Source of the DNA: a virus
Virus record (IMG/VR): IMGVR_UViG_3300045988_164919
Location: 1 to 64,000 of that record
Direction: 5' to 3' (one strand)
DNA length: 64,000 bases
Under the pieces are notes generated by a model, which ran no database searches, was not told the DNA's origin, and saw only the letters and a program-made list of their open reading frames with translations. Positions 1 to 64,000 of the stretch are shown one piece after another (within the stretch, counting starts at the first letter, position 1; each line of letters begins with the position of its first letter). Both the position numbers and the translations under genes were made by a program.

Positions 1-46
1 GTTTTTTGTGTATCATTAATTAATTTATAATTCATATACTTACTCC

Positions 47-1150
47 TTATATAATAATTCTTTCTTTATATAATTTAAGAAATAAATCTGGTCCTTCATC
101 AGTTGGACTATCCTTATAATTAGTAAGCATATTTTTATCAAAAATAAAAGATATATTAAAATAATTTCCATATTTAGCTTTTATTTTTAATAAGTTATTT
201 TTTAAATGATAAAATTCTTCATCACCTATTTTTTGAAACTGTCTATCAAAAGCAATAATAATATCTTTTGCACCAACTTGTTCTAATAACTTCATTTGTT
301 GTGTTGATACACTACTACCACAACAAGCTACTGTTATATCATTTTCAAACCCGAAATAGCTCTAAAATTGTAAACAGCTTTTTTCTCCTTCTACTATTAT
401 TGCTTTCCCTGTTCTATTTATATTTGCTTTACTATTATTTAAATTATATAAATTCATGCCAAGAGGATGAGAATAAAGAATCTTATTAATTTTTAATGGT
501 CTATATTTGCCATATAGAGTAGCTTCTTCTTTTCCTAATATTCTTCCTCTTAGTCCTATAAAATTTCCATTTATGTCAAAATGAGGAATAGTAATTGCAT
601 CACCGCCGGGGTAATAACCAATTATAGCTTGATCTATTACTTCTTGACTTATTCCTTCTTTTAACCACGGAGTTAATTTTATATTATAATTAAATCTACT
701 TAAAATTTGGCTATCATAAATTTTTAATTCAACTTTAGTGTTTAAATTTTCTTCTATACTATTTTTATCATAATTAGCTAAAATTTTCCAATCTTCTAAT
801 CCTAGCTTTTCAGCATCTTCTTCAACTGAACCAGCAATCCCAAAATAATTAGCTATCCAACGAACTGCATCATTTAAATCATATTCTTTATTAGACTGGA
901 TATAAGCTACTTTAATTACTAATTCAAATATATCAAATATATCATCACAGCCAGTATAGCATTTAAATAATTGACTATTTGAATAGTAATAAAGTTTTTT
1001 ACTTCCTACTCCTGGTTCATTATGACAAATGGTTTCAGATAAGATACCAAATTCACTATATTCAGGATTGCCGCCCCAAATATTTAGTAATTCAAAAATA
1101 TTGTCTAAAGTTAAACTATTTTTTATTTCTACTTTATCATAATTAATCAT
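47..1150 (-). CDS. DNA primase, DnaG-like (N-terminal CHC2 zinc finger, C-terminal Toprim); one in-frame TAG at 362-364 joins ORFs 362..1150 and 47..295
   Basis: Zinc-finger motif CHNEPGVGSKKLYYY...CYTGC; Toprim motifs IVEGEKS and DSPTDEG lie on either side of the TAG, in the same frame. Confidence 0.7.
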
Positions 1151-1332
1151 TTTATGCCATAAATTAGTGCATTAAAAAAATTTTTATCAATATAATTTGG
1201 TTCATAAGTAAATATAAATGGAGCATTAGATTTTCCATAAGTTGCCTTAAAATCTTTAGCTCTTATAATAACTTTATATCCACTTATAAATTTGCCAGTA
1301 ATTGGGTCTTTACAAATAATTATATCTCTCAT
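1147..1332 (-). CDS. hypothetical protein (61 aa)
   Basis: ORF with ATG overlapping upstream stop (TAATG); no recognisable motif. Confidence 0.3.
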   Translation of the reverse strand: MRDIIICKDPITGKFISGYKVIIRAKDFKATYGKSNAPFIFTYEPNYIDKNFFNALIYGIK

Positions 1333-1514
1333 TAGAAAGTAATTACATTAACACAAGTGCCTTTAACACCAAATTCTTCATTGACTACCTTGATAAGATA
1401 TTCCTTTGGATGTTTCTTTGCGAATTCGCCTTTAGCAGTCTTTAGATACATTGCTGCCATTTCTTTCGGCATTTTATATTCAATAGTTCCATTCATAATC
1501 TTTTTTTCAAACAT
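1332..1514 (-). CDS. hypothetical protein (60 aa)
   Basis: ORF only. Confidence 0.3.
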   Translation of the reverse strand: MFEKKIMNGTIEYKMPKEMAAMYLKTAKGEFAKKHPKEYLIKVVNEEFGVKGTCVNVITF

Positions 1515-1786
1515 AATTTATTCTCCTTAAAATATAACAAAATTATTTGTTGTTGTTAGCGGTTTAATAATTTCTTTTATAATTAGCTATCCAGCTTTAT
1601 CATCATAAAAATGTTTATCATAATAGACTATATCTTTTCGTTTCATACAGCTACCATTATAATTGTAAGGATTAATAAAAATAATACTTATATTTTCATT
1701 TTGATAATTTAAAAACTAAACTGGACGAGGAATTTCCTCATTATCTATACGAATAATATAGCATTTATTTATTTTATTCATAATTT

Positions 1787-3319
1787 TTAAAAAGCACTAT
1801 CTTCAGCAATTCTAATTTTTACATTTTCCATATCTACCAATTCATAACTCCAATCAGTACAGAAGATTGGAATAATACGACAGCAGCCTAAATCAGCTTT
1901 ACACCAAAGATAAATTCCTTTATATTTTCCTCGACGATTTTTATATACTGATAATTTTATTGTTGGACGTTCAAACGTATTTGTTTCAAGTATTTTTTCT
2001 AAAGATTGATAATCATTATCACGAGCTTGAAGAAGAAGCATACCTACATCAATTTTATCAGCAATTGCTTTTGATCCACGTAAAACATTCTGGTCTGGCG
2101 TCTCACTATACTGATAATCAGCATTTAACTGAGTAGCAGACATAATAAAAATACCATATTGATTACAAATATCTTTCAACCGAGTAGAAAGCATAAAAAG
2201 AATATTATCTTCTCTTAGTTTTACACCACCACTACGCTTACTAATTTCTTCAAGAATTTTCATACTTGTATGAATATAATCATGAAATACATATTTAACT
2301 CCATGATCGCGGATATTTTTCTTAATAACATTTTCTACATCACGCAAAGAAAAATCTGGCATTTCAACAACAAATAAATTAGCCTTACGAAGATACTGCG
2401 CAGCTTCTCTTACTCGTGCTAATTCATCACCAACATATTTACCATTTAAAATATGATCTTCATTTACATTAGATAAAAATGCCAACATCATAGTTTGAAT
2501 TTCATCTTTAGTTTGTTCAGTAGAAATAAATAAAACAGGTTCTCCTCCGCCACCAGATTTGATCCATCCAATTCCTTCCTGATAATATTTTTCACAAGAA
2601 AGATAACAAGCGTCAGCAATCATACTACGAGATTTACCTACACCAGTCGCCGCTGAACGTAGATAAAATTTATTTAATCTTGCTCCACGAGTAACTGTAT
2701 TAATTAATGGACCAAACAATGGAGCACCAACTTCAGGATGTTCCAAAAGGTTATCAATTAATTCATCAATATTATTGCCGGCCTAATAAGCATCATTTTC
2801 CATTTCAGCCACATATTGATATTTAATTTCTTCAATCTTATCATCAATACGTTGAGCAATTTTTTCTAATGACGCATTATCTAACCATTCTTCTTGAAGC
2901 TGTCGTTTTTTTGTATCTAAAATATTATCAGGATCGTAGATATCACTTACATCAAAACCATACCTATCATATGCTCTAAGTAATGACATTTTTTTTAGAC
3001 GACCATAATAATAATCGAATGTGGTATTATCACTATGTAAACTGGCTTCTTGAATCCATTTATTTCCTTTTTGTGCTTCATAAATAGCTTGATATTTTGG
3101 TCGAGTGCTTAAAAAATCTCCAATGGCATCTAAAGTAATACTTTCAGCACCGAGTTCATGTAATTTATATATTGATCCATATACTATCTTATGAAAATCA
3201 TTATCAAAATCATCTTCAGTGATAATATATTTGTCAGTATAATCTAATAGTTTAGGATTGTTATATACACAACCAATTGTCTAAATAATGGCTGTTGTAT
3301 CAATATATTTTGAAGCCAT
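1787..3319 (-). CDS. replicative DNA helicase, DnaB-like; in-frame TAGs at 2783-2785 and 3281-3283
   Basis: Walker A SAATGVGKS and RecA-like core; ORFs 1787..2746, 2783..2989 and the segment up to ATG at 3317-3319 are all in one frame separated only by TAG. Confidence 0.6.
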
Positions 3320-3711
3320 TAATCCTCCTTGTCATCCAAAAAAGAAAACAGATGTTTTCGATAAGGTTTAGGCTTAGGCCGTGGTATTATTATTTCTGTT
3401 TCTTTTGGAATATAATTCTCAACTGTTTTATTAGTATTTTTTTGTTGAGCCAACCAAATAGCATAATAGTAATTAAATGCTTGCTTATAAACCCAAGGCA
3501 CTATACCAATACCATCATTTGATTTCTCTACTGGATTTTGTTTTACTTCATAGAAATAAACTAATGATTTTAAAATTCCACTGTAAGTAAAATTATATTC
3601 TTTAATATAATTTTTAATTTGTTTTTGAATACGAGGATCTACATAATCAGTATGGAATAATTGATTGATATACTATTCTAATTTCATTTTATCTAAATCT
3701 TCTTTATTCAT
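3319..3711 (-). CDS. hypothetical protein (TAG at 3673-3675)
   Basis: Hand translation is continuous from ATG 3709-3711 to stop 3319-3321 with one TAG. Confidence 0.3.
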
Positions 3712-3899
3712 TACTTCTTCTTTACGGTCTGCACATTCAGGATGCGCATAGCGTTTAGAACTTACTTGAACGAATGGATATTTATCTCTGTCAAAAGTTT
3801 TTCCACAATATAGACACTTTACATTATGTGCTATTGGTTCTCACCACCAAACATTATAATTTCTATATATATATTATACTAAAAAATAGATAAAAAATC

Positions 3900-3921
3900 A
3901 ACCCAGAGTTTCCTCTGGGTT
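3900..3921 (-). terminator. hairpin terminator after Sak4-like gene
   Basis: aacccagag-tttc-ctctgggtt followed by a T-run on the minus strand. Confidence 0.5.
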
Positions 3922-3926
3922 AATAA

Positions 3927-4910
3927 TTATTTATTCATAAGTTCATCCTTAATATCATCAATAATAAGGCTTACAAATTCAGCTTGATCAATAGAGGTTT
4001 CAGAAATCTTCTTACCCTTACCAAGATACTTTTCAACAATCTTGGTAACACGTGGAGCATAATATTCAGAATTCTTTGCCATAAGTTCACTAGCAATTTG
4101 CTGGAACTCATTCATAAGACCCTCATAATCATAAGTAGGGGCTTCAGGAGCAACTGTCATTTTTTCATCAGTGACAAATTTACCCTTAGTTTCTTCAGCT
4201 TCCTTGTCAATAGCAGCATGAATAGCATTTACGAGGTTTTCATAACTCATAGGAATTTCAGGCTCAATATATTTAAAACGGCCACCACAGTCAATAGCAT
4301 CAGTGCCAGAACGAAGAGTCAATACTGACATTTGGCCTGGACCCTTTTGATGAGCATAACCATAAATATCAGCCATACCAGTAATAACAGTTCTAGTAGA
4401 TTGAGACAAACTGGGTCTAATAATATTTGCTTCAGTCCCATCAGAACGATTAATAGTTTGTTCCTTCTCATGACCTAGGAAGAAAACAGCATAACCAAGA
4501 CGAGTTAAGCCACGGAACACTTCATTAAATTCATCCTTGAACTTAATCCAGCCCTTGCCATAGCCAAGATCACCCAAAGATTCAATACCATTCTGATTAC
4601 AAATATATTTTTCACAATATTTTGCCGCTTCATCAATAGTATCAACAATAATTGCATCATAAGCTTCCTTTACTTCTGGACGCTTAAGATCACGATAAAC
4701 CTGCTTCATTTCAGTCCAAGAAGTAATATCTGCCGCCATTACACCAGGTAAACAGTTATAACCTTGTTCGAATGCTAACAAAAGAGACTTAGGCATCTAA
4801 GTAGCTAAAGTAGTCTTACCAGTTTTAGGTTTACCATAAATAAAAGTAATATATCCACCTAAATCTTTACTAACCTTATGAGGCTAAATTTTTAAAAGGT
4901 CAATAGCCAT
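3927..4910 (-). CDS. Sak4-like RecA-fold ATPase (phage recombination/repair); two in-frame TAGs (4797-4799, 4884-4886)
   Basis: Walker A YGKPKTGKTT lies upstream of the annotated ATG and is reachable only by reading through TAG; hand translation MAIDLLKI*PHKVSKDLGGYITFIYGKPKTGKTTLAT*MPKSLL... Confidence 0.65.
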
Positions 4911-5060
4911 TATTTAATTTTCTCCTTTTTTTCTAAATCAAATTGTTCAAAATATTTATTTAAAATTTCATTTATTTCTTCTCGATTTAATAAACTGTCA
5001 TCATATATATTTAGTTTAGCTCGATGACCTCTAATGAGGTCATCATTATTTGGCTATTTA

Positions 5061-6008
5061 TTAGAAGTTAAATCCTGCATTTCCATTAGAAGCTGTAGCT
5101 GGTTTTGCACCACCATTATTCTTAGTAGCAAGATATTCATCTCTACGCTGCTTAATAGTAGCAAGATAAGTCTCACGATCAGCAATTGCCTTAGTAAGTT
5201 CCTCAGAAGTATAAGTATCTTCCATATCAAATACGAAAGGCTCTTTCTGAGAACCAGTAATTACATAATCCTTATAAGTATTCTTAAATTCTTGAACTTC
5301 AGCATCGCCCCAAGAACTTTCCTTAGTAACCTTTTTTACGACAGTTCTAGAAACTTGCTTACCCCAAACTTCTGTGAGAACAGGATTCTTTTCAGAAGCT
5401 TCAAGGCCTTCAAAATAATTCATACCGCCTTCATTAAGGACTGTATAAGAAACAGGAAGAAGAGCTTTACGGAAGTCAAAAGCATAACCACTAATAGTTA
5501 CCTTTTCAGGAGTTTCTTTTTCGGGATTAGCTTCTGTACGGACGGCTTTAGTAATAAGCATTGTAGTCTTAAACTTGCAACGTTCGATTTCCTTTTCATT
5601 AAATGGTTCATTCACCATAACATGAACAAATCCACCCTCATTGCGCTTAATACTTACAAGCTCTTCTTTACCATCACGTTCAGCATAAAACTCATTAAGA
5701 CCAACAGTAGAATCAACACGAATACGAGTTGCATTTTCAACTCCATCACCCATTACTGTATTATACTCACCATCAATAATCTTACGAAGAGTAGTAAATG
5801 TAGCATTAGTTTTGCCCTTGGCTGTAGTTTCAGTTACATAAGTGAAATGAACCTACAACACATTTGTCAAAGCATTATCAGTAACAATACTAATAGTACC
5901 ACTAATAAAAGGAGTACCGGGGTTCTTTGAATTAGGGCCGCTTTCCTTCATTTCCAGATTATGCTCATATAGATAACCTTCAATATGTGTTTCATTAACA
6001 AATTTCAT
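5061..6008 (-). CDS. hypothetical protein, possible recombination/ssDNA-binding partner of Sak4 (one TAG near 5851-5853)
   Basis: ORF 5061..5753 extends in frame through a TAG to ATG at 6006-6008; no motif recognised. Confidence 0.4.
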
Positions 6009-6027
6009 TTAATATTTTTCTCCTTAA

Positions 6028-6390
6028 TTATTCTTCAATTGTAATTTCTTTTCCTTTATTAGTAATAGCATAAACAACTGGATTATCATTCAATTTTTCT
6101 ACAAATCCATCATTTACTAATTTACGCATTCCGCCAGAAACACTACGAGAACTAATACCAAGTTCATCAGCCACTTCGCGTGCCTTCCATGCTTCCTTTT
6201 CTGGATGCTCTTGGAGACAAATCAAAAGACGTTTTCCATTTTCAGTAAATAAAGGATTTTTAATTTCATCATCATTACTATTTTTAAGGTAATTCCAATA
6301 GAATTCAGCATCTTCACTCATTCCTATTGGAGATTTACAATTTTTAATCAAGTCATTTACAAAATCAATAAATGCTTGTTTTCTATTCAT
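6028..6390 (-). CDS. winged-helix (MarR/ArsR-like) transcription regulator
   Basis: HTH-like segment ELGISSRSVSGGMRKLVNDGFVEK. Confidence 0.5.
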   Translation of the reverse strand: MNRKQAFIDFVNDLIKNCKSPIGMSEDAEFYWNYLKNSNDDEIKNPLFTENGKRLLICLQEHPEKEAWKAREVADELGISSRSVSGGMRKLVNDGFVEKLNDNPVVYAITNKGKEITIEE

Positions 6391-6420
6391 TTTTTATTTA
6401 ATCTCACTTTCTACTCTTTT

Positions 6421-6458
6421 ATATAAATATTATATCATATTTTATATAAATTTTCAAA
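6421..6458 (-). promoter_or_regulatory. copy of recurrent sigma70-like promoter motif (variant)
   Basis: tatataaatattatatcatattttatataaattttcaaag; palindromic core plus TTTGAA-like element. Confidence 0.4.
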
Positions 6459-6462
6459 GTAA

Positions 6463-7107
6463 TTAATTAATCAATAACTCTTGTGCATAAGGGAGTGTTT
6501 CAATCCATTTACAGAATTCACGCCATTCAGGAAGACGATGATTCTTACGCTGCTTATAGATATTTCTTAAACAACGATAATTTGTTGTCATACGTGCCGT
6601 TAAAGTAAATCCAGCAGGATTAGAATAAAGAATTTCAAGATATAATTTCTTTAATAATTCAGATACCCTTGTCGCTTCAACTGGTTTATTTTCTTTAACA
6701 TATTTTTCTTTTAATGCTACTTGGGTATTATAATAATCAACTTTTTCTTTCATAATCTTGATAATTCTATCATCAACATATTCATTATATGCTTCATCAA
6801 GATTAAATTTAGTAATTCTATGCATAGTAGATTGAGAACTTACAAATTCAAGGAATCTATAACGTTCTGCTTCAACCCACATTTTATTAGAACAAGTTAA
6901 ATCAAAATTAACTCGAATACCAGTTAAAAACTATCCATGGGCTTGATTATCTTTTACGCAAGCATTAATAAGAGTATTACAACGTTTAAAATCATTTTCA
7001 TTTAAATCTCTATCCTATTGGCTTTTAATATCTACTGACATAGGATAGCCAGCAGCAATAATTGATTTATCTAAATCATAAATACAGACATTACTTACAA
7101 TAGTCAT
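6463..7107 (-). CDS. possible flavin-dependent thymidylate synthase (ThyX-like); two in-frame TAGs
   Basis: C-terminal segment NYRCLRNIYKQRKNHRLPEWREFCKWIETLPYAQELL resembles the ThyX C-terminus; the assignment is weak. Confidence 0.35.
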
Positions 7108-7389
7108 TAATTTTCATCCTCCGATAAAGAATAGCCAATTACATTTCCAAGACATTTAACAAGTAATTCAATTTCATCAATTAAAAACTTCTGACTATAG
7201 CCGCGTCCTTTGTAGCAATTAACAAAGTCAGCATAAGACATAAAATTTAAATCTTTAAATCCATATCTTAATGCTTTATCCTACATCATAGCAGGATTAG
7301 AACATACAATAGTTGCTCCTGTGTCTTTAGCAATCAAAAATAATCTACCTGTTTTGCCAGAGCCACGCTTATCAATAACTCTATACATT
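7108..7389 (-). CDS. hypothetical P-loop-like small protein (one TAG)
   Basis: GSGKTGRL motif; 94 aa. Confidence 0.3.
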
Positions 7390-8397
7390 TTATTCTCCTT
7401 ATTTAATACTATAACCAAATTCTTTTGCTTGATAAAATTCCTACCAATAATCTTCTCGACTATCTAAAAGAGATTTATCACATTCTTCAAGAATCTCAAA
7501 AGTAAATTGTTCCGGTCCTAATTCATACATAGCCGGATAAAGTTTATTACGAGTTGGTGCTTCTGCTCCAACCCCACGCTTTATATGTTGTTTCCAACGA
7601 TCAGCAATATTAACTGCCTAACCTATATAGCATTTTTGATTTTCTATATTGGTAATTTTATAAATACCACTATGGATACCTTGACCAATTACTCGACCAA
7701 TTAAATCAGTATAAGATTTTTCATAATAAACTTTCCAGATAACTTTATTAATTGGTTCAGCACTTCTTAAATAAGGAATAATTGAACGAAGTTTTTTAAT
7801 TTCTTCAATATCAATTTCACTTAAATTAAGTTTATAAAACTATTCTTTTTGTTTTACTTCTTCAGCACGCTTATTAGCTTCAACAATAGCATTTTGTTTT
7901 GCTTTTGCTTCTACTAATTCTTGAGATATTTTATTTAATTCTTCCTATTTTTGGATAATTAAATTAGTATATTCTTTTGTGCTTTCTTCAATAGCTTTCA
8001 AATACTCTTGTTGATAATTATCTTCTGCCTATTGGTATTTCTATGCCATCTATTCAGCAGACTAAGCAAGTTTTTCAGAAGCTAATTCATTAGCCTTTTG
8101 GCAATACATTTCAGCATTTAAACTTGCTTGCTAATAATTATCATCGAGGATTTTCTTTTTATCTTTTAAAAAATCTATTTCTTTTATTAATGAATTATAA
8201 TCATTATTTAAATTAGAGATTTTTTCATTTAACTAATTTTGAGCTTGAAGAAGTCTTTGACTTTCTTCAATGATTTTTGCATTTTCTTCTCTTGTTTGAG
8301 TATCTAATTCAATTGTGGCTTTTAATTTATTACGCAGTCCTAAATATAAAAGACCAGCACCAAGAAGAAAACATATTACGCAATAAATTACAGTCAT
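7390..8397 (-). CDS. GIY-YIG nuclease-domain protein with N-terminal transmembrane helix and long coiled coil; about 11 in-frame TAGs
   Basis: C-terminal GIYKITNIENQKCYIG-(TAG)-AVNIADRWKQH; N-terminus MTVIYCVICFLLGAGLLYLGL is hydrophobic. Confidence 0.5.
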
Positions 8398-8410
8398 ATC
8401 TAAAAAGAAA

Positions 8411-8432
8411 AAGGGCAAATTACTTTGCCCTT
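8411..8432 (-). terminator. hairpin terminator
   Basis: aagggcaaa-ttac-tttgccctt flanked by A/T runs. Confidence 0.5.
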
Positions 8433-8449
8433 TTAAATTTTATATTAAA

Positions 8450-8716
8450 TTACTCAGCGTCTTCTGCGTCAAGGTCAAGAGCAAGACCAGCATCAGTAAG
8501 AGAGAGGAACTTCACTTGCTTATGGGTACCATCTGGAAGTTCAATCTCAGCAGCAGTACGAACACCAAGTTCCTTGCGCTGAATAGCAGAAGTAAAAATG
8601 CCATCAACAGTACGCTTCTCAAGACCGAGAGCCTCAGCAACATCAGCAGCGGTGACCTATTCACCATTAACACTCTTTAGATAACTAAAAACTTTCTTAG
8701 TATTTTCCTTCATCAT
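8450..8716 (-). CDS. hypothetical small protein in a GC-rich patch (one TAG)
   Basis: MMKENTKKVFSYLKSVNGE*VTAADVAEALGLEKRTVDG...; local GC is clearly higher than the flanks. Confidence 0.4.
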
Positions 8717-9066
8717 AATAAATAATAATCTCCTTAAATATTTTTTATTTTTATTGTTTTTTTCTTTTTTAAGCATTTAGCTTATGTAAATATTCTACTA
8801 AAAAATTTTTTTAAAATCAAGAATTTTTTAGAATATCCTAAATAAGTTCATCCATAAGCATAATATCTTCCAAACTATCTACATGGCCTGAAAGTTTCAT
8901 AATTTCATCTTTTGCTTGCTGAACTTGCTTCGGGTCTTCATTACGCTAAATTATCTATTCAAGTTTAGCGATTTTATTAGCTAAATTTTTTAGCTCTTTT
9001 CTTTTCATATAGAAAAATTTTTCTTCCTTATTTACGAATATATTATATTATTTTTTTTGAACTTTG

Positions 9067-10275
9067 TCAAAATATTGTATTCAATAAACAATCCTGTGGA
9101 TTTTTATCATCACGAAATCCTTTAAAAAAAGCATGACGTAATGTATGTTCCTTGCTGTCTTTTTCCATGCATTGTAAAGAAACTACTCTATTAAGATACT
9201 TTTCAGGATGCTTTGCAAAATCATCGCGTAATTCATCAGTTAATCCTGAAGAAACTGTTCCAATTTCTACAATTTCACCGTTGTCATTATAAGCTCCAAT
9301 ATGAATTGCAGTTTTCCATCCATAAAAATATCCTTTAGTAACTGGTGTATAACATCTTTCATTATCATTTACTAATTGTGGCCCCCAATTAGTATTACTG
9401 CGATTTTTAGTATATTTATAATAATAATTACCGCTTACTAATTGAGGATTAACCCAGCCAGCAAAACAATGATCTTCTTCAAAACAATCATAAAAACTTG
9501 GTTCTTTTACTTCCCAATATTGCCAACTCTGAATTTCTTTACCTTCATATTCTTTAGTCGCATCATCAAAACCAATAAGAATTGCATCAAGATAATCAAT
9601 TTTTTTAATTTTAATAGACGACCAAGCTGGTCTTTTATCAGGAGCATATTGAGCTGTTTTTAATTTAAGAACAACGCCTTCTTCTTCGTCTTTAAGAGCT
9701 TGAGCAGTAAAGTCATAAATATCTTCATATACTGCTTCAGCTAATTCCATAAAAGAATATTGACTAAAATTAAATTTTTCCCAAATTTTTCGTAAAATCT
9801 TATAACGAGTTAACGCACCATAAGACTGTAAATCTATTCCATTGTATTTAATTACATCATGTAAATAAAAATGAACAGGATTATCTTTTTGGCGATTAAT
9901 AGCTTCATCAGCTAAACAACCCATTACTCGTGTTACATCTTTAGACGTTTTACCTGGATAATAAATTTCACCAATTAATATTGTTCCTTTTGGAACAACT
10001 TGCAAAGCTTCTTTAATATGAGGAACATTTGCTAATTTTTCAGTAAGAATACCAGTATTTTTACTGACATTCCTACTGAAAAGATACATATGATTATTAG
10101 TTTTTTCAAACTCATACCAATATCCATCTTTTTTTAATTCAGCGAAATAATTCCCATTAATGCACATTTCTGGAAACATATTTTCTTTTCCATCAGGAAG
10201 TTTCCAAATTTTCATCGCTTGAATACACTCAGCTTCAGGAGCATATTTATCAATAAGTTCTTGAGAGAAAGACAT
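9067..10275 (-). CDS. ATP-dependent DNA ligase
   Basis: Adenylation motif KKDGYW (KxDG), EGVVLK (motif IV), further ligase motifs downstream; no TAG. Confidence 0.75.
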   Translation of the reverse strand: MSFSQELIDKYAPEAECIQAMKIWKLPDGKENMFPEMCINGNYFAELKKDGYWYEFEKTNNHMYLFSRNVSKNTGILTEKLANVPHIKEALQVVPKGTILIGEIYYPGKTSKDVTRVMGCLADEAINRQKDNPVHFYLHDVIKYNGIDLQSYGALTRYKILRKIWEKFNFSQYSFMELAEAVYEDIYDFTAQALKDEEEGVVLKLKTAQYAPDKRPAWSSIKIKKIDYLDAILIGFDDATKEYEGKEIQSWQYWEVKEPSFYDCFEEDHCFAGWVNPQLVSGNYYYKYTKNRSNTNWGPQLVNDNERCYTPVTKGYFYGWKTAIHIGAYNDNGEIVEIGTVSSGLTDELRDDFAKHPEKYLNRVVSLQCMEKDSKEHTLRHAFFKGFRDDKNPQDCLLNTIF

Positions 10276-10304
10276 AATTTATGTCCCTTTCTTTATTTAT
10301 ATTA

Positions 10305-10345
10305 TATTAAAAAATTTTTTGAAATGCAAATCAAATTTTCGTAAT
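10305..10345 (-). promoter_or_regulatory. copy of recurrent promoter motif
   Basis: atttatattatattaaaaaattttttgaaatgcaaatcaaattttc. Confidence 0.4.
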
Positions 10346-12712
10346 TGATTTTACTCTACTATTTTTAATTACTGATGAACCAATAGCATACTTAGAACCC
10401 AATGTAATATCTTTAGCAGAAATACAAATATTGTGCTTATCGCCACCAATAAATAAATTATCTGTATCATTAATCAAAGAACCACCAACAATCGGACCAG
10501 TTATTTTATCTACCTTATATAGATTAATGCCGCGGCCACTACGTTTTTGAGTAGGTAATTCACTTAATTTAACTTTTTTAGCAAATCCATTTTGAGTAAA
10601 TAGTCCTAAATAATCATTATTGTCTCTTAACGGTAAGACACAAATAATTTCATCATCTACTAAGTTAATACCTTTTACACCGCTGCTATTTCGAGAAGTA
10701 GACCCAATTTCATTACTATTAAATCTAATTGCATAACCATTCTTTGTAAGAATAATTAATTGTTCATCTTTAATTAGAGAAACATTAGCTAATGCATCAT
10801 TTTCTCTAATAATAACAGCAGACATACCAGTTTTCTTTTTTGTCTTAATGTATTCTTCAAGAGTAGTCTTTTTAATCAAACCATTTTTAGAGGCAAATAA
10901 AACAAATTCGGCATTTGTATCTCTATAAATAGAATACATTGTAGTAACTTTTTCGCCAGGTTCCATTGTAATCAATGCTGAAATAGGAATTCCTGCACTT
11001 ACGTTTGTTCCTACTGGAATATCATTTACCAATAGACGATACATCTGTCCTTTATTAGTAAATAACATAAAATTATCAATAGTATTAGTTCTTAATACAC
11101 AATAAGTAATATCTTCTTGTGATTTTATTCCTTTACCATTTTTCTTTTGGGTTTTAAAACTGGTAATAGGAATACGTTTAATGGTTCCGCCTTCAGTCAT
11201 TATGACTACACATTTTTCAGGTTCTACATTAATAATTTCTTTTTCAGCTTTTTCTTCTACAATTTGTGTTAATTCAGTTCTACGGTCATCACCATATTTA
11301 TCAACTAAATTTTTAAGGCGCGAACGTAATTCAGGAATAGGATTTTCACAAATGGCTTTAAGTTTAATAATTAATGCTTCAAGTTCAGCTTTTTCTTTTT
11401 CCAAATCCATTTTATCCAATTTAGATAATTTAGATAATTTCATGTCAAGAATTGCTTGTGCTTGAATATCAGTAAACCCCCAAGAAATTAATGTTTGTTT
11501 TGCTGCACTAGATGATTCAGATTGCTTAATCATTGCAATAATTTTATCAATCATATCTAATGCTTTTAAAAGTCCTACGATAATATGTAATCTATTTTCA
11601 GCTTTATTAATATCAAATTTACATTCCCTAATAATACAATTAGAATTAAAATCAATATAAAGTTTGATACAATCTCTAAGATTTAATTCTGTAGGAGTTT
11701 TATTTACAAGAGCTACTTGATTATAAGAAAATGTTGTTTGAAGATTGGTTTTAGCAAATAATTTACTTAAAACTGATTTAATAGGAGCATTTTTTTCACA
11801 TTCAATGACAAGACGGAACCCTTGCTTTCTATTACTTTCATTACGAATATCTTCAATTCCAGTAATATCCCCAGCATCACATAACTCACCAATTTGAGTC
11901 ATTAAATCTTCAGTAGTAATTCCATAAGGCATTTCAGTAAATACAATATTATTATTTTCAAATTGATATTTACCTCTAATTTTTACAGAACCATGACCTG
12001 ATTTCATAATCGCTGGAATATCATTTTTATTGATAATTATACCACCTGTAGGGAAATCAGGGCCAGGAAGAGTTGGTTCTTTGCCATCCATATAATCATA
12101 AATAGCTTGAGCCACTTCTTTTAAATTATGAGGTGCCCAAGAACAAGCCATTGCAACACCAATACCAGAATTTGGATTACATAATAAATTAGGAAAAATA
12201 GAAGGCAACTCAACAGGCTCTTGCTTAGTTTCTGAATAATTAGGAATAAAATCAACGCTATTCTTTTTAATAGAAGATAACATTCCTTCTTCAGTAATTT
12301 TAGCTAAACGAGCTTCTGTATAACGTTGAGCTGCCGGAGGGTCACCACCAATATTACCATTAGCCCCATGAAAATCAATTAAAGGATAACGCATTACCCA
12401 ATTTTGACTTAATCGAATTAATGCACCATAAATAGAAGTATCACCATGAGGATGCCAATCAGCCATTACATTACCAACGATATTAGCACATTTAACATGA
12501 GGTTTATCATTTTTAAAACCACAATCATAAGCACCATAGAGGATTCTCTTTGCTACTGGTTTTAATCCATCAGTAGCACTGGGAATAGCTCTATCTGTAT
12601 TAACGGCAACGGCATACTCAATAAAATTAGTGCCTAATTCATGTAATACATCATTATTCAGCATTATAGGTTGCCTCCTTTGAATGTTCTTTGATATAAG
12701 CTTTTCGAGCAT
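10331..12712 (-). CDS. type II DNA topoisomerase A subunit (GyrA/ParC-like)
   Basis: Active-site region AAQRYTEARL, HPHGD, GNIGGDPPAA; 793 aa with no TAG. Confidence 0.85.
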   Translation of the reverse strand: MLEKLISKNIQRRQPIMLNNDVLHELGTNFIEYAVAVNTDRAIPSATDGLKPVAKRILYGAYDCGFKNDKPHVKCANIVGNVMADWHPHGDTSIYGALIRLSQNWVMRYPLIDFHGANGNIGGDPPAAQRYTEARLAKITEEGMLSSIKKNSVDFIPNYSETKQEPVELPSIFPNLLCNPNSGIGVAMACSWAPHNLKEVAQAIYDYMDGKEPTLPGPDFPTGGIIINKNDIPAIMKSGHGSVKIRGKYQFENNNIVFTEMPYGITTEDLMTQIGELCDAGDITGIEDIRNESNRKQGFRLVIECEKNAPIKSVLSKLFAKTNLQTTFSYNQVALVNKTPTELNLRDCIKLYIDFNSNCIIRECKFDINKAENRLHIIVGLLKALDMIDKIIAMIKQSESSSAAKQTLISWGFTDIQAQAILDMKLSKLSKLDKMDLEKEKAELEALIIKLKAICENPIPELRSRLKNLVDKYGDDRRTELTQIVEEKAEKEIINVEPEKCVVIMTEGGTIKRIPITSFKTQKKNGKGIKSQEDITYCVLRTNTIDNFMLFTNKGQMYRLLVNDIPVGTNVSAGIPISALITMEPGEKVTTMYSIYRDTNAEFVLFASKNGLIKKTTLEEYIKTKKKTGMSAVIIRENDALANVSLIKDEQLIILTKNGYAIRFNSNEIGSTSRNSSGVKGINLVDDEIICVLPLRDNNDYLGLFTQNGFAKKVKLSELPTQKRSGRGINLYKVDKITGPIVGGSLINDTDNLFIGGDKHNICISAKDITLGSKYAIGSSVIKNSRVKSITKI

Positions 12713-14552
12713 TAACGCCTTGTCCCATTAAATTTTCAAATAACTTGTCAGTTGCTTCTATATCTTCTACAGTAATCTGTTTAATAATACGATTTTCAGG
12801 ATCAGTCAATGTTTCTTCTGTTTCATCAACATCCATTTCACCAAGACCCTTCATACGATTAACGATATACTTTTTACCTACATTTTCTTTACGAAATGCT
12901 TCAAGTGCTTCATCATTTTTAAGGTATTTATATTTTTTACCAATAGTAATCTTATAAAGTGGTGGCACACCGGCATATACATATCCATCTTTAATTAATT
13001 CTGGACAGAAATTCCAAATAAAAGTATAAAATAGATTTTTAATATGAGCACCATCCACATCAGCATCACTCATAATGATAATTTTACCATATCGTAAGTC
13101 CTCTGGATGATAAGTGATTTTCATATTCTTAGGATCAATAGTTAAACCAAATGCTTGAATCATAGTCATAATTTCTGCATTCTTTTGGATTTTATCAAGA
13201 CTTGCTTTTTGAGTATTTAAAATTTTACCACGGACAGGCAAAACTGCTTGAAATTCATTATTACGAGCATCTTTTAAATTACCACTTGCACTATCACCCT
13301 CTGTAATATAAATTTCACATTGACTACGTTTCTTACTATAACAATCAGCTAATTTACTATCAAATTTTAAGGCTTTTTGTTTCTTTTCATTTTGATTGCG
13401 GACAGTCTCTCTGGCTTTACGTGCAGCTTCTCTTGCTCGACGTGCATTTAGAGCTTTATCAGCAATAATTTTAATTGATTTCTCATTAAGTTCAAGCCAT
13501 TTTCTTATACTTTCGGTAATCCAAGGAGTGAATGGAGACATATCCAATTTTACAATTCTACTCTTAGTCTGAGCATCATAACTTACTCCAGGAGTAGTAA
13601 GATTAAATACAAGGTATAAACCTTCTTGGCAATCATCACCTGATAAATTTTCTTCTTTTTCTTTTAACCATTTTTTCTCACGGAAGAATTTATTTAATTC
13701 ACGAGTGAGAATAGTTTTAATTAATGTAATATGTGGACCACTATCTGTAAGTCCAGTATTTACATAAGGAACAATAACAGATGAATAACTGTCAGTATAG
13801 GTTAATTCAAAATCTAATTTATTCTTTCCTTCATCCTTTTTAATAATTAATCTATTATTAATTATTTCAGTATTTTTAACTGCATCATTTACTAAATCAG
13901 TTAATCCATTAGCAGAATAATATTCTTCACTATTAAAAAGAATTTTTAAACCAGGACATAAACATACAAGAACTTTAAATAACTGTTTGATAGTATTTAA
14001 ATTGACTTCAGTATGAGTAAAAAATTCTTCACTGGGCTGCCATTGTACTAAGGTGCCTGAAGGGCTATTTTTATTATCCCAATCTCCACATTCGCGTTTA
14101 ACAAATTCGCCTTCTTTAAACCAGACATGTTCATATTTGCCATCTCGATGAGTAATTACTTCAAGCCAATGAGATAGATATGTGGCTAATTTACTACCAA
14201 TGCCATTAAGACCCAGGGCAGTTCCTTCGTATACACCATCATCATCATATTTACCAGAGGTATTTAATACTCCAAATGATGCTTCAAGAATAGTTTTACC
14301 ATCTTCTCGCATTGCATTTGGAATAAAACCTTGTCCATTATCTTCAACAATAATTACATTATCTTTAGTAATATCAACTTTAATAGTATCGCCATGACCT
14401 GCTTTAAATTCATCAATTGCATTTGATACAATTTCAATAAGTAATTGAGTAGAATATTCAGTTGAGCCACAGTATACACCTGGTCTAAGACGAGTAAATT
14501 CTAATGGAGTTAATGATTGAATACTATCTTCTGTATATACTTTATTACTCAT
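12654..14552 (-). CDS. type II DNA topoisomerase B subunit (GyrB/ParE-like ATPase plus Toprim)
   Basis: GHKL ATPase motifs IVSNAIDE and VEDNGQGF; 632 aa with no TAG. Confidence 0.85.
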   Translation of the reverse strand: MSNKVYTEDSIQSLTPLEFTRLRPGVYCGSTEYSTQLLIEIVSNAIDEFKAGHGDTIKVDITKDNVIIVEDNGQGFIPNAMREDGKTILEASFGVLNTSGKYDDDGVYEGTALGLNGIGSKLATYLSHWLEVITHRDGKYEHVWFKEGEFVKRECGDWDNKNSPSGTLVQWQPSEEFFTHTEVNLNTIKQLFKVLVCLCPGLKILFNSEEYYSANGLTDLVNDAVKNTEIINNRLIIKKDEGKNKLDFELTYTDSYSSVIVPYVNTGLTDSGPHITLIKTILTRELNKFFREKKWLKEKEENLSGDDCQEGLYLVFNLTTPGVSYDAQTKSRIVKLDMSPFTPWITESIRKWLELNEKSIKIIADKALNARRAREAARKARETVRNQNEKKQKALKFDSKLADCYSKKRSQCEIYITEGDSASGNLKDARNNEFQAVLPVRGKILNTQKASLDKIQKNAEIMTMIQAFGLTIDPKNMKITYHPEDLRYGKIIIMSDADVDGAHIKNLFYTFIWNFCPELIKDGYVYAGVPPLYKITIGKKYKYLKNDEALEAFRKENVGKKYIVNRMKGLGEMDVDETEETLTDPENRIIKQITVEDIEATDKLFENLMGQGVNARKAYIKEHSKEATYNAE

Positions 14553-15042
14553 TCATATCTGCTCCTTTTTTTAAATTAATCGGATCAGTTTTACCAGTAG
14601 CAATCATATCAGCCAATTCATTGCCTTTAACGCCCGAATGACCTGCTACTTTACGCAAATCAATTCTATATCCTTTTTTGACTAAGTTATAATATGCTTG
14701 AATTAAATCAAGGTTTTCAGGAATTTTTTTATCACCTTTGCGCCATCCATTATTTGCCCATCCATACATCCATTTAGTAAATGTTTGATGTACATAAGAG
14801 CTATCTGTATATACAATAGGAATGGATCTAGGATCATTACCATATTGTATCATAGCATAAAGAACAGCTTTTAATTCTTGAATATTATTTGTAGTATTAG
14901 TCTCCCAATGGCCATAGGCATCAATTAATTTACCATTATCATCACAAACTACTACGCCATATCCACCTTTACTATTAGCTTTGCCATTACCTTGACAAGC
15001 TCCATCAGTGTAAATAATCATAAAGAAGGTCCTTTCTGCCAA
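14545..15042 (-). CDS. rnhA: ribonuclease H
   Basis: IYTDGACQGNG...YTDSSYV...AGHSGVKGNELAD. Confidence 0.85.
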   Translation of the reverse strand: MAERTFFMIIYTDGACQGNGKANSKGGYGVVVCDDNGKLIDAYGHWETNTTNNIQELKAVLYAMIQYGNDPRSIPIVYTDSSYVHQTFTKWMYGWANNGWRKGDKKIPENLDLIQAYYNLVKKGYRIDLRKVAGHSGVKGNELADMIATGKTDPINLKKGADMNE

Positions 15043-15611
15043 TCATGAGGATTATCCATCCGATATTTACGAACTAACTGGTTATAAGTTCCTCTAAGAA
15101 ATTCTTCATTTAAGATAGCTTTTGGATTAGTATGATATTTTTTAAGAAAAATAAATACTACATCTACAAATTCTTTAACAACAGGATGCATAAGAACATG
15201 TTTACGTTTCCCAAGCCACCATTCGTATTCTTTTGTATAGGTAAAATCAGAACCCATGTAAGCTCTGGCGGCTCCAAGATAATCACAAATCATTTCTACA
15301 CAATCTTTATAAGGCATAAGAATTGCATTGGGGTGTCCATCACCAATATTATCAATCCAGTATTCCCAATGATGTGTATTGCGGCCTTTATGATGCTGCC
15401 AAGCTTTACTATATCCATTTTCATCTTTGCAGTTATCTATTGGACTTCTATTGCCAGTCCAATATTTACAACTCTCTTTAAATTCAATATTTGAAAATTT
15501 GGATAAGTCATGTTTAATCCCTCGCCAAGGAATTCCAGCCATTCTACAATATCTATTAACCCATTTTTTATGAGTTAAGACAGTCTTCAAATGGTTGAAG
15601 TAATTCATCAA
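15018..15611 (-). CDS. hypothetical protein (His/Trp-rich, 197 aa)
   Basis: ORF only; TTG/ATG start. Confidence 0.45.
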   Translation of the reverse strand: MMNYFNHLKTVLTHKKWVNRYCRMAGIPWRGIKHDLSKFSNIEFKESCKYWTGNRSPIDNCKDENGYSKAWQHHKGRNTHHWEYWIDNIGDGHPNAILMPYKDCVEMICDYLGAARAYMGSDFTYTKEYEWWLGKRKHVLMHPVVKEFVDVVFIFLKKYHTNPKAILNEEFLRGTYNQLVRKYRMDNPHDWQKGPSL

Positions 15612-15910
15612 ATTCAGTCCTTTCTTTTAAAATATCAATACCATCTATAAATAAGTTATGAATAATTATAATTTTATTATCAGGAAATTCTTTTTGTATA
15701 TTTCTATAAATAGATAATGTTTCATCAACTGGAACATCTTTATTTATATATACTAAAATTTTATCCTATTTATTTAATACTTTACAATCTATATCTTTCA
15801 TAATTAGTATTTTACCATAATTTTTTCTTAAAGTCAATGAATGTATCTTGGCCTTGATTTTCTTAAAATTTTTTTGTATTCTAAGTATAGAAAATATCTA
15901 TATTCTTTCT

Positions 15911-15945
15911 TATATATATTATATAATATTTTATTAAAAAAATAA
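15911..15945 (-). promoter_or_regulatory. copy of recurrent promoter motif
   Basis: tatatattatataatattttattaaaaaaat. Confidence 0.4.
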
Positions 15946-15984
15946 ATAAAAAAAAATAAATGGAGGATTTCTCCTCCATTTATA

Positions 15985-16272
15985 TTAATCGGTGGTATTA
16001 ATTTTAAGTTTATTATCGCCAAATGTTGCTGTCCAGTTTGTGACTGTTGGATAATTTTTACGAATAAAATCAAGTTCCAAATCAGCCTTGGCCTTTGTAT
16101 AACGAATAAGTGCATATTTATAAAGATTAGTAACCTTAGTTAATGTATCATTGTCACAATCTCTATCGCGGACAATTACTTCAGCCATAATATCTTTATA
16201 AGCTTCAGTTTCAAAATAGCTATCCTTTAATTCATCAAGATATTCAGTAGGAATATCAATAAAATACTGCAT
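15985..16272 (-). CDS. hypothetical protein (95 aa)
   Basis: ORF only. Confidence 0.4.
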   Translation of the reverse strand: MQYFIDIPTEYLDELKDSYFETEAYKDIMAEVIVRDRDCDNDTLTKVTNLYKYALIRYTKAKADLELDFIRKNYPTVTNWTATFGDNKLKINTTD

Positions 16273-16329
16273 AATTTATATCTCCTTTTTATCTTTTATA
16301 ATATATTTTAATATATTATATTCTAAAAA

Positions 16330-16788
16330 TCAAATACCGTAATCCATATTTAGTTCGTCACTATTCTAACTATCAGTATAAACTGTTAAATCAGTAGTAG
16401 CAGTTGAATCAGATGAAGAAGTAGAAACCTAATTATTTTTAATTAATTCTTTAATGACTTCATTAAAATCAGCATTATTAGTATAAGTCATATTTAAGTA
16501 TTTCTCTAACTAGCTATCTAATTCTTTCATTACAGTATCATATTTAATACCGCCTTTTGTATTTTCAAGCATACTTTTTTTATAATAAAATACCTAACTA
16601 ACTCCATAGGCTGCCCAAGGCAGAGAAGCCGAAGCTGTTATCCAAGGCAAGGAGCCAGTGTATCCTTGAATTATACAAAAAAATGCTAAAGCAATATATA
16701 AAAGGCTTGTTATCCAAATAAGAGCTGATTCTTGAATAAGTAAACCTTTTGAATATTCCTTTTTTGGTTTTCTCTATTTTATATACAT
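16330..16788 (-). CDS. putative holin or membrane protein (several TAGs)
   Basis: Hydrophobic segment ESALIWITSLLYIALAFFCIIQGYTGSLPWITASASLPWAAYGVS; lies immediately upstream of the endolysin; ends at TGA 16330-16332. Confidence 0.35.
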
Positions 16789-16808
16789 TTTATCTCTCCT
16801 TTTGGAGA

Positions 16809-18101
16809 TTATTTATCACTCATAATACGATAAAGAACTTGAATCATTTCTTCACGAGTCATAAACTTTTTATACATTGTATGACCTTTACCATCACCTT
16901 TAATGTAACCATTACCTTCAGCCCAAGTACGTGCGTCAGCAGACCAAGCGCTAGGATCTTTTGCGGCAAGTTCAGTCAAATAATTAGTCATAAGTTCATT
17001 AAATCTTTCTTGAGTCATATCTTCATCTTCCTCCTATACTCCTAATAATTTATTTACTTTTTCGGCAATTTCATAGTGTTTATTATATAAATATTCGCCA
17101 GGACAAGACTTATTAGCAAACCATCTATGAACTGTCATATTCTATTCTTCTGGATGGCCGATTAAGTTTTTATCAGCTTTCCATTTTAATGATTTAATAT
17201 TATTACGTTTACAAATATCAACAAGCAATTTAATTAAAGAATTAAATGCTGCATCAGTTACTTTATAAGGCGAAGTAGTGTCACTAGCGACTTCAATAGT
17301 AATAGCACGATTATCATTAGCTCCATTAGAAGAACACCATGAACGATCTTTTTCTTCAACGTACATACCAATTCTACCATCAGGGCCAATACCATAATTA
17401 GAAGAAGCTTGTCTTGATGTTGGTGCAAATACCTCTCCAAGAGCTTCAACAGAACATTGTCCAACTACACAGTGAATCGTAACAGTATCAATTACATGGT
17501 TACGAGGACTTGTCTTATTAGGACTAATTTTAGTATAATTTACTAATGGACTATTAGTTTTACCATAACCATATCCAGCCATAGGATCATTATCTACCGT
17601 ATCACTATCTTTGACTGCTGGATTATAAATAAATCCAAGAAATTTATAACCGGCGCCAGCGCCCCAATTACCATTTCCTTTTTTACGTGTTGCATTCCAG
17701 AAGGGATTCTTACTGCCCCAACCACTTTCAGATGTAATAATTTCAGTAGGACTTATTACTTTTTCTACAATAGCTACGTGGCCAACACCATCGCTACCTT
17801 TTTTAGTAGCTCCTCCTTGCCAAACCATACAAGCTCCAAGTTTAGGCACTTGTCCAACTGGAATACCAGTATTATTATATTCCATAAAACGTTCAGCATT
17901 AACAGGGCTTAAATATTTACAATAACCCCAATTACCAATTTCATTAAAACGACCATAGGCATAACCTACACAGTTTGATAATACATCACATTTACTATCT
18001 GTTGGATTGCCTTTAATAGCATATGAATAACCGCCATTAGCTCTTGTGATATAATATTTATTACCTGCTTCTGGTCGTGTGGTTCTCATTTTAAAAGCCA
18101 T
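16809..18101 (-). CDS. endolysin: CHAP peptidase plus N-acetylmuramoyl-L-alanine amidase (amidase_2/PGRP) plus C-terminal binding domain; two in-frame TAGs
   Basis: CHAP Cys/His (CDVLSNCVGYAYG...GHVAIVEKV); amidase_2 (VTIHCVVGQCS...YGIGPDGRI...SWCSS); ORFs 17142..18101 and 16809..17018 share a frame. Confidence 0.7.
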
Positions 18102-18128
18102 TATTTATCTCCTTTCTCTTATATAAAA

Positions 18129-18153
18129 AGAGAAGAAGGTTATCCTTCTTCTC
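18129..18153 (-). terminator. hairpin terminator between PhoH and endolysin
   Basis: agagaagaagg-ttat-ccttcttctc followed by a T-run on the minus strand, then RBS and endolysin ATG. Confidence 0.55.
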
Positions 18154-19408
18154 ACATTTGTTCTGCTAATTCAGCAATTTTAGAACGATGAATTTGTTTT
18201 AATTCAACTTCACCATATATATCATTATTTCGTAATATTTCTGATGCGCGGCGCATACCGTTATTTAATCCAGAAAAATTAATATCATCAACTTGAGTTT
18301 TTAGATCGCCGTCAATAATACAGATACTATCTTCTCCAATACGTTGAAGACTTAATTTCATAAGACCAATATCCATATTCTATGCTTCTGAAATATAAAT
18401 ACCTGCACGCATTCCTGTTGTATCATAACCACGAATATCTGATAATGGTAATAAAACTAATCTATTTTCATCAATTAATTTTTCTACCATCATTTTATCA
18501 CCAAGTTTACTACTTAATAGATTACCAATTTGGCTATCTAAAAGTTTCTCATCACGAGTACCTGGATAAAAACCTAATTTTGCAGAATTTTTAGTAGCAA
18601 CTGTATTACAAAATACAATTATTTTATCAATTTTATTTCTTTCAAGGGCATTTAATAAATATGCTAATGATAAAAATGTCTTACCAGAGCCAGCAGGTCC
18701 TTTAATCATAGTAATCTTATTATTTAAAAAACTATCAACTGCTAAAGTTTGATAAGGGTCATTTTTAAATGGTTTTACATTACCAAAATAAGTAGAATTT
18801 AAATTACCATAAGAAATAGTTCTATATGTATCGCCATCCCATACCATTTTATCAATTATTTCTTTCTCTTGGTTATAAATAATAACATATTGATTAATTA
18901 ATAAATTAAATTTATTAATTTTTAAATTTTGATATAATTCAGTAATTTCATTTTCATTTAAAGTTACTTCAATATATCCTGTATAGGGATCATGACGCTC
19001 TTCTTCTATAGACGATACATTTGATAAAAATAATTTAGCTATACATTTTAAAGTTAAATCATTAGTAATAAAATTATCAATAGGATGATTCTTATTCTAT
19101 TTATTATAACTTAATGCGGTCGCTAATATTTTCATATCATTAGTTATTGATAAATCATATTTCTATATGGGTTTTATCATTTTTTCTTTATAAATAATTA
19201 CTTGACATAAATCAGGATTATCATTTAAAGTTCTTAATAACTAACGAGCTGTATATTTTATATTAGCATCTTTATTAGCTGATGTTTTAATATTTTCTAA
19301 TTCATCTAATGTAATAGATGAAATAATAATCTATTCATTTTTATCTTCTAATAAAGTTCCTTTAGTTAATAAACTACAAGTATCATAAAAATTATATATC
19401 ATCTTCAT
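18152..19408 (-). CDS. phoH: PIN-domain plus PhoH-like ATPase (PhoH2 architecture); at least 5 in-frame TAGs
   Basis: GPAGSGKTFLSLAY Walker A; N-terminus MKMIYNFYDTCSLL is PIN-like; the pieces are in frame from ATG 19406-19408. Confidence 0.6.
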
Positions 19409-19628
19409 ATTCAACCTCGTCTTCCTATGGTATTGAGAAACCAATTACATGTGTGTTATCAGTTTCAGTCAAGTTTGTGATTTGGCTGTTATATTCTGCT
19501 ATTTTAACAGAAAACCAACCTTTGACCAATTCGGCAAGATTTGCTATTAATGCTGTAATAAAATCTAATAAAGTTAATCCAACAGTAGCAAATATAATAC
19601 CTAGAATAAAATATAATATAAGAACCAA
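19395..19628 (-). CDS. small membrane protein (one TAG)
   Basis: Two hydrophobic helices. Confidence 0.3.
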
Positions 19629-19679
19629 CTCCTTTGAGGGTTTTTATTCCTATTATTATTAATTTTTTTAATAATATAT

Positions 19680-20234
19680 TTATTTATTCTGGACCATTTG
19701 TTTATCCCAACTTTTAGATAAATCTTCTAATACTTCTTTAGTAGATCTAAAAGTACCATCAGGATTAGTAAGAGTAACTCCTAAATCTTGGAATAATTTT
19801 TCTTTTTCTGCTGCTTTTCTTAATCTAATAAATTTATTTACAGATTCTTTATCAGCTATATATCCTCTTAATTTACTTTGAGAATATTTAATTTTATTTT
19901 TAATAGCAGTATATTGATTTAATAAATTATCATATTCTGCTTTAATACGTTTAAATTCATATGATTGAGGATTTAATTGTTTACTATTTAACATAGTGCT
20001 AATTAAATGTTCATACGCTTGAATTTGAGGAATAATTTGATTGTTTTTAATATGTTGCAAAATTTTAATTTTACAACGACGTTCAGCAATTTCACAACCT
20101 GTAAACTCACTCATACAATCCCGATCATCTGGATGACATCTTGCAGTTCCAATAAAAGTATTTTGCCCATCGGAAATAGTACAAGTTGTTGTGCCACGAT
20201 GTTCATTATAATCAAATATAGGTTCTCCTATCAT
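19680..20234 (-). CDS. hypothetical Cys-containing protein (184 aa)
   Basis: ORF only. Confidence 0.45.
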   Translation of the reverse strand: MIGEPIFDYNEHRGTTTCTISDGQNTFIGTARCHPDDRDCMSEFTGCEIAERRCKIKILQHIKNNQIIPQIQAYEHLISTMLNSKQLNPQSYEFKRIKAEYDNLLNQYTAIKNKIKYSQSKLRGYIADKESVNKFIRLRKAAEKEKLFQDLGVTLTNPDGTFRSTKEVLEDLSKSWDKQMVQNK

Positions 20235-20292
20235 AAAAAGAAAATCCTCCTTTTTTATTTTAGTATATAATAAAAAAGGAGGATTGTCAATT

Positions 20293-21153
20293 TTATTTCA
20301 CAGGAGCTGTTAAGGTAAATATTTTTTTTACGCATTCAATCCAATATAATGCAGCATTTCTATCTACGGTGTTTAAATGCACTATTGTTGTTTTAGTAAA
20401 ATCATCTGGGTCTGGGATTTCCAAATCCCAAATCTTAATAGGATTCATTTTATCTTGGTCTAATACAATACGTCCTTGATTTAAATTATTTAAATTAGTA
20501 ATAATAGTTTCAAAGGTTTTATTTAATAACATAGTATATGTCATTTTTCCATTTTCATCTTCATTCCAATTGCTTACAAGACCAGCAACACTATTATCAC
20601 CAAATTCATTTATATAATTTTTATCATTATAAATTTTACTGACTTTTAAATTTTCAAATAATCTATAAATAACCTTTTTAAGATTATTTATGTCATCACT
20701 TTCTGCAATACGAGAAATATGTAAATTCTTTTCTAACTCATTTACTTCTTCACTTGTACAGCCGTTATTACAATGTCCAATACAACCTCCAGAGCAAGTT
20801 CCTGAACATTGTTCAGCACAAGCTGTTGTACAAGTACCAGAGCATCCTCCACTGCAAGAGCCTTCACAGCTAGAACAAGAACCATCACAGCCGCCACAAT
20901 TTCCAGTGCAACTATCACAATCACCAGTACAATCTGTATCACATGTCCGCTTCGGTCCGCAATCTCCACTGCATTCTCCACAACCTGCTACACAATCATT
21001 GCCAGAGCAACTAGAACAAGTATTTCCACTATTCATACTATCCCCATTGAAACAGCCTGTTTCACAGGCTCCTCCTGGTAGCCCTGGTTGATAATTATCT
21101 GAGCCTTCATATCGACCCATTGTTCTACTATCTCGTCCTGAGTTACAAGCCAT
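20293..21153 (-). CDS. extremely Cys-rich protein (about 40 Cys within about 130 aa) with a C-terminal globular domain
   Basis: N-terminal GCGECSGDCGPKRTCDTDCTGDCDSCTGNCGGCDGSCSSCEGSCSGGC...; immediately downstream of a radical SAM/SPASM gene. Confidence 0.5.
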   Translation of the reverse strand: MACNSGRDSRTMGRYEGSDNYQPGLPGGACETGCFNGDSMNSGNTCSSCSGNDCVAGCGECSGDCGPKRTCDTDCTGDCDSCTGNCGGCDGSCSSCEGSCSGGCSGTCTTACAEQCSGTCSGGCIGHCNNGCTSEEVNELEKNLHISRIAESDDINNLKKVIYRLFENLKVSKIYNDKNYINEFGDNSVAGLVSNWNEDENGKMTYTMLLNKTFETIITNLNNLNQGRIVLDQDKMNPIKIWDLEIPDPDDFTKTTIVHLNTVDRNAALYWIECVKKIFTLTAPVK

Positions 21154-21155
21154 AA

Positions 21156-40767: not shown

Positions 40768-41505
40768 CTTACTACTCTATGTCACCATAGCCACATTTCT
40801 GTGTTGTAGTCTGGAATACGTCTTTATCATATGCACGACTTGCACTTAGATAGTTGGTATATACTCTCTACACATTTATTTGGAACAATTTTTTCCACGA
40901 TAAGAAGAGGTTTTGGCATGACAATTTGGACATAATAATTGAAAATTATCTAATTCATTATGAAAATGATTTCCATCTTTATGATGAAGTTCTAAAGGAA
41001 TTGGGTCTCCTAACCATTCGGTTAATCCACAACATTCACATTTATACTCTTTATAACCTTCATCAAGAAGTTTTTTTCTTACTTTATTACTCTGTATATC
41101 AATACTTTTTTCCAAGTATTCTAACAAAGATAATTCATGTCCATTAGGTTTTGACAATCCTTTACAACCTTGATTTCCAGCATATTCAAGGCCAAGCTTT
41201 TTTAATACTGGATTAATTGTTTTAGGATTACAACCTAATTCTCTTGCCATTTGAGCTTTAGTCTTACCTTCAGTAATCCATTGCTCAATTTCTTCTTTGC
41301 GTTCTAAAATATCAGTTCTCATTTATATTACCTCTCTTTCATTATTATTTAAAAATTAAAAGAGGCATTTTAATGAGTGTCGTCCAATTTTTTAGAATGT
41401 GTTCCAAAACTTAGCACGGCGTTCTCTTAGCCATTCACCGTTTTAGCCAACTTCTGCTCTAAAAGTTTCCTCTTAGGCACTCCATTTTAACGTTTGCTAA
41501 GTCAA
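40768..41505 (-). mobile_element. group I-like self-splicing intron in tRNA-Leu(UAA), carrying an HNH homing endonuclease ORF
   Basis: 5-prime splice site follows U and the intron ends ...GTAAG; candidate internal guide sequence GAGTGCC can pair with exon end GGGACTT (one mismatch, G.U at the splice site); R-like CCAGACTACA and GNRA-capped hairpins (CACA-GAAA-TGTG, CTATG-GTGA-CATAG) near the 3-prime end; the ORF sits in a peripheral loop. Confidence 0.5.
40876..41322 (-). CDS. HNH homing endonuclease (intron-encoded)
   Basis: CECCG...LELHHKDGNHFHNELDNFQLLCPNCHAKT HNH motif; N-terminal HTH KAQMARELGCNPKTINPVLKKLG. Confidence 0.75.
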   Translation of the reverse strand: MRTDILERKEEIEQWITEGKTKAQMARELGCNPKTINPVLKKLGLEYAGNQGCKGLSKPNGHELSLLEYLEKSIDIQSNKVRKKLLDEGYKEYKCECCGLTEWLGDPIPLELHHKDGNHFHNELDNFQLLCPNCHAKTSSYRGKNCSK

Positions 41506-41640
41506 AAGTCCCTTGTGTCTACCATTCCACCACACCGGCAAATAAACTATATTAATTAAATCAAGGCTCAATTTTGAAAAATAATATAATTCATTTTAGG
41601 TGAACTTTCAAAAGTAAATTTGCTGCATGAGCCTTACGCC

Positions 41641-41715
41641 TGGCACCGGCTCTCAGAGTCGAACTGAGACTTGCTGATTTAGAGTCAGCTGAGCTAACCG
41701 TTACCCAAAGCCGGA
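41641..41715 (-). tRNA. suppressor tRNA with anticodon CUA, decoding UAG
   Basis: Reverse complement TCCGGCTTTGGGTAACGGTTAGCTCAGCTGACTCTAAATCAGCAAGTCTCAGTTCGACTCTGAGAGCCGGTGCCA. Anticodon stem GCTGA/TCAGC, loop CTCTAAA (anticodon CUA), T-arm CTCAG-TTCGACT-CTGAG, 4-nt variable loop, G73, CCA encoded, T1.T72 mismatch. Confidence 0.7.
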
Positions 41716-41831
41716 ATATATAATTACAAGACAGTTTAATAAAGTATCTTCTTATGAACCAAAAACATATGATTATCTTTAATAAAAATTTGCTGAAACT
41801 GTCTTAGAGAAATTGTCCTAACTTCTCTTTA

Positions 41832-41870
41832 TTTTGTAAATATATTATACTAAATAATTTTTTTAAAATC
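41832..41870 (-). promoter_or_regulatory. copy of recurrent promoter motif upstream of the suppressor tRNA
   Basis: taaatatattatactaaataatttttttaaaatcaaattattc. Confidence 0.4.
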
Positions 41871-43200
41871 AAATTATTCAGTAGAATATATTTACAAAAA
41901 TTAATATATCCAATAGAAATAAACTACACCATAGCCACTAACCATTTGTTGGTCGCCTCTATGCCTACCCACGCCACTAAGTACTTCAGCTTACCTCGTT
42001 CATTAGCTATTGGAATATATTAAATTTTTGACCTACCATTAAACTTATAATACCCACCAATAGGAAGTAAATATACAGTTTTTAACAATAGGATTTTAAT
42101 TCTATAATCTAACAAAATAAATAAATAACTCTACCTATTATATGTCCTTTTCGCGAGTCCACTACGTCTCATTTTCCACGCCTTTATATGAGAGACTACC
42201 AAGGATCTTATTTCCGCACTTGGTAATGGCTTTTTGATATGTGAGCCACAAACATCCCTATTCAGCTTATTTATAGTGGAGAGCTGGCTGGTTTAGCGTA
42301 TTGTTCCACTACCTAATTAACCAAGATTAGGACGCTAATCAAATATCTGATACGTATCAGTACGGTTTCCAGATATATCATTTCACCAGACAACAGGCGA
42401 GTCAACCTTATTTGATTAGATTATGTAAGAACCCTACAGCCATAGGAGCAGGTTCCGCAGAGGCCTCTAACGATGTGGGATTGGCTACCCAATGAGGTTA
42501 ATGTGCAAGCCACCGCCTATATTAGCATCTACATAATTCATTTCAAATAAATCATTTAATGATTTATTTTTAACAGGAAAGGAAATCGTAAGTTATTAAA
42601 TAATAACTTAATTACAATTATACTACGGACCTTCGCCCTACTGGTTAATAATCTTCATTTTATTAGGTAAGTAAGGAAACAAGTCTGAGCTATGAATAGC
42701 GACTTCATAACTTCTTGCCCCGGCCTAAGCCAAATCTCACAGAGGACTGACTACCTCTATCTTTCACCGACCATTCAGAATAGTATTACCAATAATTTTT
42801 ACTAAATTAATATCATACTGTCTTGGCAAATTTCGGCTACTTGACCCTTGACCTTCTCTTATAGTAGATTACGCCACATCAATTGCCAACTTCCTTATTG
42901 GTATTTCCTTGGTTTGGCAAAGTTACCAGCCTTACCCTAACAAGGATTCGGCATTGCTGTTAACAATGCTGTCTATTATGGAAGCGAGAAGAACAGGACC
43001 TTAAATGCGATTATCCCAGCACAATCTCCCCGTAGCCGCATCCTTTGATGCGTGAATCTAATGTATCACTACAAAAGATTTAGAAATAATTTCAAAGTAT
43101 CCTTTGAATATTCCATTCTACAATCTCCGCCAGAGTAGGTCGATTTCTCAGCCTTATGGTGTTAAGTCTGCACTGAGTTGTACTATAACCGTAATTAAAT
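41870..43200 (-). ncRNA. candidate large structured noncoding RNA (about 1.3 kb, class unknown)
   Basis: No ORF of 60 aa or more in any frame over about 1.5 kb; GC is markedly higher than the genome; bounded by promoter motifs at 43225-43250 and 41832-41870; many local hairpins; the 12-mer caccatagccac (41927-41938) repeats the 3-prime-terminal element of the tRNA-Leu intron (40783-40794). Confidence 0.3.
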
Positions 43201-43224
43201 TATTATTTAATTTTTAAAGTTCAT

Positions 43225-43250
43225 TTATTATATATATATTATATAATATT
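43225..43250 (-). promoter_or_regulatory. copy of recurrent promoter motif
   Basis: tatatatattatataatattttttttaaattttcaaatttt. Confidence 0.45.
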
Positions 43251-43279
43251 TTTTTTAAATTTTCAAATTTTATTTTAAA

Positions 43280-43366
43280 TGGTAGGCCAGGTTGGACTTG
43301 AACCAACAACCGCATTAAGCACCTGATTTACAGTCAGGGGTGATACCAATTACACTGTACTGACCT
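43280..43366 (-). tRNA. tRNA-Tyr (anticodon GUA), type II
   Basis: Acceptor AGGTCAG/CTGGCCT, anticodon stem CCTGA/TCAGG with loop CTGTAAA, long variable arm, T-arm GTTGG-TTCAAGT-CCAAC, CCA encoded. Confidence 0.7.
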
Positions 43367-43370
43367 ATAT

Positions 43371-43445
43371 TGGCACTGGTGGCTGGATTTGAACCAACGA
43401 ATACAGGAGTCAAAGTCCTGTGCCTTACCGCTTGGCGACACCAGT
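43371..43445 (-). tRNA. tRNA-Gln (anticodon UUG)
   Basis: Acceptor ACTGGTG/CACCAGT, anticodon stem CAGGA/TCCTG with loop CTTTGAC, T-arm GTTGG-TTCAAAT-CCAGC, G73, CCA encoded. Confidence 0.8.
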
Positions 43446-43484
43446 AAATTATAAGTAATTAATAATTTCTTATTGATTACTTAT

Positions 43485-43520
43485 ATATTATATAATATTT
43501 TTTTTTAAAATTCAAATTTA
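43485..43520 (-). promoter_or_regulatory. copy of recurrent promoter motif
   Basis: tatatattatataatatttttttttaaaattcaaattta. Confidence 0.45.
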
Positions 43521-43589
43521 CAAGACACATTAAATAAATTAACTATTATCCTACCCTTTGGATGAATTATCTTAACAGAGATAATATTG

Positions 43590-43640
43590 GACTTGAACCA
43601 ATAACACATAGATTTTATCTAATATTTGCTGCGTGTGTCT
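43590..43640 (-). other. tRNA-like minihelix (acceptor-like stem plus T-arm only)
   Basis: Minus strand AGATAAAATCTATGTGTTATTGGTTCAAGTCCAATATTATCT: 6-bp terminal stem AGATAA/TTATCT enclosing T-arm TATTGG-TTCAAGT-CCAATA; no D or anticodon arm. Confidence 0.25.
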
Positions 43641-43794
43641 TTACTGTTAGTTATTTAACCCCGACAACCTACTAACAAAAGGGATGGTTCAGGGGAGGTT
43701 ATCTGTGTCATCTAGACCTCATTTTTTCATTCCAATACAAATCTACTTAGGGAGATCAATCCTTTTCAATTATGTATCTTTAACAGAACCCTGA

Positions 43795-43871
43795 TGGTCC
43801 GAGTGGCGAGACTTGAACTCACGGCCTCTTGATCCCAAATCAAGCGTTCTACCAAACTGAACTACACCCGG
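43795..43871 (-). tRNA. tRNA-Pro (anticodon UGG)
   Basis: Acceptor CCGGGTG/CACTCGG (one G.U), D-arm GTTC/GAAC, anticodon stem CTTGA/TCAAG with loop TTTGGGA, T-arm GTGAG-TTCAAGT-CTCGC, CCA encoded. Confidence 0.7.
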
Positions 43872-43901
43872 ATATAAAGGGTAATTAATTACCCTTATTT
43901 A

Positions 43902-44267
43902 TTACATTTCCTTAGCGAGTCTTTCAACTACGCTATCATACATTTCCTTATCTCTTGCACTATCATTGAAATACACAGTCATATCATCATAATACTTCTG
44001 TGCCTTCTCAAGTGCCTTAGCAGCTTCATCAAGCTTCTTAGTAGCACGCTTCAGACGCTGAGAACTGACCTTCGCCTGGCAACGTGCTGCGGCAAGCTGC
44101 TTACCCTTTTCAGTATCAAATGTATCCTTCGGATCACACTTGGCTACACCACGCACAGTCCTACCAGCATAAGTAGAAACTGCAACAACCTTATACGGCG
44201 TACCATCTGCCTTAGTGGGAATAAAATACTTGTACTTATCCAGAGAATATTCCATAACTTTTAACAC
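43902..44267 (-). CDS. hypothetical basic protein (121 aa) inside the tRNA cluster
   Basis: ORF with moderate GC; no TAG. Confidence 0.45.
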   Translation of the reverse strand: MLKVMEYSLDKYKYFIPTKADGTPYKVVAVSTYAGRTVRGVAKCDPKDTFDTEKGKQLAAARCQAKVSSQRLKRATKKLDEAAKALEKAQKYYDDMTVYFNDSARDKEMYDSVVERLAKEM

Positions 44268-44295
44268 CTTTTTCTCATTTATTTTTTTCTTTATT

Positions 44296-44340
44296 TTGTA
44301 TATATATTATATATTATTTTTTTAATTTTTTCAAATAAAA
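44296..44340 (-). promoter_or_regulatory. copy of recurrent promoter motif
   Basis: tatatatattatatattatttttttaattttttcaaataaaag. Confidence 0.4.
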
Positions 44341-44345
44341 GAAAA

Positions 44346-44437
44346 TAGCCAAGATTAGAATTGCCAGCAGTTTTGAGTCCCGGCCATCTAGAATCTATTA
44401 ACTAGAAACGGTTTTATTAACTATCCAATCTTGGCTA
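44346..44437 (-). other. structured element flanked by a perfect 11-bp inverted repeat (tagccaagatt...aatcttggcta)
   Basis: Inverted-repeat arms at 44346-44356 and 44427-44437 enclose about 70 nt containing the palindromic hairpin CTAG-AATCTATTAA-CTAG; not a canonical tRNA. Confidence 0.2.
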
Positions 44438-44438
44438 A

Positions 44439-44514
44439 TGGAGCCGGCAGACGGATTCGAACCCCCGACCTATTGATTACAAATCAATTGCACTACCAAC
44501 TATGCTATGCCGGC
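44439..44514 (-). tRNA. tRNA-Thr (anticodon UGU)
   Basis: Acceptor GCCGGCA/TGCCGGC, D-arm GCAT/GTGC, anticodon stem ATTGA/TCAAT with loop TTTGTAA, T-loop TTCGAAT; the T-stem GGGGG/CCGTC has one internal mismatch. Confidence 0.6.
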
Positions 44515-44545
44515 ATTTAAGAGAGAATTTATTTTTCCCTCAATT

Positions 44546-44580
44546 TCTATATATATTATATAAAATTTTTTTTAAATTTT
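44546..44580 (-). promoter_or_regulatory. copy of recurrent promoter motif
   Basis: tatatatattatataaaattttttttaaattttcaaatt. Confidence 0.45.
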
Positions 44581-45455
44581 CAAATTATACAACATAAATA
44601 ATGTGCTAATTCTAATTGATATTCTTGCTTAAAGAAAAAAGGAACTATTGAAAAAATTATAGTGAATACATCATTTCGACCGCTTAATTTAAAGCTGTTA
44701 TAAAATAATGGTAAATATTTTTCACATATTTCATTATAAGTAATTTGATCATTCTTATAATGAAAATTCTTTAAAGGATCATCACTTTTTAATGTTTTAC
44801 ATTTTAAAATATCTTTTGAAGTTACTTCTTCATATAAAGTTATTTTAGCAAATCCATTATAATGTTTATATAAATATGGACAAATAATCGGGCAAGGGTC
44901 ATTGCATAAAAGTTCAAATCTATTTCTTACTTCTATTGGAATTGATTCTAAAAACTTAAAATCTTTTATTTGTCTTCGAGGTAAAACAATTTTATCATAT
45001 TTATTTAAAAGAGACAAATAATCTGTATTTTTATTTGAAGCTATTATACTTCTTTTAATTTTAAATTTAGGATATTTATTTCTTATATATTCTTCTAAAA
45101 TAGAGGAAGAAACTAAAATTGAATTATTTTCATTTTCACATAAGGAAACGATTTTATTACAATATCTATCATACAAGTCTTCTTTTGTTAATAATGGATT
45201 TGTTAAGGTTAAAGCAATTTCTATATTATTTCCATAATAAAAATCAATAATTTCTTTTATTTTTTCTAATGAAGGTTGATAGCCTTGATTGACAGTTCCT
45301 CCATTCCAAATCATATTTGGGAATGTATCGAATATACTCTCTATAGCTACATTAAAATTGAAACATTCTGGAGCTGTCTATTGTAATTCTAAAAGAGTTT
45401 TATATATATTAAATCCAGTATAAAATCCTGGACAATTTAAATTTATTTTTTTCAT
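44580..45455 (-). CDS. paralog family A protein 1 (unknown function; N-terminal NxPGxY, IWNGG, C-terminal Cys cluster); one TAG
   Basis: MKKINLNCPGFYTGF...FPNMIWNGGTV...ELLCNDPCPIICP; paralogous to 46999..47763 and 47774..48622. Confidence 0.5.
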
Positions 45456-45462
45456 ATTTAAA

Positions 45463-46233
45463 TTATATAATATTTTTTACTTTTTATCAAATATAAAATT
45501 TTGAATAATTTGTATTCTCCATTTTTTGAATTAACTAATTTTGATATTTTGTGTTAGTAGGAGCATTTAAATAAAAATTTTTTATTTCTGAAATTTTATT
45601 TAAAAGTTCATTTCTTTTTACTATAAAATCAAAATTACTGTAATTATTAAAATTATTTTTTATATCTAAAATATATGGTTTATACATTCCTAGCTATAAA
45701 CTTTGTTTATAACTTTTTGTTTTATAATATTCAATTATTATTATTAGATCAATAAAAGATTTATAAATTAATTTATAATAATTTTTTAATTTATAATAAT
45801 TTTCTCGTAATCCAGTCTAAAATAATCTATTACTTTCATTAATTAATTGAGAATAAATGACTGGTAAATTTTCTTTAACTATATCTTCATTAATTTTTTT
45901 TATTTCTAAAGTAAATTCATTATCACTTAAATAATGATAAGGGAATAACCATCTATAATAACTATAGTTATTATTATAAAATAAATTATAAATAAAATGT
46001 TCTCCTGTATAAATCCGCCTTGAAGGATTCCAATTTATAATATTAAATTTTTTCATAAAATTATTAGACTATTCCTATGGAATTAAATTTAAATCAAAAT
46101 TTGAAATTTTTTTTAATTCTTTTTCCATATTTATAAAAGAAGAATAGATTTCAATAATATCTATATCACTTGTGTTATTATTTATTCCATGCTGGTAAGA
46201 ACCATCGATCAATCCATATAAAAAATAATCCAT
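45463..46233 (-). CDS. nucleotidyltransferase-fold protein (Pol-beta-like minimal NTase motif); several TAGs
   Basis: N-terminal MDYFLYGLIDGSYQHGINNNTSDIDIIEIY (hG[GS]...D[IV]D); in frame with ORF 45817..46056 through TAGs. Confidence 0.3.
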
Positions 46234-46235
46234 AG

Positions 46236-46871
46236 TTACCTCAATAGTATAGTTAAATTTTTTGTATGTTCAATTAATTTTTTTATTTTAAATATTGTTA
46301 AATGAAAAGCCCATTTATCAGGATAATGGTCAGTATCATGTTTATAATAAAATTTTGGTAAATGATAATATTTAGGATATAAGATATTAAATATTTCTTC
46401 ATCTGTTTGAAAATTTATATAAAACTATAATATTGATTTATATAAATTTTTATTTGGCTTTATTATAGCTATTCCGCCACTTAATCGTCCTTTAGATTCC
46501 TAGTTATCATATATTTCATAAAAACTACCATCTGGATAATCAAAAATATTATCAATATTTTCAGCAATTAAAATATCAGCATCTATAAAACAAATTTTTT
46601 TGTACTAAGTTAAAGTATAAATAAAAAATTTATTAGCGGTATCTTTATAAAAATTAGAATCTCCACAAAAATAAATTGGCTATTCTATTATTTTATAATT
46701 TATATTATTTTTTTTTAAAATTTTAAAATAAATATCTGATACATTATTAGTAGTTAATAGTAAAAATGGATATTTACTATTAACTTTTTTTAATGAAAAA
46801 TATAAGGCACAAGCACATTTAATATATTTATCAGTTGTTGCAAGTGTTACAAAGCAGTATTTGTCGTTCAT
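46236..46871 (-). CDS. glycosyltransferase family 8-like (about 4 TAGs)
   Basis: CFVTLATTDKYIKCACALYFSLKK...FLLLTT and DxD segment ICFIDADILI. Confidence 0.45.
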
Positions 46872-46998
46872 CAGTGACTCCTAAAATATCTGTTACACAA
46901 TGTTCAATAAAATCATATTGGTATTCTGGTAATAATAAATATCGAGCATAAGTACATATATTATCAATATAATTTAAAGAACGTCCCTCTAATTTATA

Positions 46999-47763
46999 CT
47001 ATTCAATACCAAGAGGATAATACAAATTATAAATATTATCTAATGTTACTGTATTCTTATAAGCAATAACTTCTGGGCTATTAACACTTTTAACTGCTTT
47101 ACAATTTAATGTATAAGGTTTTCCATAAGATAAAGCATATTCACTATTGATTTTATAATGATTAATACGATTTGGACAATTAGGAATACAAATTGCATTA
47201 CATAATAATTCAATTTTATTTTTTAAATTTAAAGGAATTTGTTTTAAAAAATCTATATTAGAATTTAAATCATAATCTAAACAAATAAATTTATATTGAG
47301 CTTTCTTAATTTCATTTAAACTTTGTTCTAAATTTGTAATTCTTTTAGTGGTTGAAGAAATAAAATTATACTTATTATATTTATTTCTAATATATTCTTC
47401 TAACCCTTCATTATTAATTACAATTTCATTCAATCCATTATTTCCAATAGCTAAAATGAGATTTTCAAAACGACTATTATAATTTTCTTTAGTTAATAAC
47501 TAATTTGTAAAAACTAATCTGACCGCAATATTATAAGAATTATAAAAATTAAAAATTTCCTCAATATCTTTTTTTAAAGCCTAATGAGTTTTAAAATTAG
47601 TAAAAGTTCTGCCGCCTTCCCAAGAACAAAATTGGAAATTTCCATAACAAGCATGAATTGTAATATTTTTATTAAAAATTTCTGGCTATTTATTAAGTTG
47701 TTCAATTGTTAATTTATTTAATTGGTATGTTTCATACATACCTGGTAAATTAAAATTAATCAT
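46999..47763 (-). CDS. paralog family A protein 2 (3 TAGs)
   Basis: MINFNLPGMYETYQ...EEYIRNKY...ELLCNAICIPNCPNRINHY. Confidence 0.5.
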
Positions 47764-47773
47764 TACTTATATT

Positions 47774-48622
47774 TTATCTCCTTATAAATAATTCTTGAAA
47801 GGCATATTCTTTAAATTCTGGTTTAATAAAATAATTAATTAAAAATAGACCGTATTCATTTTCATTGTTAGAGAAATAATCTATTAAAAAATTAGTGATA
47901 CCCATAGGGATATAAATATCTTTAATTTCTTTAATCGTTATATATTGTTTATTATTTATAGAATTTTTACAATTACAAAATGTAGGTTCAAATGTATAAT
48001 TTAATATATTATTATTTTCTACTATTGGACATTGAAAATAATTTTTACATTTTGGATTACAAAGATTATTAACTGGAATTATAATATTTTCTTTATTATT
48101 AATTTCATTTAAATATTGCTGTGAAGTTTTAAACTCGTTAGGGATTATTATATATAATGGATTTAAATTTTGATGAAAATTATTTATAATATCGGGAGTA
48201 AGAGGATATAAGATATTAGCATTTTTAGAAATAACATATTTCAAATTAGGAAATTTGTTATTTATATAATTTAATAAATCTAAATTACTAATTTCAAAAA
48301 TGCAATTATTTGGTAATAATTTTAAAATTACATTACTCATTACATCATAGAAATCTGATTTTTCTAATAAAATATTAGAAAAATCTAACCACAAAGGTAA
48401 ATTACTTTGCTTAATTATTAATTCTATATTAGGATACAATAAAGTATCACCAACCATGTTATTTAATCCTCCATTCCAAATATTATAAGGGAATGTCCCT
48501 CTAATATAGGAAAAAACTATGTTTTTATCAAGAAGCCAATTAGTATGGCTTCTTGATAAATTAATAAATTTATCATTTACAGTATGAAAATAGTAAAAAT
48601 CAGGTAAGGTAAATTTAATCAA
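47774..48622 (-). CDS. paralog family A protein 3 (no TAG)
   Basis: MIKFTLPDFYYF...FPYNIWNGG...NLCNPKCKNYFQCP; RBS AGGAGAATAAAATTG. Confidence 0.5.
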   Translation of the reverse strand: MIKFTLPDFYYFHTVNDKFINLSRSHTNWLLDKNIVFSYIRGTFPYNIWNGGLNNMVGDTLLYPNIELIIKQSNLPLWLDFSNILLEKSDFYDVMSNVILKLLPNNCIFEISNLDLLNYINNKFPNLKYVISKNANILYPLTPDIINNFHQNLNPLYIIIPNEFKTSQQYLNEINNKENIIIPVNNLCNPKCKNYFQCPIVENNNILNYTFEPTFCNCKNSINNKQYITIKEIKDIYIPMGITNFLIDYFSNNENEYGLFLINYFIKPEFKEYAFQELFIRR

Positions 48623-48874
48623 TTTTATTCTCCTATAGAATATAGCTAATTTGTTAATTTATTTAATTCTTTTGAATAATCTATATTTAAATCTTTTAGT
48701 CGTAAATCCTAATTCTATAATAAATTTGCTAAGGTATAAATTATTTTTTTATTGACTTCTGGATTTGGTTCTTCTAAAGTAACCATATTATTGTATATAA
48801 CAAATAATAAATCCATATATCCCTTATTTTCTTTTATAATATTATTTGTAATTTCTTTTAAAATATTATCTAAA

Positions 48875-50245
48875 TTATCCATTTAAATCATACCCCAATT
48901 CTATAGCTATGTTTTCTATTACTTTTGGTAATATTTTTTGATCTTTCGCACTTTTCAAAACTCCAGTTTCAAAATATAATTTAAATAAATAATTATATTT
49001 TTCTTGAAATAAATTACAAACTGATAAACAAGGGATAGAAAAATCACCATAAGTTTCTATCTAAGCTCCCAAACATCCTTTAATACAGACATCTCTACAC
49101 CAGCATTCTAAACATCTTGGAGCATAAACAGGGTTAAAAGATTTCATTCCTATATAAGCTGTGGCATTATCACTTATTAAATCAATTATCTCTGTTTTTT
49201 CATCATTTATTTTAAAATGTCCACCAATTAAATGATTATAACAAGTACGATGACAAGGAACGATAGCTAAATCTCCAACCCTTATATGAACAGTAGACTA
49301 CAATGCACAGCTTATTCGGTTATGTCTGTCTTCTTTATCTGATAAATTCATTAATCGTATAGGATCTCCATTGTGCTCATTAAATGTAGGAGTATTATTA
49401 GCCCCATCCCCTTTAAACATTGCATAAGCCATAGTATTAATATCATTATTGCAATCATTCAATCTATCTTCAAAGATATGTTTTAAGAATTTTTTATAAT
49501 TCTCTATAGATTCTTGAGTCCAATTATTATTTCGAACTTCTAACATATAAGGAGTTTTCTACCATGAATTGTATTCTTTTAATTTCTTTTTAAACCAATC
49601 ATAAGTTTTAATGGCTTTATCAACATTTTGGCTAGAAATCATAGGATGGAAGCCATCATTATTTTCTGTAGCAAATTCAAATAATTTATTAAAATATTCA
49701 TCATTTAAATCTTTATGTTCTCTAAATTCAGTGCTATACGGCCCATCAGTAGAAAATGAAAAATGAATTTCTACATTTATATCTTTCATCTTTTGGATAT
49801 ATTTTTTTATTTTTATTACTTTTTCATTATCAGAAATAAAACTACCATTAGTAGGTATTACTAGTTTACCTTTTTCTTTTATTCTATAAGCAAATTCATA
49901 CCATTTTTTTAAATATGGGAAAAATACATCTAGTATTTCAAAAATTAATCCATCATAAAATAGGTCTCCGGCAAATAATGACCACTCTAAAGGTTTTATT
50001 TGTTTTTTATCAAAATAATCTAATAATAATTTTAAATTATCTAATATCTAAGAATTAGAAAAATGTTCTGGATATAATTCTTTGCCATAATTAGTTATAT
50101 AACAATAATCACATTTTTGATTACAGTCTTGTCTTATAATTAATTCTAATATTTCATTTTCCATCTTTTTTAATTCATGATTAAAAATAAAATTCTAAAA
50201 TAGAATATTTTCTTCCTATTGGAAATCAATAGACGTTGTTATCAT
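48875..50245 (-). CDS. radical SAM/SPASM enzyme number 2 (peptide-maturase/anSME-like); about 6 TAGs
   Basis: RQDCNQKCDYCY (CxxxCxxC); hand-translated C-terminal SPASM ...PCHRTCYNH...RCLECWCRDVCIKGCLGA; strong RBS GGAGGA before ATG 50243-50245. Confidence 0.6.
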
Positions 50246-51678
50246 TATTTTTCCTCCAAAACTTCTTCAATAATTCCATTACAATATCTTCTTAAAAATC
50301 CACTATCTCTAAAGAAATAAGAACCAGTACTGATTAAACTATTAAAAAAACAAGAATGTATAGGTACTAATAATAATGCTGCTTTCATTAAAAATTTATC
50401 GTCATTAAATTTTTGACTTATCTAATGCACTTCTCGTAAATTACATAATAAAGAAACAATCTAATTATATACATAAAAAAAACTAGATACAGATAAAGTT
50501 TCAAATAAAAAACAACAATTTTTTATATCTTCATCTTTATCTTTCAATGGATTTATATAATTATGATGATTTGCGGCAAATTGCTTAATAATCCCAATTT
50601 TATCATTAGTATTAATATATTCTGGATTAGTATCATAAAGAGAACTCTAACAATTTACTAATGTTCCATCATATAAAAGTTTTAAGCTTCCTGTTTTTTC
50701 TCCGCAATATAAGAATGGAGTTAAGTTTCTATTATAATTCTTTAATTCTTTATTAGAGAATGCTAAAATTTTATCAAGAGCTTCATCTAAATTAGAACAT
50801 TCCAAATTTTTTAATAAAAATTTTTTTGCTTTTCGAGGTAAACACAATAATCCTTCAATAGAGTCTTTATCTGGATTATTAATTTCTGGATAATGTTCTC
50901 CAATTGATTTACAAATTTTTATAAAATTACTCCAATTAATACCATCAATACTAGAAGTATTAATAGGTAATTCGCTAGAGAAATTTATAGTATTTTTGAT
51001 AAAAACAGATTTATTTAGATTTAAATTAGTTAAATATTGAATTTTTTCATTAGCCTAAATAAAATACTATTCTATTTCTTTGTAATTATTATTAAAATGA
51101 TTTATGAGTTCATTACTAATAACTCCATGAGTATTAAGAGCAATAGTAATATTATTAAAATGAATTGTATTTAAAGTTTCTATTAAATATTTTAAATTAT
51201 TATATACTACTTTAGAATTAGCTCTTCTTACATTATCAGTACTATAATCTCCATCATAAGAAAACTAAATACAAATAAATGAATGTTTTTTAGTTAAATT
51301 ATCAAAAGTTTTTAAAAAATCAATTATTTTATCAGTATTAGCCATACCATTAGTAGAAGTAAAAAATTCATTAATATTGGGACATAATTCAAAAAAATCT
51401 TTTAAATTTTTAGTAAAATGTTCTAATACTAATGTAGGTTCTTGACCCCAAAAACTTATTTTATGGATATTTAATGGATCAACTTCTAATTTTTTCATAA
51501 CATTTTTAATATTCTATAAATAACTTCCATCTTTAAGAGCCTTTATAGTCTATTCTTGTAACTATTTACTATATTCATTTACAGCCTAAGCTGAATGACA
51601 ATATTTACAATTTAAATTACATCCACAAGCTCCAATAATAGATAATTCTTCTATTGAAAAATCCGATATATATTTCAT
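50239..51678 (-). CDS. radical SAM/SPASM enzyme number 3; many TAGs
   Basis: MKYISDFSIEELSIIGACGCNLNCKYCH (CxxxCxxC), WGQEPTL, downstream Cys clusters; RBS AAAGGAGAAAAAGGA. Confidence 0.5.
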
Positions 51679-51698
51679 TCCTTTTTCTCCTTTAAATG

Positions 51699-52214
51699 TT
51701 AAGTGTGCCTAGAACCGTAATGACTAGAGCATCCATGAGATGAACACCAGGTTTGATTAACCCCTGACCAATAGGAAGAATGATAACCTGAACCATCATG
51801 AGAAGAATTATAAGAAGTATCCCATCCTGCTCCATAATCAGAACTATCCCAACTACTATTATATCCACTACCTCTATGGCTAGCATTATAACTCGCATCA
51901 TGAGCGCAAGTATCATTTATGCTTCTAATTGTAGTAGTAAATCTATTAAAAATAATAGGACTAATTAAATCTCCTGCCGAAGGAGGATTTTCACTAATAT
52001 TTGCTCTTGAACCAACATAACTGCTACTGGAAAAAGATTCTATATACTTATTTAAATTCTGAGCTAATTGAGCCATAGCTTGTGTTGACTATCCTCCAGG
52101 AGTCGCTTGAAAATCACTCTAACTAGGGAAAAATTTTTTTCTTGCGGTATTTAAATTAGTAAAAATAGTCTAAATATCACTCCAATTTATTTTAGAGTTT
52201 GAACTAATTGCCAT
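51699..52214 (-). CDS. precursor-like peptide/protein with a Ser/Gly/Tyr/His/Trp-rich repetitive C-terminus, immediately upstream of radical SAM number 3 (3 TAGs in the N-terminal leader)
   Basis: ...CAHDASYNASHRGSGYNSSWDSSDYGAGWDTSYNSSHDGSGYHSSYWSGVNQTWCSSHGCSSHYGSRHT; good RBS GAGGAGGAAAAAT before ATG 52212-52214; alternative internal start at 52076. Confidence 0.4.
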
Positions 52215-54195
52215 ATTTTTCCTCCTCGCATTTTATAAAATCAATATACTCTTTGTTAATAAATTGTTTAATTAGTTTATTATTATCAAGTATATGATTT
52301 CCTTTATTAAATAGACTATTTAAATTAAATAATACAGTATTATTTAATTTAATAAAATCTTCTTTTTTTATTTTATTTAATAAATCTTTATAAAACAATG
52401 ATAACTTATTAAACAAAATTTTATCATTAATTAAAATTAAACAAATAAGACTTAAACAAATTGCTTCTTCTTGTTTTATATCTTTTAGATATTCTTTGTC
52501 TTTATCAGTTACTTCTTCTATTATAGATAAATTTACAATAATTTTATTAAAAATATGTTCGAAAATAAAATGATTATTTTCATATTTTTTATTTGTTAAA
52601 TATTGTCTATAAAAATAAGTAAAAACAATTAATTCATTTATTGTCATATATAAAAAATTAATATCTTTGCCCATACTTTCATTATTTCTATTATATACGT
52701 AAATAGGCTATTCTAAGAAGGGAATTGCACCATTATAAAAATCAAAAATCTATAATGATAAAAATCTATCTTCATTATAAATAAATTTGCCATAAGAAAA
52801 ATTATTTTTTATAAAAAATTCTCTATTATATAAATAACTATGAGCGTCATGGATAAATTCATTTTTATCATAGGTCTATCCATTTACAATTCCATAATTA
52901 TTATTTTCAGCATATATATATAAATTTTCTAAAGCCTTATTATCATAAAAATAATCATCACTATCTAAACAGAAAAAATACTTATTGAAGCTATTATTAA
53001 TTCCTAAAGTCCTAGCTGACGCAGGGCCTGATTTAGTTTTCTAAGTATCTAATAATATTATATTGTATATATTATTATAAGTTTTATAAAATTCATATAC
53101 ATATTTTTTATCTGGAGAATTATCACTAATTAAATAGATTACACAATCATTAATAATACTTTGTTTAAAGACAGAATCTAAACATTTCTAAAAATATATT
53201 TTATTTATTGTATAAAAAGGAATTATAATATCAATTTTTCCTTCGTTGCGCTTTCTAAATGTCCTCATTTTATCAGGAGCATACCAAGAATCAACGTTAT
53301 TCCAAGATTTCTTTTTTGAAAAATCCTAAAAATTAGAAAAATCAACAAATTTTTTATAATATTCATTATAATTTGTTAAGAATAATTCTTTTTCTGTTTT
53401 AGTATATTCATCATAAGTTTTAGTCGATTGATCCCAATCAACCACATCTCCTGGCCGACAATATTTACATATATTTTTTTCACATAATTTTAAATTCTAT
53501 AAATCTTGTAAATTTGTTTTTTCTGTTAGTTTTATAAAATCTTTATTTTCTATTAATGGAATTTGTTTAAAAAAATAATTACAAAAATTATTTATGTGTG
53601 CCCCAAACTGACAAAAATATATTTTAAAATCTTTTAATGTAAAGCAAGGAATCCTATTTGGACAACTATATATACGAGTTTTATTATCTTGTTTACCTAA
53701 AGGGTCAACCAATGTCTAATCAAAGAAAAATCTATCATTTAAATATGAGATATTTTTATTATTGCTAAAATCTTTGTAGTCTTGATTAGGATATTTAGAA
53801 ATACTTATATGTATATTTAATTCTTCTAATTTTTTTAATTTTTTTGTATCATAATTATTTAAAATTATACCATTAGTTAATATCTTTATTTCTATCTCTG
53901 GGAGAATATTTCTAGCTATCTAACATAATTCTATTAAATTAGGATGTAAAAATGGTTCTCCCCCTAATAGCATTAAAACTTTAATAGAAGGCAAAGTTTT
54001 TTTTACTAATTTTAGCTAATTTTGAAAATCTTCGTAAGTAATAAAAAATGGAGAAGCCAAAGGAGAAAAATGATTACAATTATTGCATTGTAGGTTGCAA
54101 TGGTCTACTAAATGAATTTCTAATTCAAATCCATCAAAAACTGTAGGCCAAAATGCTCTAGTAGGTCCATCTCTATACTAATTTATTTTATTCAC
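52192..54195 (-). CDS. radical SAM (number 4) fused or translationally coupled to a family-2 glycosyltransferase; start uncertain, about 8 TAGs
   Basis: VDHCNLQCNNCNHF (CxxxCxxC) and LLGGEPFL, then Cys clusters CPNRIPC...CQFGAHINNFC...CEKNICKYC, then GT2 motifs KIDIIIPFYT...CLDSDD. I hand-verified a continuous frame across 53212-53497 containing only a TAG; it then continues into ORF 52204..52674. Confidence 0.35.
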
Positions 54196-54269
54196 CTTCT
54201 TTTTTTATTATTATATAAAAAAAATGCTTGAAAAGCAAATTTTAAGAACAAGCTTTTCAAGCATTGTTG

Positions 54270-54593
54270 TTAAACAAAATGAATAATTAAATTATTAATT
54301 TGGACTCCATTATCATTCATAATAAAAATTTCATCTACTTTATTATAATTATTATATTCCCAAATTAGTTCTTCATTATCATTATAAACTTTTATATTTT
54401 CAATTTTATCTAATTCCATAAGCCATCCTAACATTTGTTTTATATTATAATTAGATGGCACATTTCCTCTAGCTGCTTCTAATAAAAACATTGTTTTTGG
54501 CTAATCATCAGAAGCAGGATGATAAGCTCGTTCTGTAACAAAACTTAAATTATCAATAGGTTTATCAACTAAATTATTAATTATAATTTTCAT
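54270..54593 (-). CDS. hypothetical protein (one TAG)
   Basis: ATG at 54591-54593 is in frame with ORF 54270..54491. Confidence 0.3.
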
Positions 54594-54617
54594 TTTTCTT
54601 TCTCCTTTTATTTTTTA

Positions 54618-55052
54618 TTAGCCCCAAGCAACTGGAATAGGTTTCCATGAATCACTTGATGATGTACGATATTTCAATACTCCATTACTAGAAATATCTA
54701 CCCAAATAAGAGCAGATGAAGAAGAAGGAGCAGTAGTCCCAATATAAATCTAATTGTTTGACGTAAAACCAACAGTAGGAGTTATAGTTGGATTGCTATT
54801 ATCCACATAATTTTTAGTAGCTATATCATTACCAGATATTGGGACATAGTTATTCGCCATCTAAATTTTACCATTGGCGCTCATTACATTTACTTCATCT
54901 TTATAAAGACGCTATTCAAAATCATCGTCTATAATTACTAATGATTGTTCTTCATTTAACTAATTATCCTCTTTTAATTGTCTATATAAAGCTCTAGTAG
55001 GGATTTGATTGATAGAAAGAGTATTTAAATTTGTACTAGTTTTTGAAGCCAT
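54618..55052 (-). CDS. small fiber-associated protein with conserved C-terminal module (about 5 TAGs)
   Basis: C-terminal ...ALIWVDISSNGVLKYRTSSSDSWKPIPVAWG; RBS GGAGGTATACAAATG. Confidence 0.4.
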
Positions 55053-55177
55053 TTGTATACCTCCTTCTTACTTTTTCTTTCTTATATAAATAAAAAATAG
55101 GACATAATAATTTAATTATTATGTCCTATTCAAGAAAGGGGGTGAGTTAAATGCTGTAAATAAAAAATTTATTTCTT

Positions 55178-55215
55178 ATTTACATTTATATTATATAAAA
55201 TAATTTTTTAAAAAT
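55178..55215 (-). promoter_or_regulatory. copy of recurrent promoter motif
   Basis: tatattatataaaataattttttaaaaatcaaattttat. Confidence 0.4.
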
Positions 55216-55230
55216 CAAATTTTATAATGT

Positions 55231-58038
55231 CTAACTCCATGTGTCTGCGGCAGTTTTTGCCCATACGCCTTTTATCGGTTTCCAAATATTAGCATCAGTT
55301 TTTACAAACACTTGTGCTAATTCTTTCCAAGGACTGACCTCCTTAGTTATACTATATGGAGTAACAGGCAATGTAAAATCTTTAGTCCATTTACATCCTT
55401 TAGTTATTTTTAATTCAGCGATATATCCTTTATAATAATATCCTGATGAATGATTATCGCTAGCACTTCCCGCTAATGTACCTAATGTTAGTCCCACATA
55501 GCTAGTATTAGTATTTGTTAGAGTACCTTTTAATTTTCCATCAAGGAAACAATAAGTTGTTGTTCCTGACAAGCACATTGCTATATGAGTCCATGTATTA
55601 AGTGCAGTTGTACCTGCATTAAGACCAGGCCCGCTATTAGAAGGAGTCGCTGCAACAAAGGTTTGGCTAGATAATCTATGCATATACATTCCGTGGCCTT
55701 TACTTGATATTAAAGTAAAGGGTGTAGGATAGCTACTATTATTATTAGAAGTCTAATAGAACCATCCTTCAAGCGTTATATCTCCTGTATATGTAGATGG
55801 AAAAGGCATATACATATATGAAGAACTACCATCAAACTTTAATGAATTTTTACCAAAATGAGTTTGTTCATTAGATAATGTAACATTATTATTTGTAATC
55901 GTTAATGTTAAATTACCTTGACTTTTTAAACTATCACCATTAAAATAAACAAGACTAGAAGGATCATTCATTAAATTACTTGTAAATACTCCACTTGCTA
56001 AATTAGTTTTAAATACAGATGTTTTTAAATCATATAAGCCTAATACTTTATCTGAAACTCGCTATACTGGAATAAAATCATGAGCAAGAGTAGAACCATT
56101 ATATATTTTAAACCTATATACTTTCATACTGGCTAAATTACCATAAGCTGCTCCTGCTTTATTAATACAACCAATATACATGGATAAACCAGTAGTAATA
56201 GTACCAGCTACAGTAATAGTAGAACCGTCAGGCTTAGTATATACTTTATTCTATAATTTAATATTAATTTTTGATGTATTTTTAATACCAGAATTATATA
56301 CAGTAGAGCCATATTTAAATTCGGTGCCGCTATTGCTATCAATAGCTATTGTATCAATACGGAAGAAATTCTACGTCTCACCCGTGCCGCCAGAGGAATC
56401 ATTGCCACGCACGCCAAATAAATTATAATATGGACTACCTGATTGACCATTCAATACTTCAAATGTAATATCAAAACCAGTGTTACTATCAACAATAGCT
56501 CCTGTATCAATATATTGAGTACCTGTAAATTGTAAATATTCAATAGGACTATAAGTAGAAGGAAGAGTCTAAGGAATTTTTACTAAAGTATTTTCAGGAC
56601 TGGCTTTTATAACAGTGATACGTATATAACCATTACCTGCATGTCCTGTTTCCCTTGTACCTGTTGGAGAAGTAAATGCAGCATTACCTGCTAATGTAGT
56701 AGCATTAGTTAAATAATAAGATGAATCCAATAAACAGCCAGAAGGATAATAAGAGGCTGAGCTAGAAGTGTACATGTAGCCGGAGCCACCACCTCCAATG
56801 CCTACAGCGCCGCCGCCGCCATACCAGCCGCCACCACCTCCTGAACCATGCCAAGAGTTTGAACCACCATTACAATTTCCACCTTGTCCGAAGTTTCCTG
56901 CAGTAGCGTAATTAGAGTTAGTAGAACTTACTGCCCCGCCCTTAGTTTGGCTGCCGCCGCCGCCATACCAGCTGCCACTATTAGATGAATCTTGATTATT
57001 ATATGTTTTGCCTGATATTCCTCCACCAGCAAAACCAGTAGAGCTAACATAGCCGCTAGAACCACTGCCACCACCAGCGACTAGAACTCTAGCATATAAA
57101 GAATCGGAAGCAACACGAATATCTGTGCCGCCGCCACCACTTCCTCGACTATTAAGCGAAGCGGCAGAACCACCTCCATTAAATCCTCCAGCAGTAGTTG
57201 CTCCATTTGAATTATAAGTAGTTCCACCAAGGCCCTATCCACCGGCATATAAATATAAATTAGTCTTTCTATTTAAAGTTATAATTCCTTTACTATAGCC
57301 GCCTTTGCCCCCGGGGTATGAAGCATTTCCATTACCATTGCCACCCTATGCGCCCCAGCATTCTAGCTGATACTATCCTTTTGGAAGAGTAATTGATTTA
57401 GCAGAACCGCTATAAGGACAATTTAATATATCGCCAGTCTATATTTTTGTAGGAGTTGTAACAGTTAAATCATATTTATTAGGAGCTTCATATTGAATAG
57501 TTGTATTGCCAGCAAAATATTTAATATTAGTATCACACCATTCCTGTGTAGGTTCATTACCTGCTCCGAATGCAGCGGTTAAGTCAATAAGCATTACATC
57601 ATCAATATAAGCTATTGTATTTGAAGCCATCTCTTCAAAATCAAATCTGAATTGAGCTGTCTAATTATCATTCCAATTAGAACGCACATTACGCCAGCTT
57701 AATCGCTACCATTGGTTTAATTTAGTTTTATCTACTTTAGCAATACCTACTAATGGTTCTGCTATTGGCCAATAGCATTGCATTTTAGAACACACATTAG
57801 AAGTTTCATAAAAATAAACACTTATATAATATATATGATTTTTTCTAATAGCATATGTATCAAAAGTCACAATTGATGACTCAGAACTTGAAGTAGATGT
57901 AACTTTTAAGCTATAAGAGCCGGAATGTTTAGGAGAGGTGGCGTAACTAACTGAGCAAGCTGAATTAGCAGTCCAACCTGTCTTTTCAAAACTTGGATTA
58001 GTTAATAAATTAGTTAAAGTAATCGTTTGTTTTGCCAA
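55231..58038 (-). CDS. giant fiber protein with N-terminal CBM-like jelly roll, Gly-rich central region and two C-terminal ConA/LamG-like domains (about 10 TAGs)
   Basis: ORFs 57706..58038, 57439..57630, 56569..56775, 55753..55971 and 55231..55689 all share one frame; Gly-rich GGKGGYSKG...GGGSGSSGYVSSTGFAGGG...GGGGWYGGGG; NPSFEKTGW CBM-like start. Confidence 0.5.
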
Positions 58039-58051
58039 TTAAATCAACTCC

Positions 58052-58492
58052 TTAATCTGCATCATATTGTATCCAAATATCGCCTATACTGCCATCTGAT
58101 GCTGTTGGTTCTGCAGTAGATATTAATATTGGGCGTAAATATTTTACTGATGCAGTAATTGGAGTAGTGCCATTCCAAGTCATTGGTGTAGTTATTCCTG
58201 TTGGCTATTCGACTGTTACTGACGGAGACCAAGTATTAGTAGAAGTTAAGGTTAGATATTTAGTACTCGTAGTAGAATAACCTCTATTACGGAAATCTCT
58301 ATAATAAAATTTTATAGTGTTACTACCAGTAGGGATTTCAGTTAGCATATAAATATCTGAATTAAATACTACAATAATATCTTTACCGCTATCCCAAGCA
58401 TCTTTAATTTCTTTATAAGTAGTAATATCTTTAGTTGCGATAAATACACCGCCTGCATTTTCAATCTATTCTATAAGTTTAGGTTTAGACAT
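58052..58492 (-). CDS. hypothetical structural protein (3 TAGs)
   Basis: ATG at 58490-58492 to TAA at 58052-58054, in frame. Confidence 0.3.
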
Positions 58493-58505
58493 TTAAAAAC
58501 CTCCT

Positions 58506-59492
58506 TTAATTATTAAATTTAGGAATTGCTATATAATAATAAGTATAACCGTTATTATTGAATATACTAGTATAATAACTACTAGCAGCAGTAATAATAA
58601 CTGATTTTGAATTCCAAGTAAAACTAACATAAGTGCCATTATTGTTAGGAAATGGGTATTTCATTCCTTGTATGCCACACATATAATTTTGAGCAGTACC
58701 AGTGTTAGTTTGCACCATAAATAGCATCAAATAAGCAGGTTCAAAATTAAAATTAAGAGTTTTTGTTAAAGCATTATTTCCTATATAACTTCCAACATAA
58801 GCTCCTTTGATACTTATATCGCCAGTCATTCCATTTACTGATCTAACCAAATGAGATGTAAGATATCCAACATCATTAGTTAATTGACTTACTTTAGAAA
58901 TTTTGTTATTCTATATCTACTAATCAACATATTTTTTATCAGTTAAGTCTCCAGTATTAGATGGTGTATAAGTACTATTCATAGTTATTTTGCCTGTTGT
59001 CATAATATTATTTTTTGAGGTTAAAAGCATTTCATTCATATCTTTTGGCAATTCACTTATTTTATTATCAATAGCCTAAATAGTATCATTTTTTATAGTC
59101 TATAAGTCATTTATCACATCTAATAAATAGTCTTCTGGTTCTATTCCTCGAATATTAAGAACAATAATACTATCATTAGCTGATGCCGCAAAATCTAATA
59201 ACTTAATTTTATTATCTTGAATTGTATAGTTTATATTTTTAGTCATTAATATACCATTAAAAAATATATTTAAATCTTCAGGATTTTCAACAGTAAAAGG
59301 AAAAGTAAATGTTGTATCTCCTTCTTGTGCAATGAAAGAATATTTATAAGGAAGGTCATCTTCTTTATTTACAATGTATATTTCATCATTGTTTACTTTT
59401 CCTTGTTTCACCATTTGATTATAAATTTTCCTAGATGGAACTTTATTTATAACTAAAGAATCTAATAATTTTTCATTGTTTTTTATTTCCAT
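58506..59492 (-). CDS. tail fiber protein with GDxxxKKYVD fiber repeat (ORFs 59100..59492 and 58506..58850 joined; about 6 TAGs)
   Basis: Hand-verified read-through ...INDL*TIKNDTI*AIDNKISELPKDMNEMLLTSKNN...; repeat TMNSTYTPSNTGDLTDKKYVD. Confidence 0.45.
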
Positions 59493-59507
59493 CTATTATT
59501 CTCCTTA

Positions 59508-60500
59508 TTAACTCCAAGCAACAGGTACGATAGTCCAAGTTCCAGTTTTAGATGTACGATATTTAAAAGTACCAGATGAAGATGTGTCAATCCATAATAA
59601 AGGTGCTGTGCCTGACGCGGGAGTGGATGAGCCAATATAGATTGGAAAAGTAGTAGCTGTACCAACTATTGAAGGTTTACTATCATCTACATATTTTTTT
59701 GTAGCAACATCTCCGTTTGCTGAAGGAGTATAAGTACTATACATAGTAATCTTACTATCAGCAGCCATTGTGTTTGTTTTATTTAAAAACATAATATTGG
59801 AAGTATCCGATGGTAATGTGGCAACTAAATCATTAATTTCTTTAAGAGTCTTTTCTTTCACAGTATTTATTTCATTAATTGATGAAGTTTTTATAGCTTG
59901 TATTTGTTTAATTGCATCTTCTGCTTCTTTACCAAAATCAATTGCTGCAGCACCTTCTATACCCATTACAGTAAGATAATCACTAGCTTCAGCAGTAAAA
60001 CCGGCAAGAGTAATGTTTTTACCAGATACTGTATAGTTATCTATCTCCCTCATCATTATACCATTATAATAAACGGTAAGTGCGCTACTGTCTTCAAAAT
60101 CAAATGGAATAGTAAATGTAGACTAACCTGCTGTTGCAGTAAATGTAAATCTATTTACTATATGGTCATTAGCGGCAACCTAGTCATCTACATATTTTTT
60201 ATTTGCGGCTTCTGTATCGGCTGTTGGAGTTTTTAAATTAGTAATTGTTTTATTATTAATATTAATATTACCAGTCATAGTACCGCCAGCAAGAGGTAAA
60301 TATTTTCCATTTATAGTATCTAAGTCATTAATAAAAACCAGATTTCCTACTTTAGTAGCTCCATCACCTATTTTTATTTTCTTTAAATCATCATATATAA
60401 TAATTTCGCCTTTTAAGGGGACAAAATTAGTTGCTTTATCCCAATTAGCTTTTGTATCATGCTTCTAAATCATACGGCCTTGGAATGTATTATTTGCCAT
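59508..60500 (-). CDS. tail fiber protein (N-terminal GEIIIYDD...IGDGATK motif, fiber repeat, conserved C-terminal module; 4 TAGs)
   Basis: Hand-verified continuous frame from ATG 60498-60500; ...ATKKYVDD...APLLWIDTSSSGTFKYRTSKTGTWTIVPVAWS. Confidence 0.5.
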
Positions 60501-60527
60501 TATATTTCCTCCTTAAACAAAAATATA

Positions 60528-60570
60528 GGGAAATAAATATCTTGAAAATAGTTCAAGATATTTATTTCCC
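60528..60570. terminator. perfect 19-bp-stem hairpin (bidirectional terminator)
   Basis: gggaaataaatatcttgaa-aatag-ttcaagatatttatttccc, U-rich on both sides. Confidence 0.6.
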
Positions 60571-60645
60571 TATATTAAATATCTTTCTCAATCATCTATT
60601 TTCAAAAGAGTAAAGATTATAATAAATAAGTTATCAATTTCAAAC

Positions 60646-64000: not shown

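What the first reader, a model, noticed from the sequence alone, without database searches (positions are those of the whole stretch)
41641..41715. Cognate amber-suppressor tRNA (anticodon CUA) encoded in the tRNA cluster
The tRNA at 41641-41715 folds canonically: 7-bp acceptor stem with a T1.T72 mismatch, anticodon stem GCTGA/TCAGC with loop CTCTAAA (anticodon CUA), T-arm CTCAG-TTCGACT-CTGAG, and an encoded CCA. It is the expected decoder for the recoded TAG codons. It has a short variable loop, U35 and G73. A weak 1-72 pair plus G73 plus U35 are known identity elements for GlnRS, and Gln is the usual assignment in table-15 phages, so Gln is plausible but not established here. A copy of the recurrent promoter motif lies about 115 nt upstream.
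Basis: seen in the sequence. Interest (0 to 1): 0.8.

Follow-up and report, generated by a model that had tools for sequence, protein, structure and literature searches.

The report
Phage amber-suppressor tRNA reading TAG as glutamine
A large uncultivated phage carries its own tRNA that most likely reads the stop codon TAG as glutamine, which it needs because about 146 of its codons are in-frame TAGs; this is a sound new example of a known trick, with an unusual conserved mismatch at the top of the tRNA.

Summary
A 75-nt tRNA with anticodon CUA lies at 41641-41715 on the minus strand. It has a U1·U72 mismatch, G73, an encoded CCA and a 4-nt variable loop, and a recurrent sigma-70-like promoter sits 129-157 nt upstream.

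TAG is recoded in this window: 146 in-frame TAGs in 37 genes, many inside catalytic domains. Three independent tests say TAG means Gln:
- Conserved homologue columns have Q opposite TAG (PhoH DEAQN 9/9; radical-SAM site 77/79).
- Between orthologous genes, 12 of 25 TAG-to-sense swaps involve CAA or CAG (p = 2e-15).
- CAG is depleted in the TAG-containing genes.

The tRNA belongs to a covarying family on 80-200 kb viral contigs. Position 1:72 stays unpaired in 16 of 17 aligned sequences. Among phage tRNAs in the fetched loci, its combination of features occurs only in tRNA-Gln and tRNA-Trp.

A close relative has swapped this gene for a GIY-YIG endonuclease plus a different, non-canonical CUA tRNA.

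Verdict: a functional amber suppressor decoding TAG as Gln, charged by host enzymes. Charging and suppression are inferred, not tested, and the route is unresolved. It is a new member of a known kind (code-15 phages), of moderate interest.

The parts
41641..41715 (-). Amber-suppressor tRNA gene: anticodon CUA, U1·U72 mismatch, G73, encoded CCA, 4-nt variable loop, U13·G22.
   Evidence: ARAGORN. Rfam tRNA model, 49.2 bits. Cloverleaf is the minimum-free-energy fold. Family covariation. Feature comparison across isoacceptor classes.
41844..41872 (-). Sigma-70-like promoter TTGATT-N17-TATAAT, one copy of the recurrent extended motif. Predicted transcription start near 41837.
   Evidence: Promoter scan. 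Alignment of motif copies and window-wide count: 17 minus-strand matches against 1 on the plus strand.
41716..41840 (-). Predicted 5' leader of about 120 nt with two hairpins (41828-41806, and the long-range stem AGACAGUUU/AAACUGUCU). Presumed to be removed by RNase P.
   Evidence: Fold z-score -2.39. Conserved in L051 apart from a 24-nt indel. RNase P processing is inferred.
18380..18382 (-). In-frame TAG (codon 343) of the PhoH-like gene, at the Q of the invariant DEAQN motif.
   Evidence: Residue-level alignment to PDB 3b85. Homologues have Q in 9 of 9. Coordinate checked.
22035..22037 (-). In-frame TAG (codon 140) of the radical-SAM gene 21156-22454, at a column that is Q in 77 of 79 homologues.
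36535..40083 (-). Densely recoded late gene (1182 aa, fibre-like) immediately downstream of the tRNA cluster: 16 TAG, 28 CAA, 0 CAG.
   Evidence: Swaps with the L001 orthologue include 7 TAG-to-CAA exchanges.
44580..63184 (-). Densely recoded block upstream of the tRNA cluster: radical-SAM/SPASM, glycosyltransferase, glycine-rich and fibre-like genes, with up to 12 TAGs per gene.
9067..15608 (-). TAG-free gene block compatible with the standard code (DNA ligase, topoisomerase II subunits): 2181 codons, 0 TAG where 27.6 are expected.
   Evidence: P = 1e-12.
43371..43445 (-). The phage's ordinary tRNA-Gln(UUG): A1-U72, G73, 5-nt variable loop, E. coli-like D arm. It is not the recent parent of the suppressor.

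Best explanation
This is a functional phage-encoded amber-suppressor tRNA that inserts glutamine at UAG.

Proposed mechanism:
1. Host RNA polymerase transcribes it from its own sigma-70-type promoter as a precursor with a leader of about 120 nt. This is inferred from the promoter match.
2. The precursor is trimmed to a 75-nt tRNA whose CCA end is already encoded (inferred).
3. Host enzymes charge it, because no synthetase gene was found in the window (inferred). Two routes are possible. Either GlnRS charges it directly, helped by G73, G10, U35, A37 and an already open 1:72 position. Or a non-discriminating GluRS charges it with Glu and GatCAB converts that to Gln, since GatCAB also reads the first base pair.
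4. The CUA anticodon then competes with release factor 1 at the 146 in-frame TAG codons of the window.

These TAGs occur at low density in replication and lysis genes and at high density in late genes. The tRNA is therefore needed from early in infection, and demand for it rises later.

Shown here: the tRNA, its promoter motif, the recoding, the Gln meaning of TAG, and the family-wide conservation of the mismatch. Inferred: transcription timing, processing, the charging enzyme, and competition with RF1.
For: tRNA calls and cloverleaf:
- ARAGORN, Rfam and the fold all agree.

Recoding:
- ORF lengths increase when TAG is read as sense.
- There are 146 in-frame TAGs in 37 genes, inside Pfam domains.

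TAG means Gln:
- In PhoH the TAG sits on the Q of DEAQN (PDB 3b85), and homologues have Q in 9 of 9.
- In the radical-SAM protein, Q is found in 77 of 79 homologues at one site and 39 of 79 at another.
- Between orthologues, 12 of 25 TAG-to-sense swaps involve Gln codons, 8 of them CAA, which is two changes away. The background share of Gln codons is 1.7%, p = 2e-15.
- TAG-containing genes have 223 CAA, 25 CAG and 146 TAG. TAG-free genes have 114 CAA and 85 CAG. Fisher p = 1.5e-15.
- GIY-YIG genes read YIG-TAG-(A/S)...R, where I recall the family motif having Q. That motif is from memory and was not checked here.

tRNA family and identity features:
- 14 distinct U1·U72/G73 sequences were found, plus variants.
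- Covariation is strong, while 1:72 is unpaired in 16 of 17 sequences.
- The combination G73 + non-G-C 1:72 + 4-nt variable loop + U13·G22 is present in Gln 7/11, Trp 2/4 and CUA 12/23, and absent from the 17 other classes.
- U35 fits Gln and not Trp (identity sets in PMC9976931).

Selection for the function:
- Every close relative keeps a CUA tRNA in this position, even when the gene itself has been replaced.

Precedent:
- Phage CUA suppressors with TAG read as Gln and charging by host synthetases are described in the literature.
Against: - There is no experimental evidence here for expression, charging or suppression.
- The acceptor pairs 2:71 and 3:70 are C-G, not the G-C of the E. coli Gln identity set. 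A36 and A38 also differ from G36 and U38.
- Whole-sequence similarity does not single out Gln. Pairwise scores are uninformative. In the profile search Gln has only the best median score, and Thr and Trp give the best single hits.
- The Rfam score of 49 bits is below the 62-67 bits of four of the five other tRNAs in the window, and the fold z-score is not significant.
- 4 of the 25 codon swaps involve Lys codons.
- The host is known only roughly, as probably Clostridia, so the charging route is open.
- A 1:72 mismatch might weaken EF-Tu binding, as it does in the bacterial initiator tRNA (my own knowledge).
- Only 64 kb of a genome of roughly 140-190 kb was examined. A phage synthetase, a release factor or a second suppressor could lie outside the window.
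Confidence: 0.85

Rival explanations
1. Same suppressor function, but Gln is attached indirectly. A non-discriminating host GluRS first makes Glu-tRNA(CUA), using the 4-nt variable loop (missing nucleotide 47) and the U13·G22 D helix. GatCAB then amidates it, accepting it because position 1:72 is not G-C. This differs from the best explanation only in the charging route.
For: - The host signal points to Clostridia/Firmicutes, a group in which the indirect route is common (my own knowledge).
- The family has a 4-nt variable loop throughout and U13·G22 in 12 of 17 sequences. A missing nucleotide 47 and an augmented D helix are GluRS determinants (PMC9976931).
- GatCAB and GluRS2 discriminate by U1-A72 against G1-C72.
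- All 11 CCA-encoding phage tRNA-Gln genes scored have a non-G-C 1:72 pair and G73.
Against: - GluRS recognition depends strongly on a modified U34 and on position 36. The suppressor has C34 and A36.
- GatCAB was tested on U1-A72, not on a U·U mismatch.
- The host genome is unknown, and some Clostridia do have GlnRS (my own recollection, unverified).
Confidence: 0.3
2. The tRNA suppresses TAG but inserts another amino acid, such as Trp, Lys, Glu, Asn or Tyr.
For: - G73 with a weak 1:72 pair is also the Trp pattern (and the Asn pattern in E. coli).
- 4 of the 25 TAG swaps involve Lys codons.
- Other viral contigs carry 84-nt CUA tRNAs with a long variable arm and A73. This suggests that TAG is not read as Gln in every phage.
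Against: - Conserved columns are Q, not W, K, E or N.
- CAA, two changes away from TAG, is the commonest swap partner. No Trp or Asn codon appears among the partners, and Tyr and Glu appear once each.
- CAG specifically is depleted where TAG is used.
- The tRNA lacks the A73 of the Lys and Tyr identity sets, the long variable arm of bacterial tRNA-Tyr (my own knowledge), C35 (Trp) and G1-C72 (Glu).
Confidence: 0.06
3. It is a pyrrolysine tRNA, as ARAGORN's label suggests.
For: Only the CUA anticodon and ARAGORN's default label.
Against: - The structure is a standard cloverleaf: 5-bp anticodon stem, 8-nt D loop containing GG, and T loop UUCGACU. From my own knowledge, tRNA-Pyl has a 6-bp anticodon stem, a 3-nt variable loop and a tiny D loop.
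- No PylS or PylBCD was found among the window proteins scanned.
- TAG aligns with Gln, not Lys-like positions.
Confidence: 0.01
4. The gene is a decaying or non-functional tRNA-like element, and TAG is read by some other means, such as another suppressor elsewhere in the genome or a host factor.
For: - The unpaired 1:72 and the lower Rfam score could be read as signs of decay.
- Only 64 kb of the genome was seen.
- Some related phages carry two CUA tRNAs (L077, L080).
Against: - The mismatch is conserved in 16 of 17 diverged family members, while the stems covary. That is the pattern of purifying selection, not decay.
- The gene is 0-1 nt different in relatives whose flanking DNA is 95-98% identical.
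- It has its own consensus promoter.
- When the gene is lost in L051 and L083, it is replaced by another CUA tRNA.
Confidence: 0.03

Closest known systems
Suppressor tRNA-CUA genes of TAG-to-Gln (genetic code 15) phages: crAss-like, Lak, the Firmicutes-infecting recoded clades of Borges et al., and phAss-1/'Phassvirus' (10.1101/2021.08.26.457843; PMC9523058; PMC10607447).
   Same: - A phage-borne CUA tRNA inside a tRNA cluster of a low-GC phage (29.6% GC here).
- In-frame TAG concentrated in structural and late genes, where homologues have Gln.
- No phage synthetase nearby, so host charging is assumed.
- A subset of genes is compatible with the standard code.
   Different: - There is no close DNA relative among deposited phages.
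- TAG also interrupts primase, helicase, a RecA-like ATPase and PhoH, so early genes are not all free of TAG.
- The tRNA belongs to a family with a conserved U1·U72 (or U·C) mismatch, which I did not find described in the paper library.
- In close relatives the gene is exchanged as a cassette together with a homing endonuclease.
E. coli amber suppressors charged with glutamine: supE (tRNA-Gln CUA) and su+7 (tRNA-Trp CUA), plus CUA mutants of the initiator tRNA (PMC9976931; partly my own knowledge).
   Same: - CUA anticodon with U35, G73, G10 and A37.
- A weak or absent 1:72 pair, the acceptor feature that GlnRS exploits.
- The body architecture is shared with the tRNA-Gln and tRNA-Trp classes.
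   Different: - It is a natural, dedicated gene rather than a point mutant.
- 2:71 and 3:70 are C-G instead of G-C.
- It has A38 instead of U38 and a 4-nt variable loop.
- It has a true mismatch rather than U1-A72 or A1-U72.
Phage T4 tRNA gene region with the free-standing GIY-YIG homing endonuclease SegB (my own knowledge, not checked here).
   Same: GIY-YIG (Seg-like) endonuclease genes sit within or beside the tRNA genes of a large phage, and they coincide with allele replacement between relatives (L050, L051, L083).
   Different: Here the exchanged allele is the suppressor that defines the phage's genetic code. The incoming tRNA is unrelated in sequence and has non-canonical D and T loops.
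tRNA-Pyl (pylT).
   Same: CUA anticodon only.
   Different: The structural hallmarks of tRNA-Pyl are absent and no pyl genes were found. See the membership test.

Membership tests
Phage amber-suppressor tRNA of code-15 (TAG = Gln) phages | A cloverleaf tRNA gene with anticodon CUA. | tested here: met
   ARAGORN. Rfam, 49.2 bits. Minimum-free-energy fold is a cloverleaf. Family covariation.
Phage amber-suppressor tRNA of code-15 (TAG = Gln) phages | The genome carries in-frame TAG codons inside conserved protein-coding genes. | tested here: met
   146 in-frame TAGs in 37 genes, inside Toprim, AAA_24, Amidase_2, GT2, radical-SAM and ALK_LTK_GRD domains. ORF lengths increase when TAG is read as sense.
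Phage amber-suppressor tRNA of code-15 (TAG = Gln) phages | TAG positions correspond to Gln in homologues and orthologues. | tested here: met
   Q in 9/9 and 77/79 homologues at conserved columns. 12 of 25 swaps involve CAA or CAG, p = 2e-15. CAG is depleted in TAG-containing genes, p = 1.5e-15.
Phage amber-suppressor tRNA of code-15 (TAG = Gln) phages | The tRNA is expressed, charged with Gln, and suppresses UAG in the infected cell. | not testable with these tools
   Needs tRNA sequencing, acylation assays, a reporter or proteomics.
Phage amber-suppressor tRNA of code-15 (TAG = Gln) phages | The host uses the standard code, so the phage's code differs from its host's. | tested here: inconclusive
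   A TAG-free gene block (P = 1e-12) fits a standard-code host. The host is identified only as probably Clostridia.
Substrate of bacterial GlnRS (E. coli tRNA-Gln identity set, PMC9976931) | Discriminator G73. | tested here: met
   G73 in the window tRNA and in all 17 aligned sequences. In one search, which left positions 1, 72 and 73 free, 16 of 18 cloverleaf-competent hits have G73.
Substrate of bacterial GlnRS (E. coli tRNA-Gln identity set, PMC9976931) | Weak U1-A72 first pair, which GlnRS opens. | tested here: inconclusive
   U1 is present but 72 is U, so there is no pair at all. The position is unpaired in 16 of 17 family members. This is plausibly equivalent or better for GlnRS, but it has not been measured.
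Substrate of bacterial GlnRS (E. coli tRNA-Gln identity set, PMC9976931) | G2-C71 and G3-C70. | tested here: not met
   C2-G71 and C3-G70. The phage's own tRNA-Gln(UUG) also has C2-G71, so the E. coli rule may not carry over to this host.
Substrate of bacterial GlnRS (E. coli tRNA-Gln identity set, PMC9976931) | G10 (the 10-25 pair). | tested here: met
   G10-C25 is invariant in the family.
Substrate of bacterial GlnRS (E. coli tRNA-Gln identity set, PMC9976931) | Anticodon loop U35, G36, A37, U38. | tested here: inconclusive
   U35 and A37 are present. A36 is unavoidable in an amber suppressor. Position 38 is A, not U.
Substrate of the indirect route (ND-GluRS + GatCAB; PMC2811023, PMC9976931) | The first pair is not G1-C72 (U1-A72 in natural substrates), and there is no extra D-loop base. 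| tested here: inconclusive
   There is no G-C at 1:72 and the D loop is 8 nt. However, U·U has not been tested with GatCAB, and C34/A36 may block GluRS.
tRNA-Pyl | Atypical structure (6-bp anticodon stem, 3-nt variable loop, very short D loop without GG; from my own knowledge) together with pylS/pylBCD genes. | tested here: not met
   5-bp anticodon stem, 4-nt variable loop, 8-nt D loop with GG, T loop UUCGACU. No Pyl enzymes among the proteins scanned.
Group I intron in tRNA-Leu(UAA) (neighbouring gene, noticed in passing) | Insertion between anticodon nucleotides 34 and 35, U before the 5' splice site, G at the 3' end of the intron, and an intron-less allele in a relative. | tested here: met
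   Window 41505-40768 is absent from L001, which has an intact gene. The junctions read ...GGGACUU|UUGAC...AGUAAG|AAAAUCC.
Group I intron in tRNA-Leu(UAA) (neighbouring gene, noticed in passing) | A recognisable group I catalytic core. | tested here: not met
   Rfam finds no Intron_gpI match even at E <= 1. The 447-nt ORF inside the insertion may break the model, so this is not decisive.

The most novel reading that the evidence does not exclude
The tRNA represents a phage-specific lineage of suppressors in which a permanently unpaired first position (U1·U72 or U1·C72) plus G73, on a tRNA-Gln/Trp-type body, is a selected way of getting host enzymes to put Gln on a CUA anticodon. In addition, the suppressor gene is a mobile cassette. 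Homing endonucleases swap it between related phages, sometimes for structurally aberrant CUA tRNAs that standard tRNA finders miss. If so, the element that sets the phage's genetic code would itself be horizontally mobile, and part of the 'missing' suppressors in recoded phages would be accounted for.
Probability: 0.35. Interest if true: 0.6.

Novelty: new member of a known kind. Interest (0 to 1): 0.42.

Why it matters
Stop-codon recoding in phages is established, but how a standard-code host comes to charge the phage's suppressor is still unknown. Borges et al. could detect suppressors in only about 40% of TAG-recoded genomes.

This locus gives a clean, well-supported example outside the crAss-like and Lak groups. 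It adds two testable leads:
- A conserved 1:72 mismatch with G73 as a candidate identity signature. Mutating it to U-A or G-C and measuring charging by GlnRS or by GluRS/GatCAB would test this directly.
- A case where a close relative carries a non-canonical CUA tRNA in the same position. ARAGORN misses that tRNA, which shows concretely why suppressors go undetected.

On the practical side, the window must be annotated with translation table 15. Under table 11 most late genes are fragmented.

Tried and rejected
- **Whole-sequence similarity to isoacceptor classes.** Pairwise global alignment was uninformative. An nhmmer profile of the family gave Gln the best median score, but Thr and Trp gave the best single hits. 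Neither was used as evidence. The feature-based test replaced them.
- **blastn of the tRNA against deposited phages.** Only chance-level partial hits. Megablast of the tRNA cluster hit only other tRNAs.
- **Second homologue search.** A chimera of three late-block proteins returned nothing. The late proteins are too divergent and AT-rich for the word index.
- **Pyrrolysine reading of ARAGORN's label.** Rejected on structure and on the absence of pyl genes.
- **Recent anticodon mutant of the phage's own tRNA-Gln(UUG).** Rejected. That tRNA has a different D arm, a 5-nt variable loop and no special similarity to the suppressor.
- **Rfam search for group I or II introns** in the insertions that interrupt tRNA genes in the window and its relatives. 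No hit.
- **Release factor, synthetase or amidotransferase genes in the window.** None among the proteins scanned. Not every small ORF was scanned.
- **Host identification.** It reached only 'probably Clostridia'. The 89-91% identical copies on MAG contigs labelled Mollicutes or Clostridium are probably binned phage DNA.
Full report
**1. The observation**

ARAGORN reports six tRNA genes, all on the minus strand. One of them lies at exactly 41641-41715 and has anticodon CTA. Rfam's tRNA model scores it 49.2 bits against a threshold of 29, with E = 1.7e-7.

Read on the minus strand, the sequence is UCCGGCU-UU-GGGU-AACGGUUA-GCUC-A-GCUGA-CUCUAAA-UCAGC-AAGU-CUCAG-UUCGACU-CUGAG-AGCCGGU-G-CCA. This shows a U1·U72 mismatch above six Watson-Crick acceptor pairs, a D stem with G·U pairs at 11:24 and 13:22, a canonical anticodon arm, a 4-nt variable loop, a canonical T arm, G73 and an encoded CCA. 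The minimum-free-energy fold is this cloverleaf, but the energy z-score is only -1.27, so thermodynamics alone proves nothing. The strand is minus.

**2. The promoter**

A sigma-70-like TTGATT-N17-TATAAT lies at 41872-41844 on the minus strand. It is one copy of an extended motif, TTGAWWTTTAAAAAAA...TATAATATAT. The simpler pattern TTGAWW-N16-18-TATAWT gives 17 minus-strand matches against 1 on the plus strand. Copies lie in front of tRNA-Thr, tRNA-Gln/Tyr and ROOL, and in front of several protein genes.

The -10 element ends 129 nt upstream of the tRNA. The predicted leader of about 120 nt folds into two hairpins with z = -2.39. No terminator-like site separates the suppressor from the downstream tRNA-Leu, which also has its own weaker promoter-like site at 41611-41583.

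**3. Is TAG recoded?**

The window is 29.6% GC, and nearly all genes are on the minus strand. Reading TAG as sense raises the total of stop-to-stop ORFs of 150 aa or more from 12.9k to 20.3k aa, and the longest ORF from 828 to 1202 aa.

With TAA and TGA as the only stops, I count 146 in-frame TAGs in 37 genes covering 11,552 codons. A further 25 genes covering 6,689 codons have none.

TAGs lie inside recognised domains:

| Gene product | Domain | TAG codon(s) |
|---|---|---|
| Primase | Toprim | 263 |
| RecA-like ATPase | AAA_24 | 38 |
| Endolysin | Amidase_2 | 320 |
| PhoH-like | PhoH | 343 |
| Glycosyltransferase | GT2 | 262, 311, 366 |
| Late-block protein | Radical SAM | several |
| Late-block protein | ALK/LTK-type glycine-rich | 137, 146, 183 |

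Density ranges from about 0.3% of codons in replication genes to about 2.4% in late-block genes.

The ligase and topoisomerase II block (9067-15608; 2181 codons) has no TAG where 27.6 are expected (P = 1e-12). So a subset of genes is compatible with the standard code. However, primase and helicase are not, which implies that the suppressor is needed early. That is an inference.

**4. Which amino acid?**

Three independent lines point to Gln.

(i) Conserved columns. In PhoH the TAG aligns with the Q of the invariant DEAQN motif in PDB 3b85, and Q is found in 9 of 9 homologues. In the radical-SAM protein 21156-22454, homologues have Q in 77 of 79 sequences at one TAG and in 39 of 79 at another, where K (25) and E (11) come next. 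Variable sites are variable.

(ii) Orthologue codon swaps with three related viral contigs (L050, L051, L001). Of 25 TAG-to-sense differences, 12 involve Gln codons (8 CAA, 4 CAG), 4 involve Lys, 2 involve Ser, and the rest are singletons. Gln codons make up 1.7% of all substituted codons, giving a binomial p of 2e-15. CAA is two mutations away from TAG, so mutational proximity cannot explain the result.

(iii) Codon usage. TAG-containing genes have 223 CAA, 25 CAG and 146 TAG. TAG-free genes have 114 CAA and 85 CAG. The odds ratio is 6.65 and p = 1.5e-15. TAG has taken the place of CAG. Examples are the gene at 36535 (16 TAG, 28 CAA, 0 CAG) and the gene at 27477 (0, 3, 25).

GIY-YIG genes in the window and in L051 also read YIG-TAG-(A/S)xN...R. 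I recall the family motif having Q at that position, but I did not check it here.

**5. The tRNA beyond this window**

No deposited phage has a similar tRNA. In IMG/VR, identical or 1-nt-different copies sit on contigs of 157.5 and 188.5 kb that are 95-99% identical to the window.

A gapped pattern that fixed only the acceptor end and the anticodon loop found 21 loci, with 14 distinct sequences. Nearly all are on 80-200 kb viral contigs and inside tRNA clusters. Repeating the search with positions 1, 72 and 73 left free gave 18 cloverleaf-competent sequences: 14 with U·U and G73, one with U·C and G73, one with A-U and G73, and two of other types.

I aligned 17 sequences (A1). The cloverleaf is paired in 92.7% of cells, against 68.8% in shuffles and at most 46% when partners are slid by 1-3 columns. 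Seventeen of 21 pairs show changes on both sides. The 1:72 position is unpaired in 16 of 17. G10-C25 is invariant and U13·G22 is present in 12 of 17.

One caveat applies. Pairs 2:71 to 5:68, the CCA end and the anticodon loop were fixed by the search pattern, so their conservation is by construction. Positions 1, 72 and 73 were free.

The mismatch has therefore been kept while the rest of the molecule was rebuilt by compensatory change. That is the signature of selection, not decay.

**6. Which isoacceptor type does it resemble?**

Whole-sequence comparisons are uninformative. A feature test is clear. Among deduplicated, CCA-encoding tRNAs from all fetched phage loci, the combination G73 + non-G-C 1:72 + 4-nt variable loop + U13·G22 occurs in Gln 7/11, Trp 2/4 and CUA 12/23. 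It occurs in none of the 17 other classes. G73 with a weak 1:72 pair occurs in Gln 11/11 and Trp 4/4.

The published identity sets are:
- Bacterial Gln: G73, U1-A72, G2-C71, G3-C70, G10, U34, U35, G36, A37, U38.
- Bacterial Trp: G73, A1-U72, C34, C35, A36.
- Bacterial Glu: G1-C72, U2-A71, missing nucleotide 47.

The suppressor meets G73, G10, U35 and A37. It has an open 1:72 position. It does not meet 2:71, 3:70 or U38. Amber-suppressor derivatives of tRNA-Trp, and initiator tRNA mutated at the central anticodon position, are known to be charged with Gln by E. coli GlnRS.

GatCAB and GluRS2 also use the first pair, U1-A72 against G1-C72. Either charging route is therefore structurally plausible. 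The host is probably a member of the Clostridia. The SLH domain is closest to Clostridia and Ruminococcus MAGs, and the topoisomerase is closest to phages from human faeces and of Firmicutes. This does not decide the route.

**7. The locus is a hot spot for homing endonucleases**

In L051, and in L083 at 97% identity, the window's suppressor is precisely replaced by about 0.9 kb. This insert carries a SegE-like GIY-YIG endonuclease gene and a different 75-nt CUA tRNA.

That second tRNA has:
- a U1·C72 mismatch, G73 and CCA;
- the anticodon loop CUCUAAA;
- a D loop AGCAGCAA without GG;
- a T loop GGCAGCA.

ARAGORN misses it, and Rfam scores it 38.9 bits. The function is thus conserved while the gene is exchanged. 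A non-canonical suppressor escaping a standard finder is the situation Borges et al. suspected.

**8. Comparison with what is known, and verdict**

Phage CUA suppressors, TAG read as Gln (confirmed by proteomics in crAss-like phages), enrichment of TAG in late genes and reliance on host synthetases are all published.

This tRNA is a new member of that kind, from an uncultivated lineage of phages of about 140-190 kb that probably infect Clostridia. What may be new is the conserved 1:72 mismatch and the endonuclease-linked cassette exchange. The literature search found nothing on natural U1·U72 suppressors.

- Confidence that it is a functional suppressor reading TAG as Gln: 0.85.
- Interest: moderate, 0.42.

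Noticed in passing
window 40716-41539 (-): The tRNA-Leu(UAA) gene is split between anticodon nucleotides 34 and 35 by a 738-nt insertion (41505-40768). Relative L001 has the intact gene. The junctions look like group I splice sites (U|...G|), and the insertion carries a 148-aa HTH + weak HNH ORF (40876-41322). Rfam finds no group I core.
   Followed up: partly
L050:15360-15837 and L050:16341-16783 (equivalent to window tRNA-Pro 43795-43871 and tRNA-Tyr 43280-43366): In a 99%-identical relative, tRNA-Pro and tRNA-Tyr are interrupted in the anticodon loop by 479-nt and about 442-nt insertions. These are almost entirely PD-(D/E)XK (PF11645) endonuclease ORFs, which leaves no room for a ribozyme core. 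The Tyr insertion has tRNA-like ends (acceptor strand + T arm + ACCA), and its stop codon is supplied by the 3' exon. How, or whether, these are removed is unexplained.
   Followed up: partly
L051:18700-19619; also L083: A cassette of a GIY-YIG (SegE-like) endonuclease plus a non-canonical CUA tRNA replaces the window's suppressor gene. The replacement tRNA has no GG in the D loop and no T-psi-C sequence in the T loop. ARAGORN misses it, and Rfam scores it 38.9 bits.
   Followed up: yes
window 42608-43201 (-) and 40590-40702 (-): A full-length ROOL RNA (320 bits) and a RAGATH-33 RNA (139 bits) are embedded in the tRNA cluster. Each lies downstream of a copy of the recurrent promoter or of a tRNA.
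   Followed up: no
window 41880-42600 (-): An ORF-free stretch of about 0.7 kb between ROOL and the suppressor's promoter. It is GC-richer (35.8% against 29.6% for the window), 95.7% conserved in L001, and folds with z = -1.88. It has no significant Rfam match (only a weak DUF2800 RNA hit, E = 0.86). It may be another non-coding RNA.
   Followed up: partly
window 22860-32074 (-): A group of TAG-free genes, three of them unusually CAG-rich: an SPFH/flotillin protein (22860-23930), a protein with Major Vault Protein shoulder and repeat domains (27477-29957) and a DUF2828/DUF7788 'RNA-binding' protein (30536-32074). A TAG-free NADAR protein (26680-27123) and phosphoesterases lie among them. The CAG-rich codon usage differs from the rest of the phage.
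   Followed up: no
window 44580-54204 (-): A cluster of heavily TAG-recoded radical-SAM/SPASM-like and glycosyltransferase genes, with up to 12 TAGs per gene. No database homologues were found by the word-index search.
   Followed up: partly
L007, L009, L014, L028, L031, L039 (IMG/VR contigs): 84-nt CUA tRNAs with a long variable arm and A73, which is a Tyr/Leu-type architecture. This suggests that some other phages read TAG as something other than Gln.
   Followed up: no
L077:29-103 and 331-405; L080:7528-7603 and 7812-7886: Some family members carry two tandem CUA tRNAs. In L080 one copy has U1·U72 and the other A1-U72.
   Followed up: no
L050:14017-14752 (abuts the 3' end of tRNA-Thr, window 44439-44441): A 735-nt insertion encoding a GIY-YIG + NUMOD1 endonuclease lies directly next to tRNA-Thr in relatives. 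It is absent from the window.
   Followed up: partly
window 34405-35541 (-): A phage protein with S-layer-homology (SLH) domains. Copies 89-91% identical lie on contigs binned into low-GC MAGs labelled Mollicutes or Clostridium, which are probably mis-binned phage DNA.
   Followed up: partly

What the first reader, a model, noticed from the sequence alone, without database searches (positions are those of the whole stretch)
41870..43200. About 1.3-kb ORF-free, GC-enriched transcription unit with its own promoter: candidate large structured ncRNA
No ORF of 60 aa or more exists in any frame across roughly 1.5 kb, even though TAG read-through could only lengthen ORFs. GC content is visibly far above the genome background. 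The region is bracketed by two copies of the conserved promoter motif (43225-43250 upstream, 41832-41870 downstream), so it should be transcribed on its own. It is full of local hairpins. Its 3-prime end contains caccatagccac (41927-41938), an exact repeat of the 3-prime-terminal element of the tRNA-Leu intron (40783-40794), with partial similarity continuing beyond it. An R-like AGAGACTAC also occurs on the plus strand near 42200. Large ornate RNAs such as GOLLD and ROOL are known to sit next to tRNA clusters in phages. This could be one of those, an ORF-less intron-derived ribozyme, or something new.
Basis: partly seen in the sequence, partly recalled or inferred. Interest (0 to 1): 0.65.

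Follow-up and report, generated by a model that had tools for sequence, protein, structure and literature searches.

The report
ROOL RNA plus an unclassified large RNA
The 1.3-kb gene-free stretch holds two large folded RNAs, not one: a full-length copy of the known phage RNA called ROOL, and next to it a roughly 620-base, multiply knotted RNA that matches no catalogued family but recurs in over a hundred gut-phage contigs, always among tRNA genes.

Summary

**ROOL.** 42608-43201 is a complete ROOL RNA (Rfam RF03087, 320 bits against a 99-bit threshold). This family is already known.

**RNA X.** About 41924-42544 matches no Rfam family. It has no blastn match among 50,697 GenBank phages, and I found no mention of it in the literature I could search. 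I call it X.
- I recovered 86 distinct X sequences from 112 viral, MAG and metagenome loci.
- All lie in tRNA arrays on the tRNA strand. Many start within 3 nt of an upstream tRNA.
- Covariation supports at least 10 helices and three pseudoknots: 94-96% of cells paired against 36-47% in slid controls, and 0 of 500 shuffles reached the observed values.
- ROOL lies upstream on the same strand in 24 of the 86.
- X also occurs without ROOL, and ROOL without X, so they are separate genes.

**Transcription.** In this window a strong promoter-like site precedes ROOL and another follows X. No terminator-like site lies between them on that strand, so co-transcription is likely but not shown.

**Function.** X's function is unknown. 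The best reading is a trans-acting structured RNA released from a tRNA-type precursor, alongside ROOL. A tRNA-end-processing ribozyme is the main rival.

Coding capacity, group I intron, GOLLD, tmRNA and RNase P were tested and not supported.

The parts
43238..43266 (-). Promoter-like site upstream of ROOL (TTGAAA-17-TATAAT, 11 of 12 matches), inside the repeated A-run + TATAATATAT motif
   Evidence: Consensus match only; transcription not shown.
42608..43201 (-). ROOL RNA, full length (model positions 1-574 of 574)
   Evidence: Rfam RF03087: 320 bits against a gathering score of 99.1, E 8e-73.
42545..42607 (-). A/U-rich spacer between ROOL and X, with two A/U hairpins (42592-42607 and 42545-42569). 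It is not a canonical intrinsic terminator.
   Evidence: Sequence. No terminator-like site on the minus strand. Spacer length varies from 27 to 126 nt among clade relatives.
41924..42544 (-). RNA X: about 620 nt, an unclassified large structured RNA. It runs from the conserved 5' leader GAAAUGAAU to the conserved 3' end ..GGUGUAG.
   Evidence: Family found. No Rfam match. Structure. The ends are inferred from where conservation stops; they were not mapped.
42413..42550 (-). X 5' core. H1 is 42530-42537 with 42420-42427. J1/2 UAUAGG pairs with the H4 loop CCUAUG (42442-42446) as pseudoknot PK1. H2 (42511-42517 with 42469-42475) crosses H3 (42494-42497 with 42464-42467) as PK2. H4 (42447-42456 with 42428-42441) closes the conserved CUGCUCCUAUGGCUG.
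   Evidence: Covariance model R1 hit, 100.9 bits. Pair counts. Coordinates.
42312..42417 (-). X second domain. H5 (42409-42417 with 42337-42345) closes a three-way junction holding H5b (42395-42408), H6 with the loop GGUGAAAUGAUAUAUC (42372-42387), and H7 (42347-42360), whose loop forms a 2-bp pseudoknot. H8 hairpin follows at 42312-42331.
   Evidence: H5: 7 of 7 pairs with changes on both sides; H7, loop pseudoknot and H8 also covary. H6 was judged by eye. Coordinates.
42000..42311 (-). X middle region, specific to the window clade. It holds several hairpins, e.g. GUGGCU..AGCCAU, UACCAAG..CUUGGUA and UCUCAU..AUGAGA.
   Evidence: Compensatory changes within the clade at these hairpins (pairs 330/349, 353/391, 354/390, 398/420, 399/419, 505/562, 509/558, 510/557). 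Diversity in the clade is low, so support is weaker than for the core.
41924..41999 (-). X 3' domain: ACGAGG.., then hairpin H9 (41951-41965 with 41929-41944, loop AACAAA), then the terminal GUGUAG. It contains the 12-mer shared with the tRNA-Leu intron (41927-41938).
   Evidence: H9 covaries in the compact clade (helix 10). The window version has the CAUAG and CUAUG strands swapped. 12-mer.
41844..41872 (-). Promoter-like site downstream of X (TTGATT-17-TATAAT), ahead of tRNA(CUA)
41641..41715 (-). Next gene downstream: amber-suppressor tRNA with anticodon CUA (ARAGORN labels it 'Pyl')

Best explanation
The interval holds two separate non-coding RNA genes on the minus strand of a tRNA/ncRNA island. 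The island belongs to a large, low-GC phage that carries a UAG-suppressor tRNA.

**Shown**
1. 42608-43201 is a complete ROOL RNA.
2. About 41924-42544 is a member of a previously uncatalogued family of large RNAs, X. Members are 460-580 nt in the compact form, about 620 nt here, and probably longer in the L018 clade (extent not determined).
3. X has a conserved, covariation-supported fold of at least 10 helices and three pseudoknots.

**Inferred**
1. In this phage both RNAs are made as one primary transcript. It would start at the promoter-like site at about 43238-43266, because no promoter of comparable quality and no terminator-like site lies between them. The transcript would then be cut into two RNAs.
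2. In other phages X is packed between tRNAs, often starting at the nucleotide after the tRNA's CCA. It is therefore probably released by the same processing that matures the tRNAs.

**Most likely mode of action (inference, not shown)**
X acts in trans as a folded RNA, like ROOL and GOLLD, during phage takeover of the host's translation and tRNA system. Its sequence-invariant loops and junctions would serve as tertiary contacts or partner-binding surfaces. One candidate is GGUGAAAYGAUAUAUC, whose GAUAUAUC is a perfect palindrome and could form a loop-loop dimer.
For: **ROOL.**: 320 bits, full length.

**X is not any known family.**
- No Rfam hit over X in the window at E<=10 or in 8 other loci at E<=1.
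- ARAGORN finds no tRNA or tmRNA there.
- No blastn match in GenBank phages.

**X is a real family.**
- nhmmer and pattern scans give 112 loci and 86 unique sequences.
- Representatives are 38-66% identical to each other, apart from one close pair at 90%.

**X is structured.**
- RNAalifold: 17 of 32 pairs with compensatory changes.
- Alignment A3: 93.6% of cells paired against 36-43% when slid; 36 of 55 pairs changed on both sides; 0 of 500 shuffles reached the observed values.
- Alignment A5: 95.6% against 41-47%; 21 of 28 pairs; 0 of 500.
- PK1: all 5 pairs change on both sides in the divergent L020 copy and stay complementary.

**X is not coding.**
- No ORFs.
- Stem substitutions change the would-be amino acids while keeping the pairing (reading of the alignment).

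**X is independent of ROOL.**
- In the compact clade X sits between two tRNAs with no ROOL in the locus.
- In L018 a protein gene and a tRNA-Tyr separate the two.
- Of the ROOL loci, only the window's relatives, L018 and L020 contain X.

**X is linked to ROOL.** ROOL lies upstream on the same strand in 24 of 86 X sequences, across two clades that differ substantially in sequence.

**tRNA abutment.** 19 of 70 X start within 3 nt of a tRNA 3' end. In 28 of 38 the next tRNA starts 25-42 nt after the conserved end.

**Transcription signals.**
Against: - There is no expression data. The transcript, its ends and any processing are inferred.
- A weak promoter-like match (9 of 12, with TG) lies at 42546-42519, exactly at the start of X. 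X could therefore have its own start.
- The apparent invariance of CUGCUCCUAUGGCUG is partly built in, because my search patterns required it. Only L020, found through ROOL, escapes this.
- The family could be among the thousands of unnamed candidates in large screens of phage RNAs (PMC10690425, PMC8040213). I could not check those lists.
- Nothing tested here bears on oligomerisation, partners or catalysis.
- Most ROOL loci have no X nearby, so any functional coupling is optional.
Confidence: 0.8

Rival explanations
1. X is a large self-processing ribozyme of the tRNA array. It would cleave at its own 5' boundary, directly after the CCA of the upstream tRNA, and perhaps at its 3' G. That would mature the neighbouring tRNAs, as the small HDV-like theta ribozymes do in the same kind of phages. 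It might descend from a group I-like intron.
For: - 19 of 70 X begin within 3 nt of a tRNA 3' end, and the tRNAs encode CCA.
- Theta ribozymes sit with their cleavage site next to phage tRNAs, one in five of them suppressor tRNAs (PMC10879173).
- HDV-like hits abut tRNAs in L020.
- 22 of 50 longer X loci carry tRNA(CUA).
- X's conserved sequence stops sharply at ..GAGUAG / GUGUAG.
- That end, with the preceding GGCUAUG..CAUAG hairpin, resembles the 3' end of the HNH-bearing intron in this phage's tRNA-Leu, and the two share an exact 12-mer.
- The multi-pseudoknot core with invariant junctions is typical of ribozymes.
Against: - In the window clade X follows ROOL, not a tRNA, and many members lie 80-2000 nt from the nearest upstream tRNA.
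- A 460-850-nt RNA is far larger than needed for self-scission.
- No Rfam ribozyme model (group I, group II, HDV, RNase P and others) hits X.
- There are no exons, and the residue before the putative cleavage site is A (of CCA), not the U that group I needs.
- Strand topology does not match the HDV or group I schemes (my reading).
- The CUCUAC element that could have made a P7-like pairing is absent from two of the three clades.
Confidence: 0.15
2. ROOL and X are one 1.3-kb functional RNA in this phage lineage: ROOL with a 3' extension domain that works only in cis.
For: - There is no convincing promoter or terminator between them.
- The ROOL-then-X order and strand are fixed in all 24 cases.
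- In the window clade the spacer is only 27-126 nt.
Against: - X occurs without ROOL in the compact clade, tightly flanked by tRNAs.
- A gene and a tRNA separate the two in the L018 clade.
- The ROOL model is matched end to end without needing X.
- Spacer length is not conserved.
Confidence: 0.07
3. The X interval is not an RNA gene. It would be conserved DNA (promoter, regulatory or recombination sites) or a protein gene read in an unusual code.
For: - The phage recodes UAG (tRNA-CUA).
- The region is rich in promoter-like hexamers (19 found against 9.6 expected).
Against: - Compensatory base-pair changes across at least 10 helices, with slid and shuffled controls failing.
- No long ORF when any single stop codon is reassigned.
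- Family members always share the strand of the tRNAs.
Confidence: 0.02

Closest known systems
ROOL RNA (Rfam RF03087; Weinberg et al. 2017, PMC5737381; cryo-EM octameric nanocage, PMC12286853)
   Same: 42608-43201 is a member: a full-length covariance-model match at 320 bits, lying in a phage next to tRNAs, as described for the family. X resembles ROOL in kind: it is about 0.5-0.6 kb, has multiple junctions and pseudoknots, is phage-borne, sits in tRNA islands and has no known protein partner.
   Different: X gives no ROOL model hit even at E<=10. It has its own conserved sequences and helices. The two co-occur rather than substitute for one another.
GOLLD RNA (Rfam RF01998)
   Same: A large ornate phage or prophage RNA near tRNAs. 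Like X, it has a conserved part plus a variable part.
   Different: No GOLLD hit in the window or in 8 other X loci. X is shorter in its compact form (460-580 nt).
HDV-like theta ribozymes of recoded gut phages (PMC10879173)
   Same: The same ecological and genomic niche: tRNA arrays of gut phages that use suppressor tRNAs. Both often start at the 3' end of a tRNA.
   Different: Theta ribozymes are minimal (tens of nt) with the HDV double-pseudoknot fold. X is 5-10 times larger, with a different helix order and no HDV model hit.
Group I introns in phage tRNA genes (e.g. the HNH-bearing insertion in this window's tRNA-Leu(UAA), 40773-41506)
   Same: An exact 12-mer is shared, along with a similar terminal module: a GGCUAUG..CAUAG hairpin followed by GUAG and ending in G. 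Both are pseudoknotted RNAs in the same tRNA array.
   Different: X interrupts no gene, has no P1 or internal guide pairing to exons, gives no Intron_gpI hit, and shows no alignable similarity beyond the 12-mer.

Membership tests
ROOL (RF03087), for 42608-43201 | Covariance-model score at or above the curated gathering score, over the whole model | tested here: met
   320 bits against 99.1; model positions 1-574 of 574; E 8e-73
ROOL (RF03087), for 42608-43201 | Phage or prophage context next to tRNA genes | tested here: met
   tRNA-Tyr and tRNA-Gln lie immediately upstream, tRNA(CUA) downstream, all on the same strand
ROOL (RF03087), for 42608-43201 | Assembly into a homo-octameric nanocage (PMC12286853) | not testable with these tools
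   Needs cryo-EM or SEC-MALS of the transcript
ROOL (RF03087), for X (41924-42544) | Any covariance-model similarity | tested here: not met
   No ROOL hit at E<=10 on 41880-42600
GOLLD (RF01998), for X | Covariance-model match | tested here: not met
   No hit at E<=10 in the window or at E<=1 in 8 X loci
Group I intron, for X | Interrupts a gene, with flanking exons that restore it on removal | tested here: not met
   The flanks are complete tRNAs or ROOL
Group I intron, for X | Match to the Rfam Intron_gpI core (P3-P8 with P7) | tested here: not met
   No hit. Caveat: the bona fide-looking tRNA-Leu intron in this window also gives no hit, so this test is insensitive here.
Group I intron, for X | 3'-terminal G docking into a G-binding P7 | tested here: inconclusive
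   X ends in ..GUAG, but the only candidate partner (CUAC) is missing in two of the three clades and never varies where present
tmRNA / RNase P RNA, for X | Recognition by ARAGORN (tmRNA) or by the Rfam models | tested here: not met
HDV-like (theta) ribozyme, for X | Cleavage-site end abutting a tRNA 3' end | tested here: inconclusive
   19 of 70 start within 3 nt of a tRNA; the others, including the window copy, do not
HDV-like (theta) ribozyme, for X | Nested double-pseudoknot HDV fold | tested here: not met
   No HDV-family hit over X. The helix order differs.

The most novel reading that the evidence does not exclude
X is a new class of large 'ornate' phage RNA. It is a third companion to GOLLD and ROOL in tRNA islands, with a triple-pseudoknot core. 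It would work together with ROOL in a subset of gut phages that carry suppressor tRNAs, either as a ribozyme or as a self-assembling RNA particle involved in tRNA or translation takeover.
Probability: 0.45. Interest if true: 0.85.

Novelty: new variant of a known kind. Interest (0 to 1): 0.68.

Why it matters
Bacterial and phage RNAs longer than about 400 nt with intricate conserved folds are very rare. Nearly every one studied has turned out to be a ribozyme, a ribonucleoprotein core or, as shown recently for ROOL, GOLLD and OLE, a self-assembling RNA-only particle.

The ROOL copy by itself is ordinary. A second family of this size would matter for three reasons:
- It has three pseudoknots and long invariant junctions.
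- It is found in over a hundred contigs, whose record names include human-gut and sheep-colon samples.
- It is repeatedly placed just downstream of ROOL.

That gives a new target for cryo-EM and ribozyme assays. It also gives a genetic handle on the still-unknown function of ROOL: two RNAs that travel together in some phages. Finally, it adds a large member to the set of RNAs packed into the tRNA arrays of phages that carry suppressor tRNAs (theta ribozymes, RAGATH motifs, tmRNA).

Tried and rejected
- **Known Rfam family for X.** Rejected. The gathering search and three permissive searches gave only noise: DUF2800 at 20.8 bits (E 0.24), snoR09 and ZEB2_AS1.
- **Cultured-phage homologue.** No blastn match for the window X, a compact-clade X or this ROOL in 50,697 GenBank phages. 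A 4.3-kb query hit only tRNAs and the HNH gene.
- **Small conserved peptide starting at the AUG inside CUCCUAUGGCUG.** Rejected. The downstream 'codons' covary as a stem and the implied residues are not conserved (reading).
- **Group I-type P7 pairing CUAC/GUAG.** Dropped. CUCUAC is absent from the window and L018 clades.
- **Extended homology between X and the tRNA-Leu intron.** Only the 12-mer aligns.
- **5'/3' end pairing predicted by within-clade RNAalifold** (28-38 with 685-699). Rejected as an artefact of low diversity, because it conflicts with H1, which covaries across clades.
- **More variants of the pseudoknot loop.** A scan excluding the main loop sequence returned 20 chance matches and only L020 again.
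- **A second X copy or other divergent copies.** A search of the window and 64 other loci, including 30 ROOL-bearing loci, found none beyond L020.
- **Conserved protein partner.** Neighbours are freestanding homing endonucleases, an Rv2632c-like small protein, a DUF2828/TROVE-like protein and a putative Thg1-like enzyme (named by eye from its sequence). None of them is consistently present.
- **Chance hits.** Most of the 34 genome contigs pattern hits were chance. 10 passed the HMM.
Full report
**Setting**

The window is AT-rich (29.6% GC). Around the finding, every recognisable gene is on the minus strand. These are tRNA-Thr, Pro, Gln, Tyr, an amber-suppressor tRNA with anticodon CUA, tRNA-Gly, and a tRNA-Leu(UAA) split by an insertion of about 734 nt that carries an HNH endonuclease ORF.

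Near-identical sequence lies on two IMG/VR viral contigs of 188 kb and 137 kb. The context is therefore a large phage that carries its own UAG suppressor.

**Check of the observation**

Confirmed points:
- The interval is free of ORFs. Nothing longer than 37 aa lies between 41323 and 43900, and reassigning any one stop codon opens nothing convincing.
- The best sigma-70-like matches of the region bracket it on the minus strand: TTGAAA-17-TATAAT at 43266-43238 and TTGATT-17-TATAAT at 41872-41844.
- These sites sit inside a longer A-run + TATAATATAT motif. The motif has 12 matches (about 9 distinct sites) in the window, all on the minus strand, against 0.16 expected.
- No terminator-like site lies on that strand in between.
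- The 12-mer shared with the tRNA-Leu insertion is exact and not expected by chance.

Points that do not hold up:
- GC enrichment is moderate: 36.4% against 29.6%.
- The plus-strand AGAGACUAC (42191-42199) is the antisense of a hairpin of the minus-strand RNA. It carries no weight.

**First component: ROOL**

Rfam's ROOL model matches 42608-43201(-) end to end at 320 bits, against a gathering score of 99.1.

ROOL is a known class of roughly 580-nt phage and prophage RNAs found near tRNAs (PMC5737381). It has been shown to assemble into a homo-octameric RNA cage, and its function is still unknown (PMC12286853). This half of the finding is a new member of a known family.

**Second component: RNA X**

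The remaining roughly 740 nt gave no Rfam hit even at E<=10 and no blastn match in GenBank phages.

*How the family was found*
- I fetched other ROOL-bearing viral contigs and searched them with nhmmer. This turned up a homologue in a 402-kb contig (L018). There a protein gene and a tRNA-Tyr separate it from ROOL.
- Conserved blocks from that pair seeded exact-pattern scans. These returned 33 viral loci, 10 true members among 34 hits on MAG contigs and 69 metagenome loci.
- In total, 112 loci carry the 5' domain, with 86 distinct sequences.
- Record names include human-gut assemblies, a sheep-colon MAG, a fecal MAG and one activated-sludge contig. Many contigs are 100-400 kb.

*Position in the genome*
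- Every member lies in a tRNA array on the tRNA strand.
- In 19 of 70 cases with upstream sequence, the conserved leader starts within 3 nt of a tRNA 3' end. In 26 of 70 it starts within 25 nt.
- In 28 of 38 cases the next tRNA begins 25-42 nt after the conserved 3' end.
- 22 of 50 loci of at least 5 kb carry a tRNA(CUA).

*Anatomy*
- The compact form is 460-580 nt. It has a 5' domain of about 265 nt, a variable middle and a 3' domain of about 70 nt that ends in ..GAGUAG.
- The family has three clades. The window belongs to a clade of about 620 nt with its own middle region.

**Structure of X**

Representatives are only 38-66% identical, apart from one close pair at 90%. They nevertheless keep the same pairings.

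| Alignment | Sequences | Cells paired | Slid control | Pairs changed on both sides | Shuffles reaching observed |
|---|---|---|---|---|---|
| A2 (RNAalifold) | 17 | n/a | n/a | 17 of 32 | n/a |
| A3 (55 pairs, 10 helices) | 14 | 93.6% | 36-43% | 36 of 55 | 0 of 500 |
| A5 (5' core) | 32 | 95.6% | 41-47% | 21 of 28 | 0 of 500 |

The fold, as supported by these counts:
- **H1** closes the 5' core. Inside it, H2 and H3 cross each other, forming pseudoknot PK2.
- **H4** caps the core with an irregular helix carrying CUGCUCCUAUGGCUG.
- **PK1** joins the H4 pentaloop region to the junction UAUAGG. In the one divergent copy that my patterns did not select (L020; 73 bits with model R1), the junction reads ACAUAC and the loop reads GUAUGU. 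In the five-pair helix counted, every pair changes on both sides and stays complementary; read by eye, the flanking sixth pair does too. This rests on one lineage.
- **H5** closes a three-way junction holding H5b, H6 and H7. H6 carries the 16-nt loop GGUGAAAYGAUAUAUC. Its stem covaries by eye but is out of register in the MAFFT alignment.
- **H7** has a loop that makes a further 2-bp pseudoknot. One of those pairs shows CG:7, GC:5 and AU:2.
- **H8 and the long 3' hairpin H9** also covary.

In the window these elements map to 42550-42312 and 41999-41924. The clade-specific middle has hairpins with compensatory changes within the clade, but diversity there is low.

*Caveat.* The invariance of CUGCUCCUAUGGCUG and GGUGAAA is partly imposed by my seeds. 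The conservation of GAAUAUAGGCGG, GAUAUAUC, the H7 region and the 3' domain is not.

**Relation between ROOL and X**

They are separate genes:
- X occurs between two tRNAs with no ROOL in the locus.
- ROOL mostly occurs without X. Among the ROOL-seeded loci, only the window's relatives, L018 and L020 contain it.

They are also not randomly placed:
- In 24 of 86 distinct X sequences, ROOL lies upstream on the same strand.
- The distance is 27-126 nt in the window clade and 250-1080 nt in the L018 clade.
- Among X copies with at least 1.5 kb of upstream sequence, 15 of 46 have ROOL within 1.5 kb upstream.

In the window the 63-nt spacer has only A/U hairpins, so co-transcription is the simplest reading. 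A weak promoter-like match (9 of 12) at 42546-42519 leaves room for a separate start.

**How it most likely works**

*Shown.* There are two structured RNA genes. X belongs to a conserved pseudoknotted family embedded in tRNA arrays.

*Inferred.* One primary transcript runs from the promoter-like site at about 43238-43266 through ROOL and X. It is then cut into two RNAs. In other phages, the tRNA-processing machinery acting on the abutting tRNAs would release X.

*Function.* I commit to a trans-acting folded RNA that works alongside ROOL during takeover of the host's tRNA and translation system. Its invariant loops would act as tertiary or partner contacts. The perfectly palindromic GAUAUAUC in the H6 loop could mediate dimerisation. 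Two members carry GAUACAUC, which weakens that idea. This step is analogy with ROOL and GOLLD and is not tested.

*Main rival.* X could be a large self-processing ribozyme that trims the neighbouring tRNAs.
- For: the abutment to CCA ends, the precedent of theta ribozymes in the same niche (PMC10879173), and the sharply defined ..GUAG end, which resembles the 3' end of the tRNA-Leu intron.
- Against: the window clade follows ROOL rather than a tRNA, many copies lie far from any upstream tRNA, X is very large for the job, and no ribozyme model matches it.

**Comparison with known families**

- The ROOL half passes its membership test.
- X fails the tests for ROOL, GOLLD, group I intron, tmRNA, RNase P and HDV-like ribozymes.
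- The group I test is insensitive here, because the HNH-bearing tRNA-Leu insertion itself gives no Intron_gpI hit.
- X is of the same kind as ROOL and GOLLD: large, ornate, phage-borne, in tRNA islands and of unknown function. It is not a member of either.

**Novelty and limits**

I found no description of X:
- It is not in Rfam 15.
- Its signature 15-mer appears in no searchable paper.
- The ROOL and GOLLD literature does not mention a companion RNA.

Large automated screens of phage and microbiome intergenic regions (PMC10690425, PMC8040213) list thousands of unnamed candidates that I could not inspect. A fragment of X may therefore already be listed there. No expression, catalysis or assembly data were available.

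**Verdict**

The ROOL part is ordinary. The X part is a well-supported RNA family that appears to be uncatalogued, and it is worth experimental follow-up.

Noticed in passing
window 40717-41540 (-): tRNA-Leu(UAA) is split in its anticodon loop. The exons are about 41507-41540 and 40717-40772. The insertion is about 734 nt and encodes an HTH+HNH homing endonuclease (ORF 40876-41322). ARAGORN and the Rfam tRNA and Intron_gpI models all miss it. The related locus L072 has an uninterrupted 83-nt tRNA in the same place before RAGATH-33, which suggests a mobile intron.
   Followed up: partly
window 40590-40702 (-): A full-length RAGATH-33 RNA (139 bits against a gathering score of 120) lies immediately 3' of the tRNA-Leu. 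The same tRNA-then-RAGATH-33 pairing is seen in L072 (2360-2472).
   Followed up: no
window 43330/43331, about 43834 and 44441; L002/L003: The closest relative (IMG/VR 3300045988_152007) carries extra insertions of about 440, 480 and 735 nt exactly at these points. The first two fall in the anticodon loops of tRNA-Tyr and tRNA-Pro. tRNA introns therefore come and go between near-identical phages.
   Followed up: no
window 41641-41715 (-): tRNA with anticodon CUA (labelled 'Pyl' by ARAGORN). It is an amber suppressor, which implies UAG recoding in this phage. 22 of 50 longer X loci carry one as well.
   Followed up: partly
window 30539-32074 (-): A 512-aa ORF with DUF2828 + DUF7788 domains (PHROG 850, annotated 'RNA-binding protein', E 3e-131). 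This looked to me like a TROVE/Ro60-type protein; that resemblance is from memory and was not tested. Homologues lie within a few kb of X in five other loci (L040, L043, L047, L048, L067). A weak YrlA (Y RNA-like) hit occurs in L081.
   Followed up: partly
window 43446-43794 (-): Another ORF-poor stretch of 350 nt between tRNA-Gln and tRNA-Pro, preceded by its own promoter-like site (43515-43487). It is only 76% identical in relative L001, while the flanks are 91-98% identical. I did not examine it for RNA structure.
   Followed up: no
L018 2050-2137 (-): A partial match to OLE RNA (53.4 bits against a gathering score of 50; model positions 437-594 only) inside the tRNA array of a 402-kb phage contig. 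It is probably a shared sub-motif rather than a true OLE.
   Followed up: no
L020 1759-2230 (-) and 3940-4007 (-): Between two tRNAs and ROOL lies a second element. It carries an X-type 3' domain (E 4e-11) but has no recognisable X 5' core. HDV-like ribozyme hits also directly abut tRNAs in the same array, and 6A and drum RNA hits lie nearby.
   Followed up: no
L062 1336-1421, L041 769-854, L050 3464-3788: Other X-bearing tRNA arrays also hold RAGATH-27 RNAs and a phage-encoded tmRNA. These arrays are general islands of non-coding RNA.
   Followed up: no
window 34405-35541 (-): An ORF with two S-layer-homology (SLH) domains. This hints at a host whose cell envelope carries SLH-anchored proteins.
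   Followed up: no

What the first reader, a model, noticed from the sequence alone, without database searches (positions are those of the whole stretch)
48875..54195. Island of three radical SAM/SPASM enzymes, a Ser/Gly/Tyr/His-rich precursor-like peptide and glycosyltransferases: candidate phage-encoded RiPP-like or protein-modification system
Three genes carry CxxxCxxC plus GGEP-like plus C-terminal Cys clusters (48875-50245, 50239-51678, and about 53500-54195). The third is continuous in frame with a GT2 glycosyltransferase (DxD: CLDSDD), which is either a fusion or tight coupling. Directly upstream of radical SAM number 3, with a 20-nt gap, is an ORF whose C-terminal 70 aa form a low-complexity repeat (SYNSSHDGSGYHSSYWSG...WCSSHGCSSHY). 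This is a typical position and composition for a RiPP core cross-linked by a SPASM radical SAM enzyme. GT2 enzymes are the S- and O-glycosyltransferases of glycocins. These genes carry many TAG codons, so they would be expressed with the late genes. Alternative readings are modification of a phage structural protein or host surface polysaccharide conversion.
Basis: partly seen in the sequence, partly recalled or inferred. Interest (0 to 1): 0.7.

Follow-up and report, generated by a model that had tools for sequence, protein, structure and literature searches.

The report
Phage cassette maturing aromatic-repeat protein
A large gut phage that reads the TAG stop codon as an amino acid carries a ten-gene late operon whose radical SAM enzymes, iron-sulfur "U32-like" proteins and sugar transferases most likely modify one small protein with a tail of tyrosine/serine repeats; this enzyme-plus-substrate set recurs across many uncultured phages of Firmicutes and I found no description of it.

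Summary
On the minus strand, reading TAG as Gln, there are three radical SAM genes (48875-50245, 50245-51678, and the N-terminal part of 52192-54195), a true radical SAM-GT2 fusion, and a 171-aa ORF (51699-52214) with a Ser/Tyr/His/Trp/Gly repeat tail.

Three corrections:
- The repeat ORF lies 20 nt upstream of radical SAM no. 2, not no. 3.
- Only no. 1 has a conserved seven-Cys SPASM motif.
- The unit is a ten-gene operon-like array (54195-44580). It also holds three U32-fold paralogues, a glycogenin-like GT8 and two unknown ORFs.

Comparative genomics supports a RiPP-like protein-modification reading. In every locus where I read the ORF upstream of the no. 2 homologue (about 20 lineages), it was a repeat protein of the same family (147-671 aa), with one exception. 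A U32 pair follows in most, and GT2, YcaO, DAHP synthase or chorismate mutase appear in some.

Best model: late maturation of S-aromatic-x-S tetrad repeats by radical cross-linking, possible prephenate-dependent hydroxylation, and glycosylation.

Closest analogues are the HXS system, triceptides and CXXX-repeat systems, but it passes none of their family thresholds. Chemistry and biological role are inferred, not shown.

Verdict: new variant of a known kind, interest about 0.7.

The parts
54217..54264 (-). Intrinsic-terminator-like hairpin (stems 54264-54252 and 54236-54224) with a T8 run. It closes the upstream tail-fibre/p107 unit. A TATAAT at 54215-54210 follows.
   Evidence: Sequence read. 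ViennaRNA fold gives dG -18.9 kcal/mol, with coordinates.
52192..54195 (-). rSAM3-GT2 fusion (667 aa from GTG 54195; the start codon is uncertain because no ATG lies upstream of the Fe-S motif). Radical SAM core at aa ~26-150 (CNLQCNNC, GGEP), GT2 at aa ~320-460 (LDSDD), then a helical C-terminal ~200 aa. Found only in some lineages.
   Evidence: Pfam Radical_SAM 44.6 bits and Glycos_transf_2 58.9 bits. Best PDB hit for the GT2 part is GalT1 5hea, E 7.5e-12. The alignment with L001/L004/L012 keeps CX3CX2C and LD[AS]DD but not the extra Cys. tblastn found no homologue in the L007/L008/L009 loci.
51699..52214 (-). Substrate-like protein 'pep' (171 aa, 3 in-frame TAG). N-terminal ~105 aa form a conserved three-helix domain (motif WSDIxxIFTNLNTAR; junction motif NDTCAHD). 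The C-terminal 66 aa are disordered tetrad repeats S-[YWH]-[DNR]-[SG]-S, including SHRGS.
   Evidence: Homologues and alignments. Model: helices 11-28, 44-63 and 86-101 at pLDDT 60-73, tail at ~30. Tetrad statistics. Family of 318 clusters at 50% identity.
50245..51678 (-). rSAM2 (477 aa): CX3CX2C at aa 20-27, WGQEP, plus invariant C325/C343 (CX12GX4C) and C443. This looks like a single twitch-like auxiliary site. It lies directly downstream of pep.
   Evidence: Pfam Radical_SAM 31.3 bits, above the 29.5 cut-off. Top NCBIfam hits are CbpB, YhhB and PapB, all far below their cut-offs. Invariant residues in A5. The only PDB hit is ChlB, E 0.017.
48875..50245 (-). rSAM1 (456 aa): CX3CX2C at aa 41-48 and a complete seven-Cys SPASM motif (C313, C331, C378, C381, C387, C391, C410), invariant in six homologues.
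   Evidence: Alignment A4. The profile hits CteB 5wgg at E 9e-7 in both the radical SAM and the SPASM parts. NCBIfam PapB model aligned nearly end to end, 27.3 bits.
48625..48882 (-). p85, a small ORF with no family hit. An ORF of 85-147 aa sits at this position in the relatives; homology is shown only to L004 and L001. It is a possible accessory partner, as HxsD is in the HXS system.
   Evidence: Homologues in L004 and L001. ORFs at the same position in L007, L009 and L012. No family hit.
47774..48622 (-). U32C, a U32-like paralogue (282 aa from TTG) with three invariant Cys.
   Evidence: Paralogy and synteny. Invariant Cys in seven homologues.
46831..47763 (-). U32B, a U32-fold TIM-barrel protein (310 aa) with four invariant Cys (C161, C192, C196, C221).
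   Evidence: 210 homologues. Alignment A2. Model pLDDT 89.8. The only significant Foldseek PDB hit is U32 peptidase Mk0906 5d88, E 6.6e-5, prob 1.0. Pfam U32 matches are weak, 5 of 36 members.
46236..46871 (-). GT8 glycogenin-like glycosyltransferase (211 aa). Detected only in this phage and its two near-identical IMG/VR contigs.
   Evidence: Pfam GT8 22.7 bits, just below the 24.3 cut-off. Best PDB hits are glycogenin-2 and glycogenin-1, E 6e-11 to 2e-10. Distribution.
45487..46233 (-). p248, an unknown accessory ORF. Homologues occur in L004 and L017.
   Evidence: No Pfam, NCBIfam, PHROG, PADLOC or PDB hit. Homologues.
44580..45455 (-). U32A, a third U32-like paralogue (291 aa) and the last gene of the array. 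tRNA-Thr follows at 44439-44514.
   Evidence: Paralogy. Homologues in L004, L008 and L012. tRNA.
54270..54593 (-). p107, a small ORF upstream. A ~105-148-aa ORF occupies this position before the pep-like gene in most lineages, but homology across lineages is not detectable. Membership in the cassette is uncertain.
   Evidence: Positional conservation. phmmer all-against-all links only close lineages.

Best explanation
The island is a self-contained, late-expressed post-translational maturation cassette whose substrate is its own 171-aa protein, pep.

Anatomy. Pep has a conserved ~105-aa three-helix domain, which I infer to be the docking or recognition module for the enzymes. Behind it is a disordered tail of about a dozen S-aromatic-x-S tetrads.

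Proposed steps:
1. The two universally co-conserved radical SAM enzymes act on the repeats: rSAM2, with one twitch-like auxiliary site, and rSAM1, with a full SPASM domain. I infer they abstract hydrogen atoms and install intramolecular cross-links at or next to the aromatic residues. This would be cyclophane-like, as in triceptides, or like the +8 Da change in the SHRSS motif of HxsA.
2. The paired U32-fold Fe-S proteins (U32C and U32B, plus U32A here) are inferred to hydroxylate aromatic rings without O2, using prephenate as oxygen donor, as proposed for UbiU/V, TrhP and RlhA.
3. In this lineage the rSAM3-GT2 fusion and a glycogenin-like GT8 then glycosylate Ser/Thr/Tyr or the newly made hydroxyls.

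Shown by the data: gene content, conserved Fe-S motifs, the U32 fold, conserved synteny, and a TAG codon profile like that of the structural genes.

Inferred: that pep is the substrate, the chemistry of each step, and the fate of the product. It could be released at lysis or mounted on the virion next to the tail fibres.
For: 1. Operon structure. Ten genes from 54195 to 44580 have gaps of -41 to +31 nt and follow a terminator.

2. Conservation of rSAM2 with rSAM1.
- Both occur together, adjacent and in the same order, in the relatives L001, L004, L007, L008, L009 and L012.
- They are also paired in 26 of 45 IMG/VR loci found through U32B, plus one locus cut within the pair, and in all 14 loci from bacterial genomes and MAGs.

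3. The pep-like ORF.
- I read the ORF directly upstream of rSAM2 in about 20 of these loci. In all but L064 it was pep-like, 147-671 aa.
- The genomic neighbourhood changes between lineages (tail fibres, dUTPase/RuvC, sigma factor, terminase). This argues for a unit that moves together.

4. Enzyme types.
- rSAM1 has a seven-Cys SPASM motif invariant in six homologues, and its profile hits the SCIFF maturase CteB at E 9e-7.
- The top NCBIfam hits of rSAM1 and rSAM2 are peptide maturases: nif11, PapB, XyeB, YhhB and CbpB.
- The only PDB hit of rSAM2 is the triceptide synthase ChlB, E 0.017.

5. Accessory RiPP-type enzymes. A YcaO (103.7 bits) lies next to pep in L068 and a stand-alone GT2 in L024.

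6. In-genome paradigm. rSAM4 at 21156-22454 passes the TIGR04115 cut-off (391.8 against 350). It sits next to a CXXX-repeat protein at 20293-21153.

7. U32 assignment.
- The U32B model has pLDDT 89.8, and its only significant PDB fold hit is U32 Mk0906.
- Four Cys are invariant in 36 U32B sequences and three in U32C.
- A DAHP synthase (350 bits against 268) lies two genes downstream of U32B in L012. A chorismate mutase lies 8 kb downstream in L007.
- U32 proteins are linked to prephenate-dependent hydroxylation of aromatic rings (PMC10990095, read).

8. Repeats. The tetrad consensus is S-aromatic-[DRN]-[SG]-S, including SHRGS. This has the same shape as the modified SHRSS motif of HxsA (PMC13128918).

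9. Glycosyltransferases. The nearest solved relatives are protein glycosyltransferases: GalT1 and glycogenin.

10. Timing. TAG density matches the tail-fibre genes, not the replication genes.
Against: - Nothing here is experimental. No enzyme passes the curated cut-off of any characterised peptide-maturase family.
- Neither rSAM1 nor rSAM2 has room for a fused N-terminal RiPP-recognition domain of the usual ~80-100 aa. Their Fe-S motifs start at aa 41 and aa 20.
- In close relatives the third residue of the aromatic-x-x motif is often Gly (YDG, YRG). Gly has no C-beta, so the canonical triceptide cross-link cannot be general.
- The U32 assignment rests on fold and Cys pattern. Pfam U32 does not hit the window proteins and hits only 5 of 36 relatives weakly.
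- Shikimate-pathway genes accompany the cassette in only two lineages. No chorismate mutase was found in this 64-kb window, and I did not search the window for a DAHP synthase.
- The most distant cassettes lack detectable U32 genes, so the U32 step is not universal.
- The pep model is of low confidence (mean pLDDT 52.5) and has no fold match.
- TAG density is a correlate of late expression, not a measurement.
Confidence: 0.6

Rival explanations
1. Virion-protein maturation. Pep is a structural or tail-fibre-associated protein, such as an adhesin or fibre tip accessory. The cassette hardens and glycosylates it so the virion survives or sticks in the gut. This is a statement about the role of the product and is compatible with the chemistry of the best explanation.
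For: - The island follows the tail-fibre module directly. The 938-aa fibre-like protein and the 330-aa protein hit PHROG tail fibre and baseplate families.
- In L018 and L037 the gene pair sits right after a tail-fibre-like gene, and in L001/L004 after a Gly-rich fibre gene.
- TAG density equals that of the fibre genes.
- Family members reach 523-671 aa, more like a protein than a peptide.
- The helical domain can sit on either side of the repeats, which does not fit a leader that is cleaved off.
Against: - In other lineages the cassette sits next to dUTPase/RuvC (L021), a sigma factor (L009) or the terminase (L012), not next to fibres.
- Pep lacks the fibre motifs seen in its neighbours (ATKKYVD; C-terminal WxDxS...WxxIPVAW).
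- Pep has no PHROG hit.
- No virion proteomics exist for any relative.
Confidence: 0.25
2. Classical released RiPP or bacteriocin. The helical domain is a long leader, as in proteusin (NHLP/Nif11) precursors. The modified repeat tail is cut off and released by lysis, and acts as an antimicrobial or signalling peptide against competitors.
For: - A ~105-aa leader plus a ~66-aa core matches proteusin dimensions (own knowledge).
- The best rSAM1 hit in NCBIfam is the nif11-peptide maturase.
- A YcaO is recruited in one lineage.
- A conserved junction motif N-x-C-[AVI]-[HFY]-[DN] lies between domain and repeats and could mark a processing site.
- There is a phage precedent: sublancin, encoded by SPbeta (own knowledge). 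L012 is an SPbeta-like element with YonJ and YonG.
Against: - No protease, exporter or immunity gene was recognised in the cassette.
- The repeat regions reach hundreds of residues.
- The domain order is reversed in some members.
- The N-terminal domain is more strongly conserved than a typical leader: the residues invariant across 8 homologues lie mostly within it.
Confidence: 0.2
3. Phage-borne counterpart of the HXS antiphage system. A repeat effector matured by radical SAM enzymes protects the infected or lysogenised cell against other phages (superinfection exclusion), for instance by blocking DNA entry at the envelope.
For: - The architecture parallels HXS: an effector with aromatic-x-S repeats, two adjacent radical SAM enzymes (one with and one without SPASM) and a small protein (PMC13128918).
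- An SHRGS tetrad resembles the modified SHRSS motif.
- The cassette also occurs in a prophage-like element of a bacterial isolate genome.
Against: - There is no NCBIfam Hxs hit for pep, rSAM1 or rSAM2. rSAM3 reaches 32.7 bits on HxsC against a cut-off of 267.9. PADLOC gives no defence hit.
- Pep has no signal-peptide-like N-terminus (by eye), no domain hit in Pfam or NCBIfam, and its repeats are not basic.
- Expression that depends on TAG suppression is typical of late lytic genes, not exclusion genes.
- HXS is 99.7% Pseudomonadota. This cassette is in Firmicutes phages.
Confidence: 0.12
4. The enzymes do not act on pep. The U32-like proteins, radical SAM enzymes and glycosyltransferases would modify nucleic acid (for example 5-hydroxypyrimidines that are then glycosylated) or a host or phage glycan, and the repeat ORF is a bystander.
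For: - The characterised U32 proteins TrhP and RlhA act on RNA bases (PMC6599085, PMC5727448, listed).
- Phage DNA hypermodification pathways use radical SAM enzymes and glycosyltransferases (PMC8989533, listed).
- GT2 and GT8 are generic sugar transferases.
Against: - The pep-like gene is found tightly coupled upstream of rSAM2 across many lineages, including those without GTs or U32.
- SPASM-type enzymes, and the YcaO recruited in one lineage, are typical peptide modifiers.
- The TAG profile is that of late genes, whereas DNA-modification genes would be expected with the TAG-poor replication genes.
Confidence: 0.06

Closest known systems
HXS antiphage system (HxsD-HxsB-HxsC-HxsA; PMC13128918)
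   Same: A protein effector with short repeats of the form aromatic(His)-x-Ser, two adjacent radical SAM enzymes (one SPASM-type and one not), and a small accessory protein. The modification is localised to an S-H-R-S-S unit. This window's repeat unit is S-[YWH]-x-[SG]-S and includes SHRGS.
   Different: - No Hxs family model is matched.
- Gene order differs.
- The effector has no peptidoglycan-binding domain or export signal, and its repeats are mainly Tyr/Trp/Phe and not basic.
- The host range is Firmicutes phages instead of Pseudomonadota chromosomes.
- U32-like proteins and glycosyltransferases are added.
- Expression is inferred to be late in a lytic programme.
Triceptides and radical SAM cyclophane synthases (3-CyFEs such as XyeB, YhhB, FxsB, GrrM/OscB, ChlB; PMC11499958)
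   Same: Radical SAM/SPASM maturases acting on repeated aromatic-x-x motifs. ChlB acts natively on YDR. rSAM1 and rSAM2 give weak hits to XyeB, YhhB and ChlB.
   Different: - Scores are far below the family cut-offs.
- Two radical SAM enzymes are needed rather than one.
- X3 is often Gly in relatives.
- The substrate carries a ~105-aa folded domain and up to ~550 aa of repeats.
CXXX-repeat target system (TIGR04115 maturase) and ranthipeptide/SCIFF maturases (PapB, CteB)
   Same: A SPASM maturase next to a protein with four-residue periodic repeats. A true TIGR04115 member with its CXXX-repeat target lies in the same window (20293-22454), and in relative L004 it sits next to this cassette. The best solved relative of rSAM1 is CteB.
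   Different: The repeats here are built on aromatic residues and Ser, not Cys, so thioether formation cannot be the main chemistry. rSAM1 scores 16.4 bits on TIGR04115 against a cut-off of 350.
U32 family Fe-S hydroxylases (UbiU/UbiV, TrhP, RlhA; PMC10990095, PMC6599085, PMC5727448)
   Same: U32 fold, a conserved Cys cluster, adjacent paralogue pairs like UbiU/UbiV, substrates that are aromatic rings, an anaerobic habitat, and prephenate-pathway genes next to the cassette in two lineages.
   Different: Very divergent in sequence: no Pfam hit for the window proteins. No U32 protein is known to act on a protein side chain, and none has been reported in a RiPP-like cluster (no paper found).
Protein O-glycosylation of Ser-rich repeat adhesins (GalT1 of the Fap1 pathway) and glycogenin Tyr-O-glucosylation; phage-encoded glycocin sublancin
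   Same: The nearest solved relatives of the GT2 and GT8 are protein glycosyltransferases. The substrate tail is Ser/Tyr-rich. SPbeta gives a precedent for a phage-encoded glycosylated RiPP (own knowledge).
   Different: The resemblance is only at the level of general GT2 and GT8 folds. No SunS-type architecture, exporter or disulfide machinery was recognised. The GT2 is fused to a radical SAM domain, a fusion I know of no characterised example of.

Membership tests
Radical SAM superfamily (PF04055) | CX3CX2C cluster motif and a score above the Pfam gathering cut-off (29.5 bits) | tested here: met
   rSAM2 31.3 bits and rSAM3 44.6 bits. rSAM1 reaches only 21.4 bits, but its CX3CX2C is invariant in six homologues and its profile hits CteB at E 9e-7.
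SPASM domain (TIGR04085) | Seven-Cys motif CX9-15GX4C ... CX2CX5CX3C ... C after the radical SAM core | tested here: met
   rSAM1: C313, C331, C378, C381, C387, C391 and C410 are invariant, although the first spacing is CX17C. rSAM2 keeps only CX12GX4C plus one Cys. The extra Cys of rSAM3 are not conserved.
SPASM domain (TIGR04085) | Score above the curated cut-off (27 bits) | tested here: not met
   rSAM1 17.8 bits, E 0.0034. rSAM2 and rSAM3 give no hit.
HXS system (HxsA/B/C/D) | HxsB (TIGR03978) and HxsC (TIGR03977) family membership | tested here: not met
   No hit for rSAM1 or rSAM2 at E<=0.01. rSAM3 reaches 32.7 bits on HxsC against a cut-off of 267.9.
HXS system (HxsA/B/C/D) | Effector with His-x-Ser repeats, a peptidoglycan-binding domain and export to the envelope | tested here: not met
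   Pep has aromatic-x-S tetrads, only some of them with His. It has no Pfam or NCBIfam domain and no signal-peptide-like N-terminus by eye.
HXS system (HxsA/B/C/D) | Antiphage activity by blocking DNA entry | not testable with these tools
   No PADLOC defence model is matched beyond a generic radical SAM core hit.
Triceptide / 3-residue cyclophane systems | Maturase belongs to a 3-CyFE family (XyeB, YhhB, FxsB, GrrM/OscB models) | tested here: not met
   Scores of 16-25 bits against cut-offs of 310-450. ChlB is the only or one of the top PDB hits, but only weakly: E 0.017 for rSAM2 and 0.1 for rSAM1.
Triceptide / 3-residue cyclophane systems | Precursor with aromatic1-X2-X3 motifs in which X3 offers a C-beta | tested here: inconclusive
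   In the window pep, X3 is mostly S, T or A. In close relatives X3 is frequently Gly (YDG, YRG).
Triceptide / 3-residue cyclophane systems | Aromatic-to-C-beta cross-link (-2 Da per motif) | not testable with these tools
   Needs mass spectrometry and NMR.
CXXX-repeat target system (TIGR04115) | Maturase above the cut-off (350 bits) next to a CXXX-repeat protein | tested here: not met
   rSAM1 scores 16.4 bits. The separate rSAM4 at 21156-22454 does pass (391.8 bits) and has a CXXX-repeat neighbour.
Peptidase/hydroxylase family U32 (PF01136) | U32 TIM-barrel fold | tested here: met
   U32B model pLDDT 89.8. The only Foldseek PDB hit with E<=0.001 is 5d88, U32 Mk0906: E 6.6e-5, prob 1.0, TM 0.50/0.61.
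Peptidase/hydroxylase family U32 (PF01136) | Pfam score above the gathering cut-off | tested here: not met
   No hit for the three window paralogues. Weak hits in 5 of 36 relatives, best E 6e-4. Faint precomputed hits.
Peptidase/hydroxylase family U32 (PF01136) | Four conserved Cys that ligate a 4Fe-4S cluster | tested here: met
   U32B has four invariant Cys in 36 sequences. U32C has three in 7 sequences, and the window paralogues share three aligned Cys.
Peptidase/hydroxylase family U32 (PF01136) | Prephenate-dependent, O2-independent hydroxylation | not testable with these tools
   Context only: a DAHP synthase in L012 and a chorismate mutase in L007 near the cassette. No chorismate mutase was found in this window; the window was not searched for a DAHP synthase.
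Glycosyltransferase family 2 | Pfam score above the cut-off and a DxD motif | tested here: met
   58.9 bits against 23.3. LD[AS]DD is conserved in four homologues.
Glycocin biosynthesis (SunS-type) | SunS-like S-glycosyltransferase with a C39/ABC exporter, thiol-disulfide oxidoreductases and a Cys-paired helical precursor | tested here: not met
   None of these domains appears in the island in the Pfam, NCBIfam or PHROG scans. The pep core has two to three Cys and no such pattern.
Glycosyltransferase family 8 (glycogenin-like) | Pfam score above the cut-off (24.3 bits) | tested here: inconclusive
   22.7 bits, but glycogenin-1 and glycogenin-2 are the best PDB hits at E 6e-11 to 2e-10.

The most novel reading that the evidence does not exclude
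The U32-like paralogues are the first U32 enzymes that act on a protein. In the anoxic gut they would use prephenate, boosted in some phages by their own DAHP synthase or chorismate mutase, to hydroxylate Tyr/Phe/Trp/His side chains of the repeat tail. An example would be Tyr to a DOPA-like catechol. The two radical SAM enzymes cross-link the tail and the glycosyltransferases decorate it. The phage would then make, without oxygen, a catechol-rich, cross-linked glycoprotein that works as an adhesive or redox-active surface or released factor.
Probability: 0.2. Interest if true: 0.9.

Novelty: new variant of a known kind. Interest (0 to 1): 0.7.

Why it matters
If the model holds, large uncultured gut phages of Firmicutes carry a widespread and so far undescribed class of protein-maturation cassette. 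The substrate family alone has at least 170 clusters at 50% identity (E<=1e-10), and 318 at E<=0.001.

It would extend the logic of 'a radical SAM-matured repeat effector', recently shown for the bacterial HXS defence system, to phages and to Tyr/Phe/Trp repeats.

It would also give U32 proteins a genetically compact, protein-based substrate. Their prephenate-dependent hydroxylase activity has not yet been reconstituted in vitro, and a protein substrate can be followed by mass spectrometry.

It links phage-encoded shikimate-pathway genes to a concrete use. It also shows how much enzyme chemistry is hidden by stop-codon recoding: under the standard code these genes fall apart into fragments.

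Tried and rejected
Searches that found nothing useful:
- PHROGs and PADLOC on the island proteins: nothing beyond generic radical SAM core hits.
- Single-sequence PDB searches for rSAM1 and rSAM2: no meaningful hit. Family profiles were needed.
- U32B profile against PDB sequences: nothing. Only the predicted structure gave the U32 link.
- The afdb50 fold library was unavailable.
- Structure of pep: low confidence and no fold match, so the helical domain remains unclassified.
- Pfam at E<=10 on the pep-like N-domains and on the CXXX targets: no hit.
- GenBank phages: no relative of rSAM1. Only three unannotated faecal fragments match U32B. Topoisomerase identity is below 39%.
- Literature searches for phage + radical SAM + RiPP, for SPASM + tail fibre, and for U32 + radical SAM + precursor peptide: no description of such a cassette.

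Ideas tested and dropped:
- Chorismate mutase in the window: not found.
- Homology of the small upstream ORF (p107) across lineages: not detectable. I keep it only as a positional partner.
- Promoter scan: uninformative in this AT-rich DNA, 133 sites against 118 expected.
- Aligning the CTA tRNA with tRNA-Gln: uninformative. Gln at TAG rests on protein alignments.
- Housekeeping identities (NrdG, QueE, MoaA) for the radical SAM genes: rejected because the scores are far below the cut-offs.
- Link between aromatic content of the repeat tail and presence of U32 genes: a trend only, 13 loci against 2.

Full report
**1. The observation**

The window is a fragment of a large phage that uses TAG as a sense codon.
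- Reading TAG through raises the sequence held in ORFs of at least 150 codons from 38.8 kb to 61.1 kb, and puts essentially all genes on the minus strand.
- A tRNA with anticodon CTA lies at 41641-41715.
- Where window proteins carry TAG and relatives carry a sense codon, the aligned residue is most often Gln: 19 of 47.
- UAG-to-Gln recoding through suppressor tRNAs is established for gut phages (PMC10879173, PMC11210395; listed).

Read this way, the finding's coordinates hold the following genes:
- rSAM1, 48875-50245.
- rSAM2, 50245-51678.
- A 171-aa repeat protein, 'pep', 51699-52214.
- One 667-aa ORF, 52192-54195, with a radical SAM domain at the N-terminus and a GT2 domain (58.9 bits; CLDSDD).

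The fusion is genuine. It is a single 689-aa ORF in a standard-code relative, and the LD[AS]DD motif is conserved.

- Pep lies 20 nt upstream of rSAM number 2 and overlaps the end of the rSAM3-GT2 gene by 23 nt.
- Only rSAM1 keeps a complete seven-Cys SPASM motif. rSAM2 keeps CX12GX4C plus one Cys. The extra Cys of rSAM3 are not conserved.

**2. The real extent of the unit**

A strong hairpin with a T-run (54264-54217, dG -18.9) separates the tail-fibre block from the island. From GTG 54195 down to 44580, ten genes follow with gaps of -41 to +31 nt:

rSAM3-GT2, pep, rSAM2, rSAM1, p85, U32C, U32B, GT8, p248, U32A.

- The three 'U32' proteins are paralogues without Pfam hits.
- For U32B I collected 210 homologues and aligned 36. 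Four Cys are invariant.
- I predicted its structure (pLDDT 89.8) and searched the PDB. The only hit with E<=0.001 is the U32 peptidase Mk0906 (5d88, E 6.6e-5, prob 1.0).
- U32C keeps three invariant Cys.
- The GT8 is just below the Pfam cut-off, but its best solved relatives are glycogenins (E 6e-11).
- The best solved relative of the GT2 is GalT1 (5hea). From my own knowledge, it belongs to the pathway that glycosylates the Ser-rich repeat adhesin Fap1.

**3. Comparative genomics**

*The pep family.*
- Pep has close homologues with a highly conserved N-terminal ~105 aa and a variable repeat tail.
- Their contigs (up to 200 kb) keep the order p107, rSAM3-GT2, pep, rSAM2, rSAM1, small ORF, U32C, U32B.

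*More distant phages.*
- These were reached through U32B. In the three examined first, tblastn found no rSAM3-GT2. All keep a pep-like gene directly upstream of rSAM2 and rSAM1, and two of them (L007, L009) also show the small ORF and the U32C-U32B pair in the same order.
- Their pep-like proteins are large: 671, 411 and 309 aa. All have the same N-terminal motif ([ST]D[IL]xx[LWF][YF]xxLNxxR), followed by hundreds of residues of Phe/Tyr-rich short repeats.

*IMG/VR.*
- Of 45 loci with a U32B-like gene, 26 have rSAM2 and rSAM1 together just upstream, and one more is cut within the pair.
- I read the ORF upstream of rSAM2 in eleven of these. It was pep-like in every one, 147-474 aa.

*Bacterial genomes and MAGs.*
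- The 14 loci found come mostly from Clostridia (Lachnospiraceae, Roseburia, Faecalibacterium, Oscillospiraceae, Clostridium sp., Family XIII), plus Erysipelotrichia and Bacilli.
- All 14 keep rSAM2 next to rSAM1.
- A pep-like ORF upstream was recovered in six of them. In L064 the upstream ORF was a different protein, and in the others my ORF scan recovered none.
- No U32 gene was detected in the most distant nine, some of which are on short contigs.

*Family size.* A full HMMER search with the pep profile finds 318 clusters at 50% identity (170 at E<=1e-10). The 150 listed range from 77 to 523 aa.

*Unusual members.*
- Some carry the helical domain C-terminal to the repeats.
- One carries a Hint/intein-like C-terminal domain, 32.6 bits, just below the cut-off.

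*Neighbourhoods.* The cassette's surroundings differ between lineages: tail fibres, dUTPase/RuvC, a sigma factor, the terminase. It therefore behaves as a mobile, self-contained module.

*Annotated relatives.* No annotated GenBank phage carries it.

**4. What the enzymes resemble**

- The rSAM1 profile hits the SCIFF thioether maturase CteB in both its radical SAM and SPASM parts (E 9e-7).
- Its NCBIfam hits are peptide maturases: nif11, PapB (aligned almost end to end), XyeB, YhhB and the CXXX-repeat family. All are far below their cut-offs.
- The top NCBIfam hits of rSAM2 are CbpB, YhhB and PapB. Its only PDB hit is the triceptide synthase ChlB (E 0.017).
- NrdG, QueE and MoaA-type identities are excluded by score.

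So the enzymes are of the peptide-maturase type, but they belong to no described family.

The window itself offers a paradigm. rSAM4 (21156-22454) passes the cut-off of TIGR04115, the CXXX-repeat maturase family (391.8 against 350). It is followed by a protein with CXXX repeats (20293-21153). In relative L004 this module sits next to the cassette.

Accessory enzymes recruited elsewhere are of RiPP type or are sugar transferases: a YcaO (103.7 bits) in L068 and a stand-alone GT2 in L024.

**5. The repeats**

- In the window clade the unit is S-[Y/W/H]-[D/R/N]-[S/G]-S, with aromatic residues spaced four apart.
- Other clades use (S-F-N-S)n, (S-Y-x-[ST])n, GNRTFY-type or His-Ser-Ser-Gly units.
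- The predicted structure gives three helices for the N-domain at modest confidence and a disordered tail.
- The repeat shape equals the HxS unit of HxsA. There, two radical SAM enzymes and a small protein install a +8 Da modification in an SHRSS motif (PMC13128918). The window pep contains SHRGS.
- It also fits the aromatic1-X2-X3 motif of triceptides (PMC11499958). But X3 is often Gly in relatives, so the canonical aromatic-to-C-beta link cannot be general.

**6. The U32 link**

- U32 proteins (UbiU/V, TrhP, RlhA) are Fe-S proteins tied to O2-independent hydroxylation of aromatic rings. Prephenate is the oxygen donor, shown for the UbiU/V-dependent pathway and proposed for the family (PMC10990095, read; PMC6599085 and PMC5727448, listed).
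- Two lineages carry prephenate-supply genes near the cassette:
  - a DAHP synthase (TIGR01361, 350 bits against 268) two genes after U32B in L012;
  - a chorismate mutase (TIGR01808, just above its cut-off) 8 kb downstream in L007.
- I therefore infer that the U32-like pair hydroxylates aromatic side chains of the repeats.
- This is the weakest step. The sequence match to U32 is faint. The shikimate genes occur in two lineages only, and no chorismate mutase was found in this window.
- The trend of aromatic-rich tails in U32-containing loci rests on 13 loci against 2.

**7. Timing and role**

- Most island genes carry 13-35 TAG per 1000 codons (U32C 0, U32A 3.4). Tail-fibre genes carry 9-28. 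Ligase and the topoisomerase subunits carry 0 and the helicase 3.9. This supports, but does not prove, dependence on suppression and hence late translation.
- The island follows genes with tail-fibre and baseplate PHROG hits.

The fate of the product is open. My estimates:
- a virion-associated modified protein, 0.25;
- a released RiPP-like factor, 0.2;
- an HXS-like exclusion effector, 0.12;
- enzymes acting on something other than a protein, 0.06.

**8. Verdict**

The feature is a new variant of a known kind. It is a system in which radical SAM enzymes mature a repeat protein, with the logic of the HXS, triceptide and CXXX-repeat systems, but it fails the membership thresholds of all of them. 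It is distinguished by:
- paired U32-fold proteins;
- a radical SAM-GT2 fusion;
- an aromatic/Ser tetrad-repeat substrate family;
- residence in stop-codon-recoded Firmicutes phages.

All chemistry is inferred. The decisive experiment is anaerobic co-expression followed by mass spectrometry.

Noticed in passing
window 20293-22454 (-): A second radical SAM plus target pair. rSAM4 (21156-22454) passes the TIGR04115 CXXX-repeat maturase cut-off (391.8 against 350 bits; also phrog_1802). Directly downstream is a ~286-aa protein (20293-21153) with N-terminal CXXX repeats. In relative L004 the homologous module lies next to the cassette studied here.
   Followed up: partly
window 41641-41715 (-): A tRNA with anticodon CTA, which would read TAG (ARAGORN labels it 'Pyl'). 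It sits in a tRNA cluster with Gly, Tyr, Gln(TTG), Pro and Thr between 40.2 and 44.5 kb. Its amino-acid identity was not established from the tRNA itself.
   Followed up: partly
window 42608-43201 (-) and 40590-40702 (-): A full-length ROOL RNA (320 bits, E 8e-73) and a RAGATH-33 RNA (139 bits) lie among the tRNA genes, just downstream of the island.
   Followed up: no
L012 16189-16992 and L007 18957-19214: Phage-borne shikimate-pathway genes near the cassette: a DAHP synthase (TIGR01361, 350 bits) in an SPbeta-like element of Clostridiales Family XIII bacterium PM5-7, and a chorismate mutase in a 206-kb phage contig. A Na+/sulfate-citrate-type transporter gene lies next to the chorismate mutase.
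   Followed up: partly
L068 77-~1570: A YcaO-domain protein (PF02624, 103.7 bits) lies directly upstream of a pep-like gene, rSAM2 and rSAM1 in a MAG contig. With TAG read through, the two ORFs merge.
   Followed up: partly
proteins P0292, P0297, P0306 and P0181: Some family members have the repeats N-terminal and the helical domain C-terminal. P0181 (373 aa) ends in a Hint/intein-like domain (Intein_splicing 32.6 bits, just below the cut-off), which hints at autoprocessing of the repeat region.
   Followed up: partly
window 54618-55052 (-): The 144-aa ORF shares its C-terminal motif (…LIWVDISSNGVLKYRTSSSDSWKPIPVAWG) and an ATKNYVD motif with the tail-fibre-like proteins at 58506-59492 and 59508-60500. 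It looks like a short fibre paralogue.
   Followed up: no
window 27477-29957 (-), 30536-32074 (-), 22860-23930 (-): An 826-aa protein with no PHROG hit and a long Ala/Glu/Lys-rich C-terminal part. A Ro60/TROVE-like RNA-binding protein (phrog_850, E 3e-131). A protein that by eye looks like an SPFH/flotillin protein with a coiled coil (not tested). All three lack TAG codons.
   Followed up: no
window 36535-40083 (-): A 1182-aa Asn/Ile/Lys-rich protein with 16 TAG codons and no PHROG hit. It is the largest gene in the window.
   Followed up: no
window 34405-35541 (-): A 378-aa protein with a signal-peptide-like N-terminus and, by eye, SLH-like repeats; it has weak PHROG hits at aa 12-139. A gene with an SLH Pfam hit also occurs in relative L001. 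Together with the strong GGAGG ribosome-binding sites and the amidase endolysin, this points to a Gram-positive host.
   Followed up: no
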